Shown: positions 1 through 64,000 of the stretch, piece after piece
Numbering within the stretch: position 1 is the stretch's first letter
Layout of the letters: each line of letters opens with the position of its first letter
Source of the DNA: Massalongia carnosa
Taxonomy: Eukaryota
Assembly (NCBI GenBank): GCA_965645245.1
Contig: OZ287076.1
Location: 1,302,001 to 1,366,000 of the forward strand
Length of the DNA stretch: 64,000 bases
Reading direction: 5' to 3'
Made by a program: the position numbers and the translations under genes
Notes under the pieces: model-generated
What the model was told of the DNA's origin: nothing
The model's input: the letters and a program-made list of their open reading frames with translations, nothing else
Database searches by the model: none

Positions 1-322
1 GAAAGGAAAGTGTATCAAAGAAAGAATGAAGAGCGTCAAAAGAGTTGATATCCCAAAGTTTTTTAAGTAGTAAATCCCAAATGGTGCGTCCTGGTATGCC
101 AGAGGCCAAACTGATAGTGGCCTTCTGGAAGCTATCAATTGAAGATGTGAAGTTACGGTATGGTGCAACGGCATCGCCAGCGCACAACGGCTCGATCGGC
201 AAAATGTGCGTGATCAGGAATGAAAGAACAGGAATTGTTGCGGCGGATGGTACAACGGATTCTGCATAGAGCGATATCAACGCAAGAAATCCTATCCTGG
301 ACGGCGTCAAGTAACGTGACAT
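1..322 (-). CDS. APC5: Anaphase-promoting complex subunit 5, 5' part (runs off window start)
   Basis: ATG at 322 opens a frame to the window edge, MSRYLTPSRIGFLALISLYAESVVPSAATIPVLSFL...SGIPGRTIWDLLLKKLWDINSFDALHSFFD, which I recognise as the N-terminus of Pezizomycotina Apc5. Not in the ORF track. Confidence 0.85.
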   Translation of the reverse strand, partial: MSRYLTPSRIGFLALISLYAESVVPSAATIPVLSFLITHILPIEPLCAGDAVAPYRNFTSSIDSFQKATISLASGIPGRTIWDLLLKKLWDINSFDALHSFFDTLSF

Positions 323-665
323 GATCTGGGTCTGACTGAAACTCGGTCGAAGGGAATGTTAAGGTAAGGTGAAGGTAAAAAGTATGCGAGGAGGAACTTT
401 CGACAGTAGGATGATATGATACATATTCTAGAGCGCTCTTACATAGGTGTCTAACCAAAACTGTTGCTTGGAATCTTGCTGCAATCTTTAAGTTGTTGAC
501 AGACGTTGGAACTGTCAAGGGGTATATGTGATAAGTTCAAGCAAAGCATCGACGGTACGGCACAACTAAATTAGATTTCTTAAGTATACACAATACTACA
601 CTATAGAGATTCAAAAAAGTCATGACCGTCCGGCTGATAATACGCCTTTGGTTCTATAAAAAGGG

Positions 666-1508
666 CTAGAATGCAGCGTCTTCCTCTCTATGCGTATCAG
701 CAGATCGCGCAGGAACACCACCCTTTGGTGTCGCCTCTGCTTCTTCAGCATCGCTGAGTCCGTTGGTTGCCCAGATCCGCCTGATGTCCAGGTCAAACGG
801 TCCTGGAACTCGATCAGTAAGCCCAATGCCTATCGTTCGGACTTTCTGCCTCAATATCTCAGTCTGAGGCTCAACAACAGACCCGTAATTCGTTCTGACA
901 AAGTCGCCCCATTTGATAAGCACAGTTTCCCATTCTCCCGGTCGCTGGACAAACAGCCGGTGCTGGTGTATGTCTGTGTACACAATAGACTCGGTCTGTA
1001 GATTGACCAGGTATTTTCTTCCATCAGACCTGACTCTTAGAGCGAGATAAGTGTAGGGATCCACATCCCACAAACTTTTCCCAAATATTGTAGCTCCTCG
1101 ATCATGGTTTCGCCACGCCGCATACCCAGTACGCTGCACTTGTGGGTTATTGCGGGGAAGTTCAATTGAAATGTGGCCATAAAATCGTGCGTGTGCTGGT
1201 TCGGAGAAGCTTTTCGGAATGAAGTCGAGGGAAGATTTTGAGAAGCCACCGATATCGGCATCTGACATGGTTTTACATGCTTCAATTGTGGAAGGATCAG
1301 AGAAGTCGATGAGCTCGTAGGGTGCTGTTGGAGTGCGAATCCCTTCTTGCTTCAATGCTGAGACGTACTAAAATCAGCAAAGGTCACGCGGATATGGAGC
1401 AACGACAGAAACCTCCGCAAGGAACGTACCAATTTTGGAAAGCCGTTTGAACTCATCTACACTTCTTTTGATAAAACCTAATGCAAGGAGCTGCGATGAG
1501 GGTCTCAT
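666..1508 (-). CDS. CIA30: Mitochondrial complex I intermediate-associated protein 30 (NDUFAF1 family)
   Basis: Exon 1 1508-1430 (MRPSSQLLALGFIKRSVDEFKRLSKI), intron 1429-1358 (GTACGT...GCTGAT...CAG), exon 2 1357-666 with MSDADIGGFS, RTGYAAWR, YLALRVRSDGRKYLVNLQTES, DIHQHRLF motifs. Confidence 0.92.
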
Positions 1509-2918
1509 AACGAGCCGCTGCCAGAGCTATCGTGTGCGCGTGGTCTTTACTCCCAATACAGAAGTGAACAATCCTATGCCAGGGTACTATTGGTTGCTCG
1601 TCGATAACGAAAGCCAAATTCTAGCAGTGACGTGGTTAGGTCCTACCTAACCGTATAAGTAGATGCTCAGACGTTTTATCTACCCGTTGAAAATAAGAGA
1701 GTGCTCTACGGATGATATCCCAACGACGTCGATACACACCCTACTATGTGGTTTACACTGGGAGATAAATGGCAACATTAGGTAGGTTCCTGAGGCATAC
1801 CATAGCCTATGAAAACCCTGTAACATCTGGAAGAAAAGGGTCACAATCTACGATATACATACTGCTGTACAAAAAATGCGAAGCCAACATCGGGATAAAG
1901 GTAACTGCGTCTTGGTTCATTTACTCTCTACTTGGTATCAGGGAGAAGGAGTACATATCAGGGAGAAGGATTCACAAAGCACCGATCGCATTATCTATCG
2001 TGGAACCTCCAAATCCTTTCGTGTGCCTTTAATCTCTCTCCAAAGAAAGGGACGGAAACGGATAGACCAGGGAGCCCCACATTTCACATTTCATGTGCAT
2101 GGACAGAGTTTCTTCATTTTAACATCATATGCTAATACTGCCCAGGTCCAGCAATCTTAAGTGGTTCTTTGTTCCCTAGTCACCCCTCGTGCAAATACTC
2201 TACTTCACTAAGCGACAAGCGCGGCCAAATGTTAACACTCCAGACGCGATAGACGCCTTAGCCTGTTCTAGCCTGGTGCAATATCCCTGCAACCTTGCCT
2301 CTGAGGGGAAGACAGGTTGGCTTGACGTTAGCACCGTCCATGAACCTACTTATCTTTTAGATCGAGTACTTGTGAAGAGATGGTGGCGACACCAGTAATG
2401 GCAGATAAAGCAAATTAAATTAGACTTTGCCCAGGCTCCACTTCTTTTGTGTACTTTGGATCCACTGTTGGGGGTAGCTTCATGCCAGCGATGAGCTTGA
2501 GAGCTGGTCCATAAGCCCTAGTCCAGAAGGGACGGCATCAAGAAAGAATATGCTACGTTCCCCTCACCCGAACGGTTCTACTAGAGTTGGGTATGGCACT
2601 ATTCTTGAATGAAACGGGCCCAAGAGGTTACACCATCAATGCCGGTCCACAAGTTGGCGTGGTAGTGGATGGGAACTGGTGGTAATCGAGAGCCTACATA
2701 AATGAGGCAGGGCCCCAGTTGTTCTTTCTTTCCTTCAACTTTCTTCTTTCTCCACCTTTCCATTAAAGCTTCCTGACAGCGGTTTCCTAAAACTTTCAAC
2801 CTAGTTCTTCAGCCTAAACTTGTCCTGGCAGCCTTTCAACAGAGAACATTCTCAACAGCTCACGCTCTGTCACTCCAGCTTAGATTTCGACTAAAGCTAA
2901 TCGTAGTGGATTCTTACC

Positions 2919-5384
2919 ATGTCTGAGTCTCCAGCAACACCGAACAAGCTCACCCAGGAAGGGGCCAAGCGCTATGCAAAAACTGCTGTCCCCTCTTTGG
3001 AGAAGCTTACTTCTGTATCCAGAGCGAAGCCGCCATCACTTTACGAGCCATCTCCTGCCAGTACTTATGGCGGTACGGCAGCCGGCGACAGTGTACCTGC
3101 GACACCAGTAGAGGCGCTTAGTCACGGTAAGTGAAAACTGGGTTCTAGACCATTGACTTGCGCGGTTTTCTAGTCTACGTGTTTTTGAGAGGTTTACTTT
3201 TCGTTTTTCAGAATTTTTATCACTACTGCATATCCGAGTCTTATTTCTACAGGAAATTACTTCGTTATCGTTCTTGTGAAACCAACTACTACTACTTCTT
3301 GCTTGTTCGCAAAAATCTTTCGAAGGTTTTACTAAGAACTTCAAGATCCCACTGTAGCCTTGATCCATTCGCTGCGAGCAGCGCAGATTGATGAATCCTT
3401 TGAGCAAATATCAGGCTCCCCTCGTGCTACTCGAGACGGGAAGTGTTACTCTCAGTCAGAGCAACGAGCAGATAACCCTCGCGGCAGCATCGTTATCGAG
3501 GTGTACTCTAGTCCAGCCAAGTCCAGTATTTCCGATGCTCTTCAAAAAGCGTCTGCTAATTCTTCACCAAACGCAAGCCGATACAAACGAATCGTCGAGA
3601 GCCCATCTTGGCGCCGTGGGGATCATTTCGTACGCCAGTCTGGAAATGAATCTGAAGATCCTTTCATCACCGGCATTAACGTTGGCCATTCTTCCAGCAA
3701 TGGTAAGGCTCTTCTGCTCTGCAATATTCAATTCCTTCAGGCTGATATTTCAGGCTCGGGAACCACGTTCCGTCCTCGCGAAGATCGAGTTGGGCTTCAG
3801 TTATCCCCAGACACAGCACAAGCTATCTTACCCCCTAATGCTTGCGTGTTTGTAGCCAAGTAAGCCTTCCTCCGATGATTAGAGTTAATTTCTAACACCA
3901 GCCAGTCTTTCTCAGACAAAGACAGATGAGCAGCTTGAATACTCTGTCAGCTCAGTGTTCCAGGCCTTTGGTAATGTCTACGTGAAGATTCGTCGCGATA
4001 GCAAGGGAATGCCATTCGCATTCTGTCAATACGAGGTAAGTCGTCCTTGAAAAAATATAACTTCCTTGCTAACAAACCTAGAACGTGGCGGATGCGCAAC
4101 AAGCCATCCTCTTGGGTCGAGGTATGCCCATTGATGGACGTGCGTGTCGCACTGAAGTTGCAAAGGTCAACCGTAAGTAAACAGTATTTCTTAGTTGAAT
4201 ATACTATTATATTAATGCGCATACTGCCACAGGATCGTTGTATCTCTCAAGAGTCACCGGCGGTCCAATCACCGAGTCTGAGGCCCGCCAGGTATTGAGC
4301 CGATTCGGCGCACTTGAGAAAGTCTGGTATTGCTCGCAAACCGACAAAGAGATGTTTCGACTCCCAGAAGGTGTTTGGGTTATGTTTGCTTTCTTCCAAG
4401 ATTGTCGCGATGCACAGGCTGTAAGATTTCTATTATGAGCTCTTCAACATTACTAAGGACGTTAGGGATTCCGTGACAATCCTACTTATCGCTTGGAGCA
4501 GCCACGAATGCCAGAAGATATCCGAGCTCGATTGGGAAGTCGTCCATTTCAGTCTCCGATATCTCCCGTTGTACGAGCAAGTCCTAGCCACGGCATATCA
4601 TCGCCGCAGTCAGCCATTCGACGTGCCGCAGATTTATGCTCGATCTTTGTAGGTAACCTTCCAGCAAACGCCGACGAGAATTCCTTGAGAGACGCTTTTT
4701 CTGTCCATGGTCATATTCACCAGATCGAGCTTGTACGGAAGCCATCTGTCAACGGTGAGATCCTACAAAGCATCTCCAATGTATAGGTCGACCTGCTGAC
4801 TTCTAATAGCCAATGGTGTAAACGCTTTCGCCTTTATTGAATACTTCAGCCAGGACGAAGCAGCAAATGCTGCTCGAGGTAACTACACGCTATTTGGCGC
4901 CCGCCTTCGGGTCGAACGCAAGGAAACTATCGATCCAGCCTCCCGCCGTGACGGCTCCATGCTGGCCGGAGGAAGCCCGCGCAATAGATATTTTACTGAC
5001 AATGAAGCTATGGCTCTTATGTTCCAGCGTGGTGTATCGATTGGTATGGCCAACGCAGCCGCAGCATCAGTAGCTCCGCCAGCTCCTGCATTACAGCCCC
5101 CAGCATATGGTCCGTATCCATACTATCCCCAGCCTGCATATGGCGGTCCATACATTGGTCCAGCCATCGGAGTCGAGAATGAAGCGGCACCTGCAGTCCA
5201 GCTCCACGGAAGCCCGTACATGCCTCCAAACTTAAGCCAATACCAGTATCCTCAAGTTGTTCCATCGTATGCACATTTCCCCCACATTCCAGCCCGACCG
5301 AATACATATCAATGGCCGCCAAGTAATGTTGTAGGTGAGGGTAACGGTGCATCTTCCGGTACTACCATTGAAGAGTCTCGCTGA
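2919..5384 (+). CDS. RNA-binding protein with three RRMs and a P/Y/Q-rich tail, Rim4-like
   Basis: Spliced model (introns ~3128-3357, 3702-3753, 3860-3905, 4036-4081, 4173-4232, 4421-4465, 4755-4809) reads without stops. PPNACVFVANLSQ...KIRRDSKGMPFAFCQY...GRACRTEVAKVNRSLYL resembles yeast Rim4 RRM1; third RRM SIFVGNLP...FAFIEY. Confidence 0.8.
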
Positions 5385-6738
5385 AAAAGTATGTTTTTAT
5401 CCTGACAGTACGGCTTTTTGTGCTTCGGCTGACATCCTTGAAGTAGTATCGAGGCGCACAAAGGTAGACGTCGCCGCTGAAAGAGAGTTTGCCTCTCCTC
5501 CGCAGAAGCTTCAGTCCTCGGGGTACCTTTACATGTAATCTTTGTAACATTTTGCCAGTTTTGTGCTCATGGGCTTCAAGTTACAGTCGTCTCGCAAGCT
5601 CTACAGATAGGCCAGATGGAATATGGCGGTCTCTTAATTGGTTCGCTTTTTCGATCTGGCCATTTACGTCTTTAGTTCTGTGCGTGAGGTCTTAGATATT
5701 TGCAACATATGCTAGAAGTCAAGTATCAAAACAAATGTAGCTTGAGCCTCAGTTCCCAGATCCACAAAACCCATTTACAAGTGAATGGTGAGATTAGCAA
5801 CCAAAGTGACGTAGTAAAAGTAGCGGAACAACTCCGTGAGGGTGATCGGTCACGTGTATCCATGCAATGATCAAACCATTCCTCTAACTAATCGTCGGCT
5901 AGTCTCTCGCTTACCTCGTGCCGATTTGAGGCGTTCGCCTCTAGTCGGGGAAAGCAAAGTTCGGCGGAAAGCAAAGTTCGTCTTTTCAACTTTTACACGC
6001 AAAAAATCAATCAAATAACGATGGGATTTTTTTTCTACAAAGATCAAGCATGAAAAGTGTTATAATAGTAGTTATACTAATAATAACCCAACTGCTCCTG
6101 AACATCATCCTCGTCGCTGTCGTCGACATCGTCGCCTACTTCCTCTTCCATTTCAAAGGCAACGAAGTCTTTTGTTGACGAATAGAATCACCTTCACCTA
6201 TAAATCGTAGGTTTTGATCACCTACAGTATCCATGATAAAGATAGTCTCTGTCTCTTCCTGTTCATCATTGAATATATGAGTAGCTTTTACTCCTTTCTT
6301 CGTCTTTTTTTTGGTCTCTTCTGTCTGCCAAGTAATGTCGCTCGCCTTCCAAATGGCCTCAGGATCATCAATTGGAGTCAACATTTCATCGGATATGCTA
6401 ACTCCCTGTTTTGCGAGGTCTTTAATATGTTTTATTCTGATCATTTCATTCTTTCGAGCGATAACACCTCCGCGTGTACACTATCTCTTTTCATTCGCCA
6501 TATTCTCATGAAGTTGTTGTGCTCTCGTTTCTTTTCTATCTGCTCATCTTTTTGCTGTCTTTCAACAATTGCTCGTTGCGCATCCTCCTTCGTGAGTCCT
6601 AATCCTCCGTCTGTCGAGTAATTAGGTCTTAATCGCTTGCGAGAAGTTGCTCTCTGTAGTAATTCATTGCTTCTTCGCTCATGATGAAGTGACAGTTCGA
6701 ATTTCGTAAGCGTCGATTTGGCAACAACTTCCTTCGTA

Positions 6739-8466
6739 CAGTCAGATCGGGTTATAAGAAACTCCAAAATCGTAGCATCTAGGTTTCTTATTAGGCGAGG
6801 TTTCTAATATCAAAATTCTTGGCATATTTTCAAGACTATACCTATCGACTATCTAATGACAAAGAAATCCGTCATTACAGCTTGCCTAGAGCTTATCGCC
6901 ATTTAGGTCTTGGTATCCCACTCTTTACGATTCAGACGACGTATCAATTCATCGTCACCGACCTCTCGTTGCTCCTCATATAACCGTAACGTTTCAAGAG
7001 CTCGTAGAGCGTCCTTGTTTTGGACACGTGATACAATGACCTCCTCCGTCTCGTATTCCCTTTCATGGCCATCATATATAGCAACGATGTGATCCTCCAA
7101 ATCCTCTTCGGTATCCTCTACCACCTCTTCAACAGGGTTCAGAAATTCGCCAATACGCATGGCGCTTTGTATATGACCACGGTCTTGCAAACGCCGTATT
7201 GTAGCTTGCATCTATAGTCGTTGCTCCGTTTCTTGCTCTTGCGCCCGAGTCTCATTGAGATAGCCATATTTCTCTGCCTCTTCTCGAGTCATTGGCCCAT
7301 ATTTTGCCCCGATTACACGAGATTTCAGTCAACCTTACGACTTACGTTGTCATTAAACCAGCGTAAATACTCCCGAAATATATCGCCCGACATCCAAGCT
7401 CTGCTGTTACTGCGTCATATCATATGCAGGTTACAAGCGTGAACATCCTGTGAACTAAAGGCACGCAGATTTTTGGCCGTCCCAATTATTGGAATTTGCC
7501 GAGATACCTGAATATTTGCGACCGAGGTTCTTTTGCCTCCTGCTTACTAATTTCCAGTTTAGGCAATCATATGCTATATGCGAAAAGCTTCAGATATCGG
7601 CACGACTTCGGCAACTACGAGGAGGCAAAAGTATGCAGCAAGAATGCTACATTTCGGAGGCAATTCAGCTGTTCATGATCACTGAGTGTCTCGGTGTCTC
7701 CGGTCAGCAACGAGGTGTATTTTGCCCAGCTGAAAAGGTTCAAAGGAAGCAGGTTCATGCATTTGATATAGGCCGAGATGGAGGCCCTCAAGCAGTATAA
7801 AGAGACGATGATTCCTCATGTAATTTAGCTATTCAGTCGTTCAGAATTCAGTGCAGCAGATAGCTAAATTTGGAGTATCTTCACTGGAAATACGGAGTAC
7901 CTGCATCACGTTTGCCAAGCACTTCTCTTTGCCTATCCTTGATAGCCCTAGACCCTCTTCTCCTGCATCCCGCTGCCGTATGCCTGGTTGATTTTTTGTT
8001 CAACACCAATGAATCATATGAGAAGCTTGTGAGTTCCAGTAGCATTGCAACAGAAATTTGCAGTAATTCTCGCTTTTTCCACCTTGCCGCCTGGGAGCTG
8101 TTCCGTAGCCAATGTAGTGCTGGTAGCCTTCCAAAATAACGCAGTTTCATCCACGTTGTAGATATCTTCCTGATCGTATGATAATAGCTGTACCAGTATT
8201 GCCTTTTTTCTGCTTCTCTCTCTGAGAGAAAACGGGGATGTAGGACGTTTTCGAGGATTTCGAGATAGAGTCTCCGGATTTTGACTATTATATCTCAAAG
8301 AAGTCGAAGGAGAAGTTATATTTACTATAAGAAACCACCGCAAAATTTTTAGAGAAAGTTAAGAAACTTTCTAATAGAGCGAGGTTTCTTATCCCTCACC
8401 AGAAAAAAACCGGTCTTTTCGTCCGGGTTTCTTACTAGCCGAGGTTTCTTATAACCCGATCTGACT
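6739..8466 (-). mobile_element. Tigger/CENP-B-type pogo transposon remnant nested in the Fot1-like element
   Basis: TIR CAGTCAGATCGGGTTATAAGAAAC at 6739 and its reverse complement at 8444-8466. Peptides DIYNVDETALFWK...RITANFCCNATGTHKL and GTAKNLRAF...AWMSGDIFREYLRWF. Confidence 0.82.
7487..8005. mobile_element. Solo LTR (519 bp)
   Basis: TATTGG (probably mutated TGTTGG)...TTCAACA, with 5-bp TSD CCAAT at 7482-86 and 8006-10. Removing it rejoins the transposase (FIG|TAKNLR). A second, fragmented copy lies at 60002-62145. Confidence 0.85.
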
Positions 8467-9809
8467 CACGAATTCCTCTAACTCCTGTTCCCGGACTGGA
8501 TCACTCTATTGTGTATTATCGCGAATTTTGGGTAGCCATTCAAGTAATCCTCTTTCAACATCATCAAACGTTTTCGGTTGAACTCGTGGCAATGTTGGGA
8601 GAGATGATATTGGAAAAGAAGAAGAATTATTCTCACTTTGCGAAGGTACAAACTTCTTTAGCTGTTCAGTGCATTTCTTCTCATTAATAGGCCACATTCC
8701 AGATTTTTCAAAGGCAGATTGAATAGTGGATTTCTTGAATGTGTTATCGTATTTTGGTGAGATCTTGACAAAATCGAGTTATTGTATACTCTACATTGAA
8801 CTCCGCAATCGCATCTTGAATGGCCACATCATGCCAATGTTTATAAGGTTGAAACACTCCTACATCAAGCGGTTGCATACAATGCGTCAAGTGTGGTATC
8901 AAAGGATAAGGACGAATCCGGTTTTCATTGGCAAGCTTGATGAATTCAGGAGTTACATGAATACCGTGATTATCCATGAGCATCAACTTCCAATCACTCT
9001 CAGATCCTGCATCAGAATTTTCAATGTAATGTTGCAGATATGCAATCGCTATTTTATCCGATATGAACCCATTTTCTGACGAAACAATTCGAGTTCCTTT
9101 AGGCAGTTCATCTGCAAACCAATTGCTCATCATATCATGACCTTGTATGACAAGTAAAGGAGGTGGCGGATAATCACCGGCGGCGTTTATATTCTCGAAA
9201 ATGGTGATAAACTTTCTATTCTCAGGACTAATAGAATAATACTCCTTTACATCTGTTGGAACCAAAATTTCATGTCCCTTCATGCAGCCAACTCGAAAAC
9301 CAGCCTCATCAAAATTGATGATATTTCGTTTATTCTTGATATTCAGCTCTCGAAGAAGCACCCGATAATCAGCGAACCATGCTTTAACGTCCTTCACTTG
9401 TCCCGCCGTATAGCGAACGACTGCTGGCGGTTTAGTCTTAATCTTATGTAAATGGTTGGATTTCCACCATGTTCTAACCCATCGCTTAGTAGGACCTTTA
9501 TAATCAGCATTCTGACTTCGCTTCAGACTCTTGATCGCGTTGAATATCAGTTCATGCGTCGGTTGAACACCATATGTAAGTAACGAGCGAATGAACTCAT
9601 GTATTGCTTTGATCTGATACTTCTCCAATATCTTATTATGTCCTCCTCTCTTCTCGACTCAATTCGACGCGCTGTTTGAGCAAGTGAACTTTGTAAAGTG
9701 GTACGAGGAATGTCAAATATGCGAGCAGCGCATATCTTGCTTTCAAGTGGATTTTCTATTAGAAACTGCTTAGCATCATTCAAACGCGTTGACAGTATCA
9801 TTACAATTC

Positions 9810-9875
9810 ATGATAATGATGATGATGATAATAATGATAATGATAATGATAATGATGATGATGATGATGATGATC
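9810..9875 (+). repeat. (GAT/AAT)n microsatellite in the transposon 5' region
   Basis: tgataatgatgatgatgataataatgataatgat... seen directly. Confidence 0.95.
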
Positions 9876-10163
9876 AATAATGAAATAGTTGATTTAGTCA
9901 AAGGCGTCGTGTTGATGAAATGGAAATAAAATTGCGAAAAGACGAACTTTGCTTTCCGCCGAACTTTGCTTTCCGCCGAACTTTGCTTTCCCCGACTAGA
10001 CGGCACGAGGTATGTAAGCGAGAGACTAGCCGACGATTACTCTGGTTATGAGTCCATCGAGACTCACCTGCTTGCTCATAACATGGGAGTTTATCCGCTT
10101 TGGCGATAAATCATTGAACGTAAAGATTCATATACTGCTTCCAATTAACAGCTCTCACTCGAT

Positions 10164-12565
10164 ATGGGCCAACCATCGTTTCAAGCATCTAATGCTATCA
10201 TTTATCTAACCTACGGCTTCTTTTTGTATAGTTCCTGTACTGCTGGCATCTTTCAGTTACTGGCGCTGATACCCTAATCTAGATTCACCGGCCTTTATAT
10301 TGCCTGGTGTTGGAGAAATCAATCCAAATCAGAGTTTCTGGCATCCAATCGTACTCAAAAGGGTTAGATACCAATGGCCTCTAGTTCGAAGGAGCCGGCG
10401 AGCTTTTTTCAAGTCCTTTACTATAAATCTGCTCGGGTAGCAACTAACGTTCAAGCAGCTTTTCCTCTTGCGCTGAATTTCATTGCATCGGGTGAGTGCA
10501 TCAATGGTTCCGCAATCAACATGTGAAGCGGCAGCATACGGCAAGCGGTGGAAGAACCCGTTTGTGACCATAATCGCAATGGATTGAGGCATGTACGGGA
10601 ATAGTGCCTTTGAGTACGGAGTATCAGAAGAGGGAGGGCGACATGATCAGGTTCGTATTTGCAGAATCAACGCATACCAACGTCCAAGGCCACTTGCATA
10701 GCTGAGCGCTTGAGCTATTCCAAGTCCTCTGCAATGTAAGTCGGCATTGGGAAGAGGTGTTGCGCGGCTTCACTACGGGCGCCGATTGTGGATAGGCGTT
10801 GCGGATCCAACTCTAAGTAGCGTTGCTTAGAGAGATTCACAAACTTCTATACACAGAAGCTGAGATTGTACCGTAAATACTCGATCAAGTTAATGCTTGC
10901 GTGGGGAACGTGCTGCCGCTTCTTCCCTTTTCTCCTTCCAAATATTCAGGAGCGCTGACTGTAGGTGATATATCGGCTTGCGTAGCTCTTGGTTCTGGTA
11001 TTCTGTTTTCTTACCCCGAAATCTCTACAGTTGCTGGCGTTCAGGGCTTGATCGTTTACGCTTTATCGTCTTCGCTGCCGCTTATGCTCTTTGGGTTCCT
11101 TGGACCTATCATTAGGAGAAAGTGCCCTGAAGGTTTTGTTTTAACTGAATGGACACGGCAAAGATACGGCGTTGTGACTGCTTTGTACTTGAGCCTTTTA
11201 ACGTGAGCTGAAGCCGTGTGTATTATTCTTTCAGTTCTAATTTACAGATCGTCCTTTATAGGCTCGTCACGCTTTTCCTTTACATGGTGGCCGAGCTTTC
11301 GGCTCTTCAACAGATCATCAATGCTTTGACGGGGCTAAACGGGCTCCCGGCGGTGATAGTTCAGTGCGCTGTCACGACCATCTACACATGTGAGATTAGC
11401 TTTAAAAGTTTAGCATAATCTTTCTAATCGCTCGTTTAGCTCTGGGAGGGTTTCGTATTTCCTTCATCACTGATAACATCCAAGGCGCTATGGTTGTGGC
11501 GCTCATCATAATAGGCGTCATTACCGTCGGGGTGGAGACGCATATAGACCGAAGCCTGGTGGAGTCTTCAGGCCTCTTGGATTCTACCCTACTTGGCTGG
11601 CAGCTGATATATATATTGCCCGTTGCAGTACTGACAAACGACTTTTTTATCTCTGGTTTCTGGATGCGTACCTTCGCATCGAAGACAGATAAAGATTTGC
11701 TTATTGGAACCTCAATCGCAACCGTGGCTGTTACTTGTATTCTCACGCTTGTCGGTGTAACCGGGCTGCTTGCAGCTTGGACAGGAGCCTGGCCAGGTAA
11801 TCCACCACAAGAGGGTAGCATTGCGTTCTTCTTACTATTGGAACGACTGCCGGCGTGGGTGGTTGGACTCGTGCTTGTAATGACAGTGTCTCTTAGCACT
11901 GCCGCTTTTGACAGTTTGCAATCTGCTATGGTGTCTACTGGAAGCAATGATTTGTTTCGCAACAAACTTAATTTTTGGTGGATTAGATTAGCAGTGGTAT
12001 TGATCATTTTTCCTGTCATCGTGGTTGCCCTCAAGAGTCCTAGTGTCTTGCAAATCTATTTGATCTCTGATCTGGTTAGCGCTAGTTCCATTCCCGTTCT
12101 TGTTATTGGGTTAAATAGCAGGTGCTATTGGTGGCGTGGGTTTGAGGTGGTTGTTGGGGGGTTGGGCGGGTTGCTCTCTGTGTTTATCTTTGGAACGATC
12201 TACTACGGTAATGCGCAAAACGGAGCCAATCTCATGCTCTTGGAAAATGGACTGTACGCGGATGACTGGAGTGCTTTCGGTAAACCGTTTCTTTATATTA
12301 CGTTGACCATGTCGTGGCTGACGGCCCTATAGGCGCGTTTGTTGCAGCCCCTTTCGGTGGCCTGCTATGGGGGCTGGGTGCTTTTGCTCTACGTGTTGGC
12401 TGCCGGTGGATTCTGGCGAGAATCAAGGGGAAAAGATTTGACGCCTTAGATCGTCCACCGTTTGTCGCCCCGGCGTCCTTTCTCGGCGAGGAGAGATCAT
12501 TACCCGAGGGCCATGAGTCTGCACATTATCCAGAACCATTGCCCATTCAAGGCAAGTTCTTTTAA
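10164..12565 (+). CDS. Sodium:solute symporter (Dur3/Dur31-like) transporter, probable NCU01977-type thiamine-related transporter
   Basis: ATG 10164 MGQPSFQASNAIIYLTYG. Introns ~10226-10282, 10363-10458, 10493-10985, 11203-11261, 11390-11440, 12280-12332. Many hydrophobic helices (LNFIASALGSGILFSYPEI, GGFRISFITDNIQG, GFWMRTFASK), ending QGKFF. Intron 3 carries a TPP aptamer. Confidence 0.9.
10764..10919 (+). promoter_or_regulatory. TPP (thiamine pyrophosphate) riboswitch aptamer in intron 3
   Basis: Core GCTGAGATTGTACCG...CTCGATCAAGTTAATGCTTGCGTGGGGAA. P2 TACGG/CCGTA, P3 TTGTGGAT/ATTCACAA, P5 CAAG-TTAATG-CTTG, P1 GCGGC..CAC/GTG..GCCGC. Confidence 0.93.
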
Positions 12566-12789
12566 GTAACGAGCACCAATCGACGAGGCCGCAAACTGGC
12601 GATAGTGAAAGGTTGGGACGAGATTGTAAACACTGCTCGGTACACCTGGATCATTTTATCACGCACATTCATTAAACGGTTGTCAGGCTGTAGTAGGGAG
12701 CGTACATATTAATGAATGTTTCAAGTGGCAGGATCCACAATTAAGAGATTCATTGCCTTTCCTTACGTAGCGACTTTGTCTTCGATGCT

Positions 12790-13849
12790 CTAATCAACAG
12801 CAAGTATTTTGTCAATATTAGACTCTTGAGTTGTCCCCCAGACCATCCATGGTTCCTCATTGTCCTTCCATATCCTCCTTTGTACTACGAAGTACTCGTC
12901 CATGTCCTTTTCAACCCCGGTGCCTTTCACCGTAACATCCTCCCCACCAGGTGGTCCTGGGGTTGTCTTTGTCAGACTTTGGACCGACCGTATCCTGACA
13001 ATTGCTTGCCTCAGAGCTGTGCCTTTCATCAAGAGAGCGGCTCGATTTGATACAATGCGAGGGGAGTGGTTGTATTTATGCATGGTCCACCGATGAACCT
13101 CTGACGGAGGACGTAACGCTATCCGTGCCCGGAGTGACGCCAGCAGTCCTTCCGTACAGATGGATGACAAGGTGGCAGTATCCTTCCTATTACCCATGCG
13201 TCAACAGGATCTGCGCTGGAAAGAGTGGACACAACCACCTACTCAGCGAAAGCGGTATACATCTGTCGATGCAATGCAGCCGCGGTGGGAATAACCCTCC
13301 TCCGCGCGAGTTTTGGATACGGCTTTTCCTTGGCCCCGAATTTGTAGGTTAAGAGACTGGAGGAAGAGCCTTGATCAGAAAGCAGTCCCCGTTCTAGCGA
13401 ACGCTTGCGAAAACGTACCCTCTGAGATCGCTGAACCGAGTCTTCAGCCGATGGACCTCTAGCTTCCAGCGCCGATGCGGGTTACGGAAGATGGTGGGCT
13501 TCTGCGCGCCAACAGGCATGATGAAGGTTTCTGATGCAAGTTAGGACACCATACATCCCCTACCGGCCCCTCCCTTTAAAGCACGAAACCAGCGACTTCT
13601 GGGAACTTCGACTTTACCTGGAAGGAGCCCAAGGTCCTTGGGCAAGTCCTTGTGCGTTTGCTCCTGGAGAGCTACCCGTACGCTTTTCTGCGGAGGTTGG
13701 CGGATGGTGGGTGCGAGGCCAGAGGCGGAGCGTGAGGTTGGGCAGTAGCGACGAGCCTGCGAGCTGCATCGTGGATGGTCGAAAGAAGCCAATAGAATCG
13801 AGCGTGGGATTTGGTAGGCCGCGACGGCGGCGAGTTTTCGCTGTACCAT
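12790..13849 (-). CDS. Mitochondrial Tim44-like domain protein (Mba1/mL45-like)
   Basis: Four-exon model: R/S-rich presequence, DLPKDLGLLP|ETFIMP, LHRQMYTAFA|EKDTATLSSICTEGL, RQAIVRIRSVQSL, DEYFVVQRRIWKDNEEPWMVWGT. Confidence 0.72.
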
Positions 13850-14276
13850 TTCGCAGGAACTGATACGCTTTGATCCCAAAGATGGGGGGGGGGTGCAATT
13901 GACGAATACTGTGTGAGTCTGTGATCTCGAGAAAAAAAAGTCGCTGGTTCAGTTCCCCCACACGATCTGCGTCAGGGGCGAGAGCTTGAAAACCTGGGGA
14001 AACAACGGGAACTTCAAGCTCGGTGCTGATCATCGATTCATATGGACATACAAGTTAGAATGTGATTTGCGAGCTTTACGAGATGTAAAGACACGCGCCC
14101 TTGAAGTGATTTAGATACATATACATGGCCCTTCAAAAGTTGTGTGGATAAATATATGTTGTATCTAACCAACCCGTTCACCTCTCCTCCAATCCCGTGC
14201 ATGCACCCCAAACACTGCCGCCGATAGCTGCAATCCCCCAAATCTCGAACAAGACCTTTTGCTCTATATTTTGCAA

Positions 14277-15329
14277 ATGCGGCAGCATATGCCGTAGGCT
14301 GCCCTCCACCTGGCTACTCCTGACCCTCCTCCAAGCTATGCGAATGTGTCGAGCATCCCGGAGACTGGTCCCAAAGCCGTGCAGTCAGTGCTGCACCCCC
14401 GAGTTGCCGTCTTCCTCGGGGTCAACGCCCGGTGGCATTTTCCCCTCCTCATCTGCCGCGCTCTCGGCACCGCACCGGCGGTGTGGTGGGGTTTACGATG
14501 CGCGCGGACTTTCCTGAGGGAGTTGCTCGTGAGCGATCAAGCCGCGGCGCAGACGGCGGCATGGAGCGCGGAAAAACGCTTCACGGTGACGGAGGTATTT
14601 CTGGCTATCTCGTGGGTATGTTCCGCGCCTCCTTTATTGGCCTGCTCCGGAGCGGATTGAATAACCCCAGAGGCACGCCCGGTATGACTGGCTGACAGTA
14701 TCGTCTTCGGGCAGTGTTCGGCGTCGGCATATCTCTCGTATTTCTTCATGGATTGTCTCATGTTCAGATGGTAACGCGCTTCCCTCCTTATGCTTTTTTT
14801 CAAGTCTGATTTGGTGTCTCCGAATACCCTAGGTTATTGTTCTACACCCCCCCGGCCACCGTTGTTCGGCTTTTGGCCACCAACGCCACGATTGCTTGGC
14901 TCACATCTTACGTGCTGTTTCTCTCTGGTGCCTCTGAGGATCCGCGCATGCTTCTACCAGCTTGGGTGTCGATTACCACGGTAAGATCGAGGCGGGAGGT
15001 CCCCATCGTGTTCGCGCGGCTCTGACTCATCTTTGTTATAGTCACTGACGTTGCTATACCATCTGACGCAGCGCAAAATCAACATCCGAAAGGAGACTTC
15101 AGCATCGATCAATGTCTTTTCCATTGTTAGCTTCATTAGCATGTTCATGTTGCTGCTCCAACTACATCTGACTCGTGATAATGATCCAGTTGTACCATTA
15201 TTTATGGTGTTACAGAAGGCATGGGATTTTTTCCTCACAGCCTTGGGTTCACCCCGCAGCGTGCGAGTTGAAAGCGAGGGCAATATTTATGGACAGTCTG
15301 TGGATAGACAGCGCATCCGCTACGTATGA
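14277..15329 (+). CDS. EOS1: N-glycosylation protein EOS1 family membrane protein (start uncertain; in-frame TAG at 14295)
   Basis: LHPRVAVFLGV...LLICRALGTAPAVWWG, CSASAYLSYFFMDCLMFRWL, YTPPATVVRLL, DPRMLLPAWVSI, TQRKINIRKETSASINVFSI. Introns ~14637-14713, 14770-14832, 14981-15041. Confidence 0.82.
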
Positions 15330-15675
15330 TACACACTGTGTAACGCAAAGAAGGTCGTGAGATAAGAAGATACTGGGCCTATGGCTGCTAGGAACCTCAA
15401 TAATGAACGACTCGTACTTTCCCCGCATCTCTTGGAGCACCGTCAACCGCAAATCAGTTGTACAAAGTGAGAAAAGGAAAGCTCATGCAGAACACGCCAC
15501 GTATCCTTCCATCACATAGGGTATCAATCAACGCCACAACGCGTGTAACCCGTATATCAGGCTCGACCTGTGTTATCATAGCAAAGGTAGCATAGAAACG
15601 GGAGCAGGACGCTTGTCCGCCGAAATTTCTAAGGTACATTTGGGAAAAGCCCGATGCGGCGGTAATAGCGATATC

Positions 15676-16443
15676 CTAAAACCCATGGACCTGATATAAC
15701 CTGTGAGCTTTACCTCCAAGAACTGATCGAACATAACAAGCATACCTTGATAGTTTTGGCATCAAGCTCGAGTCCTTCCTTTTTGTCGACGAGAAATTCT
15801 TGGACGTCTTTACGCTGGTCGCCTTGAAGCTGGATCACCTCGCCCATCTCGGTGTCGTTAACAATGGTGCCATTGCACGCTGTATAGGTGGGAAAAAGGT
15901 CAAAAAAATCGATAACACTGAAAAGAGCAAATAAATATCATTGAATGTGTGACAAACATACCAAATTTCTTCTTGATGACTTTGAGTATCTTCTTCTGAT
16001 CAAATTTCTTTGGGAGACCTTGCACAGTAGTCAAGGTCTTACGACCATTACGCTCTGTTGGTGGTAGTTGATGACGTTAGCCATAGCCTTTGTCTGGGAC
16101 GTTGAAACTCATTACGAAAGGGAAAGAAGAAAAACGCAACGTACGCTGAATTCGAATATGGATATAGTTTTGAGACTGTTTCGTCTCCCCTGTATCTTCG
16201 TCGGCTTCGGCGAAGGGGTCTGTTAATCATAAATTTAGTCCGCATCACCACTGTATTTCAAAGCAGACAAGCGAGAGAGGTGCGGCGAGTGAAGTTTTGA
16301 ACGTTACCCAGACGGGTTTATCGAAGTCCTTGCTAGAGTGCGGAAGCGCTGGGAAGGAAAAAGAGCCACAAGGCGGAGGTGGGTAGGAGTATACTCTGGA
16401 GGTCGAACTACTCACCGAAGGTCTTGAGGTTTTCGATTGACAT
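15676..16443 (-). CDS. SUI1: Translation initiation factor eIF1
   Basis: Spliced peptide MSIENLKTF|DPFAEADEDTGETKQSQNYIHIRIQ|QRNGRKTLTTVQGLPKKFDQKKILKVIKKKF|ACNGTIVNDTEMGEVIQLQGDQRKDVQEFL...KTIK|VHGF*. Four introns; missed by the ORF track. Confidence 0.97.
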
Positions 16444-16994
16444 AAAAAGCTTGGTTTTTGGGGGAATTCTTTTGAAAGTTGTTTAAGTTTCGTAAATAAG
16501 ATATAAAGTAATCCTGCTTGTTCAAAGATTTTGGAATGGAAAAGTATTTGTTAAGACTGTAAGAGGGTTGTTTAAGGTGCCTTGCGCAAGGAGGGGTTAT
16601 AAAATACAACGCTAAATCTCTATGTGTAATTTACGACGCATCAGCAGTGATGGAACCGTTTGGCGCTGGACACTAAGTTTCTTACAGAGTTGGTACTCTC
16701 CAGGCACGCTAGCACGGCTAGGTACTACATATTCAGCCAGAAGGGGGAGTTTGTGCACTGGACAGATGTAAGAGAAATTGAATAACTCATCAGAATTGAG
16801 CTCTGAATCATATAAAAGTGATCCTCTGTCGAGCACATTTTAATCACACGTGCACTCGTAATTAGCCAAGTACAAAGTATTTACTTTGAAGATCATAAGA
16901 CGGCGCAGCCACAAGGACGAATATTTTTGGATTCAAACCGCCTTGTTCGAGCGGTCGTCAACAACAGCCCCTCAACGTTCGCGCGAAGACACCG

Positions 16995-17699
16995 TCATGA
17001 TGGCGGTGCCGCAACAGGGGCCTCGGTACTTGTTGCCCGATTTGAACCGGGAGGCGGAGGAAGAAACAAAGGCAAATATGTCTATGATAAGTCAATTACA
17101 AGTCATGGATATCAACAGAGTTGGAGCTTGACCACAACAATGGCCATCACTACACAGCTTCAGGTCAGCACTAAGTTTTTATCTTACTAGCTCCAATCGC
17201 CTGGAGAAGGAGCACTCACATGCCATGCCAACGCTGAGATATCCAGGCGTGCCTGCCTTACGGGTTTGCTCAGGGGTCTCTGCAAGCCAGTTTTGCAACG
17301 AGAAAACTAGTGATGCCCTGAGGGAGATGGTGAGCTTTGTGGGAAGTATAGATGGCTGATAACATACCATCCAATCATCCTAGTGCGCAACAAGATCTCA
17401 GACAATCGTCAAGAACGAGCCCATGGAGTTTGTTACTCGCAACTTACTTATTTCTCGTAAACATCTGAAGAGATTTAGTGGACATTATCTTATAGGGATT
17501 CTATAAACGGTATTTCCTACCGCAGCCATTGGCAGTGTAGTGCCAATGGTGCTGGAGATGTCACCTTCGCTGTTGTTTTTGACGGCGTCCACATAGGCAA
17601 TGACTACAAGTTAGTCAGCCTGGTCAGCCTACTTTCCGTGTAGAGCGAGTTCTGAAAATCACCCAAATCACTCCGTCGCATGTCCTTCCTTGATGTCAT
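16995..17699 (-). CDS. Small ER membrane protein, Asterix/UPF0139 (PAT complex) family
   Basis: Seven exons give MTSRKDMRRSDLVIAYVDAVKNNSEGDISSTIGTTLPMAAMFTRNKMIGWASLVFSLQNWLAETPEQTRKAGTPGYLSVGMALMAIVVTYLPLFLPPPPG...; includes exons of 17, 12 and 17 nt. Confidence 0.8.
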
Positions 17700-18581
17700 G
17701 ATCTCCTCCTTCGAACAGGATACCGGTGGACGGTGCTGATGCTATGCTGAAAGGCGGAAGACTGTACTCGATACTCCTGGTAGTGAGGTAATTGAGCGGT
17801 GGAGATGGTTTTTAGATAGCGGTACAATGTCATTCAACCGTCTACCTTGAACTCATGCCTGCCGACCTTGAAGGAATAACAGGATTCGTACGGAGATAAT
17901 GCACTCTTTGCTCTAATATAGGCTATTCTCGTAGCCTGGAACCACGTACTTATCTTCGTAGGCCTGCTGAGATACTCTGTAAATGGGTAGGTATTCCATA
18001 AGAGTGGAAGTAAAGAGTACGAGTACCGAGTACAAACGACAAAATAAAATTTACACCAAAATTTATACCCCACCAAAATCATCAGACTTTTCATCCATTA
18101 TTGTAACGTCTATTCAGTTCATTTGATGATGTTTGAATTTCATTTGCTACAGCTAATAACCAGTCATTCTACCTTCGTCATCAATCACCGCTTGCAGTCG
18201 TTTGGGCATCGTGGCTACCTGTTCGTTGACAAATCGCTGAGAAACATGACTCTATCCCTCATAAATCAACTCTTTAGTAGTAGCATCGTTCCAATGAGGA
18301 TATTTTCGAAGATATTTTTTGACAGGCTGCCAGCAATTCTCAATTGGAGATAGATTAGGAGATGAAACACAGTTGAAATAATGATTCAACTCATTTTTCT
18401 CCTTCCAGATGCGTACGGTATTCGATTTGCCTGATCCATGACCTGGATCACCATCTTCTTCTGAAACGAACCTCTGACCCGTTTGCAGTCATGAAAGAAC
18501 AATCGAATTCAAAATCTGCTCAATGTAGGCCTTTTGCTTCATCTTTCCGTTGATATTACCCGAAACATTGTAAAAAAAATA

Positions 18582-21204
18582 GGGAACGGATAACAGGACA
18601 CCACTTTGGTTAGATAAACACCACCTCCGGTTAGATAAACACCGCTAGCCCAGGTAGGGTAGATTCCTCGGCCCCGCCCGCCTCTTCCCCTTTTAGGTCT
18701 AGTTAGCGGTTGAAACTCCCACATTCTACCTGCACCTCATCCTTGCACTCATATTTCACATTTGATCTGCAGGCACCCTGCCGCCGCCACGTCGTCATGC
18801 CGCTTCGACCTCCCGAAGATAGTCAATCCTTTGCCTCACTAGAAGACCTGTTGCTTAGAGTCAATGAGCATGCCGCCCCCGAAGGCTACGCCGTGGTGCT
18901 TCTTCGAACCAAGAAAACCAAGCTGGGAGTGAGAAATAAAGCTTGGTTAAAATGCGACCGAGGTGGAAAAGTCAGAGAACCGCAGGGTCAGGATCGTCGG
19001 CACACCAGCAGTCGACTAATTGCTTGTCCATTTGCCCTGACAGCCAAAATGGACGACGAGGTATGGTTTTTGGAGGTGGTAAATGGGACACACAATCATC
19101 CGTCCAGTCTTGCTGGCTCTCATCCTGCCTTGAGAAAAATCGCTCTGACCGGTGTAAAGGATGACGTTACCAGACAGTTAACAGTACAAACGTCGGCGTC
19201 AAAGGTTTTGTCTAGTCTGCGTGTTCCCGATGTGAATGCAGATCTCAGTCCTCATGATCCCAATGCCGAGATCATTGTGACTCCGATGTTTAAACCTCGG
19301 GACATCTACAACTTAAAGGCGCAGATGAGACGTGATGTCTTGGGACCATTGACTCCTATTCAGGCATTGATTCGTGAGTTTGACGAAAAGGATTGGGTGT
19401 ACAACTTTCAACAAGACATTCATCAGCAGATTACGCATCTCTTCTTCATCAAGGGCAGTTCCCAAACTCTTCTGATAGATAATCATGAAGTTCTCATTAT
19501 GGATTGCACGTACAAGACCAATCGATACAAAATGCCTCTTCTCGTCATCAGCGGACAAACCGCGCTACATACTACCTTTTATGTCGCCTTTTGCCTTTCT
19601 GATCACGGAGACAGCAGAGGACTACATCTGGGCTTTACAGCAATTGAAGGAGGTGTATTCTCGATTGGAACTTCCTGATTCGATTATTCTCGTGTCCGAC
19701 ATAGAGAAAGGATTAATGTTGGCATCTTCCATAGTCTTTCCAAATATCAATCATTTGCTATGCATCTAGCACATCAATCAGAATGTGTTGACAAAGAGCA
19801 AAAAACCTTTCGACAATGAGGAATGGAAGATCTTTTTGTCAGATTGGAAATCAGTGATCTATGCAGCAACCGAGCCTCAATTTTGGAAGCTATGGGAGCA
19901 GTTTTCTGCTACCTATATGACTTCTCATGAAGATTGTATTCGATATTTGAAGTCCACCTACATTGATAATCATCGCGATCGCTTCGTGGCATGCTACACC
20001 GACAAGGTGCTGCATTTTGAGACAACGGTAACGTCGCGAGGGGAAGGCGCACATGCAGTATTAAAACGTCAATTAGGATCATCGACCGGAGATTTGAAGC
20101 TGGTAGTTGACGGCATTAATCTGCTACTAAAAAATCAGTATCATGATCATCTGATTGCTTTTGAAGAAGCCAGAACACGTTTTCCACTTCATCTTCGCAA
20201 AGTTATCTTTCAGCAACTGAGAGCATTTATCAGTCCCTATGCCCTGAAAAAGATTCTACACCAATACGAGTTATTAACAGGAAGACCGACTGTTATTCCA
20301 GCTTGTACCAACGTCTTCACTACCATCACCGGCTTGCCCTGTAGTCATCTGATTCAGCAACGATTATTCGAGAATGAAGGAAGTCTGAAATTGGAAGATG
20401 TGCACCCGCATTGGAAGTAGGTTATTGTCATCTGATCGATGGTCAGCGATCAGCTACTAACAACAGTTCAAGGTTGGAAAAGCGCGCCCCTCCGATTGCT
20501 TTGATTAATCCTCTTCTTCTAGTGAGGGAACCGGAGATAGCCCGACCTCGTGGTCGCCCTCAGGGAGCGGAAAACAGACGAGCGGAGGCATTTGACAATT
20601 CCACTCATCGATTACCATCTCAATTCGAACGGGTTGAAATGGAAACAGCTGATGCAATAGCTCCGGAGGTGGAACGAGCTATTCATCGAGCCAATACTAC
20701 ACCAGGCAGGGTAGGACGTCGGGGGCGAGGGCGAGGGCGAGGACGAGGGGGAGGGAGAGGAGGGGGAGGGGGGATTGGTGAAAGAGCTGAGACAAACACA
20801 AGGACTGGCCGAGCTAGGGCTAGGGCTAGTCGAGGCAGAGCTGGTCGAGGAAGGGGAGACGGGATTGGCGGGGATGCAGCAGATGGAATTGGTGGGGATG
20901 CAGCGAATGCGGCTCCAATCAACTGATTTGCATTACTAAGCTTCAAATAAAGGGTGCGATTCATGAAGACAGTGCCAATCGACAAATCCAATGTCTAGTA
21001 ATCGATGGTTGAAAGCTGAATTGAATTTTTTCTTGAGGTGTCAATGTTGGGATGTGGACTGCTAGACCTAAAAGGGGAAGAAGGCGGGCGGGGCCGAGGA
21101 ATCTACCCTACCTGGGCTAGCGGTGTTTACCTAACCGGAGGTGGTGTTTATCTAACCGGAGGTGGTGTTTATCTAACCAAAGTGGTGTCCTGTTATCCGT
21201 TCCC
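18582..21204 (+). mobile_element. Mutator-like element (MULE) with inactivated transposase
   Basis: ~120-140 bp TIRs GGGAACGGATAACAGGACACCAC... and A-rich TSD AAAAAATA on both sides. FAR1-like (WLKCDRGG...CPF...HNH), MULE (VLIMDCTYKTNRYKMPL) and CT..TITGLPCSH domains. Frameshift ~19595 and TAG at 19767. Confidence 0.93.
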
Positions 21205-21247
21205 AAAAAATATATCTGATTTAAATCTGTGTCCCATCGCAGTCTAG

Positions 21248-21461
21248 TGTTATGATCTACCTAGAGACTAGTCATAGGGACACTAGAAACGAATACAATA
21301 AAGATGAGGAGGGAATAGACAATCGACAACCAGAACCTGCCCCTATATATCCTCTACTCTAGTACCCATGTGGTATAGTCGTCATGGAACCTTCTAGAGG
21401 CTGCGGGAACGTGTTCCATCTACGATTGCCCTAGGCGGTATCGAAGTCGTGCCGTGTGACA
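21248..21461 (-). mobile_element. Solo LTR (214 bp), related to the LTRs of the 49217 gypsy element
   Basis: TGTTATG...GTGACA with perfect TSD TCTAG; shares TAGAGACTAGTCATAGGGAC and ACAATAAAGAT blocks with the other family members. Confidence 0.9.
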
Positions 21462-22121
21462 TCTAGAATTCTCTTCTTGAATACAATTCTGACAATATCT
21501 TTCTTCAGATTTTCGTATGATTCGTAGTTTTCCTTAAGGATCTCAGTCGAAATGAACCTCATCGCTGAATCGCACATGATGTCAATCCTCCGGCTCAGAA
21601 TATTTCTCAAGCATTATAGTTGCTCAACTGACTCGATGCGCTGCTGTTTCTTATTAATTCAGCCCTTTCTACAAGAAATACACTTATGATAATCCATCGT
21701 ATTCATCGCTCTTTGAACAGTGCGATCACTACAATTCAAGCCTACTTCGTAGTTCAATTGTTCTCAAGTTAAAGCTCGTGCTTCAATGTCTTCGATTTCA
21801 AGAATACGCTTCATTTCTCGTATTTGTTGAGATGTTATGATAAATTTTCGACCTCGCCGCTCTGATATATCGAAATTATTATGATGTCTTCGTGAAGATT
21901 CGCTACGTAGATATTTGTAGCCTTGTTGTCTTGAAACATTGAACACACGAAAAACGTCATCCTTATAATAAGATATTCCTATTGCTTCGCAAAATTCTAC
22001 AGCTCCTTGAATTTTTGCCTTATTAGGTGTAGGAACTTCGACCCTGTAATTTCTAGAAGTGGAGTGGTGGATCGATTCATGATTATTTAATATGATGGCT
22101 CCGTACTCTGGATACAAGGTA

Positions 22122-22172
22122 ATCGTGCTAAACCACTTTCAGAATAGAAGGTAAGAAGTGGTTCAGCACGAT
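22122..22172. mobile_element. Internally deleted copy of the 70-bp hairpin MITE
   Basis: TA-ATCGTGCTAAACCACTTTC...AAGTGGTTCAGCACGAT-TA; matches 49279-49348 in reverse orientation. Confidence 0.8.
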
Positions 22173-22673
22173 TACCTAATGCACACGGGTAGCTTGGACG
22201 GCCGGATTGGCCAGAGTCTCCGGGGATAGGCGGAAGAACCCTTTAGTCGTCGATCATTATAGAGTACCGTGAGTACGTAGAAAATCATGTTGGTACACTT
22301 CGCATTGACGTTAACTTACTCGGAATTGCTGCATCGCCTTCACGGATATCCATTAGTTACTCTATACATTTCTCGCATCTCTGAATGGACCCTGATCAAA
22401 GTCGTTGATCGGACCTGCTTGGTTTAACCGATCGTCATGCAAGTCTCTCGAAATTATAAAACACTGGCATTCGGACGCCTGCATTGTTGATGCATCCCAT
22501 TCTCTTTGCTTGTAATATTTTCTTGCTTGTAGTCTTTTCTCCCTCCTATTCCTCGCGACGCATCTGTCAAACTTTACGTACTTGATAGTGTAGGGCGTCG
22601 GACTACTATACCCAGGCGACATGTCCTTGACAGTCCAATCCTTTTCACCCTATAAGGCCGATATGACAGAACG

Positions 22674-25600
22674 ATGACTAGTCACTTGTCGGGCCTGAAG
22701 ACTGTCGACGAGGCCCATTACAAGCCTTCACCCCTGAGCTATCAGCAGCCTTCGAGCCCTTTTTCCCGCCCGCATATAAGTTGCTTTACGGGTGACTCAC
22801 GCACAAATGATGGAGCGAATGCACTCGAACCAGTTTCAAAAAGGCAGAAATTGGAGGGAAAACCACTACTTGCGTCAAAAATTGCTTTGGAAACTCGAAA
22901 AGAAGATTGCGTGCAGGACTGCGCATCGGAAGGCTTGGTGCAACATCCACTTGAATTGACAGCCGACAAAAAGGACCCGGCGCAAGCAGCTGACGCAGAT
23001 AATTTACCATCGGTCAATCAGAAACTCCCAACGGCTCAGACTCGCACACTTCCTCCATTCCCGGTACGGCCGTGCATTACCTCTCGGAAAAGCGCGAATT
23101 GCGGAGAAACGTTAGCCATAGAGAGGGCTGCGGTAAAACACGTCGTTCAGGTCAAGCCATACATACCAGAGCCGCCATCGTTAGCGCCCCGGTATCATGG
23201 AGGCAGTATGTTTAACTTTAGCAATAACCAGTTGTACAAGCTAACCTGGCCATTACTAGGCACGGCGGACTATTATCCATGGGCGGGGAACCATTCAGAA
23301 GATATCCTAAATGAAATGACCACCAAACAAGGCTTCTATGATAAGGGCCAAGTCCCTCACAATGAAACTAGTACTGCCAGGCCATCCGTCTGGTCAAGCC
23401 TGAAGCACAAATCTGGACTACAAGTTCTCTCGTCTCTTCTTATCTCAGCACTAGATCAGCGTCAGATTCATGGCACAATTACGGCCAACTGTACATTCAA
23501 GCCCCCGCCCCGAGTCACTTTGACGGACGCGAAACGAGAAGCATGGCTTCGAGATCTCGCAAATCCGACAATCACGCTGCGTCGTCTAAGCCGAACGATC
23601 CCTCACGGAATTCGAGGAAAGGTACTTCTCGACCACTGCCTTACAAAGGATATCCCAATTGCTAGGGCTGTCTGGTTGGCGAAATGTGTAGGTGCTAATG
23701 AGATTCGAGCTTTCAAAAGAAAGGGTGCTAGTGGGGCTTTTGCCATAGGCGGGGAGGCTAAGTGGATTAGGGATTGGACGGTAAACGTTCAGAATTTTGT
23801 CGAAGGCATAGTAGGTGACTGTGGTATGTCAGCGTGGAAGAGTAGGATGAGCTATTGGTATGAACTCATCGTCACCTCTGCGCACGAAAATCATTGACGG
23901 TTGCGATATAGCCTGCAACTGGTTTCCCATATCTACTTCGAGCATCTCCTTGATCGGGATCAGTATCTTGAATGGGTTGTAGCATCCTTCCAGAGCAGCG
24001 ATCTTCATATTGTGGCTGTTTGGCTTCTTATCGTCCAGTTAAACTGGAAAGAAATCTTGCGCTATCGGCAGCGTGGTAGGCGTTTGGCTGAGGGTCTCCT
24101 GAATCAGCTGTACAAGGCAAGCCTTCCTGTGCGATACCATCGGATTGGTGAAGTTTATTAACGGTATACAGGCTTCTCGGCCTTCTGTAAAAGACGCTTT
24201 TGCTGAAGTTTTTCAACAGCTTCTCCACATGTTACGGTCGCTTATATTGTCGGCCCCTTTATGTTTTCTGCTTAGGAACTGGAGTAAACATGAGCTCGTA
24301 CTCAAGAACTACCTCCAAGGACAAGAAGACTTGGCTTTCGTCCAGTATGAGTGCTTGTCAAGGCGAAACCATCGTCTTGCGCAGCCAAGAAACTACCAAG
24401 ACTTATCCATGGAACAATCCTCCCAGCAGAGATTGATCGCTTTTCTTGACGATATGCCCGCCGCGATTGATATCCGTCAGATTTCAGACGCGTGTAAGAA
24501 GATTGTTCCCGATCAAAATTTGCTCATAACAACTTGCCTAAATTGGGCAACCAATATATTTAGGAACGGGCGCGCTCGAATTTATATTGTTGTACGCCTG
24601 CTGCGGAGATGGGCCAAATTTGATGTTGACTTAGATTCACCGATCTTGACATTCTTGAGTACGAATCTGTATCTACCGCAGCGGCAGAGGTTCAATCTTT
24701 ACCGGCTCCTTGCGGAGCTCGTTCGCTCTAATCATTTTTCGGTAAGTAGGTATCTCCAATGGTTAATGGCTCGAGGAAGATTGAGTGGGCAAAAATACTC
24801 AGATCAAGTAAGCTCTCCGCCGCGGAGAGAGATATCGTCGTCTTCGGCTAATCAATACAGAGCGCCCCATGTGACGTGCAATTACTTTTCGAGCTACCAT
24901 TACATGGCTTACCTTCTCATGTGGTGAATCTGCGAAGGATACTATTATCGTCAATCGGAGCTTCTACCGCGAAAGAAGATGAAGCAATAAATGCTATGAA
25001 AGGTTTAGTTGCTGGGAAGATTCAAGACTTCTTCCCGGCTTCAGAAACCTTGGCTTTTTCAGAACTTCAAGACTGCTATCCCTGTCGAGTGAGTGAAACC
25101 GTTCGATCCGCCATCGGAAGGTGGATCAGGCAGGCCATAGCTACACGCTTTCTAAGTCTTGAGGTAGATGACAGACTAGACTTGGAAAAAAATGAAGGGG
25201 TTCAGACAAGAGCGGAAGCTAACCCCCTTGCTGGGATTGGACTGGAACAATTTCAAAGCATGCGAGCTGTTCTCGAAGGTCTCGAGGATTTTTCCATCTT
25301 GGCAGACATTATCAAGATATGTTGTACCAGCGAGAACGCTAAAATTTTGACAGCTGCCACCGATACGGTGAACTACCACATTGATATTTTCATGGCCATT
25401 GGCGCTGTAGACGAGCTTTTCCAGGCCTTGTATCAACGATTCCAGGAGACCTATAATCAGAAAGCGTTTGAAAGGATACTCGTGGAATCGCTGGCTGATT
25501 TGGGAGCACATCTCCCTAAGGCAATGGAGGAAGTACGTACCCTTCGTAGAGCATTGCTACATCAAGAGAAATTGTTTTCTCCGGCTGCATGCTCACCCAT

Positions 25601-27572
25601 ATCGGACCACGCGGCTGAAGCGCTGCAATCTACAGAACTCGCCTTTGCGGACGAGGTAGAGCAAGCGCTTTCAAGCGGGACAAGTATGGACCAGAATACC
25701 CTCAGGCAAATATTCCTGATTATCACTAAGCGCCTCGAATCCTCTTGGACTGATGCGGCATCACTATCAACGATTAAATTTCCTGATTTATTCCTACGGC
25801 TAAAAAGATTTGGCCCTGATACTTTCAAGGAGTTGATAAGCCAATGGCTTGATAACTTGTTCATCATCCCCGCTCGACCACAACTCTCTAAGATCTTGCT
25901 GCCTTTTATTTGTACAGCTGCAATATCATTAAGGGCTGTACTGGATAGGATGATAACTCTTATGAAAAGCACGCTAAACACAATTAACACAGCTGCAATC
26001 AGTTTAGATGGACTAGAATTGCTGATGATGGCTGACTTGCATCTCCCACTTTTTATAGCAACCGTAAGTCACTTTAAGTAATCACCTCTGATTTGCATTT
26101 ACTGAAGGGTTTTAATAGAAGGAGTATCGACTCCATGTTCAGCAGCTTGACATAATCAAGAATTCGTCGGTCTTGACCGTTCCCATACTTCGTGCCGCTG
26201 TCGAGGCGTGCTCTGATGAAAAAATATCCGTATATGAGAGAGCACGTGCTTTGATCAAGCGGCCCCAGTTTGAAAACATTATTATGGGTCTTCTACAACA
26301 ATACTCAAAGGATCCTGAGGCAATACATCATGCCTTTGGAGTCGGATTGTGGGAATCTACGGTGGTGCAGGTAATTGATGGCTTGTGTTATCCATCCGCT
26401 GAATCCGGTACGCATGTCAATAGTTATTTTTGGGTGAAAAACAGCCACTAACGTGGTAGTTATGTCAGGAGCAGATTTTCATATTCGGGTTTCGAATATT
26501 CTGGACCACGTTAATGATTTTAACATTCCACTTTGTCAGCTGAAGTTGAGGGCAGTATTCGCTGCAACAAACCAAAGTGCGTTGGATGCCGCAAACATAC
26601 TGTTTAAAATCGTCTTGGAGAAAGCAAGAGTGCCAGGTAACGCGGTCGCCGATCTCTGGGGAGCTGTCATCTGGGGGCTACCGCTGGAGCACGCTCTTCA
26701 CGTAAGTCCCGGTAGAGATCAGCTTTATACCTGTCAGGCTCAATATATACTTAGATTCGCGAACGAGCCGAGAAAACAATAATATTTGGTCCTCCTAAAG
26801 ACTCGGGTTCCATGTTAGACAGTTGGTTGGGACTGATGGAAGCGCTCGTGGCAGTTGTTACTGCAACCACAGCTGGCGTCCGTGACTTCGGAATGCCACC
26901 GATAGTAGTCCAAGTTGCTGAAAGAATCAGTGGGCTGCTCTTATCATCAAAGACTGCAGGGGGACTGCCCCGCGAAGTGGGAAGCCCAGCCACTACCGTT
27001 ATTACAGTTATGTCCGATAGCTTACACCTATAGTAAGGCTGCGTCTGTCAGCATCAATAACCTTTGCTGATTTTTACAGTCTCGCTACGCTTCTTCGTCT
27101 CCTCATCGTTCACCAAGGCGCAGTTCAGTGCGCAAGGCTCCCTGAAAATAGCCTTATCCACCTCTTTGTGATTTTGAGCCTACTTCTTACACATTATAGC
27201 CTTGATTGCTATCCCAGTTTCTGTGAACTCATTCTGGACGTCCTCGCTATTCTCACAGACACTCTCACAGAAGAGGTTCGCTCTCAATGCGTGCGCGTGC
27301 TTCGAGACCAACACCGACTTCAGGATCCACGGCTGCTATTCTTGTTTGGGTATTCAGAAAGCGTGAACGATGAGTGGCTACAGCTCATGACGGGCGCCTC
27401 GTTGTCGGGGTCTGCAGCCACGAGTGATGAACCGTCGGCAGGGACTACGGATTCAACGCAACAGTTTCTTTTGCGCAAGTGGGAATTGATGCAAGATACG
27501 ACACCACTGATTACAGAAAACGACACGAGTCTCAGCTTGACTCTGTTTGGAGCACGAAAAACTTTGCTTTAG
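22674..27572 (+). CDS. SRB8: Mediator subunit 12
   Basis: ADYYPWAGNHSED, FKPPPRVTLTDAKREAWLRDLANP, LRRLSRTIPHGIRGK, RAVWLAKCVGANEIRAFKRKG, ACSPISDH, and C-terminal ENDTSLSLTLFGARK. Multiple introns; start approximate. Confidence 0.93.
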
Positions 27573-27993
27573 AGCATCGGTTACATTGTACTATTGTCGA
27601 GGTGTTTTGGGGGATGAGTTATGAGTGTACGAAAATGATACCTACCTTGAGCAGTAGAATCAATTTGGATGAAGCGTATTGGATTCGCTTTGAATAATTA
27701 GTGGAAGGGCGTCCTTAGCTATACATTGTTCAGCACTCTCTATTACCCTGAAGGTTTTTTCCAACTCAGCCGCATTGCACACAAGCTGATTAACCCTGGG
27801 TCCTTTTGCGAGTATCTTTGGATATCACCAAATTGAAAATAGCTAGGCTAAAAAGCACACGATTTACTATATTAGAAATCGTAGATTCCTGTGCACTTTT
27901 GGGCGCTATTTGCTCTGATGATTGCTGCTTAGGTACAGTGTCATTTGCCCAGACGATCACAGCTGCTTGAATCTCTCTCATGTCCCAACGCAC

Positions 27994-30400
27994 CTAGTCG
28001 TCATCAAAAATCTGATAGGTGTTTTGAAGAATCGTATCGATCACCCGAACCTGCCAACCTGCATCTGCAATGTCCGGACCGGTGTTAGAACCCATCAGAG
28101 TTGGGCTGCAAATGTATGAATAATCAGTATGGACGCGGGTGTTAAAGACAGGTCAATGACATACCCAAAACAGATGGCTAGATTACCAGCATTCATTCGA
28201 TTTGCGGCTGCGTGCTCTTGTACACGATTCAGGTGCTTTTCAGATTTCAGTTCTGCTTTTCACCAACAAAGGTGCTCATTTGGCTCGTACCAAAGTTAAA
28301 GCTCGCAAAGTAGCATAATTTGGATCTGGAAGATCATTGATTGTTGCATGCAGGGAGTCTCGACGTGTGATGTCGTCGTCAATCTCTACACTCACAGGGG
28401 TTATCGTATCTCATACTATTTTATTGGAAAGTGAGAGAAACCCACTTGCAGCATCGATGAATGCTTGGTAATGTTTCCGGGTAAGCAGTGGATCAGGTAA
28501 ATCTCTGAAAAACTGTTTAAGCAGGCCTGCTACACTGTTCACATCATGGAAGAAGTGTTCTGGGTTGCGGAAATCCACCTGTGTTGAGTCTATGGTAGAT
28601 CAAGACATGCACTGTGTTTGAAAGATATTTTGAAAACTCACCATTGTCGAAAACCGTTCGAAGTTTTGTAACGTGTGTAGCTGAGCCGGAAAGTCGATAA
28701 ATGCCCTCAACCTCTAGTCCGAACAAGTCAACGGCTTGTAAGCATTGATACACAACCAAGGGGGTAGCCGAGCCATCTCGCTTTAGTAAATCCTCCAAGG
28801 AGACCCCGAACACGGGCTTCAAAGGAGGCGGCTCGGTAAACATGCTGTCACTGGTAAAGAGACCTGTTGAAGTAGATGACTGGGAATACAAGTTTGAGGA
28901 GACTTGAGTATAAGGTAACTGAGGAGGGGGACTGGTTATCATAGGGGTTACCGTCTGATTGTATTCCGAAGAATCACCATGGCGACCGTCTGTAACGGGA
29001 TTCGATAGATATGATGGATTAGTTCCAGGAGTTTGTGTTAAACTCGTGCCATGAAGGCCTCCTGCGGGTGTTTCACCTTGAATGGCCAAGGGAATAGGTG
29101 ATTGACCACTTTGAGTAGGTTGTACCCGTTGATTGCCTCCAACGGGACTCTGCTGCGATGGACCAAGAGTCTGCAACATGGTCAATATGAGAAGCTAAAA
29201 TGTAATAAATGGCCTTACTGGATGGCGTTCATATCTAATATCCGCAGACTTAGGCCCTATTTTTGGGGCAAAACTTGACAAGAAGTTGTGGAGGTCTTGT
29301 CCATTATTGATCCGATACACCACGTCCCGTAGACTCCGCGGTCCCTGGCTATCGTTCTGCCCTTTGAGAGGGCTGACACAAAGTCCATTACGTAGTAGTA
29401 ATTTCTCATTCAAGGATGCTGATTTCATTAACGCGTCGAGCGAAATCAAGTGGTTATACACATCTTACCAAACTTTTGCAGCTGCAGAGTCAAGCCTGCA
29501 TCGCATTCGTTGATCAGATCTTGGATTGCTTTAGTTGCTTGTGGCCGTAGGTGGATCAGAAGCTCGTGCCGCTGGCTTTGCGCCATTTGGACTCGTGATA
29601 AATACTCCGAGTCAGCAGCCTGCACCTTTCGATGAAGGTCTTCCTCGTGTTGCGCTGCAGACTTGGGTCCCTTCAAGCCGAAAACTCTGCTAGACTGCTT
29701 ATCACCAGTACGGGCTCGATCATAATCTTCGGCAAGAGAGTCGTATTTGACCTTTGCCTTCTCCATGGTAGATTCTGCGTCCTTCGCCGTTTTCTCTGCA
29801 CTCTGCCCCGCCTGCTTCCAATGCCTCCTGCCCCTCTCTATACTAGCAGCGAGGTCATAGAGGTCTTCGTGCATTTGATGTAACGCCAAAGCAAACTCCA
29901 CTCTATTGTCTGCCATTCGATCATGAATCTGGATGACTTCACTGTAGTTTTGGACGTAGGATCCTTGCCGGTTATCTGGTCTTCGGGCAGCCTCATGACT
30001 GCTTTTACATAGCTTTTTGAGGCCTTGGGCATCCTCCTCCTCAAGGATTGATCTCTTCTTGAGGAATGCCGCAAACTCCTAATTATTGATTAGCGAGTGC
30101 CTGAACGCCTAGGACGACCTACGTACACGGGCGGAAGCGATACTCTGTTTCAATCGAGAGAGCAAAGTGTTCACAGCAATCTGTGCCAAGATTAGAAGAC
30201 AATCTTGTTGGAAGGAACATCAAGGTTAAACAAACGTCAGAGTTCAGAACGGCGTCAACAACAAGAGGCCCATCGTAGGGTGAGGCCGGAGAATGGAAGC
30301 CTTCGTCGTTAGGTTGTGGAACACTTATCACATTCAATAGCGCAGTTGTGGTGCCCACAACTTCTGAAGAGACACGCTCCAAGGACTCTCTGTTCGCCAT
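27994..30400 (-). CDS. RGD1: F-BAR + RhoGAP protein (Rgd1/Rga7 type)
   Basis: [93 protein letters not shown], ending QIFDDD*. Confidence 0.92.
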
Positions 30401-30939
30401 TGTTCCTAGTTTGCCACGGGATGAGATAGTCAAAAGGTATGGCTAGACTAGACGCAACGCACGGAAATATTAAGTTCACATTTTGGTAGCGTCAGCGCCG
30501 TCGAGTAAGTGTATGATTTCCAGTACATGGACCTTTCAAATGAACCCCCAAAAGCTGTTCTTAGTCAATTATCAGCTTTGTATGTTGAAATTGATATCTC
30601 AAGTCAAATCGTGATTGTAATCCATTCCCATTATGATTGATCTGCAGCCTGACTCCGCCCTTCGCATCTCTGTACATGGACCCTGAAGCTCCTCTATTTA
30701 GGCTTATTTAATCTTCTACAAAGTACAAAAATATGCTTCGGTCGACTCATCTTTGCTTCAACAGCTATCCCAACGAATGATATATTAATCGCAAACTTGA
30801 AAATTTTGCCCGTTTCGATAGAAATGCGCAGAAAAAACCATCGCTATTGTGTAATATATGCAAACTTTCAGCTATTAACTCCTAGTGACCTTGCCATGCA
30901 ATTGCGCGAGATAAAAAATACATATTAATAGCCACTCTT

Positions 30940-32085
30940 TTAGGACAAATCATCATTCCTGACATCCTTAAAGTTGGCGCTGGGTGGGTCGCGATCGACC
31001 AAGTATGCAAAACGGTCTTGGTGGCCCAACAAATATTGCGGGATGTCAGGATTTTTATCAATGCGATCATAGATTTTTGCAGTTCTGTTGTAGGGATCGC
31101 GCCCCTGTCTTACCCTTTGCAAGATTTGTGAACGATCGGTGAAGTCTGGTGTGTTGAATTCACTATGGGAAAAAGATGTAATCTTGTTCACCATGTCCTG
31201 CAAGCTTGCAAGACAAGAGCTGCAATGCCAACCTGCATTGAAGAGCTCGCCGTCAGGTTTGCCCATACGTAGACTTTCGGGTTTGATCGTTTCAGCGCCT
31301 TCATAAAAAGTGGCCTGCGGATGTATCCATTGATCCTCTCGAAGAAGCCATTGAAAGCTGTACCTGTAATAATCCGTCCGGAGTGTGAGCCGGTGTGGAA
31401 ACTGACAGTTTCGAAGAGCTTTAATAGTATTGGCGCGTGGAATTTCGTCAACGTCGGACACAAGAATCACGTCCCCAAGGTTGACTTTTTGATCCTCTGT
31501 CAAGGTCGGGAAGACCTGATCCATCATGGCGTCGCGCGAGAAGCGTTCCCGTTCCCAGGCATCCTTGAAGCTGTGACCGGTAACATTCAGGACGTGATGG
31601 ATCATCTTATGGTGGAAGTTAGTGTACCGCGACCAATTGTCTCGGAGATATAGAGGTTTGGATCGATCCTTGAAGTCGACCGGAGATTCAAGAATCACAA
31701 AGTAGTCCACTTCTTCCGCCAGCTCCCACAATCGAATTTCGAGCCAATCTACCTCAGTGTTGATCATAAAAAGATCGTAGACTTTACGTTTCTGGTCGCG
31801 AACTGGATATGGGTCCCAGCGACGTCTCTCACAGTAATCTCGAGCAACGTTGAGAGGTAATAGTGCTGGTGTGGCCATCGTCTTTGACTTGAGTAAATCA
31901 GGAGGTTTAACATTCCCCCCCAAAAATGGTAGGGCATGTGGACGAGTAACGAGTGACGATATTAAAAAGATGATGAAAATAAGCAGCGCGGCAGCTTGAA
32001 GAGACTTGGCCACTGGTCGGGTTGTATACGCACTCATGGTTGTTAACTTCATAAGTGATATAATCAGTGAAGCAGAAAGATGCAT
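30940..32085 (-). CDS. Glycosyltransferase family 17 (beta-1,4-N-acetylglucosaminyltransferase, MGAT3-like)
   Basis: Single exon with N-terminal TM anchor, VYDLFMINTEVDWLEIRLWEL...DYFVILES, DVILVSDVDEIPR, GWHCSSC. Confidence 0.9.
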   Translation of the reverse strand: MHLSASLIISLMKLTTMSAYTTRPVAKSLQAAALLIFIIFLISSLVTRPHALPFLGGNVKPPDLLKSKTMATPALLPLNVARDYCERRRWDPYPVRDQKRKVYDLFMINTEVDWLEIRLWELAEEVDYFVILESPVDFKDRSKPLYLRDNWSRYTNFHHKMIHHVLNVTGHSFKDAWERERFSRDAMMDQVFPTLTEDQKVNLGDVILVSDVDEIPRANTIKALRNCQFPHRLTLRTDYYRYSFQWLLREDQWIHPQATFYEGAETIKPESLRMGKPDGELFNAGWHCSSCLASLQDMVNKITSFSHSEFNTPDFTDRSQILQRVRQGRDPYNRTAKIYDRIDKNPDIPQYLLGHQDRFAYLVDRDPPSANFKDVRNDDLS

Positions 32086-32535
32086 AAAAAGGGTTGGAGA
32101 AAAGAACGGAACAAATTACGTAACTTTACTGGATTCATCTATTCTTGCTCTAACTCAACCTTAGTTACGATCCGCCTTCGGCATACCGTAACAAGAGCTT
32201 AGTTAGGCCTAGCGCCATTTGCTAATCTAACACGCTACCGCAGACACGACTAACCGTGCGACCGAGGTAAATCCGATGGACCGCACCCGGAGCTACGCTA
32301 CAGGTGCGGCTTACCTCTATGACGCATTTTTAAAAAATTTCTATTATCTATCATCAACCATTTATTATTCAACCACATTATGTCTGATTCGTACAAGAAA
32401 CGAGAGGCTAACATTGCAAAGGCCTTAGATGCATTTGCAAAGAAATCAGCCGCAGCCTATGCTGTGACGAAGCGAGATAGTGAATAGATTTCTACCATTG
32501 CGCCACCTGTCCTTCCCGACCAAAAGGCACAATAC

Positions 32536-33863
32536 CACGCGGGGGACAAAAAAAAAACTACACCAAAATTTAACCGGGCTCAACTCCCCACCAAAACACA
32601 AGCAATTTACATACGATTTTGATGGGATAATTATCATTATTATGAATTCTAAACATATCGAGACTCCTACCAAAGCTAAAATTCAGGGAGCCGTTGAATT
32701 TTGCGAAAAGCAAGGCATTTCTTATCACAAAGAGGATGTTTTTCGCACATTTGATATGGAACGTACGAGGGGCTATGCATACCTGCGTGAAGGAGCCTCA
32801 TCACGCCGTCATCATAATAATTCCGATGTTTCTGAAGCTCGTGGGCGTCACAAAATTGTTACGCCTAAATTGATTAGAGAAATGGAACGGCCATTGGAAG
32901 AAGAAGGTATGGAGGCGCGCGCTCTTACATGGGAGCAATTGGGCTTCGAAGTAGGCCTAGACTGCAGTGGCAAAACCATTCAACGAATCATGGGCACCAT
33001 GGATTATCACAAATGCATTGCGTGCAGAAAGGGATGGGTGAACGAGAAGACAAGAAAGCTTCGTATGAAGTGGTCAGATGCTATGCTTTCTAGATATCCA
33101 AATGCAGAAGACTGGAAACAAGTTCGATTTAGTGACGAAGTGCACTTTGGATGGGGACCTCAGGGCAAATTACGCATCATACGAAGATTAGGTGAACGTT
33201 ATTGTCATGATTGTATTCAAGAAGCAGATGAACCAGACGAGGCCGTCAAGAAGAGACATCACTGTTGGGCTGCTGCAGGTCATGACTTCAAGTCAGATAT
33301 CTACTTTTACAGAGTTCCTGGAAACTCCAATGGAAAGATGAGTCAACGAGTCTATATCGACTCTATATTGGAGCCTATTGTGAAGCCCTGGATTGAAGCA
33401 AAACACGATTTCGTCTTAGAAGAAGACGGTGATTCTGGACATGGACCAGGCAAATCAAACATTGTACGCACTTGGAAGCAGAACAACGATCTGAAGCACT
33501 ATTTCAACTGTCCATGTTCACCTGATTTGGCCCCCATAGAAAATTGCTGGCAGGCCCCGAAGCAATATTTAAAAAAATATCCTCATTGGGATGATGATAC
33601 GACCAAGGGGCTAATTTATGAGGGGTGGGCGAACGTTTCCCAGGCATTTATCAATGAACGGGTGTCTACTATGCCAGATAGATTGAGAGCTGTTTTGGAT
33701 GGTGAGGGTAAAATGACTGGTTATTGAATAGATTGAATGAATTGGATGACTGGTTGTTGAAATGGTGATTATCCCATCAAAATTGTATGGAAATTGCTTG
33801 TGTTTTGGTGGGGGGTTGAACCCGGTTAAATTTTGGTGTAGTTTTTTTTTTGTCCCCCGCGTG
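32536..33863 (+). mobile_element. Tc1-like (DD37E) transposon, apparently intact, with ~100-bp TIRs and a 5-bp TSD
   Basis: CACGCGGGGGACAAAA... inverted ends; AATAC duplicated at 32531-35 and 33864-68. Confidence 0.93.
32642..33727 (+). CDS. Tc1/IS630-superfamily transposase, 361 aa, uninterrupted
   Basis: ATG 32642 MNSKHIETPTKAKIQGAV; WKQVRFSDEVHF, LEEDGDSGH, SPDLAPIENCW; 37 residues between the second D and the E. Confidence 0.9.
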   Translation: MNSKHIETPTKAKIQGAVEFCEKQGISYHKEDVFRTFDMERTRGYAYLREGASSRRHHNNSDVSEARGRHKIVTPKLIREMERPLEEEGMEARALTWEQLGFEVGLDCSGKTIQRIMGTMDYHKCIACRKGWVNEKTRKLRMKWSDAMLSRYPNAEDWKQVRFSDEVHFGWGPQGKLRIIRRLGERYCHDCIQEADEPDEAVKKRHHCWAAAGHDFKSDIYFYRVPGNSNGKMSQRVYIDSILEPIVKPWIEAKHDFVLEEDGDSGHGPGKSNIVRTWKQNNDLKHYFNCPCSPDLAPIENCWQAPKQYLKKYPHWDDDTTKGLIYEGWANVSQAFINERVSTMPDRLRAVLDGEGKMTGY

Positions 33864-33913
33864 AATACTTAGTCCGCAGACCAAGCTCTATTCTACTATA
33901 ACGTATCTTATAA

Positions 33914-34025
33914 CCGGATGAACTTTATCACCGGATGAACTTTATCACCGGATGAACTTTATCACCGGATGAACTTTATCACCGGATGAACTTTATCACC
34001 GGATGAACTTTATCACCGGATGAAC
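33914..34025 (+). repeat. Tandem array of a 17-bp unit in the left TIR
   Basis: CCGGATGAACTTTATCA x6 plus a partial unit; about two inverted units at 39285-39317. Confidence 0.95.
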
Positions 34026-36039
34026 ACACCCATCAAAATCAACCCACAATATTCCAATTAGTCTAAAATGGTCAACGAAGCAGCTATTCAGGAAGCGATT
34101 ATTGATTTAAAATCCCAGAAAGCTCCTAATTTTGCTGTTACTGCTAAAAAGCATAGCGTACCTCGTTTGACCTTAACGCGTCGCTTCAAAGGCGAAACCG
34201 TCTCGAGCGCCGAAGCTCACTCTAGACATCATAAGCTACTGACCAATGCTCAAGAATCGGTCCTCATTGAGCATATTCGAAAGCTTTCGGACCGGGGTAT
34301 TCATCCCACTCCTCAAATACTCGAAATCTGGTTGTGGAGTTCGTGAGAAAGCACGTCGGGAAGTGCTGGGTCTATCGATTTCTAGAGCGCTACGAAAATG
34401 AGCTTACAAGCGTATATCTACGCAATATCGACCAATCTAGGCATATTGCGGATAATTCTAAGCATTTTGAATATTACTTTGCAGTCGTACTAGCCCATTT
34501 CCCCTCATTTCCCTATAATCTATGCTTATGCCGCTGAACTGAGCCTAGACTCCCTAGCTCCAGGAGAAGATCGAAAAATACCACATCAAGCCCTCGAACA
34601 TATACAACTTCGATGAAAAAGGCTTCCTAATGGGTATATGTCGTACTATGAAGCGTATCGTACCGATTGATCACCTTCGAAGCAAAAAGACGCTCGGTTC
34701 GAGTCAGGACGGATCTCGCGAGTTCATCTCCCTTTTGGCTACGATTTGCGCCGACGGTAGCGCTCTAACACCAGCTTTAATCTATCAGGGGATTCGTACG
34801 ATCTACAAGATACCTGGCTCGAAGATTATGACTGCTCATCAAATGAAGCTTACTTTGCTGTATCCAAAAAGGGCTGGACCAATGAAGAACTGGGGCTTTC
34901 CTGGCTTTCAAAGCTTTTCGAACCGATTACGCGCAAAAAGGCAGGTAACGCTAGGCGCCTATTGATTATGGATGGTCATTCGAGCCATGTAAACATGAAG
35001 TTTATCGAGTTATGCGATAATCATAGGATTATTCTAGCTATTTTGCCCCCGCATTCTACACATCGGTTACAGCCCCTGGATGTTGGAATCTTCTCACCGC
35101 TCTCTACCGCCTATTCGAACCAAATTGACCATTTGATCCAGTCGAGCCAGGGCTTCTCTCGAGTTACTAAGCGTAGCTTTTAGTCTATGTTCCGTACGGC
35201 ATGGAAAACAGCCCTAAGCTTCGAAAATATACGCTCAGCTTTCGCTGCCACTGCGGTTTACCCACTATGCCCCGAAAAAGTTATAAACCAGCTCAAAAGG
35301 AAGACTCCATCACCGATTCAAAGCGATAGCGAATCTAAGAAAAAGACTCCGGGCTCCGTACGAGGTGTACGAAGAGCAGTCAAAGCGATTCGATCCGAAA
35401 CGACCGACATAGCTGCAGGACTGGATTTGATGATTCGAGCAAGCGAGAAACTAGCAATTAAAAATGATATACTGGAACACGAGATTATTGGGCTTCGTAC
35501 AGCACTAGTAGACGAAAAAAAACGCCGGAGAAGGGGGAAACCGATGGGTCTATTTGTCAAAGATGAGCCCGGGCAGGCTATATTCTTTTCTCCGGCTAAA
35601 ATTGCTGCGGTTCGGACCCGTCAAGAGGAGCTCGAGGCTCAGAAAGAACAGGAGAAGCTTGAAAAGGAAGTACAGCGTCAAAATCGGGCTGCTGAGAGGG
35701 AGCGCAAAGCTCAGGAAGCTCAGGAACGGCGCGAAACTAGGCAGAAGACTCGGGCTGAAAAGCTGGAGCAGAAGCAGCGTGAAAAAGAAGCTCGTACGAA
35801 GCAGAAGGAGCTTAACAAGCAGCTTAGGCTTAAAGAGCAGTCAGAAAAGGATCAACAGAAACAAGCTGCTATAGCTGGAAAGCGAAAACTGGAGGATCCA
35901 CCTCATATAGAGCCGAAACTGCCCGAAACGAGAGTAGCTCGTAGCGGGCGCACTGTAGTAGTTCCTTCTAAGTTTAAGGAGTAGAAAATAGCTGTATCGT
36001 GTTCGTACAATGCTATTTACCCTTTCATATGCTTTTTAT

Positions 36040-39000
36040 CCCTTCGTCTGGCAATTTGGCAGCCATTTAGGTAATATTCAATTTTACACGCGCCGTCTCC
36101 GGGTAATGACTAATAACTTTAATCTGGCCAATCAGATTTTCCCTTTTCAACGATAATTGGTACAACACCTCAATCACCCTTCATGATCTATGTAAAATTT
36201 CCAAACATGCCTCCTTTTTGCAACATGGTCCACAGCTTTTACATTGCCATCTAGTCTGACTTGAACGTCGTCTTTTGGTGCAATTTTCATCAATTTCCGC
36301 AAGTGGTCGGCGTCGTTTGCGTCTTGGCACTTGCCTTTTGCAGGCCAAACAATAGTCCTTCTTATTCAAATGCTCCCATTTGCAAGTTGACTCGACGTCT
36401 TTATTAACGTCTTGATTAGTAGTAACTATGACATCTGTCGGACGTTTCCGTAGGGCACCGGCTTGATTAGATAGTAGGACATTTACTATTTCTTTTTGAA
36501 AGTCAAAATGGCTGAGTGTTGAATTCGGATACAGAATTCTCCACAATTTGAAGGCATTTAGAACGGCTGCATCCAGAAGAAAGATGAAAATTGACCACCA
36601 GTAGCGACGATCAGATCTTTGAGGTGAATCATATGCTCTTTGCTGAGCATTCCCATCTGACCCGCCCATGTGCTGGTTATATTCCACGATGGGCATGGGA
36701 AATGGAAGCTTTTCTTCTTCATCATCAACGATAACTCTAGAATTTGCAGGAATTCCATGACGTCGACGGGAATTCTTGTAGAAAGAAGTCTTCAAATCCT
36801 CAATTGTATGAACCGTGGTCATGAATTGCACGGTGTTTAAATCCACCCATGCCATACACAGAATATCCCCGTCATCAATGTTTGATTTTTTACTTTTATT
36901 TGCAGGTACCGTCATCAATGCCTTCTTTCCCCAGTCCTTATTCTTGGTGGCTGCAACCCTCAGACGTAGAAGATCAATGTAATACGGATGGCGCTAGAGG
37001 GATACGTGATCGCCTATGGCGGTTGCGGGATTAACTAGCGTGGACCATGCCGTAGTACGAAGTCGCATAAGCCGTCGAGGCTGACACACTGCCATCTTGC
37101 CCCGAAACTTCGGAGTTATTGTTATCACGTTCTTGACTACTTACAGATCAAAACACCTGTCGAGGCCGTGGTGGTAGATTGCCATGGAGTGTAAGGCGGA
37201 CTCCTGTGGAGACGCCGAGGAACTCTATATGGAATCTACTGGCCTACTCGGAGCTACTGGATCTCTTGATGGTTCAAGAGAGGTAGCAGGAGGCACGGCT
37301 CGCTGGACGCAGCTTGAGTATGGCCTCCCCGGTTTAAACTTCAGCTTCAACCTTTATTACTACGTTGGTAGTGATGTCGGCTAAATGAACCTATATGACC
37401 TCGTTGTCTAGACCTTTTGTCTAGAGGCAGGTCCGCAGTGTAGGGAGGTATTCAGTCGGAGGTAACCTTCCATCACTAGGTAGTGGTGACGGCGAAATGA
37501 AGCTACATAGCCTGAGGCATGTAGTGAGGGATCTAGCCGGGGGTAAAATTGTTCTACCTTGCAAGGGAAGATCTAGAAGGCTGCTCGAGGCTGACTAGAT
37601 GATCCAGCGAACGCCGAGTTCGTGGATGGATCCTGAGGGATGGTTGGATATAATGCGATAAAGTCGGATGTGGATTGCAAGCCTGTAAGGCTCGCAAGGC
37701 TCCCAAGGCTTGCAAGGCTCCTAAGGCTCCAAGGCTCCCAAGGCTATAGGCTTGGGGTGAGTAGGATAAATATCAGAACGAATCTTGTAGTATTCGTTAG
37801 CAATTAGTCTTTATTCTATGAACAACCTACGTTTGGGTCTCGGACGAGATCTCTTGGTCTAAGCACTTCCACATCCATTAGTTCTTTTGATCACGTGTAC
37901 TCTCGGAGACTAGCACGTAGTAGCTATCTTCCACCTCTCACGCTGAGCATTTCCCCTTTCGAGATCAGTGTCGCTCGTGACAAGCTTACTGGTGTCGTAG
38001 CCCATTACAATCAACAGGAAAACCACATCCTGATTTAGCCGTCCCACAGGCACCAATTTCAATGGTTTTCAGAGCTTTGAATAGCTTCGTATTTGTGAAG
38101 AAGTTGCCCAGAGAGATGACGTATTTCAAGCCTTCATCAGACGGTAAACTTCGAGCCAGTTGAATGACGACTATGGAGGAAGGAGACAAATCCCATTTGG
38201 TTGTCGGAAATTTCAATTGTCCAGGCGTTTTTAACTCACTCATTTTGGACACCTGTCTTGCAATTAGTACGATGCAAATTGAGGCTTTTTCTACTCACCT
38301 TGGAGGTAAATAAGAAGTCAAAAAGATAATTTTCCTGACATAAACTATAGATTTTGAAGCCTAAACCAGCCGCCTTGGTGGCTATTTGCATAGTATGACA
38401 GCTCCTACCCCTGAATAAAATCAATTGCTCGTCAACTGACACATGACTTCCAGGAATCCAGTATTTCTTTGATGCTTTTCGAAAGTCTGTGGCCAATGGT
38501 TCCAGCTTTTTCAACCAATCAGGGCCTCGAGTATCAATGATCTCATCTTCGTCGGGGTTGGATATCTTCAAAAATCGCTTGAGTTGCTCCCATCTTCGAA
38601 GACTCATGGCTTGAATCACCATGTCATGTATGGCAAATTAGGAGACGTGTTCCAATAGTCAGTAAGACGTGGCATCAGTGTATACCCCATATATAACAGA
38701 ATTCCCAGAAAAGCTCCTACTTCAGAAGAAGAGGTGTCATGCCATTGACGTCTCTTGATGTCGTTTAGGGCATACTTCTTTTTCGCTTTAAGATTAGTGT
38801 TTTAAGCTATGATTTCAAGCATTTCAAAGCTAAAGAAGAGGCAGAATAAACTGAAAGGAGTCTGATTTATCAAGCGTAACGTCTCGTCCGGCTGTGGTTT
38901 TCGAAATGGGATCGAAATTGGACAATAATTTGATGACGGAGGGGGCATGGAGTCAATTATGCTTTGTACGCTGGGTTCATTCTTTTTGGCCTGTTCTTTC

Positions 39001-39217
39001 AGAATTGAGGGGGGCAAAGCGTCTGATTGGTCAGGAACTTCTATCTCAATGCCTCTCATGATTATTCTAAAGAAATTGTAGATGTTTTAATGATTTTCAA
39101 CTGATGTTTACCTTCTTATTTACAAAAAAAGAGGAGAATATTTTGAAGTTCGCGACTCAGCCCTACGGTATCTCACTAAGCCTATTTAAGGTGGCTGCCA
39201 AATTGCCAGACGAAGGG
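36040..39217 (-). mobile_element. piggyBac-like transposon (inactivated)
   Basis: 26-bp TIR CCCTTCGTCTGGCAATTTGGCAGCCA. SVDEQLILFRGR, GFKIYSLC, YNQHMGGSD, FIFLLDAAVLNAF and a Cys-rich C-terminus (CLAC...CKSC..CC). Confidence 0.9.
36978..38009. mobile_element. Large solo LTR (1032 bp) inside the piggyBac transposase
   Basis: TGTAAT...ATTACA with perfect TSD ATCAA; removal rejoins GFPVD|LLRLRVAATK. Confidence 0.85.
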
Positions 39218-40031
39218 ATAGCTTTATATTCATTGTTCATCGGATATTCTAGTTTTAGGTCGTAATTACCATTTCTGGAGGGGTGTTCATCCGGTGATAA
39301 AGTTTATCCGGTGATAAAATACGTTAACTGGGACTCATGCTATGTTCGCTGTAGGTCCTGCCGTCCGCACCACGCATGGTCGAACCGTTACACTACCGCC
39401 CGTCTAGCTGCGGCTAGCCCCTAGCCGCTTCCAGTTATAGTTAGCCCCGAAGAATGGGCTCTTCTTAGCATACGGCCCTCGCCGATCCGACTTAGAGAGT
39501 TTTCATCCAACGCTTTCCTGTTTCGTCCTAGCTTCAGTCCGTCGAAGCAAGGCGAAAAAGCGAGGAACTCAGGTCAGGAATCGAACTCACGACTAGTACA
39601 CCGATTGATGACTAAGTATTCTGTGACGAAGCGAGATAGTAAATAGATTTCTACCATTGCGCCACCTGTCCTTCCCGACCAAAAGGCACAATACTTAGTC
39701 CGCAGACTAAGCTCTATTCTACTATAACTGGGACTAATGCTATGTTCGCTATAGGTCCTGCCGTCCGCACCACGCATGGTCGGACCGTTACATATGCCAA
39801 AGAATTCGATATTTCACCTCGTCTATTTCAAAGAAGACTACATGGATATAACAAGCGAAAGGTAGTCAATATGAGGCTGTCTGCTATACTAGAACTAGTC
39901 CGGAAAGAGTATATTGAATTTCTTGATGATATTGAATTATCAATGAAATTGCTATTGATTCGCGGTGCAGCTAATTATTTGTGGCAATTGTAATATCCTT
40001 CCTCGTCTCTATCTTCTCTCACCCGCGTAGG

Positions 40032-40431
40032 TGTTAAGTAGACGTACCCTGAACATGGCGGTAGCAACCCAGTAGACCTGGAGGATAGGCTAGAGCTAGG
40101 GATACGGCTATAGATAAGATAGAGGACGTCATGTGACTAGGGGCACGCTAGTCTAGATCAAGACACCAAGTGACCGCCAAGACCACTAGGGTGACCATGG
40201 CTTGGACACTAGTGACTACTTGGTCACTAGGAGTTATGCTTAGCGGTGACCGGTACTGAGACCCCCAGCACCCATCATGTATATAAGGAAGCCTATCTTC
40301 CCCTTAGCTAGATTCCTCGCGGTTTACTCACTAGTAATCCAGAAGGGGATATTCCAGTTAACTCTAACCCAGTTTATACTTGATTGCCCATGCACCTCTA
40401 CTAACCATAGCGACGTTGCACTGACGTTACA
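40032..40431. mobile_element. Solo LTR (400 bp)
   Basis: TGTTAAG...GTTACA with perfect TSD GTAGG. Confidence 0.88.
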
Positions 40432-40733
40432 GTAGGTTAATGCTGGACCGGACGATTCTTGAAAAGAAATCCACAATTTTTCATGTAAAAAGGCAAGCCA
40501 TTAGCAGCCGAAAGGAAAAGAGCTCACAATGTTACGGATATTCAAACTTATTTCTCTTCTTTTCAATCGACTGCAACCATTCTTGGTATAACTCCAGATG
40601 ATATATAGAATATAGATTAGACAGGCTTTCGAGTTGGCTATAGGGTAACCTATTTGGTGGTAATACTATCATCACATAAACGAATTATGATCGCTGATCC
40701 AGACAATCGAGACTATATAACTTCGGTCGAATA

Positions 40734-41275
40734 TGTAACGGTTCGACCAAGCGTGGTACGGACGGCAGGACCTACAGCGTATATAACAGGAGTCCCAGTT
40801 ATAGTAGAATAGAGCTTGGTCTGCGGACTAAGTACTGTGCCTTTAGTCGGGAAGGAAATAGCGCAATGGTAGAAATCTATTCACTATCTCGCTTCGTCAC
40901 AGAATACTTAGTCATCAATCGGTATACTAGTCGATTCCTGACCTGAGTTCCTCGCTTTTTCGCCTTGCTTCGACGGACTGAAGCTAGGACGAAACGGGAA
41001 ATCGTTGGATGAAAACTCTCTAAGTCGGATCGGCGAGGGCCGTACACTAAGAAGAGCCTATTCTTCGGGGCTAACTATAACTGGAAGCGGCTAGGGGCTA
41101 GCCGCAGCTAGACGGGCGGTAGTGTAACGGTTCGACCATGCGTGGTGCGGATGGGAGAACCTATAGCGAATATAGCAAGAGTCCCAGTTATAGTAAAATA
41201 GAGTATTCTACCTTTTGGTTAGGAAGGACAGGTGGCGCAATGGTAGAAATCTATTTACTATCTCGCTTCGTCACA
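40734..41275 (+). mobile_element. TRIM copy B (diverged, flanks do not match)
   Basis: LTRs 40734-40901 and 41123-41275 around the same internal domain; flanks GAATA / CAATT. Confidence 0.88.
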
Positions 41276-44058
41276 CAATTCACTAGTTAACGAGACAAAC
41301 CGCTCAACGGGACTAACTTAATTTCGCTTAATTCTTGATGCCTCCCTCCAACCAATTTTACATACAGTTTCGGCTTCAATATCTAATAATTGTAAAAATA
41401 ATTTTATCTGCATGTAAGTTTACTAAAACAATCACATTTTACGTGGTAGACGAATAATAAGACCCCGTCTGGTAGTTTTAACCTCCTTCACCACTTCAAC
41501 CACCTCTACCACATCAACTACCTCTATCACCTTTACCACCTCTACCACCTCCACCATCTCAACAACCTCTACTACCTCAACTACCTCCACCACCTCAACT
41601 ACCTCGACTACCTCAACTACCTCCACCACCTCAACCACCTCTACCACCTCAACAATCTCTACCACTTCAACTACCTCCAGCACTTCAACTACATCTACTA
41701 TTTCAACTACCTCTACTATCTCCTTTGCCCCTTCTACCGTCTCTGTCACCCCCATGATTTGATAAAGCATGAAGGGGGGTAACAAATATTCTTTTGAAGG
41801 ACTTATAGGCCTTCTTTGTAAATTATAGGGAAATTTTTGAGGACTATTCGTAGGAGATGTAGACTTTTGTCCTAGTAAATTAGGCCCAAATCGACATATT
41901 TCTCTAAAGGTTTTGATAAGATCCTGCTCAGCTCGTTTCAACTGAGCGGCCTTCTTTTCATTATCCTTCATCTTCTGTTGAGTTTTAGCTCATTGCTATC
42001 TTTATTGAACGTCTTTGAGGCTCAGAACTCGAGCCTTTCCACGATAGTAAGCACCACTACGATTAGCTCAATAATGCCGCCGTAAATTGGCCTAAAGAAG
42101 CTCGTTGTTGGTAATTCGTAGCAAGGTAGAGTCGGCAAATGCGTATTTGGCCCCCTTTATCAATCTGTTTAGCGCTCGGGCGGGTGTTGAGTCTGAATTC
42201 TTATCAGATCGAATTCGACGAATCAATTGATCTTATTGATCGATATTTGCAGGTGTTTTTCTACCTCGATAACAGCTTTCTAAGAATTCTGAATTGTCGG
42301 AGTGTCAGGGTCAGAGACCGACGTAGTCTCTGGATCAATTCCGACATTTGTAAAAGTAGAAGTGGTAGTGATAGTGGTGGTAATTATGCTGTTAGTCTTT
42401 CGCAATACCGATTGTTTATTAGTGAGTTTCTGAAGAACTAGAGAAGGATTATATAATACTAATCCGGTGACTCTCTACGCAGTGAGCACATTTATAGTTT
42501 TGATTGCTCCTTTTCTTGCTTTTTGTATGATCTTCAAAAAGTCTACCTTGTCAATCGAACAAACGTTAAACTGAATGACGGCCTACAGTTGTTTTTTATA
42601 CTCCCGAGACAGGGGACCGAAAACGCTCACGTCTAGAGGTTGTAGTAAATGTGTAGTATGAGGAGGTAGACAGAGAGGAATTATTTTCTTTTCATTGCAA
42701 AACTTGATAAATTCAGTAGAAATATGAGAAGCATAACCGTCTACTATTAGAAGTCGATAATCACAATTTAAATATTTTGCAGTAGCAGGTTCAAAACATC
42801 TTTTCAACTAATCTGTTATGCTCTATCTAGAGACAAGTCATAGGGACGCTAGAAACGAAATACAATAAAGATAAAGAAGGATAAAGACAACTGACAACCC
42901 GAACCTGCCTCTATATATCCACTATTGCGCTAGTACTCATGTGGTATTAGCGCGGTAGAATCGTCTAGTGACTGCAGGAACAAAAGTTCCTGCGCGTTAC
43001 ATCTACGGTTTGCCCTAGGCGGTGCCGAGTTTATCCGAGTACCGAGGTTGTAGAGAGTAGAATCGTAACACAATCGATACCTAGTTCGTTATCTGTCTAT
43101 CCGTTTTCGCTGGTAGCGATTTCGCTATGAATATCTTCCAGAGCATCAAACCAGGCCTTCAGTTTGTTTACCCCTTTGAAAATTACGAAGAGGGGTAGAC
43201 TGCGTCTAGTAGCAGAAATAGCCTGGATTAATGACACCTATTCTCGATTACCTGATTGTGCTGAAAAGGCCTGCTTTTCGTGCTTAGATATTAACACTTT
43301 AACACTAGCGGCTACCCCTATCATGAATCCTTTTTTATCCATATTGTAGATGTCTTCATTAAGAGTTCCGTGTTTTTGTTTGACGGAAAGAAAAAGCTCG
43401 AAATAATATTTAAAAACCTCTTCGTTCTCCGCAAATAACCGTTCTTGATTTAATGTGCGACTATATTTGGCCTGCAAATCGGGATAAAGATGTAAAATAT
43501 GCTGTTGCCAATTAACTCCTAGGGCAGTATGATTTCCCCTTGCTCGCAATAATTCGATAGCCATCTGACGCAATTGAGCGACTTTAACAGGCCAGCCCCA
43601 GGCGTACAATTGTAAAACCCAGTCCTTCAAAGCGTTCTCTTCTTCGGGTATCAATAGCTGTCTAACTTGATCGGATCAAAATCGTGGTTGACGACCCTGA
43701 ATGCGAGCATAAATTGTAGACTTTAAAACGCCATACAGAGCAGCTGCTTTCGTGATGGAAAGAGTCTTGTCGGTCTGTTTCCAGGCCAGAAATGCTGATT
43801 GTAATCGTTATTGATACGCGGAGGTAGGGTGGGAAGAAGGAAGCTTGGATATTTTTTCAGAGGTAGGTTTTTTACAAACAGCCATAATTATAGTTTTTAA
43901 TAAGATTATATTGATTTGTTTTACTATTTGAAGCTACTTTTGTATGGAAAATATATGATGAAAAAAAAGGCTTCAACATGTAAGATAGTCCAAAAATAAA
44001 TATTTCGGATTTTCTTAGTCCCGTTGAGCGGTTTGTCCGGTTGACTAGTGAATTACGT
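41276..44058 (-). mobile_element. pogo/Fot1-like transposon (degenerate)
   Basis: TIR ACGTAATTCACTAGTCAACCGGACAAACCGCTCAACGGGACTAA ending at 44058 (+TA), truncated copy at 41276. DIYNMDKKGF, LLIVDGYASH, PPHTTHLLQPLDVSVF. Confidence 0.88.
42814..43070 (-). mobile_element. Solo LTR (257 bp), 21248/49217 family
   Basis: TGTTATG...CGTAACA; TSD TAATC/CAATC. Confidence 0.88.
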
Positions 44059-44082
44059 TAGCTAAACAGTTTGGCTTGGTGG

Positions 44083-45900
44083 CACGCGGGTGACAAAAAA
44101 AATTTTACTCACAAATTTTGACCCCTTTTCAACCACCATATTTTGTACACCATCATTTAGCCATAAATAGAGCTACCACACCAGTTTTAGAGTCGCATGA
44201 CGCTTAGACCCATTATCCTACCCCTAAATAGGCCAAAATTCAGGGTGCAGTAGAGTTTTGCGATGCGATAAAGATTCCTTATTTTAAAGAAGATATTTTT
44301 CGTGTTTTTCGGCACTTTCCAAAACAAACTGGCTGGAAAATTTTGACAAGAGAAAATTTCAGTCGTACTAGACACAATACCGATATTCCTGAAAAACGTA
44401 GACGTCATTCAATTGTGACCCCGAGACACATACGGGAGATGGAGCGTATTTTGAAGACAGAAGGCATGGAGGCTTGCGGGTTAACGTGGGTTCAATTGGG
44501 CTACGAGATGGGACTGGAGTGCAGTAGTCGTATAATTCAGAGAGTTATAGGTACGATGAATTATCATAAATACATTGCATGTAGAAAGGGCTGGGTCAGC
44601 GAATCGACGGCTAAACGTCGTTTTGAATAGGTTATCGTCATGAAAGAAAGATATCCTGATAATGATGACTGGTTTTCTGTACGATTCAGTAATGAGGTAC
44701 ATTATAGCTATGGGCCTCAGGGGAAAATTCGCATCATTTGCAAGCCGGGTTAATGATACTATCAATATTGTCTTCAAGAAACGAACGAATTAACTGAAAA
44801 AGACTTGAAAAAAAAAGCATGCTTGGGCTGCTGTAGGCCATAATTTCAAGTCAGACATTCGTTTATACGACGTTCCGGGCAACACTAATGGAAAGGTGAG
44901 TCAAAGGGTCTATATTGATCAGATTTTGAAGCCTGTCGTCAAGCCGTGGCTTGACAGAGGTTATGATTTCTGTCTAGAAGAAGATAGTAATTCAGGGCAT
45001 GGTACTAGTAAAAACAATATCGTACGCAAATGTATAAGAGGGACAGTAGACACTAGTCCTTATGGGTTATAATGCTCAGTGTGACTGCTAATAGATTGGT
45101 AGGTGCTAAAGCTAAAAGCTGATTCCCTGAAGATGGGAATCGAGCTTTCTATATACCCCTTGGGGTCCTATTTACTAACTACTTGTCTGGTTACCTGTCT
45201 GCCTTGCTGCCTTCAGCTGAGGTCTAGTAGATAGCCTTGCTGCCTTCAGCTGAGATCTAGCAGATAACCTTGTTGCCTTCAGCTGAGGTCTAGCAAATAG
45301 CCTTGTTGCCTTCAGCTGAGGTCTCCTAGGCGTCCCAGGCCTCCCATGAGATCGAGGCTTATCTGAATAGCTTCAGTTGCTGCCTAACAAACTGGTAAGG
45401 CTGATTGCTGATGGCTTAGTATTGCTATCCGCCTTATCATGACTAAGCATCCGGATTATCAGTCACCCGGTCTTCTTGGGTGAGTCATCCCAGGAGCTAG
45501 CGCAGTCCTGTATTGCCGCGCTATTACAAAATAGAAGGAAGAAAATGGGTTGAAAAGCTATTTCAACTGTGCTTCGTCTCCTGATCTCTCACCTATTGAA
45601 AATTGCTGGCAGCCACCCAAGCAGTATATTCGCAAATTCTTTTATTGGGATGAGGCCACCACGGTATGACTGATCATGAGGGGTGGGCCACGGTTTCGCA
45701 AAATTTCATCAATAGCAAGGTAGCTGAGATACCGAAACGGCTGCAAGCGGTGATAGATGGTTACGGTACGATGACGGGTTATTGATAGTAGTAGGAGTAG
45801 CAATAATAATAGTATGGTGCCACGATGCAAATAGGGGTCAAACTTTGATAGTTTGGTAGGGTCAAAATTTGTGAGTAAAATTTTTTTTGTCACCCGCGTT
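44083..45900 (+). mobile_element. Tc1-like (DD37E) transposon, degenerate, 5-bp TSD
   Basis: CACGCGGGTGACAAAAAAAATTTTACTCACAAATTTTGACCC inverted ends; GGTGG on both sides; LEEDSNSGH...[11 protein letters not shown]. Confidence 0.9.
45033..45528. mobile_element. Solo LTR (496 bp) with internal ~33-bp tandem repeats
   Basis: TATAAG (probably mutated TGTAAG)...ATTACA; TSD AAATG/AAATA; GCCTTGCTGCCTTCAGCTGAGGTCT about four times at 45200-45325. Confidence 0.8.
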
Positions 45901-46046
45901 GGTGGGTAAAAAGGCCGAAAGCTAGATAGATTAACGTCAGCCTTTGTGTCACGATTCTACACGGCACGACCTCGGCACTCGGCAACGCCTAGGGCAATCG
46001 TAGATGGAATACGCAGGCACTTTCGATTTCGTTCCCGCAGCTACTA

Positions 46047-48431
46047 ACGTAATTGCCACCTATTCGGGCCAGCCACCTATTCGGGCCAGCCACCTATTCG
46101 GGCCGGCCACCCGCAAATTTCACCATCATCGCCAAATAGAGAAACACCATCAGCGCATTACCTCTATCAGCATCAAAACTAGCTAAAAACATCACTGTCC
46201 ATGGCTAATTCCTTCCAGGCAATCTTCGCGAACTTCACTTTCCCATTTAAAGCATGATATCGTGCCTTTTGTTGGCCAATGCTTCATCCTTTTGCCTCTT
46301 CTCCTCTACCAACTCCCGTTCTTTACCCACCGTCAGCACTTTTGCTTTTCCATGCCCTTTTCTAGACGTCTTTTGACGTCGTTGATCCTGTTTGGCTGTG
46401 ACGAAGCGAGATAGTGAATAGATTTCTACCATTGCGCCACCTGTCCTTCCCGACCAAAAGGCACAATACTTAGTCCGCAGACCAAGCTCTATTCTACTAT
46501 AACTGGGACCTGCTATGTTCGCTGTAGGTCCTGCCGTCCGCACCACGCTTGGTCGAACCGTTACACTACCGCCCGTCTAGCTGCGGCTAGCCCCTAGCCG
46601 CTTCCAGTTATAGTTAGCCCCGAAGAATGGGCTCTTCTTAGCGTACCGCCCTCGCCGATCCGACTTAGAGAGTTTTCATCCAACGCTTTCCCGTTTCGTC
46701 CTAGCTACAGTCCGTCGAAGCAAGGCGAAAAAGCGAGGAACTCAGGTCAGGAATCGAACTCACGACAAGTATACCGATTGATGACTAAGTATTCTGTGAC
46801 GAAGCGAGATAGTGAATAGATTTCTACCATTGCGCCACCTGTCCTTCCCGACCAAAAGGCACAATACTTAGTCCGCAGACCAAGCTCTATTCTACTATAA
46901 CTGGGACCTGCTATGTTCGCTGTAGGTCCTGCCGTCCGCACCACGCTTGGTCGAACCGTTACATTGGCAATCAATTCCTGATTGGTATGCTGTAAAATAA
47001 TTCTATCTGCAACAGCATTCAAAGCGGTTGTTTTTAGAACATCAACATGCGCGCGGAGAGACGGAGTCATACGAGTCAACAAAACGTCGCTGGCCTCTTG
47101 AATCCGTTTGGTCGTTTTGGGAGTGACATTATTGACGTCGCGACAAGATGGAGGAGTGACTGTTCTAGGTAATTTGTCTATAACATGCTGAGGATTGTAG
47201 GGAACCAGACCTGTTCCTCGCCAGGCACTCAGGATGTTGGTGGTGGACATGGCCTGTTTTCTTGCGACCTGAATTAGATTTAGAAATTCCACCTTCGAGA
47301 CGTTTACGACCCCGTAACGAGATCTGCTAGAAACTAATTGCTTGTAGGCCTTACTCAATGGTCCAAAAACACCCACGTCTAATGGTTGCAATAGATGGGT
47401 GGAATGAGGAGGTAGACACAAGGGTACAATCTTGTTTTGATCGCAGAACTCCATGAATTCCATTGTGATATGACTGTCATGCCTATCGACAATCAACAGT
47501 CTATAAACCCCTTTAGTGCGACTTGTTTGTGGATGGAAAACTTCTTTTAACCAATGCAAAGCTATTTCCCGGTCCGTCCATCCATTGGGACTGACCCGAA
47601 TAGTTGTTTTCTCATCCGTAATGGCTGCATACCAGGCTTGCTGAATCTGAGCACCTTGAAATATGATATAAGCAGGAAGAATACTCCCGCGAGAGGATAT
47701 ACACTCAATTAAAGTGACCCAATCCCTGTTTCCTGGATGCACATTGAAAGGTGCTGTATTACCTCTTATTATGACCTTAGAACTGTCCGCAATGCCCATG
47801 GCGAATCCTTTTTTATCCATGTTGTATATATCTGCATCTGCGACACCGTATTTCTCGCGAGTGGTCATGTACAAATCAAACCAATCCTTCATGATAACAG
47901 GGTCGCTGGCGTCTTTTCTGACCTGATCCAAATTTCTATTGTATTTTAACTTGAATTCAGGATGTCTGTTCAAAAAGTTTTTATACCAATGGTGTCCAAG
48001 CGCTTTTCGATCCCCTTTGGCCTCCATCAAACTCTTAGCCATGCCTTCAAGATGTATAATTCGAGGGGGCCAGCCCCATGCAGTCATTCTTTCAATCCAT
48101 GTAATCAGTGCTTGTTCCTCCTGTACGGATAGTCTTTGCATAGTTTGATGATAGGATTTTGCAGGTTGTCTCCCCCGTAAACGAGCTTGAAGCGTCGATC
48201 GAGGAATGTCATAAACACGGGCGATTTCTCGTTGTGATATATTGGGATTTTCCCGCAAATATTCAACAGCTAATTCTAAACGAGTATTAGAATCTGATAC
48301 ATCTAATTTTGAATTTATTTGAATATTGTTGGATGGTGGTGATGAATGATAATGGAAAAGAATTAGGTAGCCAGTAGATTTTGATGGGGCGGCCCGAGTA
48401 GGTGGCTGGCCCGAATAGATGGCAATTACGT
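46047..48431 (-). mobile_element. pogo/Fot1-like transposon, near-complete ORF, 3' end interrupted by TRIM C
   Basis: TIR ACGTAATTGCCA(C/T)CTATTCGGGCCAGCCACCTA, TA on both sides. HTH (YDIPRSTLQARLRG), YNMDKKGF, LIVDRHDSH, QPLDVGVFGPL. Confidence 0.92.
46397..46963 (-). mobile_element. TRIM copy C, intact (567 bp)
   Basis: Two 169-bp LTRs (46397-46565, 46795-46963) that appear identical, TG...CA ends, 229-bp non-coding interior, perfect TSD TTGGC, PPT-like AGACGGGCGGTAG. Confidence 0.95.
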
Positions 48432-48449
48432 TAGAAGGTTCCATGACGA

Positions 48450-48758
48450 TGTGGAGGGGTGGAGTAGACCTCCACCAGATGGCCAGATGACAGGCGTGAT
48501 AACTGTACGCGAGGGTCAGTCCTACCGAACACCATTGCCGGAAGTCACATGATCGCTCCCTGTGCCGTCAGTTATATACCCGCTCGCCACTTCTTCCGTT
48601 CAGTTTGTCTCTTCATCTCTTCATCTAGCCAGCTAGTCAGTGCGCACGTAGCAACATAACGACGACGATGACCTGATTATTCATTTCTTTTTTATTTAAT
48701 GGCCCAGTGACAGTACGATTGATTCATAAACGCACACCACCTAGTTTATCCTCCTTTA
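48450..48758. mobile_element. LTR-like insertion (~310 bp)
   Basis: TGTGGAGG...CCTCCTTT(A) inserted between duplicated (G/A)ACGA within the host LTR; right end decayed. Confidence 0.6.
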
Positions 48759-49278
48759 ACGACTATACCATATGGGTACTAGCGCAGTAGAGTATATATA
48801 GGGGCAGGTTCTGGTTATCGATTGTCTTTTTCCTTCTCCATCTTTATAGTATTCGTTTCTAGTATCCCTATGACTTGTCTCTAGGTAGATCATAACAATT
48901 TGATTTTGAATAGCTTCATTTTAAAAGGGTCAATCAATTGGTATAATGTAAATAGTTTGAGAAATGCGTCATGGAGATGATAACGTAATAGAGATAAGCT
49001 GCATTTAGAGCGTAACTCCGGGAGCGGTCCATCGGATTTACCTCGGTCGCACGGTTATTCTGACATCAACATTTACGAGCATAAGACGATTCGAAAATAT
49101 ACGATTTTATGAACAAGTGATAACAACACGAAAGAAATACGACGAGAAAATTTCATTAAATATTGTGAACACATTAACGTTGATTTAAAAAATCAATTAT
49201 TAAACGTGATCAATTGTGTCACGATTCTACCTTTTGCCTTTAGTAACTAAGCCTAATAGAGCACCTACGGAAACCGTA

Positions 49279-49348
49279 ATCGTGCTAAACCACTTTCGGA
49301 ATGGAAGGGCATCCCTTACCTTCCATTCCGAAAGTGGTTTAGCACGAT
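49279..49348. mobile_element. 70-bp hairpin MITE in the 5' LTR
   Basis: Perfect 30-bp inverted repeats with a 10-bp spacer; TA duplicated relative to the 3' LTR (CCGTA|GACGG). Confidence 0.92.
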
Positions 49349-50927
49349 TAGACGGACCTGTCGGCCGGCCGGCAGGAGTCACGAGATAGCGCGGAAAACT
49401 CTTTCGCGACCTTACTGAATGGGGACTAGAGAGCGCGTTGCTTTATAGGGAACGAGTCCGACTTTTCGAGTCTTTCTTTCCTCTTTATCTTTATTGTTTT
49501 CGTTCATGGCGTCCCTATGACTAGCCTCTAGGTAGACCGTAACATTACAATAAAGATCATACTTCAAACTACTATCCCATGTGAAGGATATAAAAGAATT
49601 CACCTGACAAACAAGATATTGATACCGACACCGGGAATCAGACATCGAAGAGAGACGACCACCGAAACTGAACCCAAGATACTAGACACCGATAATCAGA
49701 CATCAGCCTATAGCATGGCACGATCAACTGGGACCAAGGTCCCAAGACACCGAGACTCGATAATTCCCGAGACTAGAGAGACAGAGGACGAACTAGAGGT
49801 AACGGAGCCTCTGATGATTGTAAACCTCAGACAGCTGAAGGCATGGATGGAGCATGACCCTCAGGCCGTGTCCGACATGCTCCAAAACCTTAAGGAATCA
49901 TACAACGACTCCGTGGAACGAGGCAACCGAGCCATTGACATGGCCGAAGGATCTCAGACCAGAATGAACCAGCTGGAGGGCGTGGTGTCCTACCAGAAAG
50001 AAGAAATCAGAGAATTACAAGGCCGGCCCCCCGGGGCCAGCACGGAATCGAGCAGAAGCGAGAGTCTTCCCGTAGCAGTCGTCGCAGCGACGACAGTAGG
50101 AAGAGATCGATGAAACTGCCTGACCCGCCCATCTTCACCGACGGAAAGGAAATCTCCATAGACCACTGGCTGACAAAGATGCGGAGTAAACTAGCAGCCA
50201 ATGATGACCATATGCCGTCGGAACTGCTTAAGAAGGCATACGTGGAGAACCGGGTAGGAGGAGAGGCAATGGGACACCTGGAACCCCGACTTCGGAAAGG
50301 TGCGATGAAGCCCTTTCTGACGGCCGAGGAAATGTTTGATCAATTGGAACGCACATACGGCGACCCCAATCGAAAACAAACTGTGATGAACGACTTTCGA
50401 GCTCTTCGTCAAGGAAGCAAGGACTTCAACACCTTTTGGGCTGAGTTTCAGCGTCTGGCAGCTGAGCTAGACCATAACGAGGCTACGCTAATTACTGAGT
50501 TGAGGCACAAGCTTTCTTGGTGAATGAATCGGCAATTGGCCACCGGTGCCGAGGCACCAACCGATCTGTATGAGTTCGCGCACAAGTGTCAGCGCTTGTA
50601 TCAAGACCTCAAGGAATCGGACCGAAGCAGGGCCAATATGGATCGTTATGCGGAAAGTAAATGGCCCAACACCACTGCCTCGACTTTTAGCGCCCCGACC
50701 ACGACGACGACAGCCTCCACCATCAAGACATATATCCCTCCCCATCCCGCCATCACGACCACGACCCCCAGGCCCTCTTCTTACATGACGGATGAAGAAA
50801 AGGAACGATTGAGCAGGGAAGGTCGTTGTTTCTTTTGCAAGGAGCATGGACATTTGTCCAGAGATTGTGAGCTGAAGAAGAAGAGCCGGCCAGCGAAAGT
50901 GCAGGAAATCGCTGAGATTGCGGACTT

Positions 50928-50966
50928 GGGAAAAGAGTGACCTTCATCAAAGACACAGATGAAGGT
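50928..50966 (+). promoter_or_regulatory. Putative -1 programmed ribosomal frameshift signal (gag-pol)
   Basis: G GGA AAA slippery heptamer in the gag frame just before the gag stop, then a 9-bp stem ACCTTCATC/GATGAAGGT 5 nt downstream. Confidence 0.75.
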
Positions 50967-53477
50967 GAACCAGTGTTGATTTCGTCAAGCTGTTTACCCG
51001 GTGATTTGTTCACCGACGAACCCTGGTCATACAATGTAGACTGGGCAATAGCGAAGAAATAAAAGTGATGGGTCTATTGGACACAGGTGCCACTGGGCAC
51101 GCTTTTATTGATGAATCAACAGCGCGTGAAGTTTGTGAAAAGCTTCAGATCTCCCCTCAAAAACTGACCAGACCAAAACCAGTAAAAGGTTTTGACGGTA
51201 AACGAGGCAAAGACATTACTCATGCCATCTACCCTATCCTGACCGTACAAAGCCATAAGGAAACTATAGCTCCTCTTCTAATCACGCAGCTGGGGCAACA
51301 CAAGATGATTCTGGGAAAACCCTGGATGAGAAAGCATGGAGTGATTATTGACATGGCCACAGACCAAATAACTTTCTGGCCAGGTCATTGTTCCCATTCT
51401 GGAGCCCCTCAGCTGCCCAAGGAGGAAAAGATGATGAAGGAGTCCGAAGCGGCTAGAACGACCATGAAAATACTGAAACGACCCGAAGAGGCAAGAACGA
51501 ATACGAAGGAATCAGAGAAAACTAGTCCAGAACAGCTCAGTTCGTCAGAGGTATTATCTAACAAAGCTGACGTTGGACTATCAGAAAGACTATCAGGCTC
51601 TGGAACCGAGGATAAGCCGACTCTCGAAGATAAACCGATAGAAATGGCGATGATAGGGGCTGCTGCGTACCGACTGCTGTCTAGACAAAAGAATGTCGAG
51701 TTGTTCTCCATCTCCTTGAAAGACATCGAGTATCAACTGAGCAAGGAAGACCGCCCGCCAACTGATCCAAAAACGATAGTTCCCCCCGAGTACCACGAAT
51801 TCCTGGATGTCTTCTCCAAGGCCGCATCCGATACTCTGGCACCTCATCGAACCCATGATCACAGAATCGTTCTGGAAGGAGACAAAGATCACGGGCATAG
51901 TCCGCTTCGGAGCATATCGCAGAAGGAATTGGAGTTCGTCAAGAAATATCTTGAGGACAACCTTCAAAAGGGCTTCATTGAGGCGAGTCATGCTGCGTGC
52001 GCTTCCCCTATTCTGTTAGCCAAGAAGCCAAACGGAGGCCTTCGTTTTCTGTGTCGATTATCGGAGGCTGAATCAGTTATCGAAGAAAGATCGCTACCCC
52101 ATTCCCCTGATAGAAGAAACCCTGGCACAGCTGAAAGAGGCTAAGCTCTTCTCCAAGATTGACATTCGGCAAGCGTTTCACAAGCTCAGGATGGCCATAG
52201 AATCCGAAGATCTGACCACGTTCAACTCTCGTTTTGGTGCCTATAAATATAAGGTACTACCATTCGGACTTTCTGGCGGACCAGCTTCCTGGCAGCACTA
52301 CATTAACGATGTGTTATTCGATTATCTATAAAATTTCTGCACGGCTTACCTAGACGACATCCTCATTTACAGCAAGAATCTGAAGGAACATCGGGAGCAC
52401 GTCCGGGCCGTTCTAATCAAACTTCGAGAAGCGGGACTGCAAGCAGACGTTGACAAATGCGAATTTCATGTGACGGAAACCAAGTACTTGGGACTGATCA
52501 TTAGCGTCGATGGCATTCGCATGGACCCAGCTAAAGTCAAGGCCATTCAGGAATGGGAAATCCCAACTTGCCTACGTGAGGTCAGGTCGTTTATTGGTTT
52601 TTGCAACTTCTACCGACGATTCATTAGAGGTTTCTCGAAGATCGCCAAATCCTTGAACGCACTGACGAAGAAAGAACGTATCTTTGAATAGACTTCAGCA
52701 TGTGAAAAGGCATTTCGGACTCTGCAGAAACGAATTGGCGAATCCCCAATTCTGATACACTTCGATCGAGACAAGCAGTGTTACTTGGAAACGGACTCTT
52801 CGGACCACGTCAATGGTGGCGTGCTTTCACAAATAGGGGATGACGGCGAGCTTCACCCAGTTGCGTTCTTCTCCAAGAACATGAGCCCTGCTGAGTGCAA
52901 CTACGAAATCTACGACAAGGAACTGCTGGCGATCATCCGCTGCTTTGAACAATGGAAACCGGAACTGGAAGGCACCGATTTACCAGTGAAGATCTTCACT
53001 GATCATCGAAGTCTAGAGTATTTCATGTTTACCAAAAGCTGAGCAGAAGACAGGCTCGCTGGGCGGAGTTCCTCTCGGAGTTCAATTTCGTCATCACATA
53101 TCGCCCGGGCAAGAAAAACGAAAAGGCAGACTCTCTGACCCGAAGACACAACGACAAAACTCAAAACGAGGAAGACGAACGACAACAGCATCAGCTTCAA
53201 ACTCTGTTGCCTCCGGAAAGACTGGAACTACAGCCCATCGAAGAAGCTACGGAACCGAATGAAACCGCCACCGACCCCGCCCCACATACTTTGGACGAAA
53301 AGGTAAAACGAGAAAACCTCAAAGATGAACTCTGCACAAAGATCAGAAAAGCGATGGAAGACGACACCCCCTCGGACAACACCCTGCCAACCATAAAAAA
53401 TTGTACGATAAAAGATGGACTGCTATATGAGCGAGAACGCTTATGGGTCCCGGACAACAAAGGTACAATTCTCGAAG

Positions 53478-54069
53478 GGCCTGCTGGGTCAGAAACCTCT
53501 ACGTGGTGCAGGCTATCAACACCTCCTCGGAGGTGGCCAATAATCTGATCATCGCCAACGCGGAAGTCCACCTCGGTGGCCATTTGAACGATCAACGTCT
53601 CTACTGATCATTCGTCACCTCGAAGGCACACATACAAAGCCCATTCATTCGGAATGGCCACACCCCTCAGGCGGAAGCCTTTCACCTCATCGAAAAAGCC
53701 CATTCATTTAGAATGGCCACACTTACACACCTTCATTTATACGACACCACGATCTGCCCTCGATCACGGCCAGTCTTTTCTCCATTGAATCAAAACCTTT
53801 AAAGAGAGAGAACGTTCGTCGAACGTGTGGAAATACACTGTCTAGTTCATCGAGTCTATAGGATTCCTAGCGCTTGAAGATCTGGGTGTATGCACCGCGT
53901 GGTAGAAGGACGGTCTCGTTGCGTTCGACATGGAACAAGGGAGTGGTTTGACCCTGGGGGCCAGGTTTCCACTTCCTGACTGTTGTTTATGTACATAAAT
54001 AGCAGTCACAGCGTCATATCCTTAGGATGCATACGCTTAATGAATTAATAATAATAAAATAAATAAAAA
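53478..54069 (+). mobile_element. Non-LTR retroposon insert (5'-truncated LINE 3' end or SINE-like), 592 bp
   Basis: 13-bp TSD ACAATTCTCGAAG (53465-77, 54070-82), (TAA)n/A-rich tail, no recognisable coding domain. Confidence 0.85.
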
Positions 54070-54890
54070 ACAATTCTCGAAGTCGTACGGCAGATTCATG
54101 ATCAAATAGCGGTAGGGCACCCCGGAATAGCCAGGACCATTCAAACGATCTCCCGGAATTATTACTGGCCGAACATGGGCAAAGACGTTAGTCGTTACGT
54201 TCGCAGCTGTCACGTTTGCAGACGGGCAAAAGCACCTAGGATAAATACAACGGGCTACTGAAACCCTTGCCCATACCCGACAAGCCATGGTCTGACATCA
54301 CCCTCGACTATGTGACAGGACTCGCCAAAAGCAAAGGACAGTACGACGCCATCCTGATGGTAGTGGACCGGATGTCAAAGGAAAGGCACTACATTCCATG
54401 CACATGTAGCGACGAAGGAACGATCGCCGAGGCCACAGCGAAGCTACTCATCGACAATGTCTGGCGCCATCAAGGACTTCCGAACAGCATGCTTTCTGAT
54501 CGAGGACCCCAGTTCGTGTCAGCGGTATGGAAGGCCTGGTGCAAAATTCTTGGGATCACAGCGAAACTGTCGACCGCTTATCACCCCGAAACCGATTGAC
54601 AAAGCGAAATAGCAAATCAGGAAATGGAACGTCACCTACGGAGTTTCACAAATTACAACCAGGATGACTGGGTGGACCTGCTTCCGATGGCCGAATTCGC
54701 GGCAAACAGTGCACCGTCGGCCACCACTGGAGTGTCACCGTTCATGGCTACCAAAGGATACGAACCCCGAATAAGTTTCGATCTGGTCGAGCTGTCTGCT
54801 TCTTCCACCAGAGAAAGGTTGGCCAACGCCAAAGCTAGGGCCATCACGGACGACATGCAAAAAGTCTGGAACTTCGTCAAACAAAACATG

Positions 54891-57800
54891 TGTCAAATGT
54901 CAGCATTAACCAACATTGGTCAACGGGCCCGTCACATGCCCGTCACATGATATTGCCACCGCGGCACAGGTAAAATTCTTCATCCCCCACATTCTTTCTT
55001 CCTTCGGAGACATCTCTTGCTCTATCCCCTGGCGGCATACCTAGCTAGAAAATCATTTATAGATCAATGCCATTCAGTTCACCTCATCTGGTCAAGACGT
55101 AAACCATCTCAACTGATCATCAGGGCAAAAAGCCTCAGAGTTATGAGCCCGGATTCTCGCTTCTATCGTCTTGACCACTTCTTGAATCTTTAAAAAAGCC
55201 ACCTTTTGGCACTTATTCAGAAGCCATAACTTGGCACCTTCAGCATTTTTCGAAATCAGCCCTTTTTCGAAATACAATATCAGCAATGTCGGCATCGCCC
55301 AGAAAAATCGTCTTGGCTAAATCGGCCGACTGGAGAACATAGTTTTCCTTCATCCAGATAAAGGAAGAAAGTCTAGAAATTTGGGATGAGGTTAACCCGA
55401 ATGAGCCATTTAAGGAGTCGTTAAAACGGCTAGAGATACCAAATTTTCCAATCTCGGAAAATGATGATGATGAAGTTGAGGCAGGAAAGTATCAAATGCT
55501 TCAACTGAAAACTCAGCTATACAGATTAAAATTGGACGAATACAAAGTTCGAAAAGCAGCACTAACTGAGCTGACATCCAACATTCTAGAAAGTCTGTCG
55601 ACCGAATACGGCGTTTATTTGGAAGATATAAACCAAAAAAGAGGACATCCATGGAAATACTGACGGCACTGAAGCAAAGAATTGCTCCATCTGATGCCGC
55701 CCAAATTCGGGACATTGAGACCAAATACGAGAAGCTCAAAAAGGGACCAGGAAATCAAAATTTGGAGATATACATCGAGCAGGGGCAGAGGACATACACT
55801 GACGCTATCAATAATAAGCTTTTTGAGGCAGAGGGGCAACGAGCTCATCGACACTTTCTCCTGGCTATTCGGGAAAAGGAGACTAACTTTGCCGATACCA
55901 TGCTGATCAATCTAAATAGGGAGCCGGACATGGACTTCTATAAATTGCTGGAAGAATTCCGACAATTCGTCCGGTATCAAAAAGCTGAAAAAGGGGAGTC
56001 CCATTCCGCCTTTTCTGCTAATTCCAACCAGTCTTCCTCATCTAATCACGGACCCACATTTAATGGTCAGCGACCGGCTAGATCACCTTGCATTTGCGGC
56101 AAAGATCATGCCCTAGGTCATTGCTGGCACCTAGTGCCTGACCATCCCCGCCGACCGCACAATTTCAAAACGAGTCCCGAAATCCAATCCCGAATCGATG
56201 ACGCTATGAAGGATAAGGCATTCTGGGAGAAGGTAGAAAAATCTATACAAACCTGCAAAGAAAAAGCTAGGACTAGTCAGAATAATCAGGGGCAAAAGAA
56301 TCAGGATCAGAAAGGGCAGAAAAATAACACGATACCGGAGGGTGGAAATGCCACCTTTGCAGCTTTTTGCAGCACTTCCTTTTCAGCGGCAAATAGCTTA
56401 GTCATCAAGGGGTCATGGATTCTAGATAATGGATCCAATCGGCACATTTGCAATGAGACCATGAAATCGCGTATAGTAAAGACGCGAGATGCATCAAAAG
56501 ATGACTATTTGGCAGCCGGGGCCAACTACCTAAAAATAGAATTCTACGGAACCATCAGAATCAACCGTCCTGCCCCATCTGGACCATGGATAATTACATT
56601 AGTCGACGTCGCCTACGTCCCTAGATTCATGACAAATGTCGTCGCTCAGCATTTATTCAATGTAAAAGGGGTACACTTTGACGATTGGAAAATGCACCTG
56701 CATAGGGAAGGAAAGACTGTCGCATGGGTTAAACCACTAAATGGGCACTTCTTACTGGAAGACAACACTGAGGGGGTGTTCAATCAGTCATTTGCAACAG
56801 GGCAAAATTCCGCTGCAGCTAAAGAGAAAGAAAATGCCAAATCTGCACCTTCCTATTAATGGTATCAGATGTTGGCACATGCGTCAAATGACGCCATTCA
56901 GCATTTACAGGCATCAGCTGAGGGGGTGAAGATTGCTGATTCAGCAGCTGCCCCTACAATTCCCAAAACCAATGAGTGCGAAACATGCGCACTTTCAAGA
57001 ATGCACAGAATCATCTCTAGGTCAGCGGAAAATGCCGAAACGGCAGCCCTACCTTTTCATCGAATCACATACGACTTAATTCCATTGAACCCTGCCTATA
57101 ACAAAGATGAATGGGTCTCTCATTTCGCCTGCCATTGGACCAATTTTAACATGGTTTTTACTCATCCAAAGAAATCAGATGCGACGCGGATAGTAAAAGA
57201 GGCACTTAATTTGATCGAGACTAGATTCAATGGAAAAGTAGTCTTCTTTCGGACTGACGGCGAGAAATCTTTGGGAGGTGATTTTCGAGAATTACTTATA
57301 GAAAAAGGGATTACTTACGAACCAGCTGCACCTTATTCGCCGGAGCAGAATGGGCACTCAGAAAGAAAAGGGGGAATTTTGACCCCAAAAGTACGTGCTA
57401 TGCGGATGGATGCAAATCTTCCTACATTTCTTTAGCCGGAAATTTTTCGGAATACCGGCTATATAGCAAATCGGACTCCTATGGGAAAATATCAATGGAA
57501 AACGCCATACCAGATGGTCCACAAGACCCGTCCAAACTTAACACATTTACATGTTTATGGCTACAAAGCTTATGCCTTAAATAAGCAAATTTCGAAGAAG
57601 GAAAAGTTGAAAGAAAGAGCTCACATCGGACATTTGGTTGGTTATGATGCTCGCAACATTTTTCGCATTTGGATACCATCTCAACGGAAGGTAATACGGA
57701 CTAGAGACGTTATTTTCGATGACAGCACTAGATACGATCCTTATGACATAGATGTCATGCAGGTAATTTCCGAGCCAATGCTGCCATTACCAGAGACGTT

Positions 57801-58963
57801 TGAAATTCCGAATCTTCTTACTGATTTGGCGCGAATTACCGAGGTGGAATCAGATTTAGAAGATGAGATAAATCTGCATGCGGAGCAAAACCAGCAATCT
57901 ATAGAAAAAGAGCAAATGCCAGCATCTGGCAATTCCCCAAATGACTCCGCAAATGACTCCGCATCACATGACTCAGCAAAAGACAAAACATTCGAATATT
58001 TGCCATCTCCCTTACTATCTGAAGCAACCCCGCCACCTGACCCTAAACCATCTCAAAAAGAGAAGAAAGTTATTGGTCTAGAATTGGACCAGGCAAATAT
58101 CTTGCCTGAGGGGGTGAGACGGGAAAGAAAAGGCAGAAAACAGGCTTATTTCGCTGCCTTGAAAGATGCCGAAAATGGAGAAGTTATCTCCTTTCATTCC
58201 TCATTTGCAGCATTTGCAAAATCATTATTCTTTACTAAATTTTCTCAGCATCGCCTACATAGAGATTCCCTACCTGTGGAATCAAAGCAGAAGACGGTCA
58301 CCACTAGCAGTACGGAAGCGGAATTGCTCGCCATCTTATCGACAGGAAAGGAGCTCATCTGGTGGACGCGTCTTTTTCAAGAGATAAATCTAGATTTGCA
58401 GATGATGCCAAACATTCAATGCGACAATCGGCAGACAATTAGGGCACTGACGGAAAATAAACTGGTGACCAAGCTTCGCCATGTCGACATCCATAAACAT
58501 TGGCTCCGCCAAGAAATTGCAAAGGATCGTATCAAAATTCAATGGGTGCCCACTGCCACAATTCTGGCAGATGGATTGACGAAGGCATTGCCGCCTCAAA
58601 GACATGCTTCATTTGTCAAATTACTAGGCCTGAAAGGGCAACATTATAAAGATATAAAAGAAGGATGATAAAGATTATTGCAGATGATCTTCATCAAGGG
58701 GGTGTGTCAAATGTCAGCTATACTGGCATTAACCAACATTGGTCAACGGGCCCGTCACATGCCCGTCACATGACATTGCCACCGCGGCACAGGTAAAAAT
58801 TCTTCATCCCCCACATTCTTTCTTCCTTCGGAGACATCTCTTGATCTATCCCCTGGCGGCATACCTGGCTAGAAAATCATCTATAGATCAATGCCATTCA
58901 GTTCACCTCATCTGGTCAAGACGTAAACCATCTCAACTGATCATCAGGGCAAAAAGCCTCAGA
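54891..58963 (+). mobile_element. Ty1/copia retrotransposon with the reverse transcriptase deleted
   Basis: LTRs 54891-55139 and 58705-58963, TSD ACATG, PBS GTTATGAGCCC, PPT CAAGGGGGTG. Protease WILDNGSNRHICN, integrase FRTDGEK/YSPEQNGHSER, RNase H TTSSTEAELLA...LADGLTK. Confidence 0.93.
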
Positions 58964-59831
58964 ACATGGAACGAGCTCAGGAAAGGCAAAGAACAGCGGC
59001 TAACCGACACCGGACGGAAATCTCTTACGAGGAAGGAGACATGGTGTGGCTGTCAACCAAGAATATCAAGCCTGAACGGGCATGCAAGAAACTAGAGCAC
59101 AAGATGATTGGTCCCTACCGAGTCAAGAAATTGGTAGGATCATCCTGTCAACTGGAGCTTCCACCCTCAATGAAAATACACGATGTGTTCCACACCAGTT
59201 TGCTCTAGAAAGTCGCAGATGACCATCTTCCTAGCCAGATAAACGACCCACCTCCACCGGTAGTTGTCGAAGGGAATGATAAATGGGAACTAGACGACAT
59301 ATTAGACGCTCGGAAACGCTACCGGAAGATTCAGTACAAGGTCAAGTGGAAAGGAATTGACGAAGAACTGACATGGTACGATGCTGACGGCTTCGAAAAT
59401 GCAGAAGAGCTAGTGGAAGACTTTTACCAACGACACCCTAACAAACCACGATAAGAAATGGCAGTTCTAACCGCATCAAATCTCGACGATCAGAACCCGG
59501 GGATAACGCGGACGTTATCGCGGTCAGGTGACTCGCGATCTAAAGCAGGGGGTAGTGTCACGATACTTACTACCTTTTGCCTTTAGGAAATAAGCCTAAA
59601 CGAGCACTTACGGAAACCGTAGACGGACCTGTCGGCCGGCCGGCAGGAGTCACGAGATAGCGCGGAAAACTCTTTCGCGACCTTACTGAATGGGGACTAG
59701 AGAGCGCGTTGCTTTATAGGGAACGAGTCCGACTTTTCGAGTCTTTCTTTCCTCTTTATCTTTATTGTTTTCGTTCATGGCGTCCCTATGACTAGCCTCT
59801 AGGTAGACCGTAACAAATTGTAATCAATTAG

Positions 59832-60001
59832 TGTGACGGTTCGACCATGAGTGGTGCGGACAGCAGCACCTACAGCGAATATAGCAGGAGTCCCAGTTAT
59901 AGTAGAATAGAGCTTGGTCTGCGGACTAAGTATTGTGCCTTTTGGTCGGGAGGACAGGTGGCGCAATGGAAGAAATCTATTCACTATCTCGCTTCGTCAC
60001 A
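59832..60001 (+). mobile_element. Solo LTR of the TRIM family
   Basis: TGTGACGGTTCGACC...CTTCGTCACA; flanks ATTAG / TTCAG do not match. Confidence 0.9.
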
Positions 60002-60052
60002 TTCAGAATTCAGTTCAACAGATAGCTAAATTTGGAGTATCTTTACTGGAAA

Positions 60053-60443
60053 TATGCCGCTCAACGGGTTGGGTTAAACCCGTCGGGTTTGGGTCGGGTT
60101 TCGGGTCGGGTTAGACTCCCTCGAACCCGACCCGACGCGTTCGGGTTATTTATGCGGGTTTCCGGGTTAAACCGTTCAACCCGGTCAGTTTTTTCTGCGA
60201 ATAAAATATGAAAATTCGACGAAAATATAACGTTTAAACTGATAAAAATTCTGCTTACTAATTAGCCTTTCTTGATGACTAATTTTCGGAATTTTCAGAA
60301 CTTTCAAATATGTTTAAAACGTCTAAAAAACAAGTAAACGTCTAAAAAACAAGTTTAAAAATGACATAAAAAATCGACCGGGTCGGATTCGACTAGTCAA
60401 AACCCGACCCAACCCGACCCAGCCCGACCCGTTACGCGGCGTA
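60053..60443. mobile_element. Non-autonomous hAT-like element (391 bp)
   Basis: TATGCCGC.../...GCGGCGTA ends, subterminal CCCGA/TCGGG motifs, 8-bp TSD ACTGGAAA/ACTGAAAA confirmed by the empty site at ~7883-7890. Confidence 0.85.
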
Positions 60444-60502
60444 ACTGAAAATACGGAGTACCTGCATCACGTTTGCCAAGCACTTCTCTTTACCTATCCT
60501 TA

Positions 60503-62076
60503 CACGCGGATGAAAAAAAAAGCAAGGTGAGCCGAAATTCCCCTACCAAAACTTACCCTTTTCTTTCCTTTCTTCTTCCCTATCTTCTTCCCTATTCAAT
60601 ATTTCAATTCGTATGACTATTGAAAAATTCTACATATATTCTATTCAATAGCCAGTCATCGCCCCCTCAGCCCTAATTACCTCTTCCAATCGTTTAGGCA
60701 TTGATCGAACTCTTTTATTGATGAATTCCTGCGTTACCCGTTCCTCTCCATCCCTAATCAGCTGCTTCAAGTGTTATGGTCTACCTAGATCTAGTCTATA
60801 GGGACACTAGAAACGAAAAAAATCAAGATGAAGAAGAAAAGAAAAATCGAAAGACAAATCTCGCCTCTATAGTCCAGCGGCCACTAGTCCTCAACCGACT
60901 CAACCGCGGCTTGTTCCGCTTATATCAGCCTAAACTCGAGCTCGAGAGTTAGATCCGAAGTAGCTAGGTCGATAGTCTGGTACCGAAGTAGTGTCGAGTA
61001 AAACCGTGATATCAAGCATACTTTCAAACATGCTGCTTTGCTGGCTGCCAGCAATTTTCTATAGGGGAAAAATCAGGTAATAAGGCACAATTGAAATAAT
61101 GCTCTAAATGATAATCTTCCTTTCATTTCTTGACGGTATTTCTTGTCTTGCCCGTGCCATAACCAGATTTTCCATCTTCTTCAAGTCCGAAGTCATCCCT
61201 ACGCTCCAGCCAGGGCTTGACGACGGGGTCAAGAACGGATTCAATATACACCTGATGAGTTATTTTACTATTACTGTTACCCGGCACGTCATGAAATATA
61301 ATATCCGACTTGAAATTGTAGCCAATTGCAGCCCAGCACTATTTTCGTTTTCGATCTTTCTCAGGAGGCGGGTCACGATGCTGTATGCAATGCCAACGAT
61401 ATTATGTTCCGGGCTGACGAATGATTCGTAACTGTCCTTCCGGCCCATATCTAAAATGAAGCTTATCACTAAATCGTACGGGATCCTATTGCTCCGGTTT
61501 GGGATATCTGGTTAGCATTATATGAGCAAATTCGACCCGTCTTTCCATAGGTGGGTCGGGCAGCCATCCCTTGACGCAGGCTAGACATTTCTCATAATTT
61601 AGAGAATCCGACATAACATTATACATTGTACGACCGACAACGTCAGCCCCAATCTCCATAGCCAATTGTTTCCATGTATATCGTTTTCCTTCCAACTCTA
61701 GCCCCTCATCTTGTAGAATGTGATCTGCCTCCTGTATTTGTGCTCCCGTGACTTTTGATTTGCGACCGCGTGTCTCAACGAGCGTTGAATAATAATGTAT
61801 TCTTCTAGAAGATGCTCCGTATCGAATGATCTTATAGCCCTGTCTCTCGCTTCGAATGCAAAAATGCTGAAAAATCTCTCGAGGATCGATTGAAATGTCT
61901 TTTGCAAGAACAAATCTATAAGCTCCTTGCACCTTGGCCTTTTGAGGTGTATCGTAGTGGGGATGGCATTTGAAATGTTAACTAAGGAAGAAGATAGGGA
62001 AGAAAAAGGGAAAGAAAAGGGGTAAGTTTTAATGGGGGAGTTTCGGCTCACCTTTCCCTTTTTTTTCACCCGCGTG
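60503..62076 (-). mobile_element. Tc1-like transposon, degenerate, 5-bp TSD
   Basis: CACGCGG(A/G)TGAAAAAAAA inverted ends; TSD CCTTA/CCTTG (empty site CCTTG at 7937-41); [25 protein letters not shown]. Confidence 0.88.
60772..61011 (-). mobile_element. Solo LTR (240 bp), 21248/49217 family
   Basis: TGTTATGG...CCGTGATA, perfect TSD TCAAG. Confidence 0.87.
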
Positions 62077-62204
62077 CCTTGATAACTCTAGACCCTCTTC
62101 TCCTGCATCCCGCTGTCGTATGCCTAGTTGGTTTTTTGTTCAATACTCTGTAGAATAAACTCTATGAAGGTTATGTTCACCTTGACTCCGTCGACCAACA
62201 TGTC

Positions 62205-64000
62205 TGTCACGGACAAGGTCCAGATAGGGAGATATACAAGAGTTACTATTTAGAAAGCTAGGTCTAGGGATAGTATACAAGACGTCCGACGAAGAGCTCC
62301 AAACACCTGAGAAACCACATAGGTTTTATAGCCATCGCTTCCAACTCACCTATTCTTGACTTGCCCTCATCTCTGTTCCTGTTCTAATTTCCTAACCATG
62401 ATCGCTTTGACCTGTTCCGCCTTTCTCTATACCGAAGTAATCTCTCTCTGCTGGGCAATCCCAGTCGTAGGCTTGGATAGTGGAGACGTTGAGATTGGAT
62501 TCGGGATATAAGAGTTTGGAGTGCACTGAAGGCAGCGGAAGAACGTCTGAACACATGGGGCGAGGTTTCAGGATAGTTCGGAATAACATGCCACGGTTCT
62601 ATTTAACATGCAGGGCAGGTTTCACGGCAAGAGAGCCTGTTAAATACTATCCCGATCAGGAAACGTGGGAGGGTGCGAGGTAATTCCATGACAGTAGGTC
62701 CCTCTTCAAGGCGGAGCTCCTGCGATGCTACTATTCCTAGCAGCGGCAACGAGGTAGATTACAAGGGGTGTGATGTGGTCCGGCAGCTGTAGGGTAAGCC
62801 TGATGATATTCGTTTAGGGCTTGCTGACAGTTGGTTAGGAAATTGAAAGGTTCCCATGTGGGATTGTGACCTTCCCAATTAACGAAATAATGAAGGAGTA
62901 GAGGTTGAAATCGTCGGTCGTATTTGGAGTTCAATATGCTGTTTACATACCATTCTCGCTGTCCGTCTTCTGCTTCGACAGGTTCACGAGGGGCGGGATG
63001 CTGGCCAGGAAGGGGGTCATCTGCTTCATGCTGAAGAAGGTTTGCATGGAAAACTGGGTGGATCTTGACACCAGGAGGAAGCTCCAATTGTATCACTAGA
63101 GGGTTTGAGAAAACTCGACTGACCGCATAGGGTCCGATATTTCCATCGTCTAACTTGACGGTGGGTCTCGCTGTTTGAAGATTCTTTGTGTTTAACCATA
63201 CCATATTACCCACTTTATAGCGGGGGCATGGTCGGCGGTTTGCATTGGCAGTGGATTCATAGATGGCTTGAGCGATTAACATTTCATCATGAAGATGAGT
63301 TTCTAAGTCTCTCATCCTGTCCGCGAACTTATTAGCTGCGATCAGATTATTTCGAATTTGAGCGGTAATATCCGTCGGGAGAGGCTCGGAGGGTTCGAAT
63401 CCTATACGGGGGTGTTGACCAGAATTTGCTAGAAATGGCGAAGCAAGAGTTGTAGAAGAGTCCGTATTATTAGCCGCGAATTCAGCGCCTGGTAGCCACT
63501 TGGCCCAATTATCCTGCATATGGTTGACATAGGCTCTAAGGTAATGCTCCATGGAGGCGTTGGCTCGTTCTGTCTGGCCATCGGTTTCCGGGTGGTATCC
63601 GGTGGACAACCGTGCGTCGATTTTTAGCCGCTTACACAGCAATTCCCATAGTTCCGATACGAACTGCGAACCTCGATCTGATACGAGAACATCAGGTAGG
63701 CCATGATGCTTCCATACATTCTGATAGAAGGCATCTACGGCTTCTTCGACTTCCATGGATATGACCGGAGCCAGATGGCGCATCTTGGTTAGGCGATCTA
63801 TGAAAACTAGAATGTACCGATAGGTGATTCCCATGAAGGTGCTGGCCGAGAGGGGTCCGACATAATCCATAGCAACATCGCGCCAGCGACGCTCAGGTGG
63901 AGGTAAGGGCCTAAGCCACCCCTGATAACGTTCACGGGAGGGTTTGGCTCTTTTGCAGACATGGCAGTTTCTGACGAATCGTTGCACCGTTTTGTGCATG
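62205..64000 (-). mobile_element. 3' end of a second Ty3/gypsy chromovirus (integrase, chromodomain, 3' LTR)
   Basis: Open ORF 63999-62737 (CHVC, MDYVGPL, SDRGSQF, GYHPETDGQTER, GPY, WYVNSILNS...YFVNWEG...WEP), PPT GAAGAGGGACCTAC, LTR 62693-62205 TGTCATGG...CCGTGACA. Confidence 0.93.

Follow-up and report, generated by a model that had tools for sequence, protein, structure and literature searches.

Elements of the Tc1/mariner/IS630 group are conventionally recognised by a duplicated TA dinucleotide at the insertion site, which counts as their defining hallmark. The impala elements, which are about 1.3 kb long and encode a transposase of about 340 aa, duplicate TA as well. One study describes impala as an ascomycete Tc1-like group of the DD37E type, and its branch of the supplementary tree holds many Ascomycota (Dupeyron et al. 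2020). For the Tc1/mariner families described so far, MS and TRT with their DD37E triad among them, published accounts likewise give TA as the rule. A first-pass annotation of the locus studied here had started from the premise that the group, known DD37E elements included, characteristically duplicates TA; this holds for MS and TRT, but it is not universal, since TAA and TAAA duplications are reported for the Fot and Fot-like pogo elements (Gao et al. 2020). TA duplication is built into transposon classification and detection, and a survey in Sclerotinia, for example, required TA duplications. Methods of this kind would systematically overlook or misassign a large clade of ascomycete elements that departs from TA.

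The family analyzed here is very probably an ascomycete cut-and-paste DNA transposon whose DD37E transposase, homologous to those of Tc1/mariner, joins the element ends to target positions 5 bp apart instead of 2. Its best preserved member in the window, i.e. the entire 64-kb stretch of DNA under analysis, is element A (32536-33863, 1328 bp). It is bounded by terminal inverted repeats (TIRs) with arms of 103 nt that are 94% complementary; the left arm (32536..32638, + strand) begins with CACGCGG, and the right arm occupies 33761..33863 (- strand). The transposase gene between them (32642..33727, + strand) is open and encodes 361 aa plus stop. The 5-mer AATAC precedes the element at 32531..32535 and follows it at 33864..33868 (both + strand). 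The copy may be active, as suggested in the first pass. Its protein carries two private substitutions, M39 and P84; at these positions V and L are encoded by contigs from four runs and also present in P0001, the cluster representative.

Further copies in the window are broken. Element B (44083-45900, or 44078..45905 with flanks, + strand) has GGTGG at each side; its transposase gene is interrupted by stops and by an insertion of ~0.5 kb at about 45029-45534, and its right end closes with T instead of the G expected from the inverted repeat. Element C (60503-62076, or 60498..62081 with flanks) carries its broken transposase gene on the - strand, with a nested insertion of ~250 bp near 60768-61017, and has CCTTA as its left and CCTTG as its right flank. 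All three flank pairs read as they had been proposed in the first pass, the pair of element C matching in 4 of 5 positions. A fourth, decayed copy (D, about 18030-22040, - strand) had been overlooked. Its matching segments lie at about 18030-18578 and 21468-22040 and hold two transposase fragments, one of residues 221-361 (18156-18578) and one of residues 6-196 (21468-22036), with ~2.9 kb of inserted sequence between them; near 18030 the terminus has decayed, and the duplication is illegible.

The imperfect terminus of element B and the 4-of-5 match at element C, together with the TA rule in described Tc1/mariner families including MS and TRT, would suit a simpler account, namely that these are ordinary TA-duplicating elements whose 5-bp matches reflect chance or wrongly set boundaries. 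This account is refuted by empty sites, of which the window offers five for element A and one for element C, in line with the earlier claim that two of the elements have such sites. In five further copies of the host repeat that element A entered, its two flanks align with an overlap of exactly 5 bp: AATAC is present once at 46863..46867 (+ strand), and further empty sites lie at 46465-46469 and 39690-39694 and, on the - strand, at 59930-59934 and at 40832-40836, the last reading AGTAC. The flanks of element C map to 7883-8006, again with an overlap of 5 bp, and CCTTG is found once at 7937..7941 (+ strand). Boundaries and 5-bp length are thereby fixed for both elements, and we consider an ordinary TA element to have practically no chance of being the right explanation. 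In contigs of three public runs (X1, X2, X3), position 32530 is likewise joined to 33864; 1333 bases are absent and 5 are ambiguous. The host repeat being very abundant, its other copies are the most likely source of these joints; they confirm the 5-bp overlap, but a polymorphic insertion at element A does not follow from them.

The first-pass annotation had further proposed that a 5-bp duplication without TA is a trait of the lineage, a claim that would fail if most copies were flanked by TA. The survey of relatives, on metagenome contigs with 36-67% protein identity to the window protein, started from 79 loci, of which 42 without two readable ends and 6 duplicates were dropped; the remaining 31 loci yielded 32 elements and, with the three elements of the window, an evaluated set of 35. 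TA on both sides was found in none of these 35 elements (3 from the window, 32 from metagenomes). Of the 35, 24 are flanked by direct repeats that match perfectly over 5 bp, and in none of the 24 does the repeat extend to 6 bp; two elements match in 4 of 5 positions, and nine have no 5-bp repeat. When left flanks are paired with the right flanks of unrelated elements, a perfect 5-mer arises in only 8 of 1190 pairings. A second control, with boundaries shifted by 1-3 bases, was left unused because it partly re-reads the same duplication and the first base of the element.

The perfect cases span identities to the window protein from 37% (L078) to 67% (L002), they occur on either side of the deepest split in a quick tree, and they include a deleted copy of 571 bp (L058) and a MITE-like copy of 226 bp (L078, 3884-4109). 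The lineage trait proposed earlier is thus borne out. Element sizes range from 1254 to 1818 bp and TIRs from about 26 to 117 nt in window and relatives. The elements without a 5-bp repeat are L001, L012, L020, L023, L025, L030, L033, L040 and L079; three of them (L020, L023, L025) form a subfamily with different termini, in which the 5-bp repeat is found in 0/3 and L020 has a repeat of 7 bp; the duplication of this subfamily may be 7 bp long or of yet another length. The remaining misfits may be chimeric assemblies or recombinants between copies, several of which retain outer flanks that agree with the half-site described below. Identical flanks were removed from the set; the metagenome loci were drawn from few sample series, so that some of the surveyed insertions may not be fully independent.

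The intact reading frame and the motifs FSDE, EEDGD and SPDLAPIE of element A agree with the first reading of this gene. In an alignment of 31 sequences D165, D262 and E300 are conserved, and the 37 residues between D262 and E300 place the protein in the DD37E type. The protein of element A matches the Pfam model DDE_3 with 32.5 bits (cut-off 28.6), and a family profile aligns with the catalytic domain of Sleeping Beauty (5cr4) at an E-value of 1e-15, and its D and E motifs (DxxH, SPDLxPIE) fall in register. For an AlphaFold2 (AF2) model of the protein, the top Foldseek matches are Mos1 (4u7b, 3hot, 5hoo) and Sleeping Beauty (5cr4), with TM scores of 0.72-0.75 on the target; the matches listed comprise Tc1/mariner-type transposases, retroviral integrases and IstA. 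The modelled N-terminal part folds into two helical sub-domains at residues 10-48 and 75-117, and the alignments with complete Mos1 chains extend over 365-379 columns. Residues 173-195, a loop that follows the first catalytic D, are modelled with a pLDDT below 50, so that the model is silent on the geometry. The assignment to a Tc1-like DD37E transposase made in the first pass therefore stands, on the DDE_3 score, the profile match to 5cr4 and the Mos1/Sleeping Beauty fold. A zinc-binding motif in the conserved stretch GERYCxDCIQ...HCW was also considered and dropped, as its first and last cysteines are not conserved.

The transposase gene is under purifying selection: between intact ORFs pN is 0.23-0.39 and pS 0.79-0.88, and the comparison of L002 with L005 gives a dN/dS of 0.32. 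This bears on the question whether the Tc1-like gene is a mere passenger, while ends and duplication are owed to another transposition system, for instance an enzyme of the Transib or integrase type supplied in trans. Transib is reported to make 5-bp duplications, and the termini of the family begin with CAC or CAA, as such systems use ends that start with CA. However, a passenger is hard to reconcile with the constraint on the coding sequence, nor would it explain why the type of terminus, the size of ~1.3 kb and the 5-bp duplication stay linked to the gene across 36-67% protein identity. The elements are too small for a second gene, and the predicted fold of the protein is of the Mos1/Sleeping Beauty type, not that of RAG1. 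We regard a passenger gene as very improbable.

What is more difficult to judge is the depth of the lineage. The family could represent a separate deep branch of the IS630-Tc1-mariner group, of the rank of Zator, pogo, Gambol or Sailor, that acquired or kept another stagger and whose DD37E spacing is convergent with that of impala, TRT and MS. The matches to curated models are weak: DDE_3 lies 4 bits over its cut-off, HTH_Tnp_Tc3_2 (26 bits) stays under its cut-off of 31.5, and the NCBIfam IS630 model reaches 32 bits (E 6.5e-8) with a cut-off of 100. Moreover, DD37E is reported to have arisen in several unrelated clades, a published search that started from a zebrafish TRT sequence detected no Tc1 among Dikarya, and the rows of a supplementary host table that were available for Pyrenophora teres and the listed Colletotrichum contain only pogo (Dupeyron et al. 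2020). Against this, the top sequence match among solved structures is Sleeping Beauty, a member of the Tc1 family, and the DD37E spacing of impala, with its many ascomycete members, argues in the same direction. A separate deep lineage is unlikely, though not contradicted by these findings.

The target site was examined in 87 distinct flanks (43 '+' and 44 '-') that were obtained from 102 termini. Counted outward from the element end, the prevailing bases are G at distance 1 (+ 24/43, - 27/44), G at distance 2 (+ 21/43, - 26/44), A or T at distance 3 (+ 32/43, - 35/44), C at distance 4 (+ 28/43, - 23/44), C at distance 5 (+ 25/43, - 23/44), A at distance 7 (+ 26/43, - 26/44) and T at distance 8 (+ 19/43, - 32/44). 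The half-site is identical at both ends of the element, which implies that the target is a palindrome, TAnCCWGGnTA, with duplication of its five central bases; the family thus has a loosely palindromic preference over 11 bp. The duplicated 5-mer itself is variable, rich in GC and usually without TA. An orientation-specific target, suggested by an asymmetric logo from 26 complete sites, was rejected when the 87 terminus flanks gave a symmetric one.

These observations are consistent with the following course of transposition. The transposase, with a predicted bipartite helix-turn-helix domain and an RNase-H-like DD37E core, would bind TIRs that start with CA(C/A)GCGG and excise the element. A multimer with two-fold symmetry, presumably a dimer, would then capture the loosely palindromic target TAnCCWGGnTA, the active sites would each attack their own strand, at the two borders of the central CCWGG, and repair of the gaps of 5 nt would leave the 5-bp direct repeat. 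By analogy with related enzymes, cut-and-paste chemistry is to be expected, and the change in stagger may reflect a changed geometry of target capture.

Altogether 422 homologues were found. Those with named hosts, from Pleosporales, Helotiales and Colletotrichum, with Pyrenophora tritici-repentis, Bimuria, Clathrospora, Botrytis and Colletotrichum sublineola among them, all belong to Ascomycota, and no relatives were found among the viral contigs searched. At 50% identity there are 3478 clusters with an E-value of 1e-3 or better and 243 with 1e-30 or better, the latter marking the family as large; each of the best 150 cluster representatives falls within the family of element A. No description of a Tc1-like element with a 5-bp duplication was found in searches of the full-text literature. 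Within that scope, the earlier statement that such a lineage is not recognised as described is not contradicted. The 5-bp duplication in a Tc1-like DD37E family is real and probably undescribed.

A further-reaching and, in our view, doubtful interpretation is that the family forms a branch of the IS630-Tc1-mariner group which spans the ascomycetes and has escaped recognition, and that its target-capture complex has been re-built: each subunit would still read a TA 2-3 bp outside the 5-mer (TAn|CCWGG|nTA), and the points of strand transfer would have moved from 2 to 5 bp apart. If this were true, TA recognition could be uncoupled from cut spacing in such enzymes; the family would stand, as a natural intermediate, between the sharply bent complexes of mariner/Tc1 with a 2-bp stagger and those of retroviral integrases and Mu with staggers of 4-6 bp, and vectors of the Sleeping Beauty kind with another target preference might be derived from it. 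In any case, because homologous enzymes with staggers of 2 and 5 bp are now at hand, the way in which RNase-H-like transposases set the spacing of their target cuts becomes testable. Judged from its sequence, the intact enzyme of 361 aa, whose target preference differs and is partly GC-rich, could be a useful addition to tools that are confined to TA, such as Sleeping Beauty.

Compared with the IS630-Tc1-mariner group as a whole, the family possesses an RNase-H-like DDE/D domain, TIRs around a single gene and a corresponding element size, and with the Tc1-like DD34-38E elements it shares E as the third catalytic residue, 37 residues after the second D; it departs from the group in the insertion into and duplication of TA (0/35 TA, 24/35 5 bp, empty sites of 5 bp). 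Transib, which is reported to share the 5-bp duplication, has a RAG1-core-like transposase in place of a 361-aa protein with a Mos1/Sleeping Beauty fold. The Transib transposase is about 700 aa long. The Fot and Fot-like pogo elements resemble the family in being fungal members of the IS630-Tc1-mariner group with a reported non-TA duplication, but published accounts give them a DDxD transposase of 450 aa or more and duplications of 3-4 bp that contain TA. Sagan is reported as a divergent Mariner/Tc1/IS630-like group found in fungi; the family differs from the features given for Sagan by its spacing of 37 residues and by lacking TA duplication.

An insert in the MFS1 promoter of Zymoseptoria tritici (Birute, DTT or DXX) is described as 1884 bp long with an ORF of 343 aa of the DDE superfamily and TIRs of 62 bp; the same report states that it had no Repbase match in 2020 and that an odd 'inverted' duplication lies beside its CTCGTG-type end, which TA adjoins (PMC7174668). 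An allele of this promoter without the insert is also known. In a comparison by description only, it resembles the family in its ascomycete host, DDE ORF and TIRs, and the members L044 and L050 start with CTCGCGG, whereas its length and the reported TA next to its end set it apart. Later work labels Birute as DXX, i.e. unclassified class II, and for a possibly related element this label and the missing Repbase match are a hint of mis-filing.

TRT, Mosquito (MS) and L18 share with the family the DD37E signature, transposases of about 340 aa and short elements, but the reports assign them TA duplications and a distribution in animals and protists, the elements from Mucoromycotina having been re-assigned to Tc1. 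Tc1/Sleeping Beauty (DD34E) and the mariner Mos1 (DD34D) have a homologous catalytic domain and TIR-bounded elements of ~1.3 kb, and the predicted fold match of the whole protein to Mos1 takes in the N-terminal DNA-binding part. They differ from the family in spacing (34 vs 37) and in duplicating TA, where the family duplicates 5 bp and prefers a palindrome of 11 bp; the segments of the family protein that align with 5cr4 are separated by about 44 residues, compared with about 35 in Sleeping Beauty. Like the family, the impala group (Fusarium, Aspergillus, Penicillium, Talaromyces, Rhynchosporium) has ascomycete hosts, TIRs with one transposase gene, and DD37E; by its description it is set apart in duplicating TA, in contrast to the 5 bp that the family duplicates at a TAnCCWGGnTA-like site.

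Four copies of the family lie in the window, and three of them have readable ends. Element A (32536-33863, 1328 bp) starts with CACGCGG and has inverted arms of 103 nt each with 94% complementarity; its single open reading frame (ORF, 32642-33727) encodes a transposase of 361 aa with a conserved DD37E triad. Elements B (44083-45900) and C (60503-62076) share the first seven bases of A and encode broken relatives of its protein, recovered by tblastn as four pieces with 51-69% identity in B and with 48% identity over 314 residues in C. The first-pass annotation, which had proposed three such elements and one intact transposase copy, is borne out by these readings. The gene of B is broken by an insertion of about 0.5 kb (45029-45534), which starts with TG and ends with CA like a solo LTR and carries direct repeats of 57 bp at 45202-45258 and 45268-45324 (91% alike). 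Element B ends with T, whereas its inverted repeat calls for G. A decayed fourth copy, D, is located on the minus strand, its halves (about 18030-18578 and 21468-22040) parted by some 2.9 kb of inserted sequence, and its termini are degraded beyond reading any duplication. Six stretches of the window (60767-60871, 21243-21347, 42814-42915, 48797-48900, 49464-49544 and 59735-59815) belong to a short repeat of about 105 bp with 77-80% similarity, which may be a small mobile element; one copy is found within element C, and another adjoins the insertion splitting copy D.

The flanks carry the direct repeats of five bases that had been annotated: AATAC immediately outside element A at either end, GGTGG on both sides of B, and CCTTA on one side and CCTTG on the other side of C. 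Element A is inserted in a repeat, called a TRIM LTR in the annotation, with at least six copies in the 64-kb window: the one interrupted by A (32458-32535 with 33864-33902) and others near 39617-39728, 40798-40906, 46395-46503, 46790-46901 and 59896-60001. Both flanks of A map to the five uninterrupted copies and overlap by exactly 5 bp in each; according to alignment and direct reading, four of these empty sites hold a single AATAC and the remaining one a single AGTAC. For C, the flanks fall on 7883-8006, again with an overlap of 5 bp, and a single CCTTG is present there, so that empty sites exist for two elements, as had been claimed. In contigs from three public runs, 32530 is joined directly to 33864, so that 1333 bases are missing and 5 bases at the joint can be assigned to either side. 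In sequencing runs, the host repeat has a summed contig depth about 10-35 times as high as element A, which indicates a very abundant repeat in this genome; because of this depth, the joining contigs probably represent other copies of the host repeat and are therefore not evidence for a polymorphic insertion. Directly downstream of the host repeat of A lies a tandem array (33915-34000) with the 17-base unit CACCGGATGAACTTTAT, and related units occur near 39280-39326.

A protein search retrieved 422 homologues of the window transposase, and those with a name all belong to Ascomycota (Pyrenophora, Bimuria, Clathrospora, Macroventuria, Ophiobolus, Botrytis, Rutstroemia and Colletotrichum); in an exhaustive search of representatives, 3478 clusters had E-values of 1e-3 or lower, 243 of them of 1e-30 or lower. 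Scanning of metagenome contigs provided 79 loci (each with an L number), whose inverted ends were located by BLAST and the terminal motif; doubtful cases were inspected, and the table was then made from coordinates. Two readable ends were lacking at 42 loci (17 with short flanks, 17 in which no inverted repeat was found, 8 uninterpretable), and six were dropped as duplicates of another locus. The evaluable set hence consists of 35 elements: 32 from 31 metagenome loci, and three window copies. Perfect repeats of exactly 5 bp flank 24 of the 35, none of the 24 extending to 6 bp; two more, C and L072, match at four of five bases, and nine show no 5-bp repeat. When flanks of different elements were paired as a control, a perfect match appeared in 8 of 1190 cases. 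TA on both sides, which as the majority state would have spoken against the annotated reading, was seen in none of the 35. The perfect cases include members with only 37-46% identity to the window protein (L078, L050, L024, L054) and a deleted copy of 571 bp (L058). Furthermore, a midpoint-rooted quick tree, built from the window protein together with six intact locus ORFs and 60 of the listed representatives (lengths outside 330-480 aa excluded) places elements with 5-bp repeats on either side of its deepest split. The 5-bp duplication is thus a family-wide trait, in a large family whose named matches are so far confined to Ascomycota. These points, and the palindromic target proposed below, go beyond the annotation; its observation is confirmed, and its interpretation as a lineage of Tc1 type whose target-site geometry has changed is supported. 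At L078 (2360-5095), three members are adjacent in one contig, i.e. a 1447-bp element (5/5 flank match), a 226-bp MITE-like copy (3884-4109, 5/5) and a 976-bp copy (4120-5095, 4/5); they may point to short-range hopping or to a favoured insertion region.

Six misfits (L001, L012, L030, L033, L040, L079) have good ends, but the two flanks of each are unrelated. Several have a left flank ending with GG and a right flank beginning with CC or GC, the pattern expected of single half-sites of the target; hence they are probably recombinants or assembly chimeras between copies. A subfamily of three loci (L020, L023, L025) has different termini, starting with CAAGG(C/T)CTGG; none of the three shows a 5-bp repeat, and L020 has one of 7 bp.

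The 26 complete sites point to C-C-T-n-G within the duplication, followed two to three bases rightward by T-A. Among 102 recognisable termini, 87 have distinct flanks, and these reveal an identical half-site at both ends, T-A-n-C-C-W-G-G when read towards the element; the underlying loci come from a few sample series, and the target logo is to be read with that limit. Judged from these flanks, the combined target would be the palindrome TAnCCWGGnTA with its central five bases duplicated, the expected product of a two-fold symmetric enzyme with a 5-bp stagger. The long inverted repeat of element A carries two CACCAAAA-type motifs some 30 bp from each other (32559-32600, with the counterpart stretch in the right arm); in the distant members L033 and L040, comparable motifs are found 25-30 bases away from the ends. 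They may be transposase-binding sites in an arrangement like that of IR/DR-type Tc1 elements.

The window protein is a Tc1/mariner-type transposase. It matches Pfam DDE_3 above the curated cut-off, HTH_Tnp_Tc3_2 just under its own, and the NCBIfam IS630 model weakly. Among solved proteins, a profile of 31 family members has one match, 5cr4, the catalytic domain of Sleeping Beauty (E 1e-15), and the alignment brings both the second aspartate motif and SPDLxPIE into register. The AlphaFold2 model (mean pLDDT 76, below 50 in loop 173-195) is structurally closest to Mos1 transposase DNA complexes (4u7b, 3hot, 5hoo) and 5cr4, with TM 0.72-0.75 on target. D165, D262 and E300 are conserved among family members and define the DD37E type.

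Between intact ORFs, pN is 0.23-0.39 and pS 0.79-0.88, and the closely related L002 and L005 give a dN/dS of 0.32; non-synonymous differences are far fewer than synonymous ones, which means that the gene has been kept functional. With the cluster representative P0001, which stands for 42 member sequences, the window copy shares 99% identity; it differs at two positions from the contigs of all four compared runs. It carries M39 and P84 where P0001 has V, also the family consensus at position 39, and L. P84 falls within a predicted helix of the DNA-binding domain. In view of these substitutions, the activity of this copy is uncertain. Near-identical copies occur in runs labelled lichen metagenome and in four differently coded organisms from separate studies; hence, the carrier is probably an ascomycete associated with lichens, or several organisms share the element.

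Searches of full texts, which covered neither subscription journals nor Repbase or Dfam, turned up no Tc1-like element that duplicates 5 bp; the odds that some database entry already records the family are about even. The Zymoseptoria element Birute, described with a 343-aa DDE ORF, no Repbase match in 2020 and an oddly worded duplication, may be related. According to Dupeyron et al. 2020, Tc1, mariner and IS630 have the duplication of TA as a common hallmark; reports on the DD37E families MS and TRT give it as well, and so do those on Sagan elements, which are also described with a long D-to-E insertion. For Fot and Fot-like pogo elements, duplications of TAA and TAAA are reported; duplication length therefore varies in the group, yet remains TA-based. 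Dupeyron et al. 2020 call impala DD37E, and their impala group includes many Ascomycota. Impala would most likely be the closest described relative of the present family. Impala duplicates TA.

Follow-up and report, generated by a model that had tools for sequence, protein, structure and literature searches.

Taken together, our observations describe an element that, judged from its sequence, appears to be a self-primed TRIM with a split tRNA-derived promoter signature, a variant within the TRIMp3 kind. It lies in the window, the whole 64,000-nt stretch of DNA analysed, and we propose with good confidence that its leader holds the decayed remains of one tRNA gene, interrupted by the LTR end and the PBS. 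Element positions (el) are counted from window position 46963 along the minus strand, and the features on which the argument rests are the following.

46397-46963, minus strand: whole TRIM; total length 567 nt, made up of two identical LTRs of 169 nt (TGTAAC..GTCACA) and a non-coding interior of 229 nt
46795-46963, minus strand: 5' LTR (el 1-169)
46397-46565, minus strand: 3' LTR (el 399-567); A box present, no B box behind it
46964-46968, minus strand: target-site duplication GCCAA, 5 bp, upstream copy
46392-46396, minus strand: target-site duplication, downstream copy
46893-46900, minus strand: TATA-like TTATAGTA (el 64-71), of putative function; its TATA begins 26 nt upstream of the self-primer and 62 nt upstream of the A box
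46863-46873, minus strand: self-primer segment (el 91-101), exact complement of the PBS and presumed 5' end of the element RNA
46854-46857, minus strand: T4 run (el 107-110), with a second occurrence in the 3' LTR at el 505-508; possibly a weak Pol III stop
46843-46854, minus strand: degenerate second A-box-like stretch (el 110-121), lacking an A14 equivalent, at +20 from the self-primer
46838-46844, minus strand: GGACAGG, acceptor-stem-like 5' strand (el 120-126)
46827-46837, minus strand: A box TGGCGCAATGG (el 127-137), within the LTR
46824-46837, minus strand: A box plus 3 nt (el 127-140), the 14-nt identity to host tRNA genes
46783-46793, minus strand: PBS (el 171-181), 1 nt past the LTR end, complementary to el 91-101
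46751-46766, minus strand: T-arm-like stretch including the B box (el 198-213), the 16-nt identity to the host tRNA-Met(CAT) gene L069
46751-46759, minus strand: interior B box GTTCGATTC (el 205-213), separated from the A box by 67 nt and from the LTR end by 35 nt
46745-46751, minus strand: CCTGACC (el 213-219), pairing 6/7 with GGACAGG
46728-46732, minus strand: T5 (el 232-236), possible Pol III terminator, 18 nt after the B box
46566-46578, minus strand: purine-rich tract preceding the 3' LTR; tract and LTR start resemble a host chromovirus family
46747-48567, minus strand: Pogo/Fot1-type DDE_1 transposase frame outside the element, the insertion site, its 3' end interrupted by the TRIM

The element has the defining traits of a TRIM, namely a length below 1 kb, two LTRs, a non-coding interior with PBS and PPT, and a target-site duplication (TSD), whose 5-bp length recurs in most full copies of the family. 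The host is Lecanoromycete-like: for one of its proteins, most of the best hits that carry a name belong to lichen-forming ascomycetes, with Pseudocyphellaria aurata at the top (76%). Pattern searches of the genome (52 Mb, 25 contigs) returned 52 exact LTR/PBS junctions, 80 T-arm matches and 81 matches to a neutral interior 20-mer; a few of the matches are not family members, so that about 80 copies keep the interior. The family is young, since the LTR pairs are identical in 12 of the 50 copies having both LTRs and their median divergence is 3.6%. Both boxes fit the consensus in 53 of the 68 copies that cover both. Further members lie in the window:

39325-39792, minus strand: copy A; 3' LTR truncated, A and B boxes intact
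40734-41275, plus strand: copy B; B box hit by an 8-nt deletion
59832-60001, plus strand: solo LTR of the family, A-box region only

The original prediction had reported that copy A keeps the B box and that copy B has lost part of it, and both statements hold.

Regarding insertions in the family, TRIM LTRs or copies were seen inside or beside other copies of their own family at L047, L114/L130 and L028, and the insertions at L047 and L114/L130 fall at el 116-122, just 5' of the A box. Two different LTR elements (L035/L125 and L048/L126) share one 5-bp TRIM site, el 243-247, just past T5; although this looked like targeting, it is probably a coincidence, of which one is unsurprising with an estimated ~15 insertion or break sites over 229 nt. 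Tandem arrays with 9-nt and 17-nt units are also present, at window positions 41453-41756 and 33891-34043.

We propose with high confidence that the TRIM primes its own reverse transcription by a Tf1/sushi-type route, from an RNA that would begin at el 90/91. The PBS, whose nature the original prediction had missed, is not a tRNA site but the exact 11-nt complement of LTR el 91-101, a match length that none of 3000 LTR shuffles reached. This is the layout of Tf1-type elements, in which the PBS can pair with some 11 nt of the LTR that follow a TATA-like site, and the pairing of self-primer and PBS is part of the MFE fold with a probability of 0.73-0.8. Against 30 host tRNA genes, an incomplete set with introns left in, the complementarity of the PBS was at most 7 nt, and internal. 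In the mechanism that we envisage, the non-autonomous TRIM would borrow the proteins of a Tf1/sushi-type chromovirus, presumably its helper, and the first 11 nt of an RNA beginning at el 90/91 would pair with the PBS and be cleaved off as primer.

Rearranged copies also bear on this point. Three of the ~80 copies (L127, L128 and L129) have inversion breakpoints inside the primer/PBS inverted repeat. In particular, L127:1373-2239 (G000:C7) is an integrant of palindromic, head-to-head structure, bounded on either side by a U5 end and flanked by a clean 5-bp TSD, and its turning point is the primer/PBS complement; in L128:771-1125 and L129:2968-9708, R-U5 is inverted before the PBS, the target duplication being established only in L127. 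A second 11-nt inverted repeat (el 60/350) showed no comparable rearrangement in the copy alignments. We infer that, while the RNA was being reverse transcribed, a fold-back or a template switch at one of its ends (el 91 or 102) could have produced the three copies, although they may also reflect DNA-level inversion or assembly error.

Autonomous elements of the same genome provided a control, one of them in the window:

49217-59815, plus strand: Ty3/gypsy chromovirus (RVT_1, RNase H, rve, SH3_Tf2-1, Chromo), likewise with an 11-nt LTR/PBS complement

The control comprised 17 stretches, 6 of them without an LTR pair, and 4 of the 11 pairs are cut or mis-trimmed, their PBS not being judgeable. 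An LTR/PBS complement of 8-13 nt was found in 6 of the 11 autonomous Tf2-like elements (L287, L291, L293, L301, L302 and L303), a count that leaves out an 8-nt complement in L295, for which no LTR end in CA could be resolved. None of the 11 has an A+B pair at the LTR junction. The PBS of the self-priming gypsy element L302 resembles the TRIM primer at 9 of 11 positions, forming nearly the same pair in reverse polarity. As for the chromovirus in the window, it is broken, harbours a nested copia-type element (~54900-58963) and bears a 70-nt palindromic insertion in its 5' LTR (~49279-49348); the PBS of the nested element is complementary to the anticodon region of the host initiator-type tRNA-Met.

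No autonomous element with the LTR or interior of the TRIM was found, which weighs against the model favoured below. In one chromovirus family the end of the PPT and, of the first 14 bases of the LTR, 12 agree with the TRIM; this family is the best helper candidate. Eight further unexplained matches to the PPT and LTR start, and one additional site, yielded no helper: seven are TRIM pieces, chromovirus 3' ends are present in two of the stretches, and one has no family match. The 30 SH3_Tf2-1 loci were likewise discarded as partners, having no sequence in common with the TRIM except one TRIM LTR.

The second component of the leader is its likeness to a tRNA gene. GGACAGG, the A box, the B box and T5 are all present as originally described, and the two boxes indeed occur together only at the 5' LTR plus interior. 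The prediction that the segment is not a tRNA gene also stands: ARAGORN returned no gene in the window, Rfam gave no match at the gathering threshold and none on the TRIM element at E<=10, and the paired D, anticodon and T stems of a cloverleaf were not found. Regarding the acceptor-like pairing, such a pairing exists, but the register first claimed (4 pairs and 1 wobble) is weaker than that with CCTGACC at el 213-219, which forms 6 of 7 Watson-Crick pairs with GGACAGG (P about 0.008).

The A- and B-box consensus patterns applied here are general knowledge and match all 30 host tRNA genes, a set of distinct nuclear genes that is incomplete (63 of 2634 candidates scored). A consensus A+B pair at 35-130 nt arose in 19 of 3000 dinucleotide shuffles. 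The TRIM shares 16 identical nt (el 198-213) with the variable loop and T arm of L069, an elongator-type tRNA-Met(CAT) gene, and 14 identical nt (el 127-140) with positions 8-21 of both the host tRNA-Arg(CCT) gene L087 and L095. An exact match of at least 16 nt to any of the 30 genes appeared in 1 of 3000 shuffles and in none of 297 window tiles outside the family, two of which reached 14 nt. That an ordinary self-primed TRIM resembles a tRNA gene in its boxes by coincidence is, in our view, very improbable. Two A+B consensus pairs are indeed present in the window at sites that do not belong to the family, and many repeats were on offer when the finding was selected, but the rarity of the 16-nt match, the additional 14-nt match and the 6/7 acceptor pairs speak against coincidence, as does the 13-nt T-arm motif, which occurs five times in the Helenus supplement (PMC10886601). 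We regard this explanation as already largely refuted and the boxes as tRNA-like beyond chance.

The A half and the B half match different present-day host tRNAs. Their acceptor pairing (GGACAGG with el 213-219) looks like that of one tRNA unit minus the 3' strand of the T stem, and both halves presumably come from a single tRNA donor. The acceptor 5' strand and the A box would then lie in R/U5, and the T arm with its B box and the acceptor 3' strand in the interior.

In the host genes themselves, L095 (G000:C5:~454900-455013, minus strand) is a tRNA gene with an intron apparently in the D arm rather than in the anticodon loop, and its ARAGORN label, Ile(GAT), is probably mis-called owing to this intron; L093 looks similar, and the labels of both look wrong. 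A lone B-box-like match outside the family (L108/L131, G000:C5:1323863) lies in DNA that looks single-copy.

We tentatively favour the idea that the boxes form a type-2 Pol III promoter in two parts, which come together only at the 5' end of the element and start transcription at the self-primer. According to the available text of bioRxiv 2020.04.17.046805, in yeast the start is followed by the A box at 12-20 nt and preceded by TFIIIB at 25-30 nt, TBP can select within a 20-bp window, and the B box is the high-affinity site. The TATA-like sequence of the TRIM begins 26 nt before el 90/91 and so fits Pol III (TFIIIB) spacing. Two distances count against it: the canonical A box stands at +37 from the self-primer start, as against the usual 12-20 nt, and the TATA-like site lies at -62 from that box, whereas host tRNA genes (29 with upstream sequence) show their AT peak at -50 to -36. 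The degenerate A-like box at +20 is the sole box fitting host geometry. In this model, TFIIIC would bind the B box, found only behind the 5' LTR, and, together with the A box or boxes and the TATA-like site, would position TFIIIB for a Pol III start at the self-primer; the 3' LTR and solo LTRs would then be without a complete promoter.

The end of such an RNA has to be considered as well. T5 suffices for transcript release in yeast, as stated in the available part of PMC13475603, and among the host tRNA genes a run of at least five T lies within 60 nt in 28 of 30, a T4 being met first in 13 of 30. Lying in mid-element, T5 is a serious obstacle to the making of a full-length RNA by Pol III. We envisage that most transcripts would end at T5, with a predicted length of 146 nt if the start is the self-primer, and that read-through to the T4 of the 3' LTR or beyond (at least 418 nt) might yield the replicating RNA.

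An alternative, which we hold to be nearly as likely, is that a self-primed TRIM is transcribed by Pol II from the TATA-like site and that the tRNA halves are an ancestral relic, kept by descent or as leader RNA structure. The relic may come, for example, from an ancestor resembling Helenus, in which the end of the LTR shifted as a self-priming PBS appeared within the tRNA unit. The T5 run, which any full-length Pol III RNA would have to pass, is in line with this alternative, and in a young family relics need not have decayed. Both boxes, moreover, lie in predicted structure: the A box in a U5 hairpin (el 128-161), the B box in a 9-bp helix in which el 111-119 pairs with el 211-219, with a probability of 0.84 after primer removal; T5 in turn falls in one strand of the stem that is predicted for el 229-238 and 271-280. 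Less easily accommodated by a Pol II start is the TATA-to-primer distance, which is 26 nt in the TRIM vs 35, 36, 39, 43, 43 and 44 nt in the six autonomous elements, that is, 9-18 nt shorter.

The original prediction had placed a short Pol III RNA of ~115 nt over the PBS. Such an RNA would have to begin at the would-be mature tRNA end, and yeast geometry gives instead a primary RNA of about 122-130 nt. Adjusted accordingly, the model would combine a Pol II replicating RNA with a short Pol III RNA starting at ~el 107-115 and ending at T5, or else with a TFIIIC-only site that opens or insulates chromatin. Here the spacing from A box to start would be canonical, the A-B distance of 78 nt lies in the host tRNA range (35-127) and T5 has its customary position. 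The upstream DNA, however, fits poorly, since unlike host tRNA genes the TRIM is not AT-rich at 50-36 nt upstream of its A box. Furthermore, with a start near el 110 the primer is missing from the RNA, which so cannot be the replicating one and whose benefit to the element is unclear. We consider this model unlikely. Self-priming is very likely under each of the four readings and is common to all of them.

The conservation of the leader across copies bears on the choice between these models. It was assessed in 78 copies ascertained by the neutral interior 20-mer, with context-specific rates. The B box carries 5 substitutions vs 16.5 expected (8 of 328 windows are as low) and 4 distinct alleles vs 9.4 expected (P=0.04), which places it among the most conserved 9-mers, above the PBS (13 vs 20). 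The A box, with 32 substitutions vs 30.5 expected (observed/expected 1.05), is not conserved; its G18 equivalent is changed in 11 of the counted copies, and in one of the copies (L106) in both LTRs. The earlier expectation that the boxes be more conserved than their flanks, put to the test here, is therefore borne out for the B box and not for the A box. For the remaining parts, the primer has 11 vs 14.3 (observed/expected 0.77, not significant), T5 5 vs 6.3 and the U5 end 39 vs 58.3, and neither the degenerate A-box-like stretch at el 110-121 (observed/expected 1.04) nor the 5' helix partner at el 111-119 (0.95) is conserved. A first count of 2 vs 18 for the B box was rejected as biased, having dropped copies split by nested insertions and ignored mutation context.

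The test is weak and post hoc, with nine regions tested; its power is low because the copies are related and mostly decaying after insertion, so the lack of conservation of the A box does not refute a function, and the B-box signal is suggestive, not decisive. With these limits, the lack of A-box conservation sides with a relic transcribed by Pol II and counts against the split promoter, and a B box that is conserved by itself is what a TFIIIC-only site (ETC sites) would show. That the B box is better conserved than the PBS while its proposed pairing partner is not conserved is nonetheless at odds with the relic reading, and both the conserved B box and the unconserved rival helix partner el 111-119 count in favour of a Pol III start at the self-primer.

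In the copy alignment, CpA sites show C-to-T changes ~3x as often as CpC or CpT sites do, which amounts to a mild RIP-like bias. Contigs from four sequencing runs carry near-identical TRIM sequence, with divergence too low for a conservation test. In a metagenome scan for diverged relatives (at least 120 stretches), none of the stretches listed showed BLAST similarity, a repeated A-box region or a self-complementary PBS; 13 of them were ARAGORN tRNAs, several seemed to belong to one tRNA-derived SINE-like family, and the rest looked chance-like. The multi-copy head of that family (L135, L136, L141, L186, L189, L190, L209, L235 and L237, mostly JAAUYA contigs) has the same A box as the TRIM, and in several copies the T-arm start too, with no LTR structure detected.

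A split promoter, if true, would explain how an LTR element can be driven by Pol III from within and still keep its 3' LTR and solo LTRs silent, and a combination of self-priming with Pol III would demand that the start fall on one nucleotide. Up to ~80 potential TFIIIC sites would then exist in one lichen-fungus genome. If, on the other hand, the boxes are relics, the element would still record a likely switch from tRNA priming to self-priming. A bolder idea, which we put forward as speculative and rather improbable, is that of a distinct class of tRNA-independent Pol III TRIMs, with a promoter assembled only across the junction of 5' LTR and interior, Pol III setting the exact self-priming 5' nucleotide, and the 146-nt product (primer, R, U5, PBS and B box, ending at T5) serving as a dedicated priming RNA. 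Such an RNA would make minus-strand strong-stop DNA alone, or prime longer element RNAs in trans, and the element would thereby encode its own substitute for a tRNA primer.

With respect to known systems, the self-priming of the TRIM has its counterpart in the Tf1/sushi group of Ty3/gypsy elements. Tf1, Tf2, Tj1 and Tcn1 likewise combine an 11-nt complement, between the RNA 5' end (here a presumed one) and a PBS directly past the LTR, with the absence of a tRNA primer; unlike the TRIM, they are autonomous and protein-coding (available parts of PMC7175516, PMC4600332 and PMC6317226). As to the promoter, Cassandra had been named as the analogue, and in fact the tRNA-type Helenus/TRIMp3 elements are closer. 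Cassandra is also a TRIM with Pol III promoter motifs, and its RNA is reported to start within the 5' LTR, end within the 3' LTR and carry a short terminal repeat, as our preferred model requires (PMC7215508 and PMC10886601, in the parts available). Its promoter, however, is of type 1, 5S-derived and wholly contained in each LTR, and its PBS is of tRNA type (PMC7215508, available part); a 5S rRNA-derived LTR domain was not encountered in the TRIM, which gave no Rfam match at E<=10.

Helenus/TRIMp3 elements (Kojima 2024, PMC10886601) have in common with the TRIM a length below 1 kb and tRNA-derived A- and B-box motifs without a functional tRNA, and their fungal families a 5-bp TSD (PMC10886601). 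Besides the shared T-arm motif, the same 7 letters precede the A box in Helenus-1_AmAr (PMC10886601). Both boxes of Helenus, in contrast, lie inside each LTR, where the TRIM has only the A half, and the Helenus PBS is complementary to a tRNA 3' end or anticodon loop, where that of the TRIM is self-complementary (PMC10886601). The fungal families of Helenus are tied to Copia and have been reported from rusts and Agaricomycetes (PMC10886601), whereas here the likely helper is a chromovirus and the host an ascomycete (Lecanoromycete-like); the word 'Ascomycota' has no match in the Helenus supplement (PMC10886601). Since neither both boxes in the LTR nor a tRNA-type PBS was found, we regard the TRIM as a TRIMp3-like candidate and not as Helenus. 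In the part of the literature that lies outside subscription papers and Repbase, as far as its available text goes, we found no account of a TRIM that primes itself and has its two boxes on either side of the LTR end. TRIMp3 elements are few, Cassandra being the only one validated (PMC10886601), and the model proposed here, if true, would extend the tRNA-type TRIMs to ascomycetes and to chromovirus helpers.
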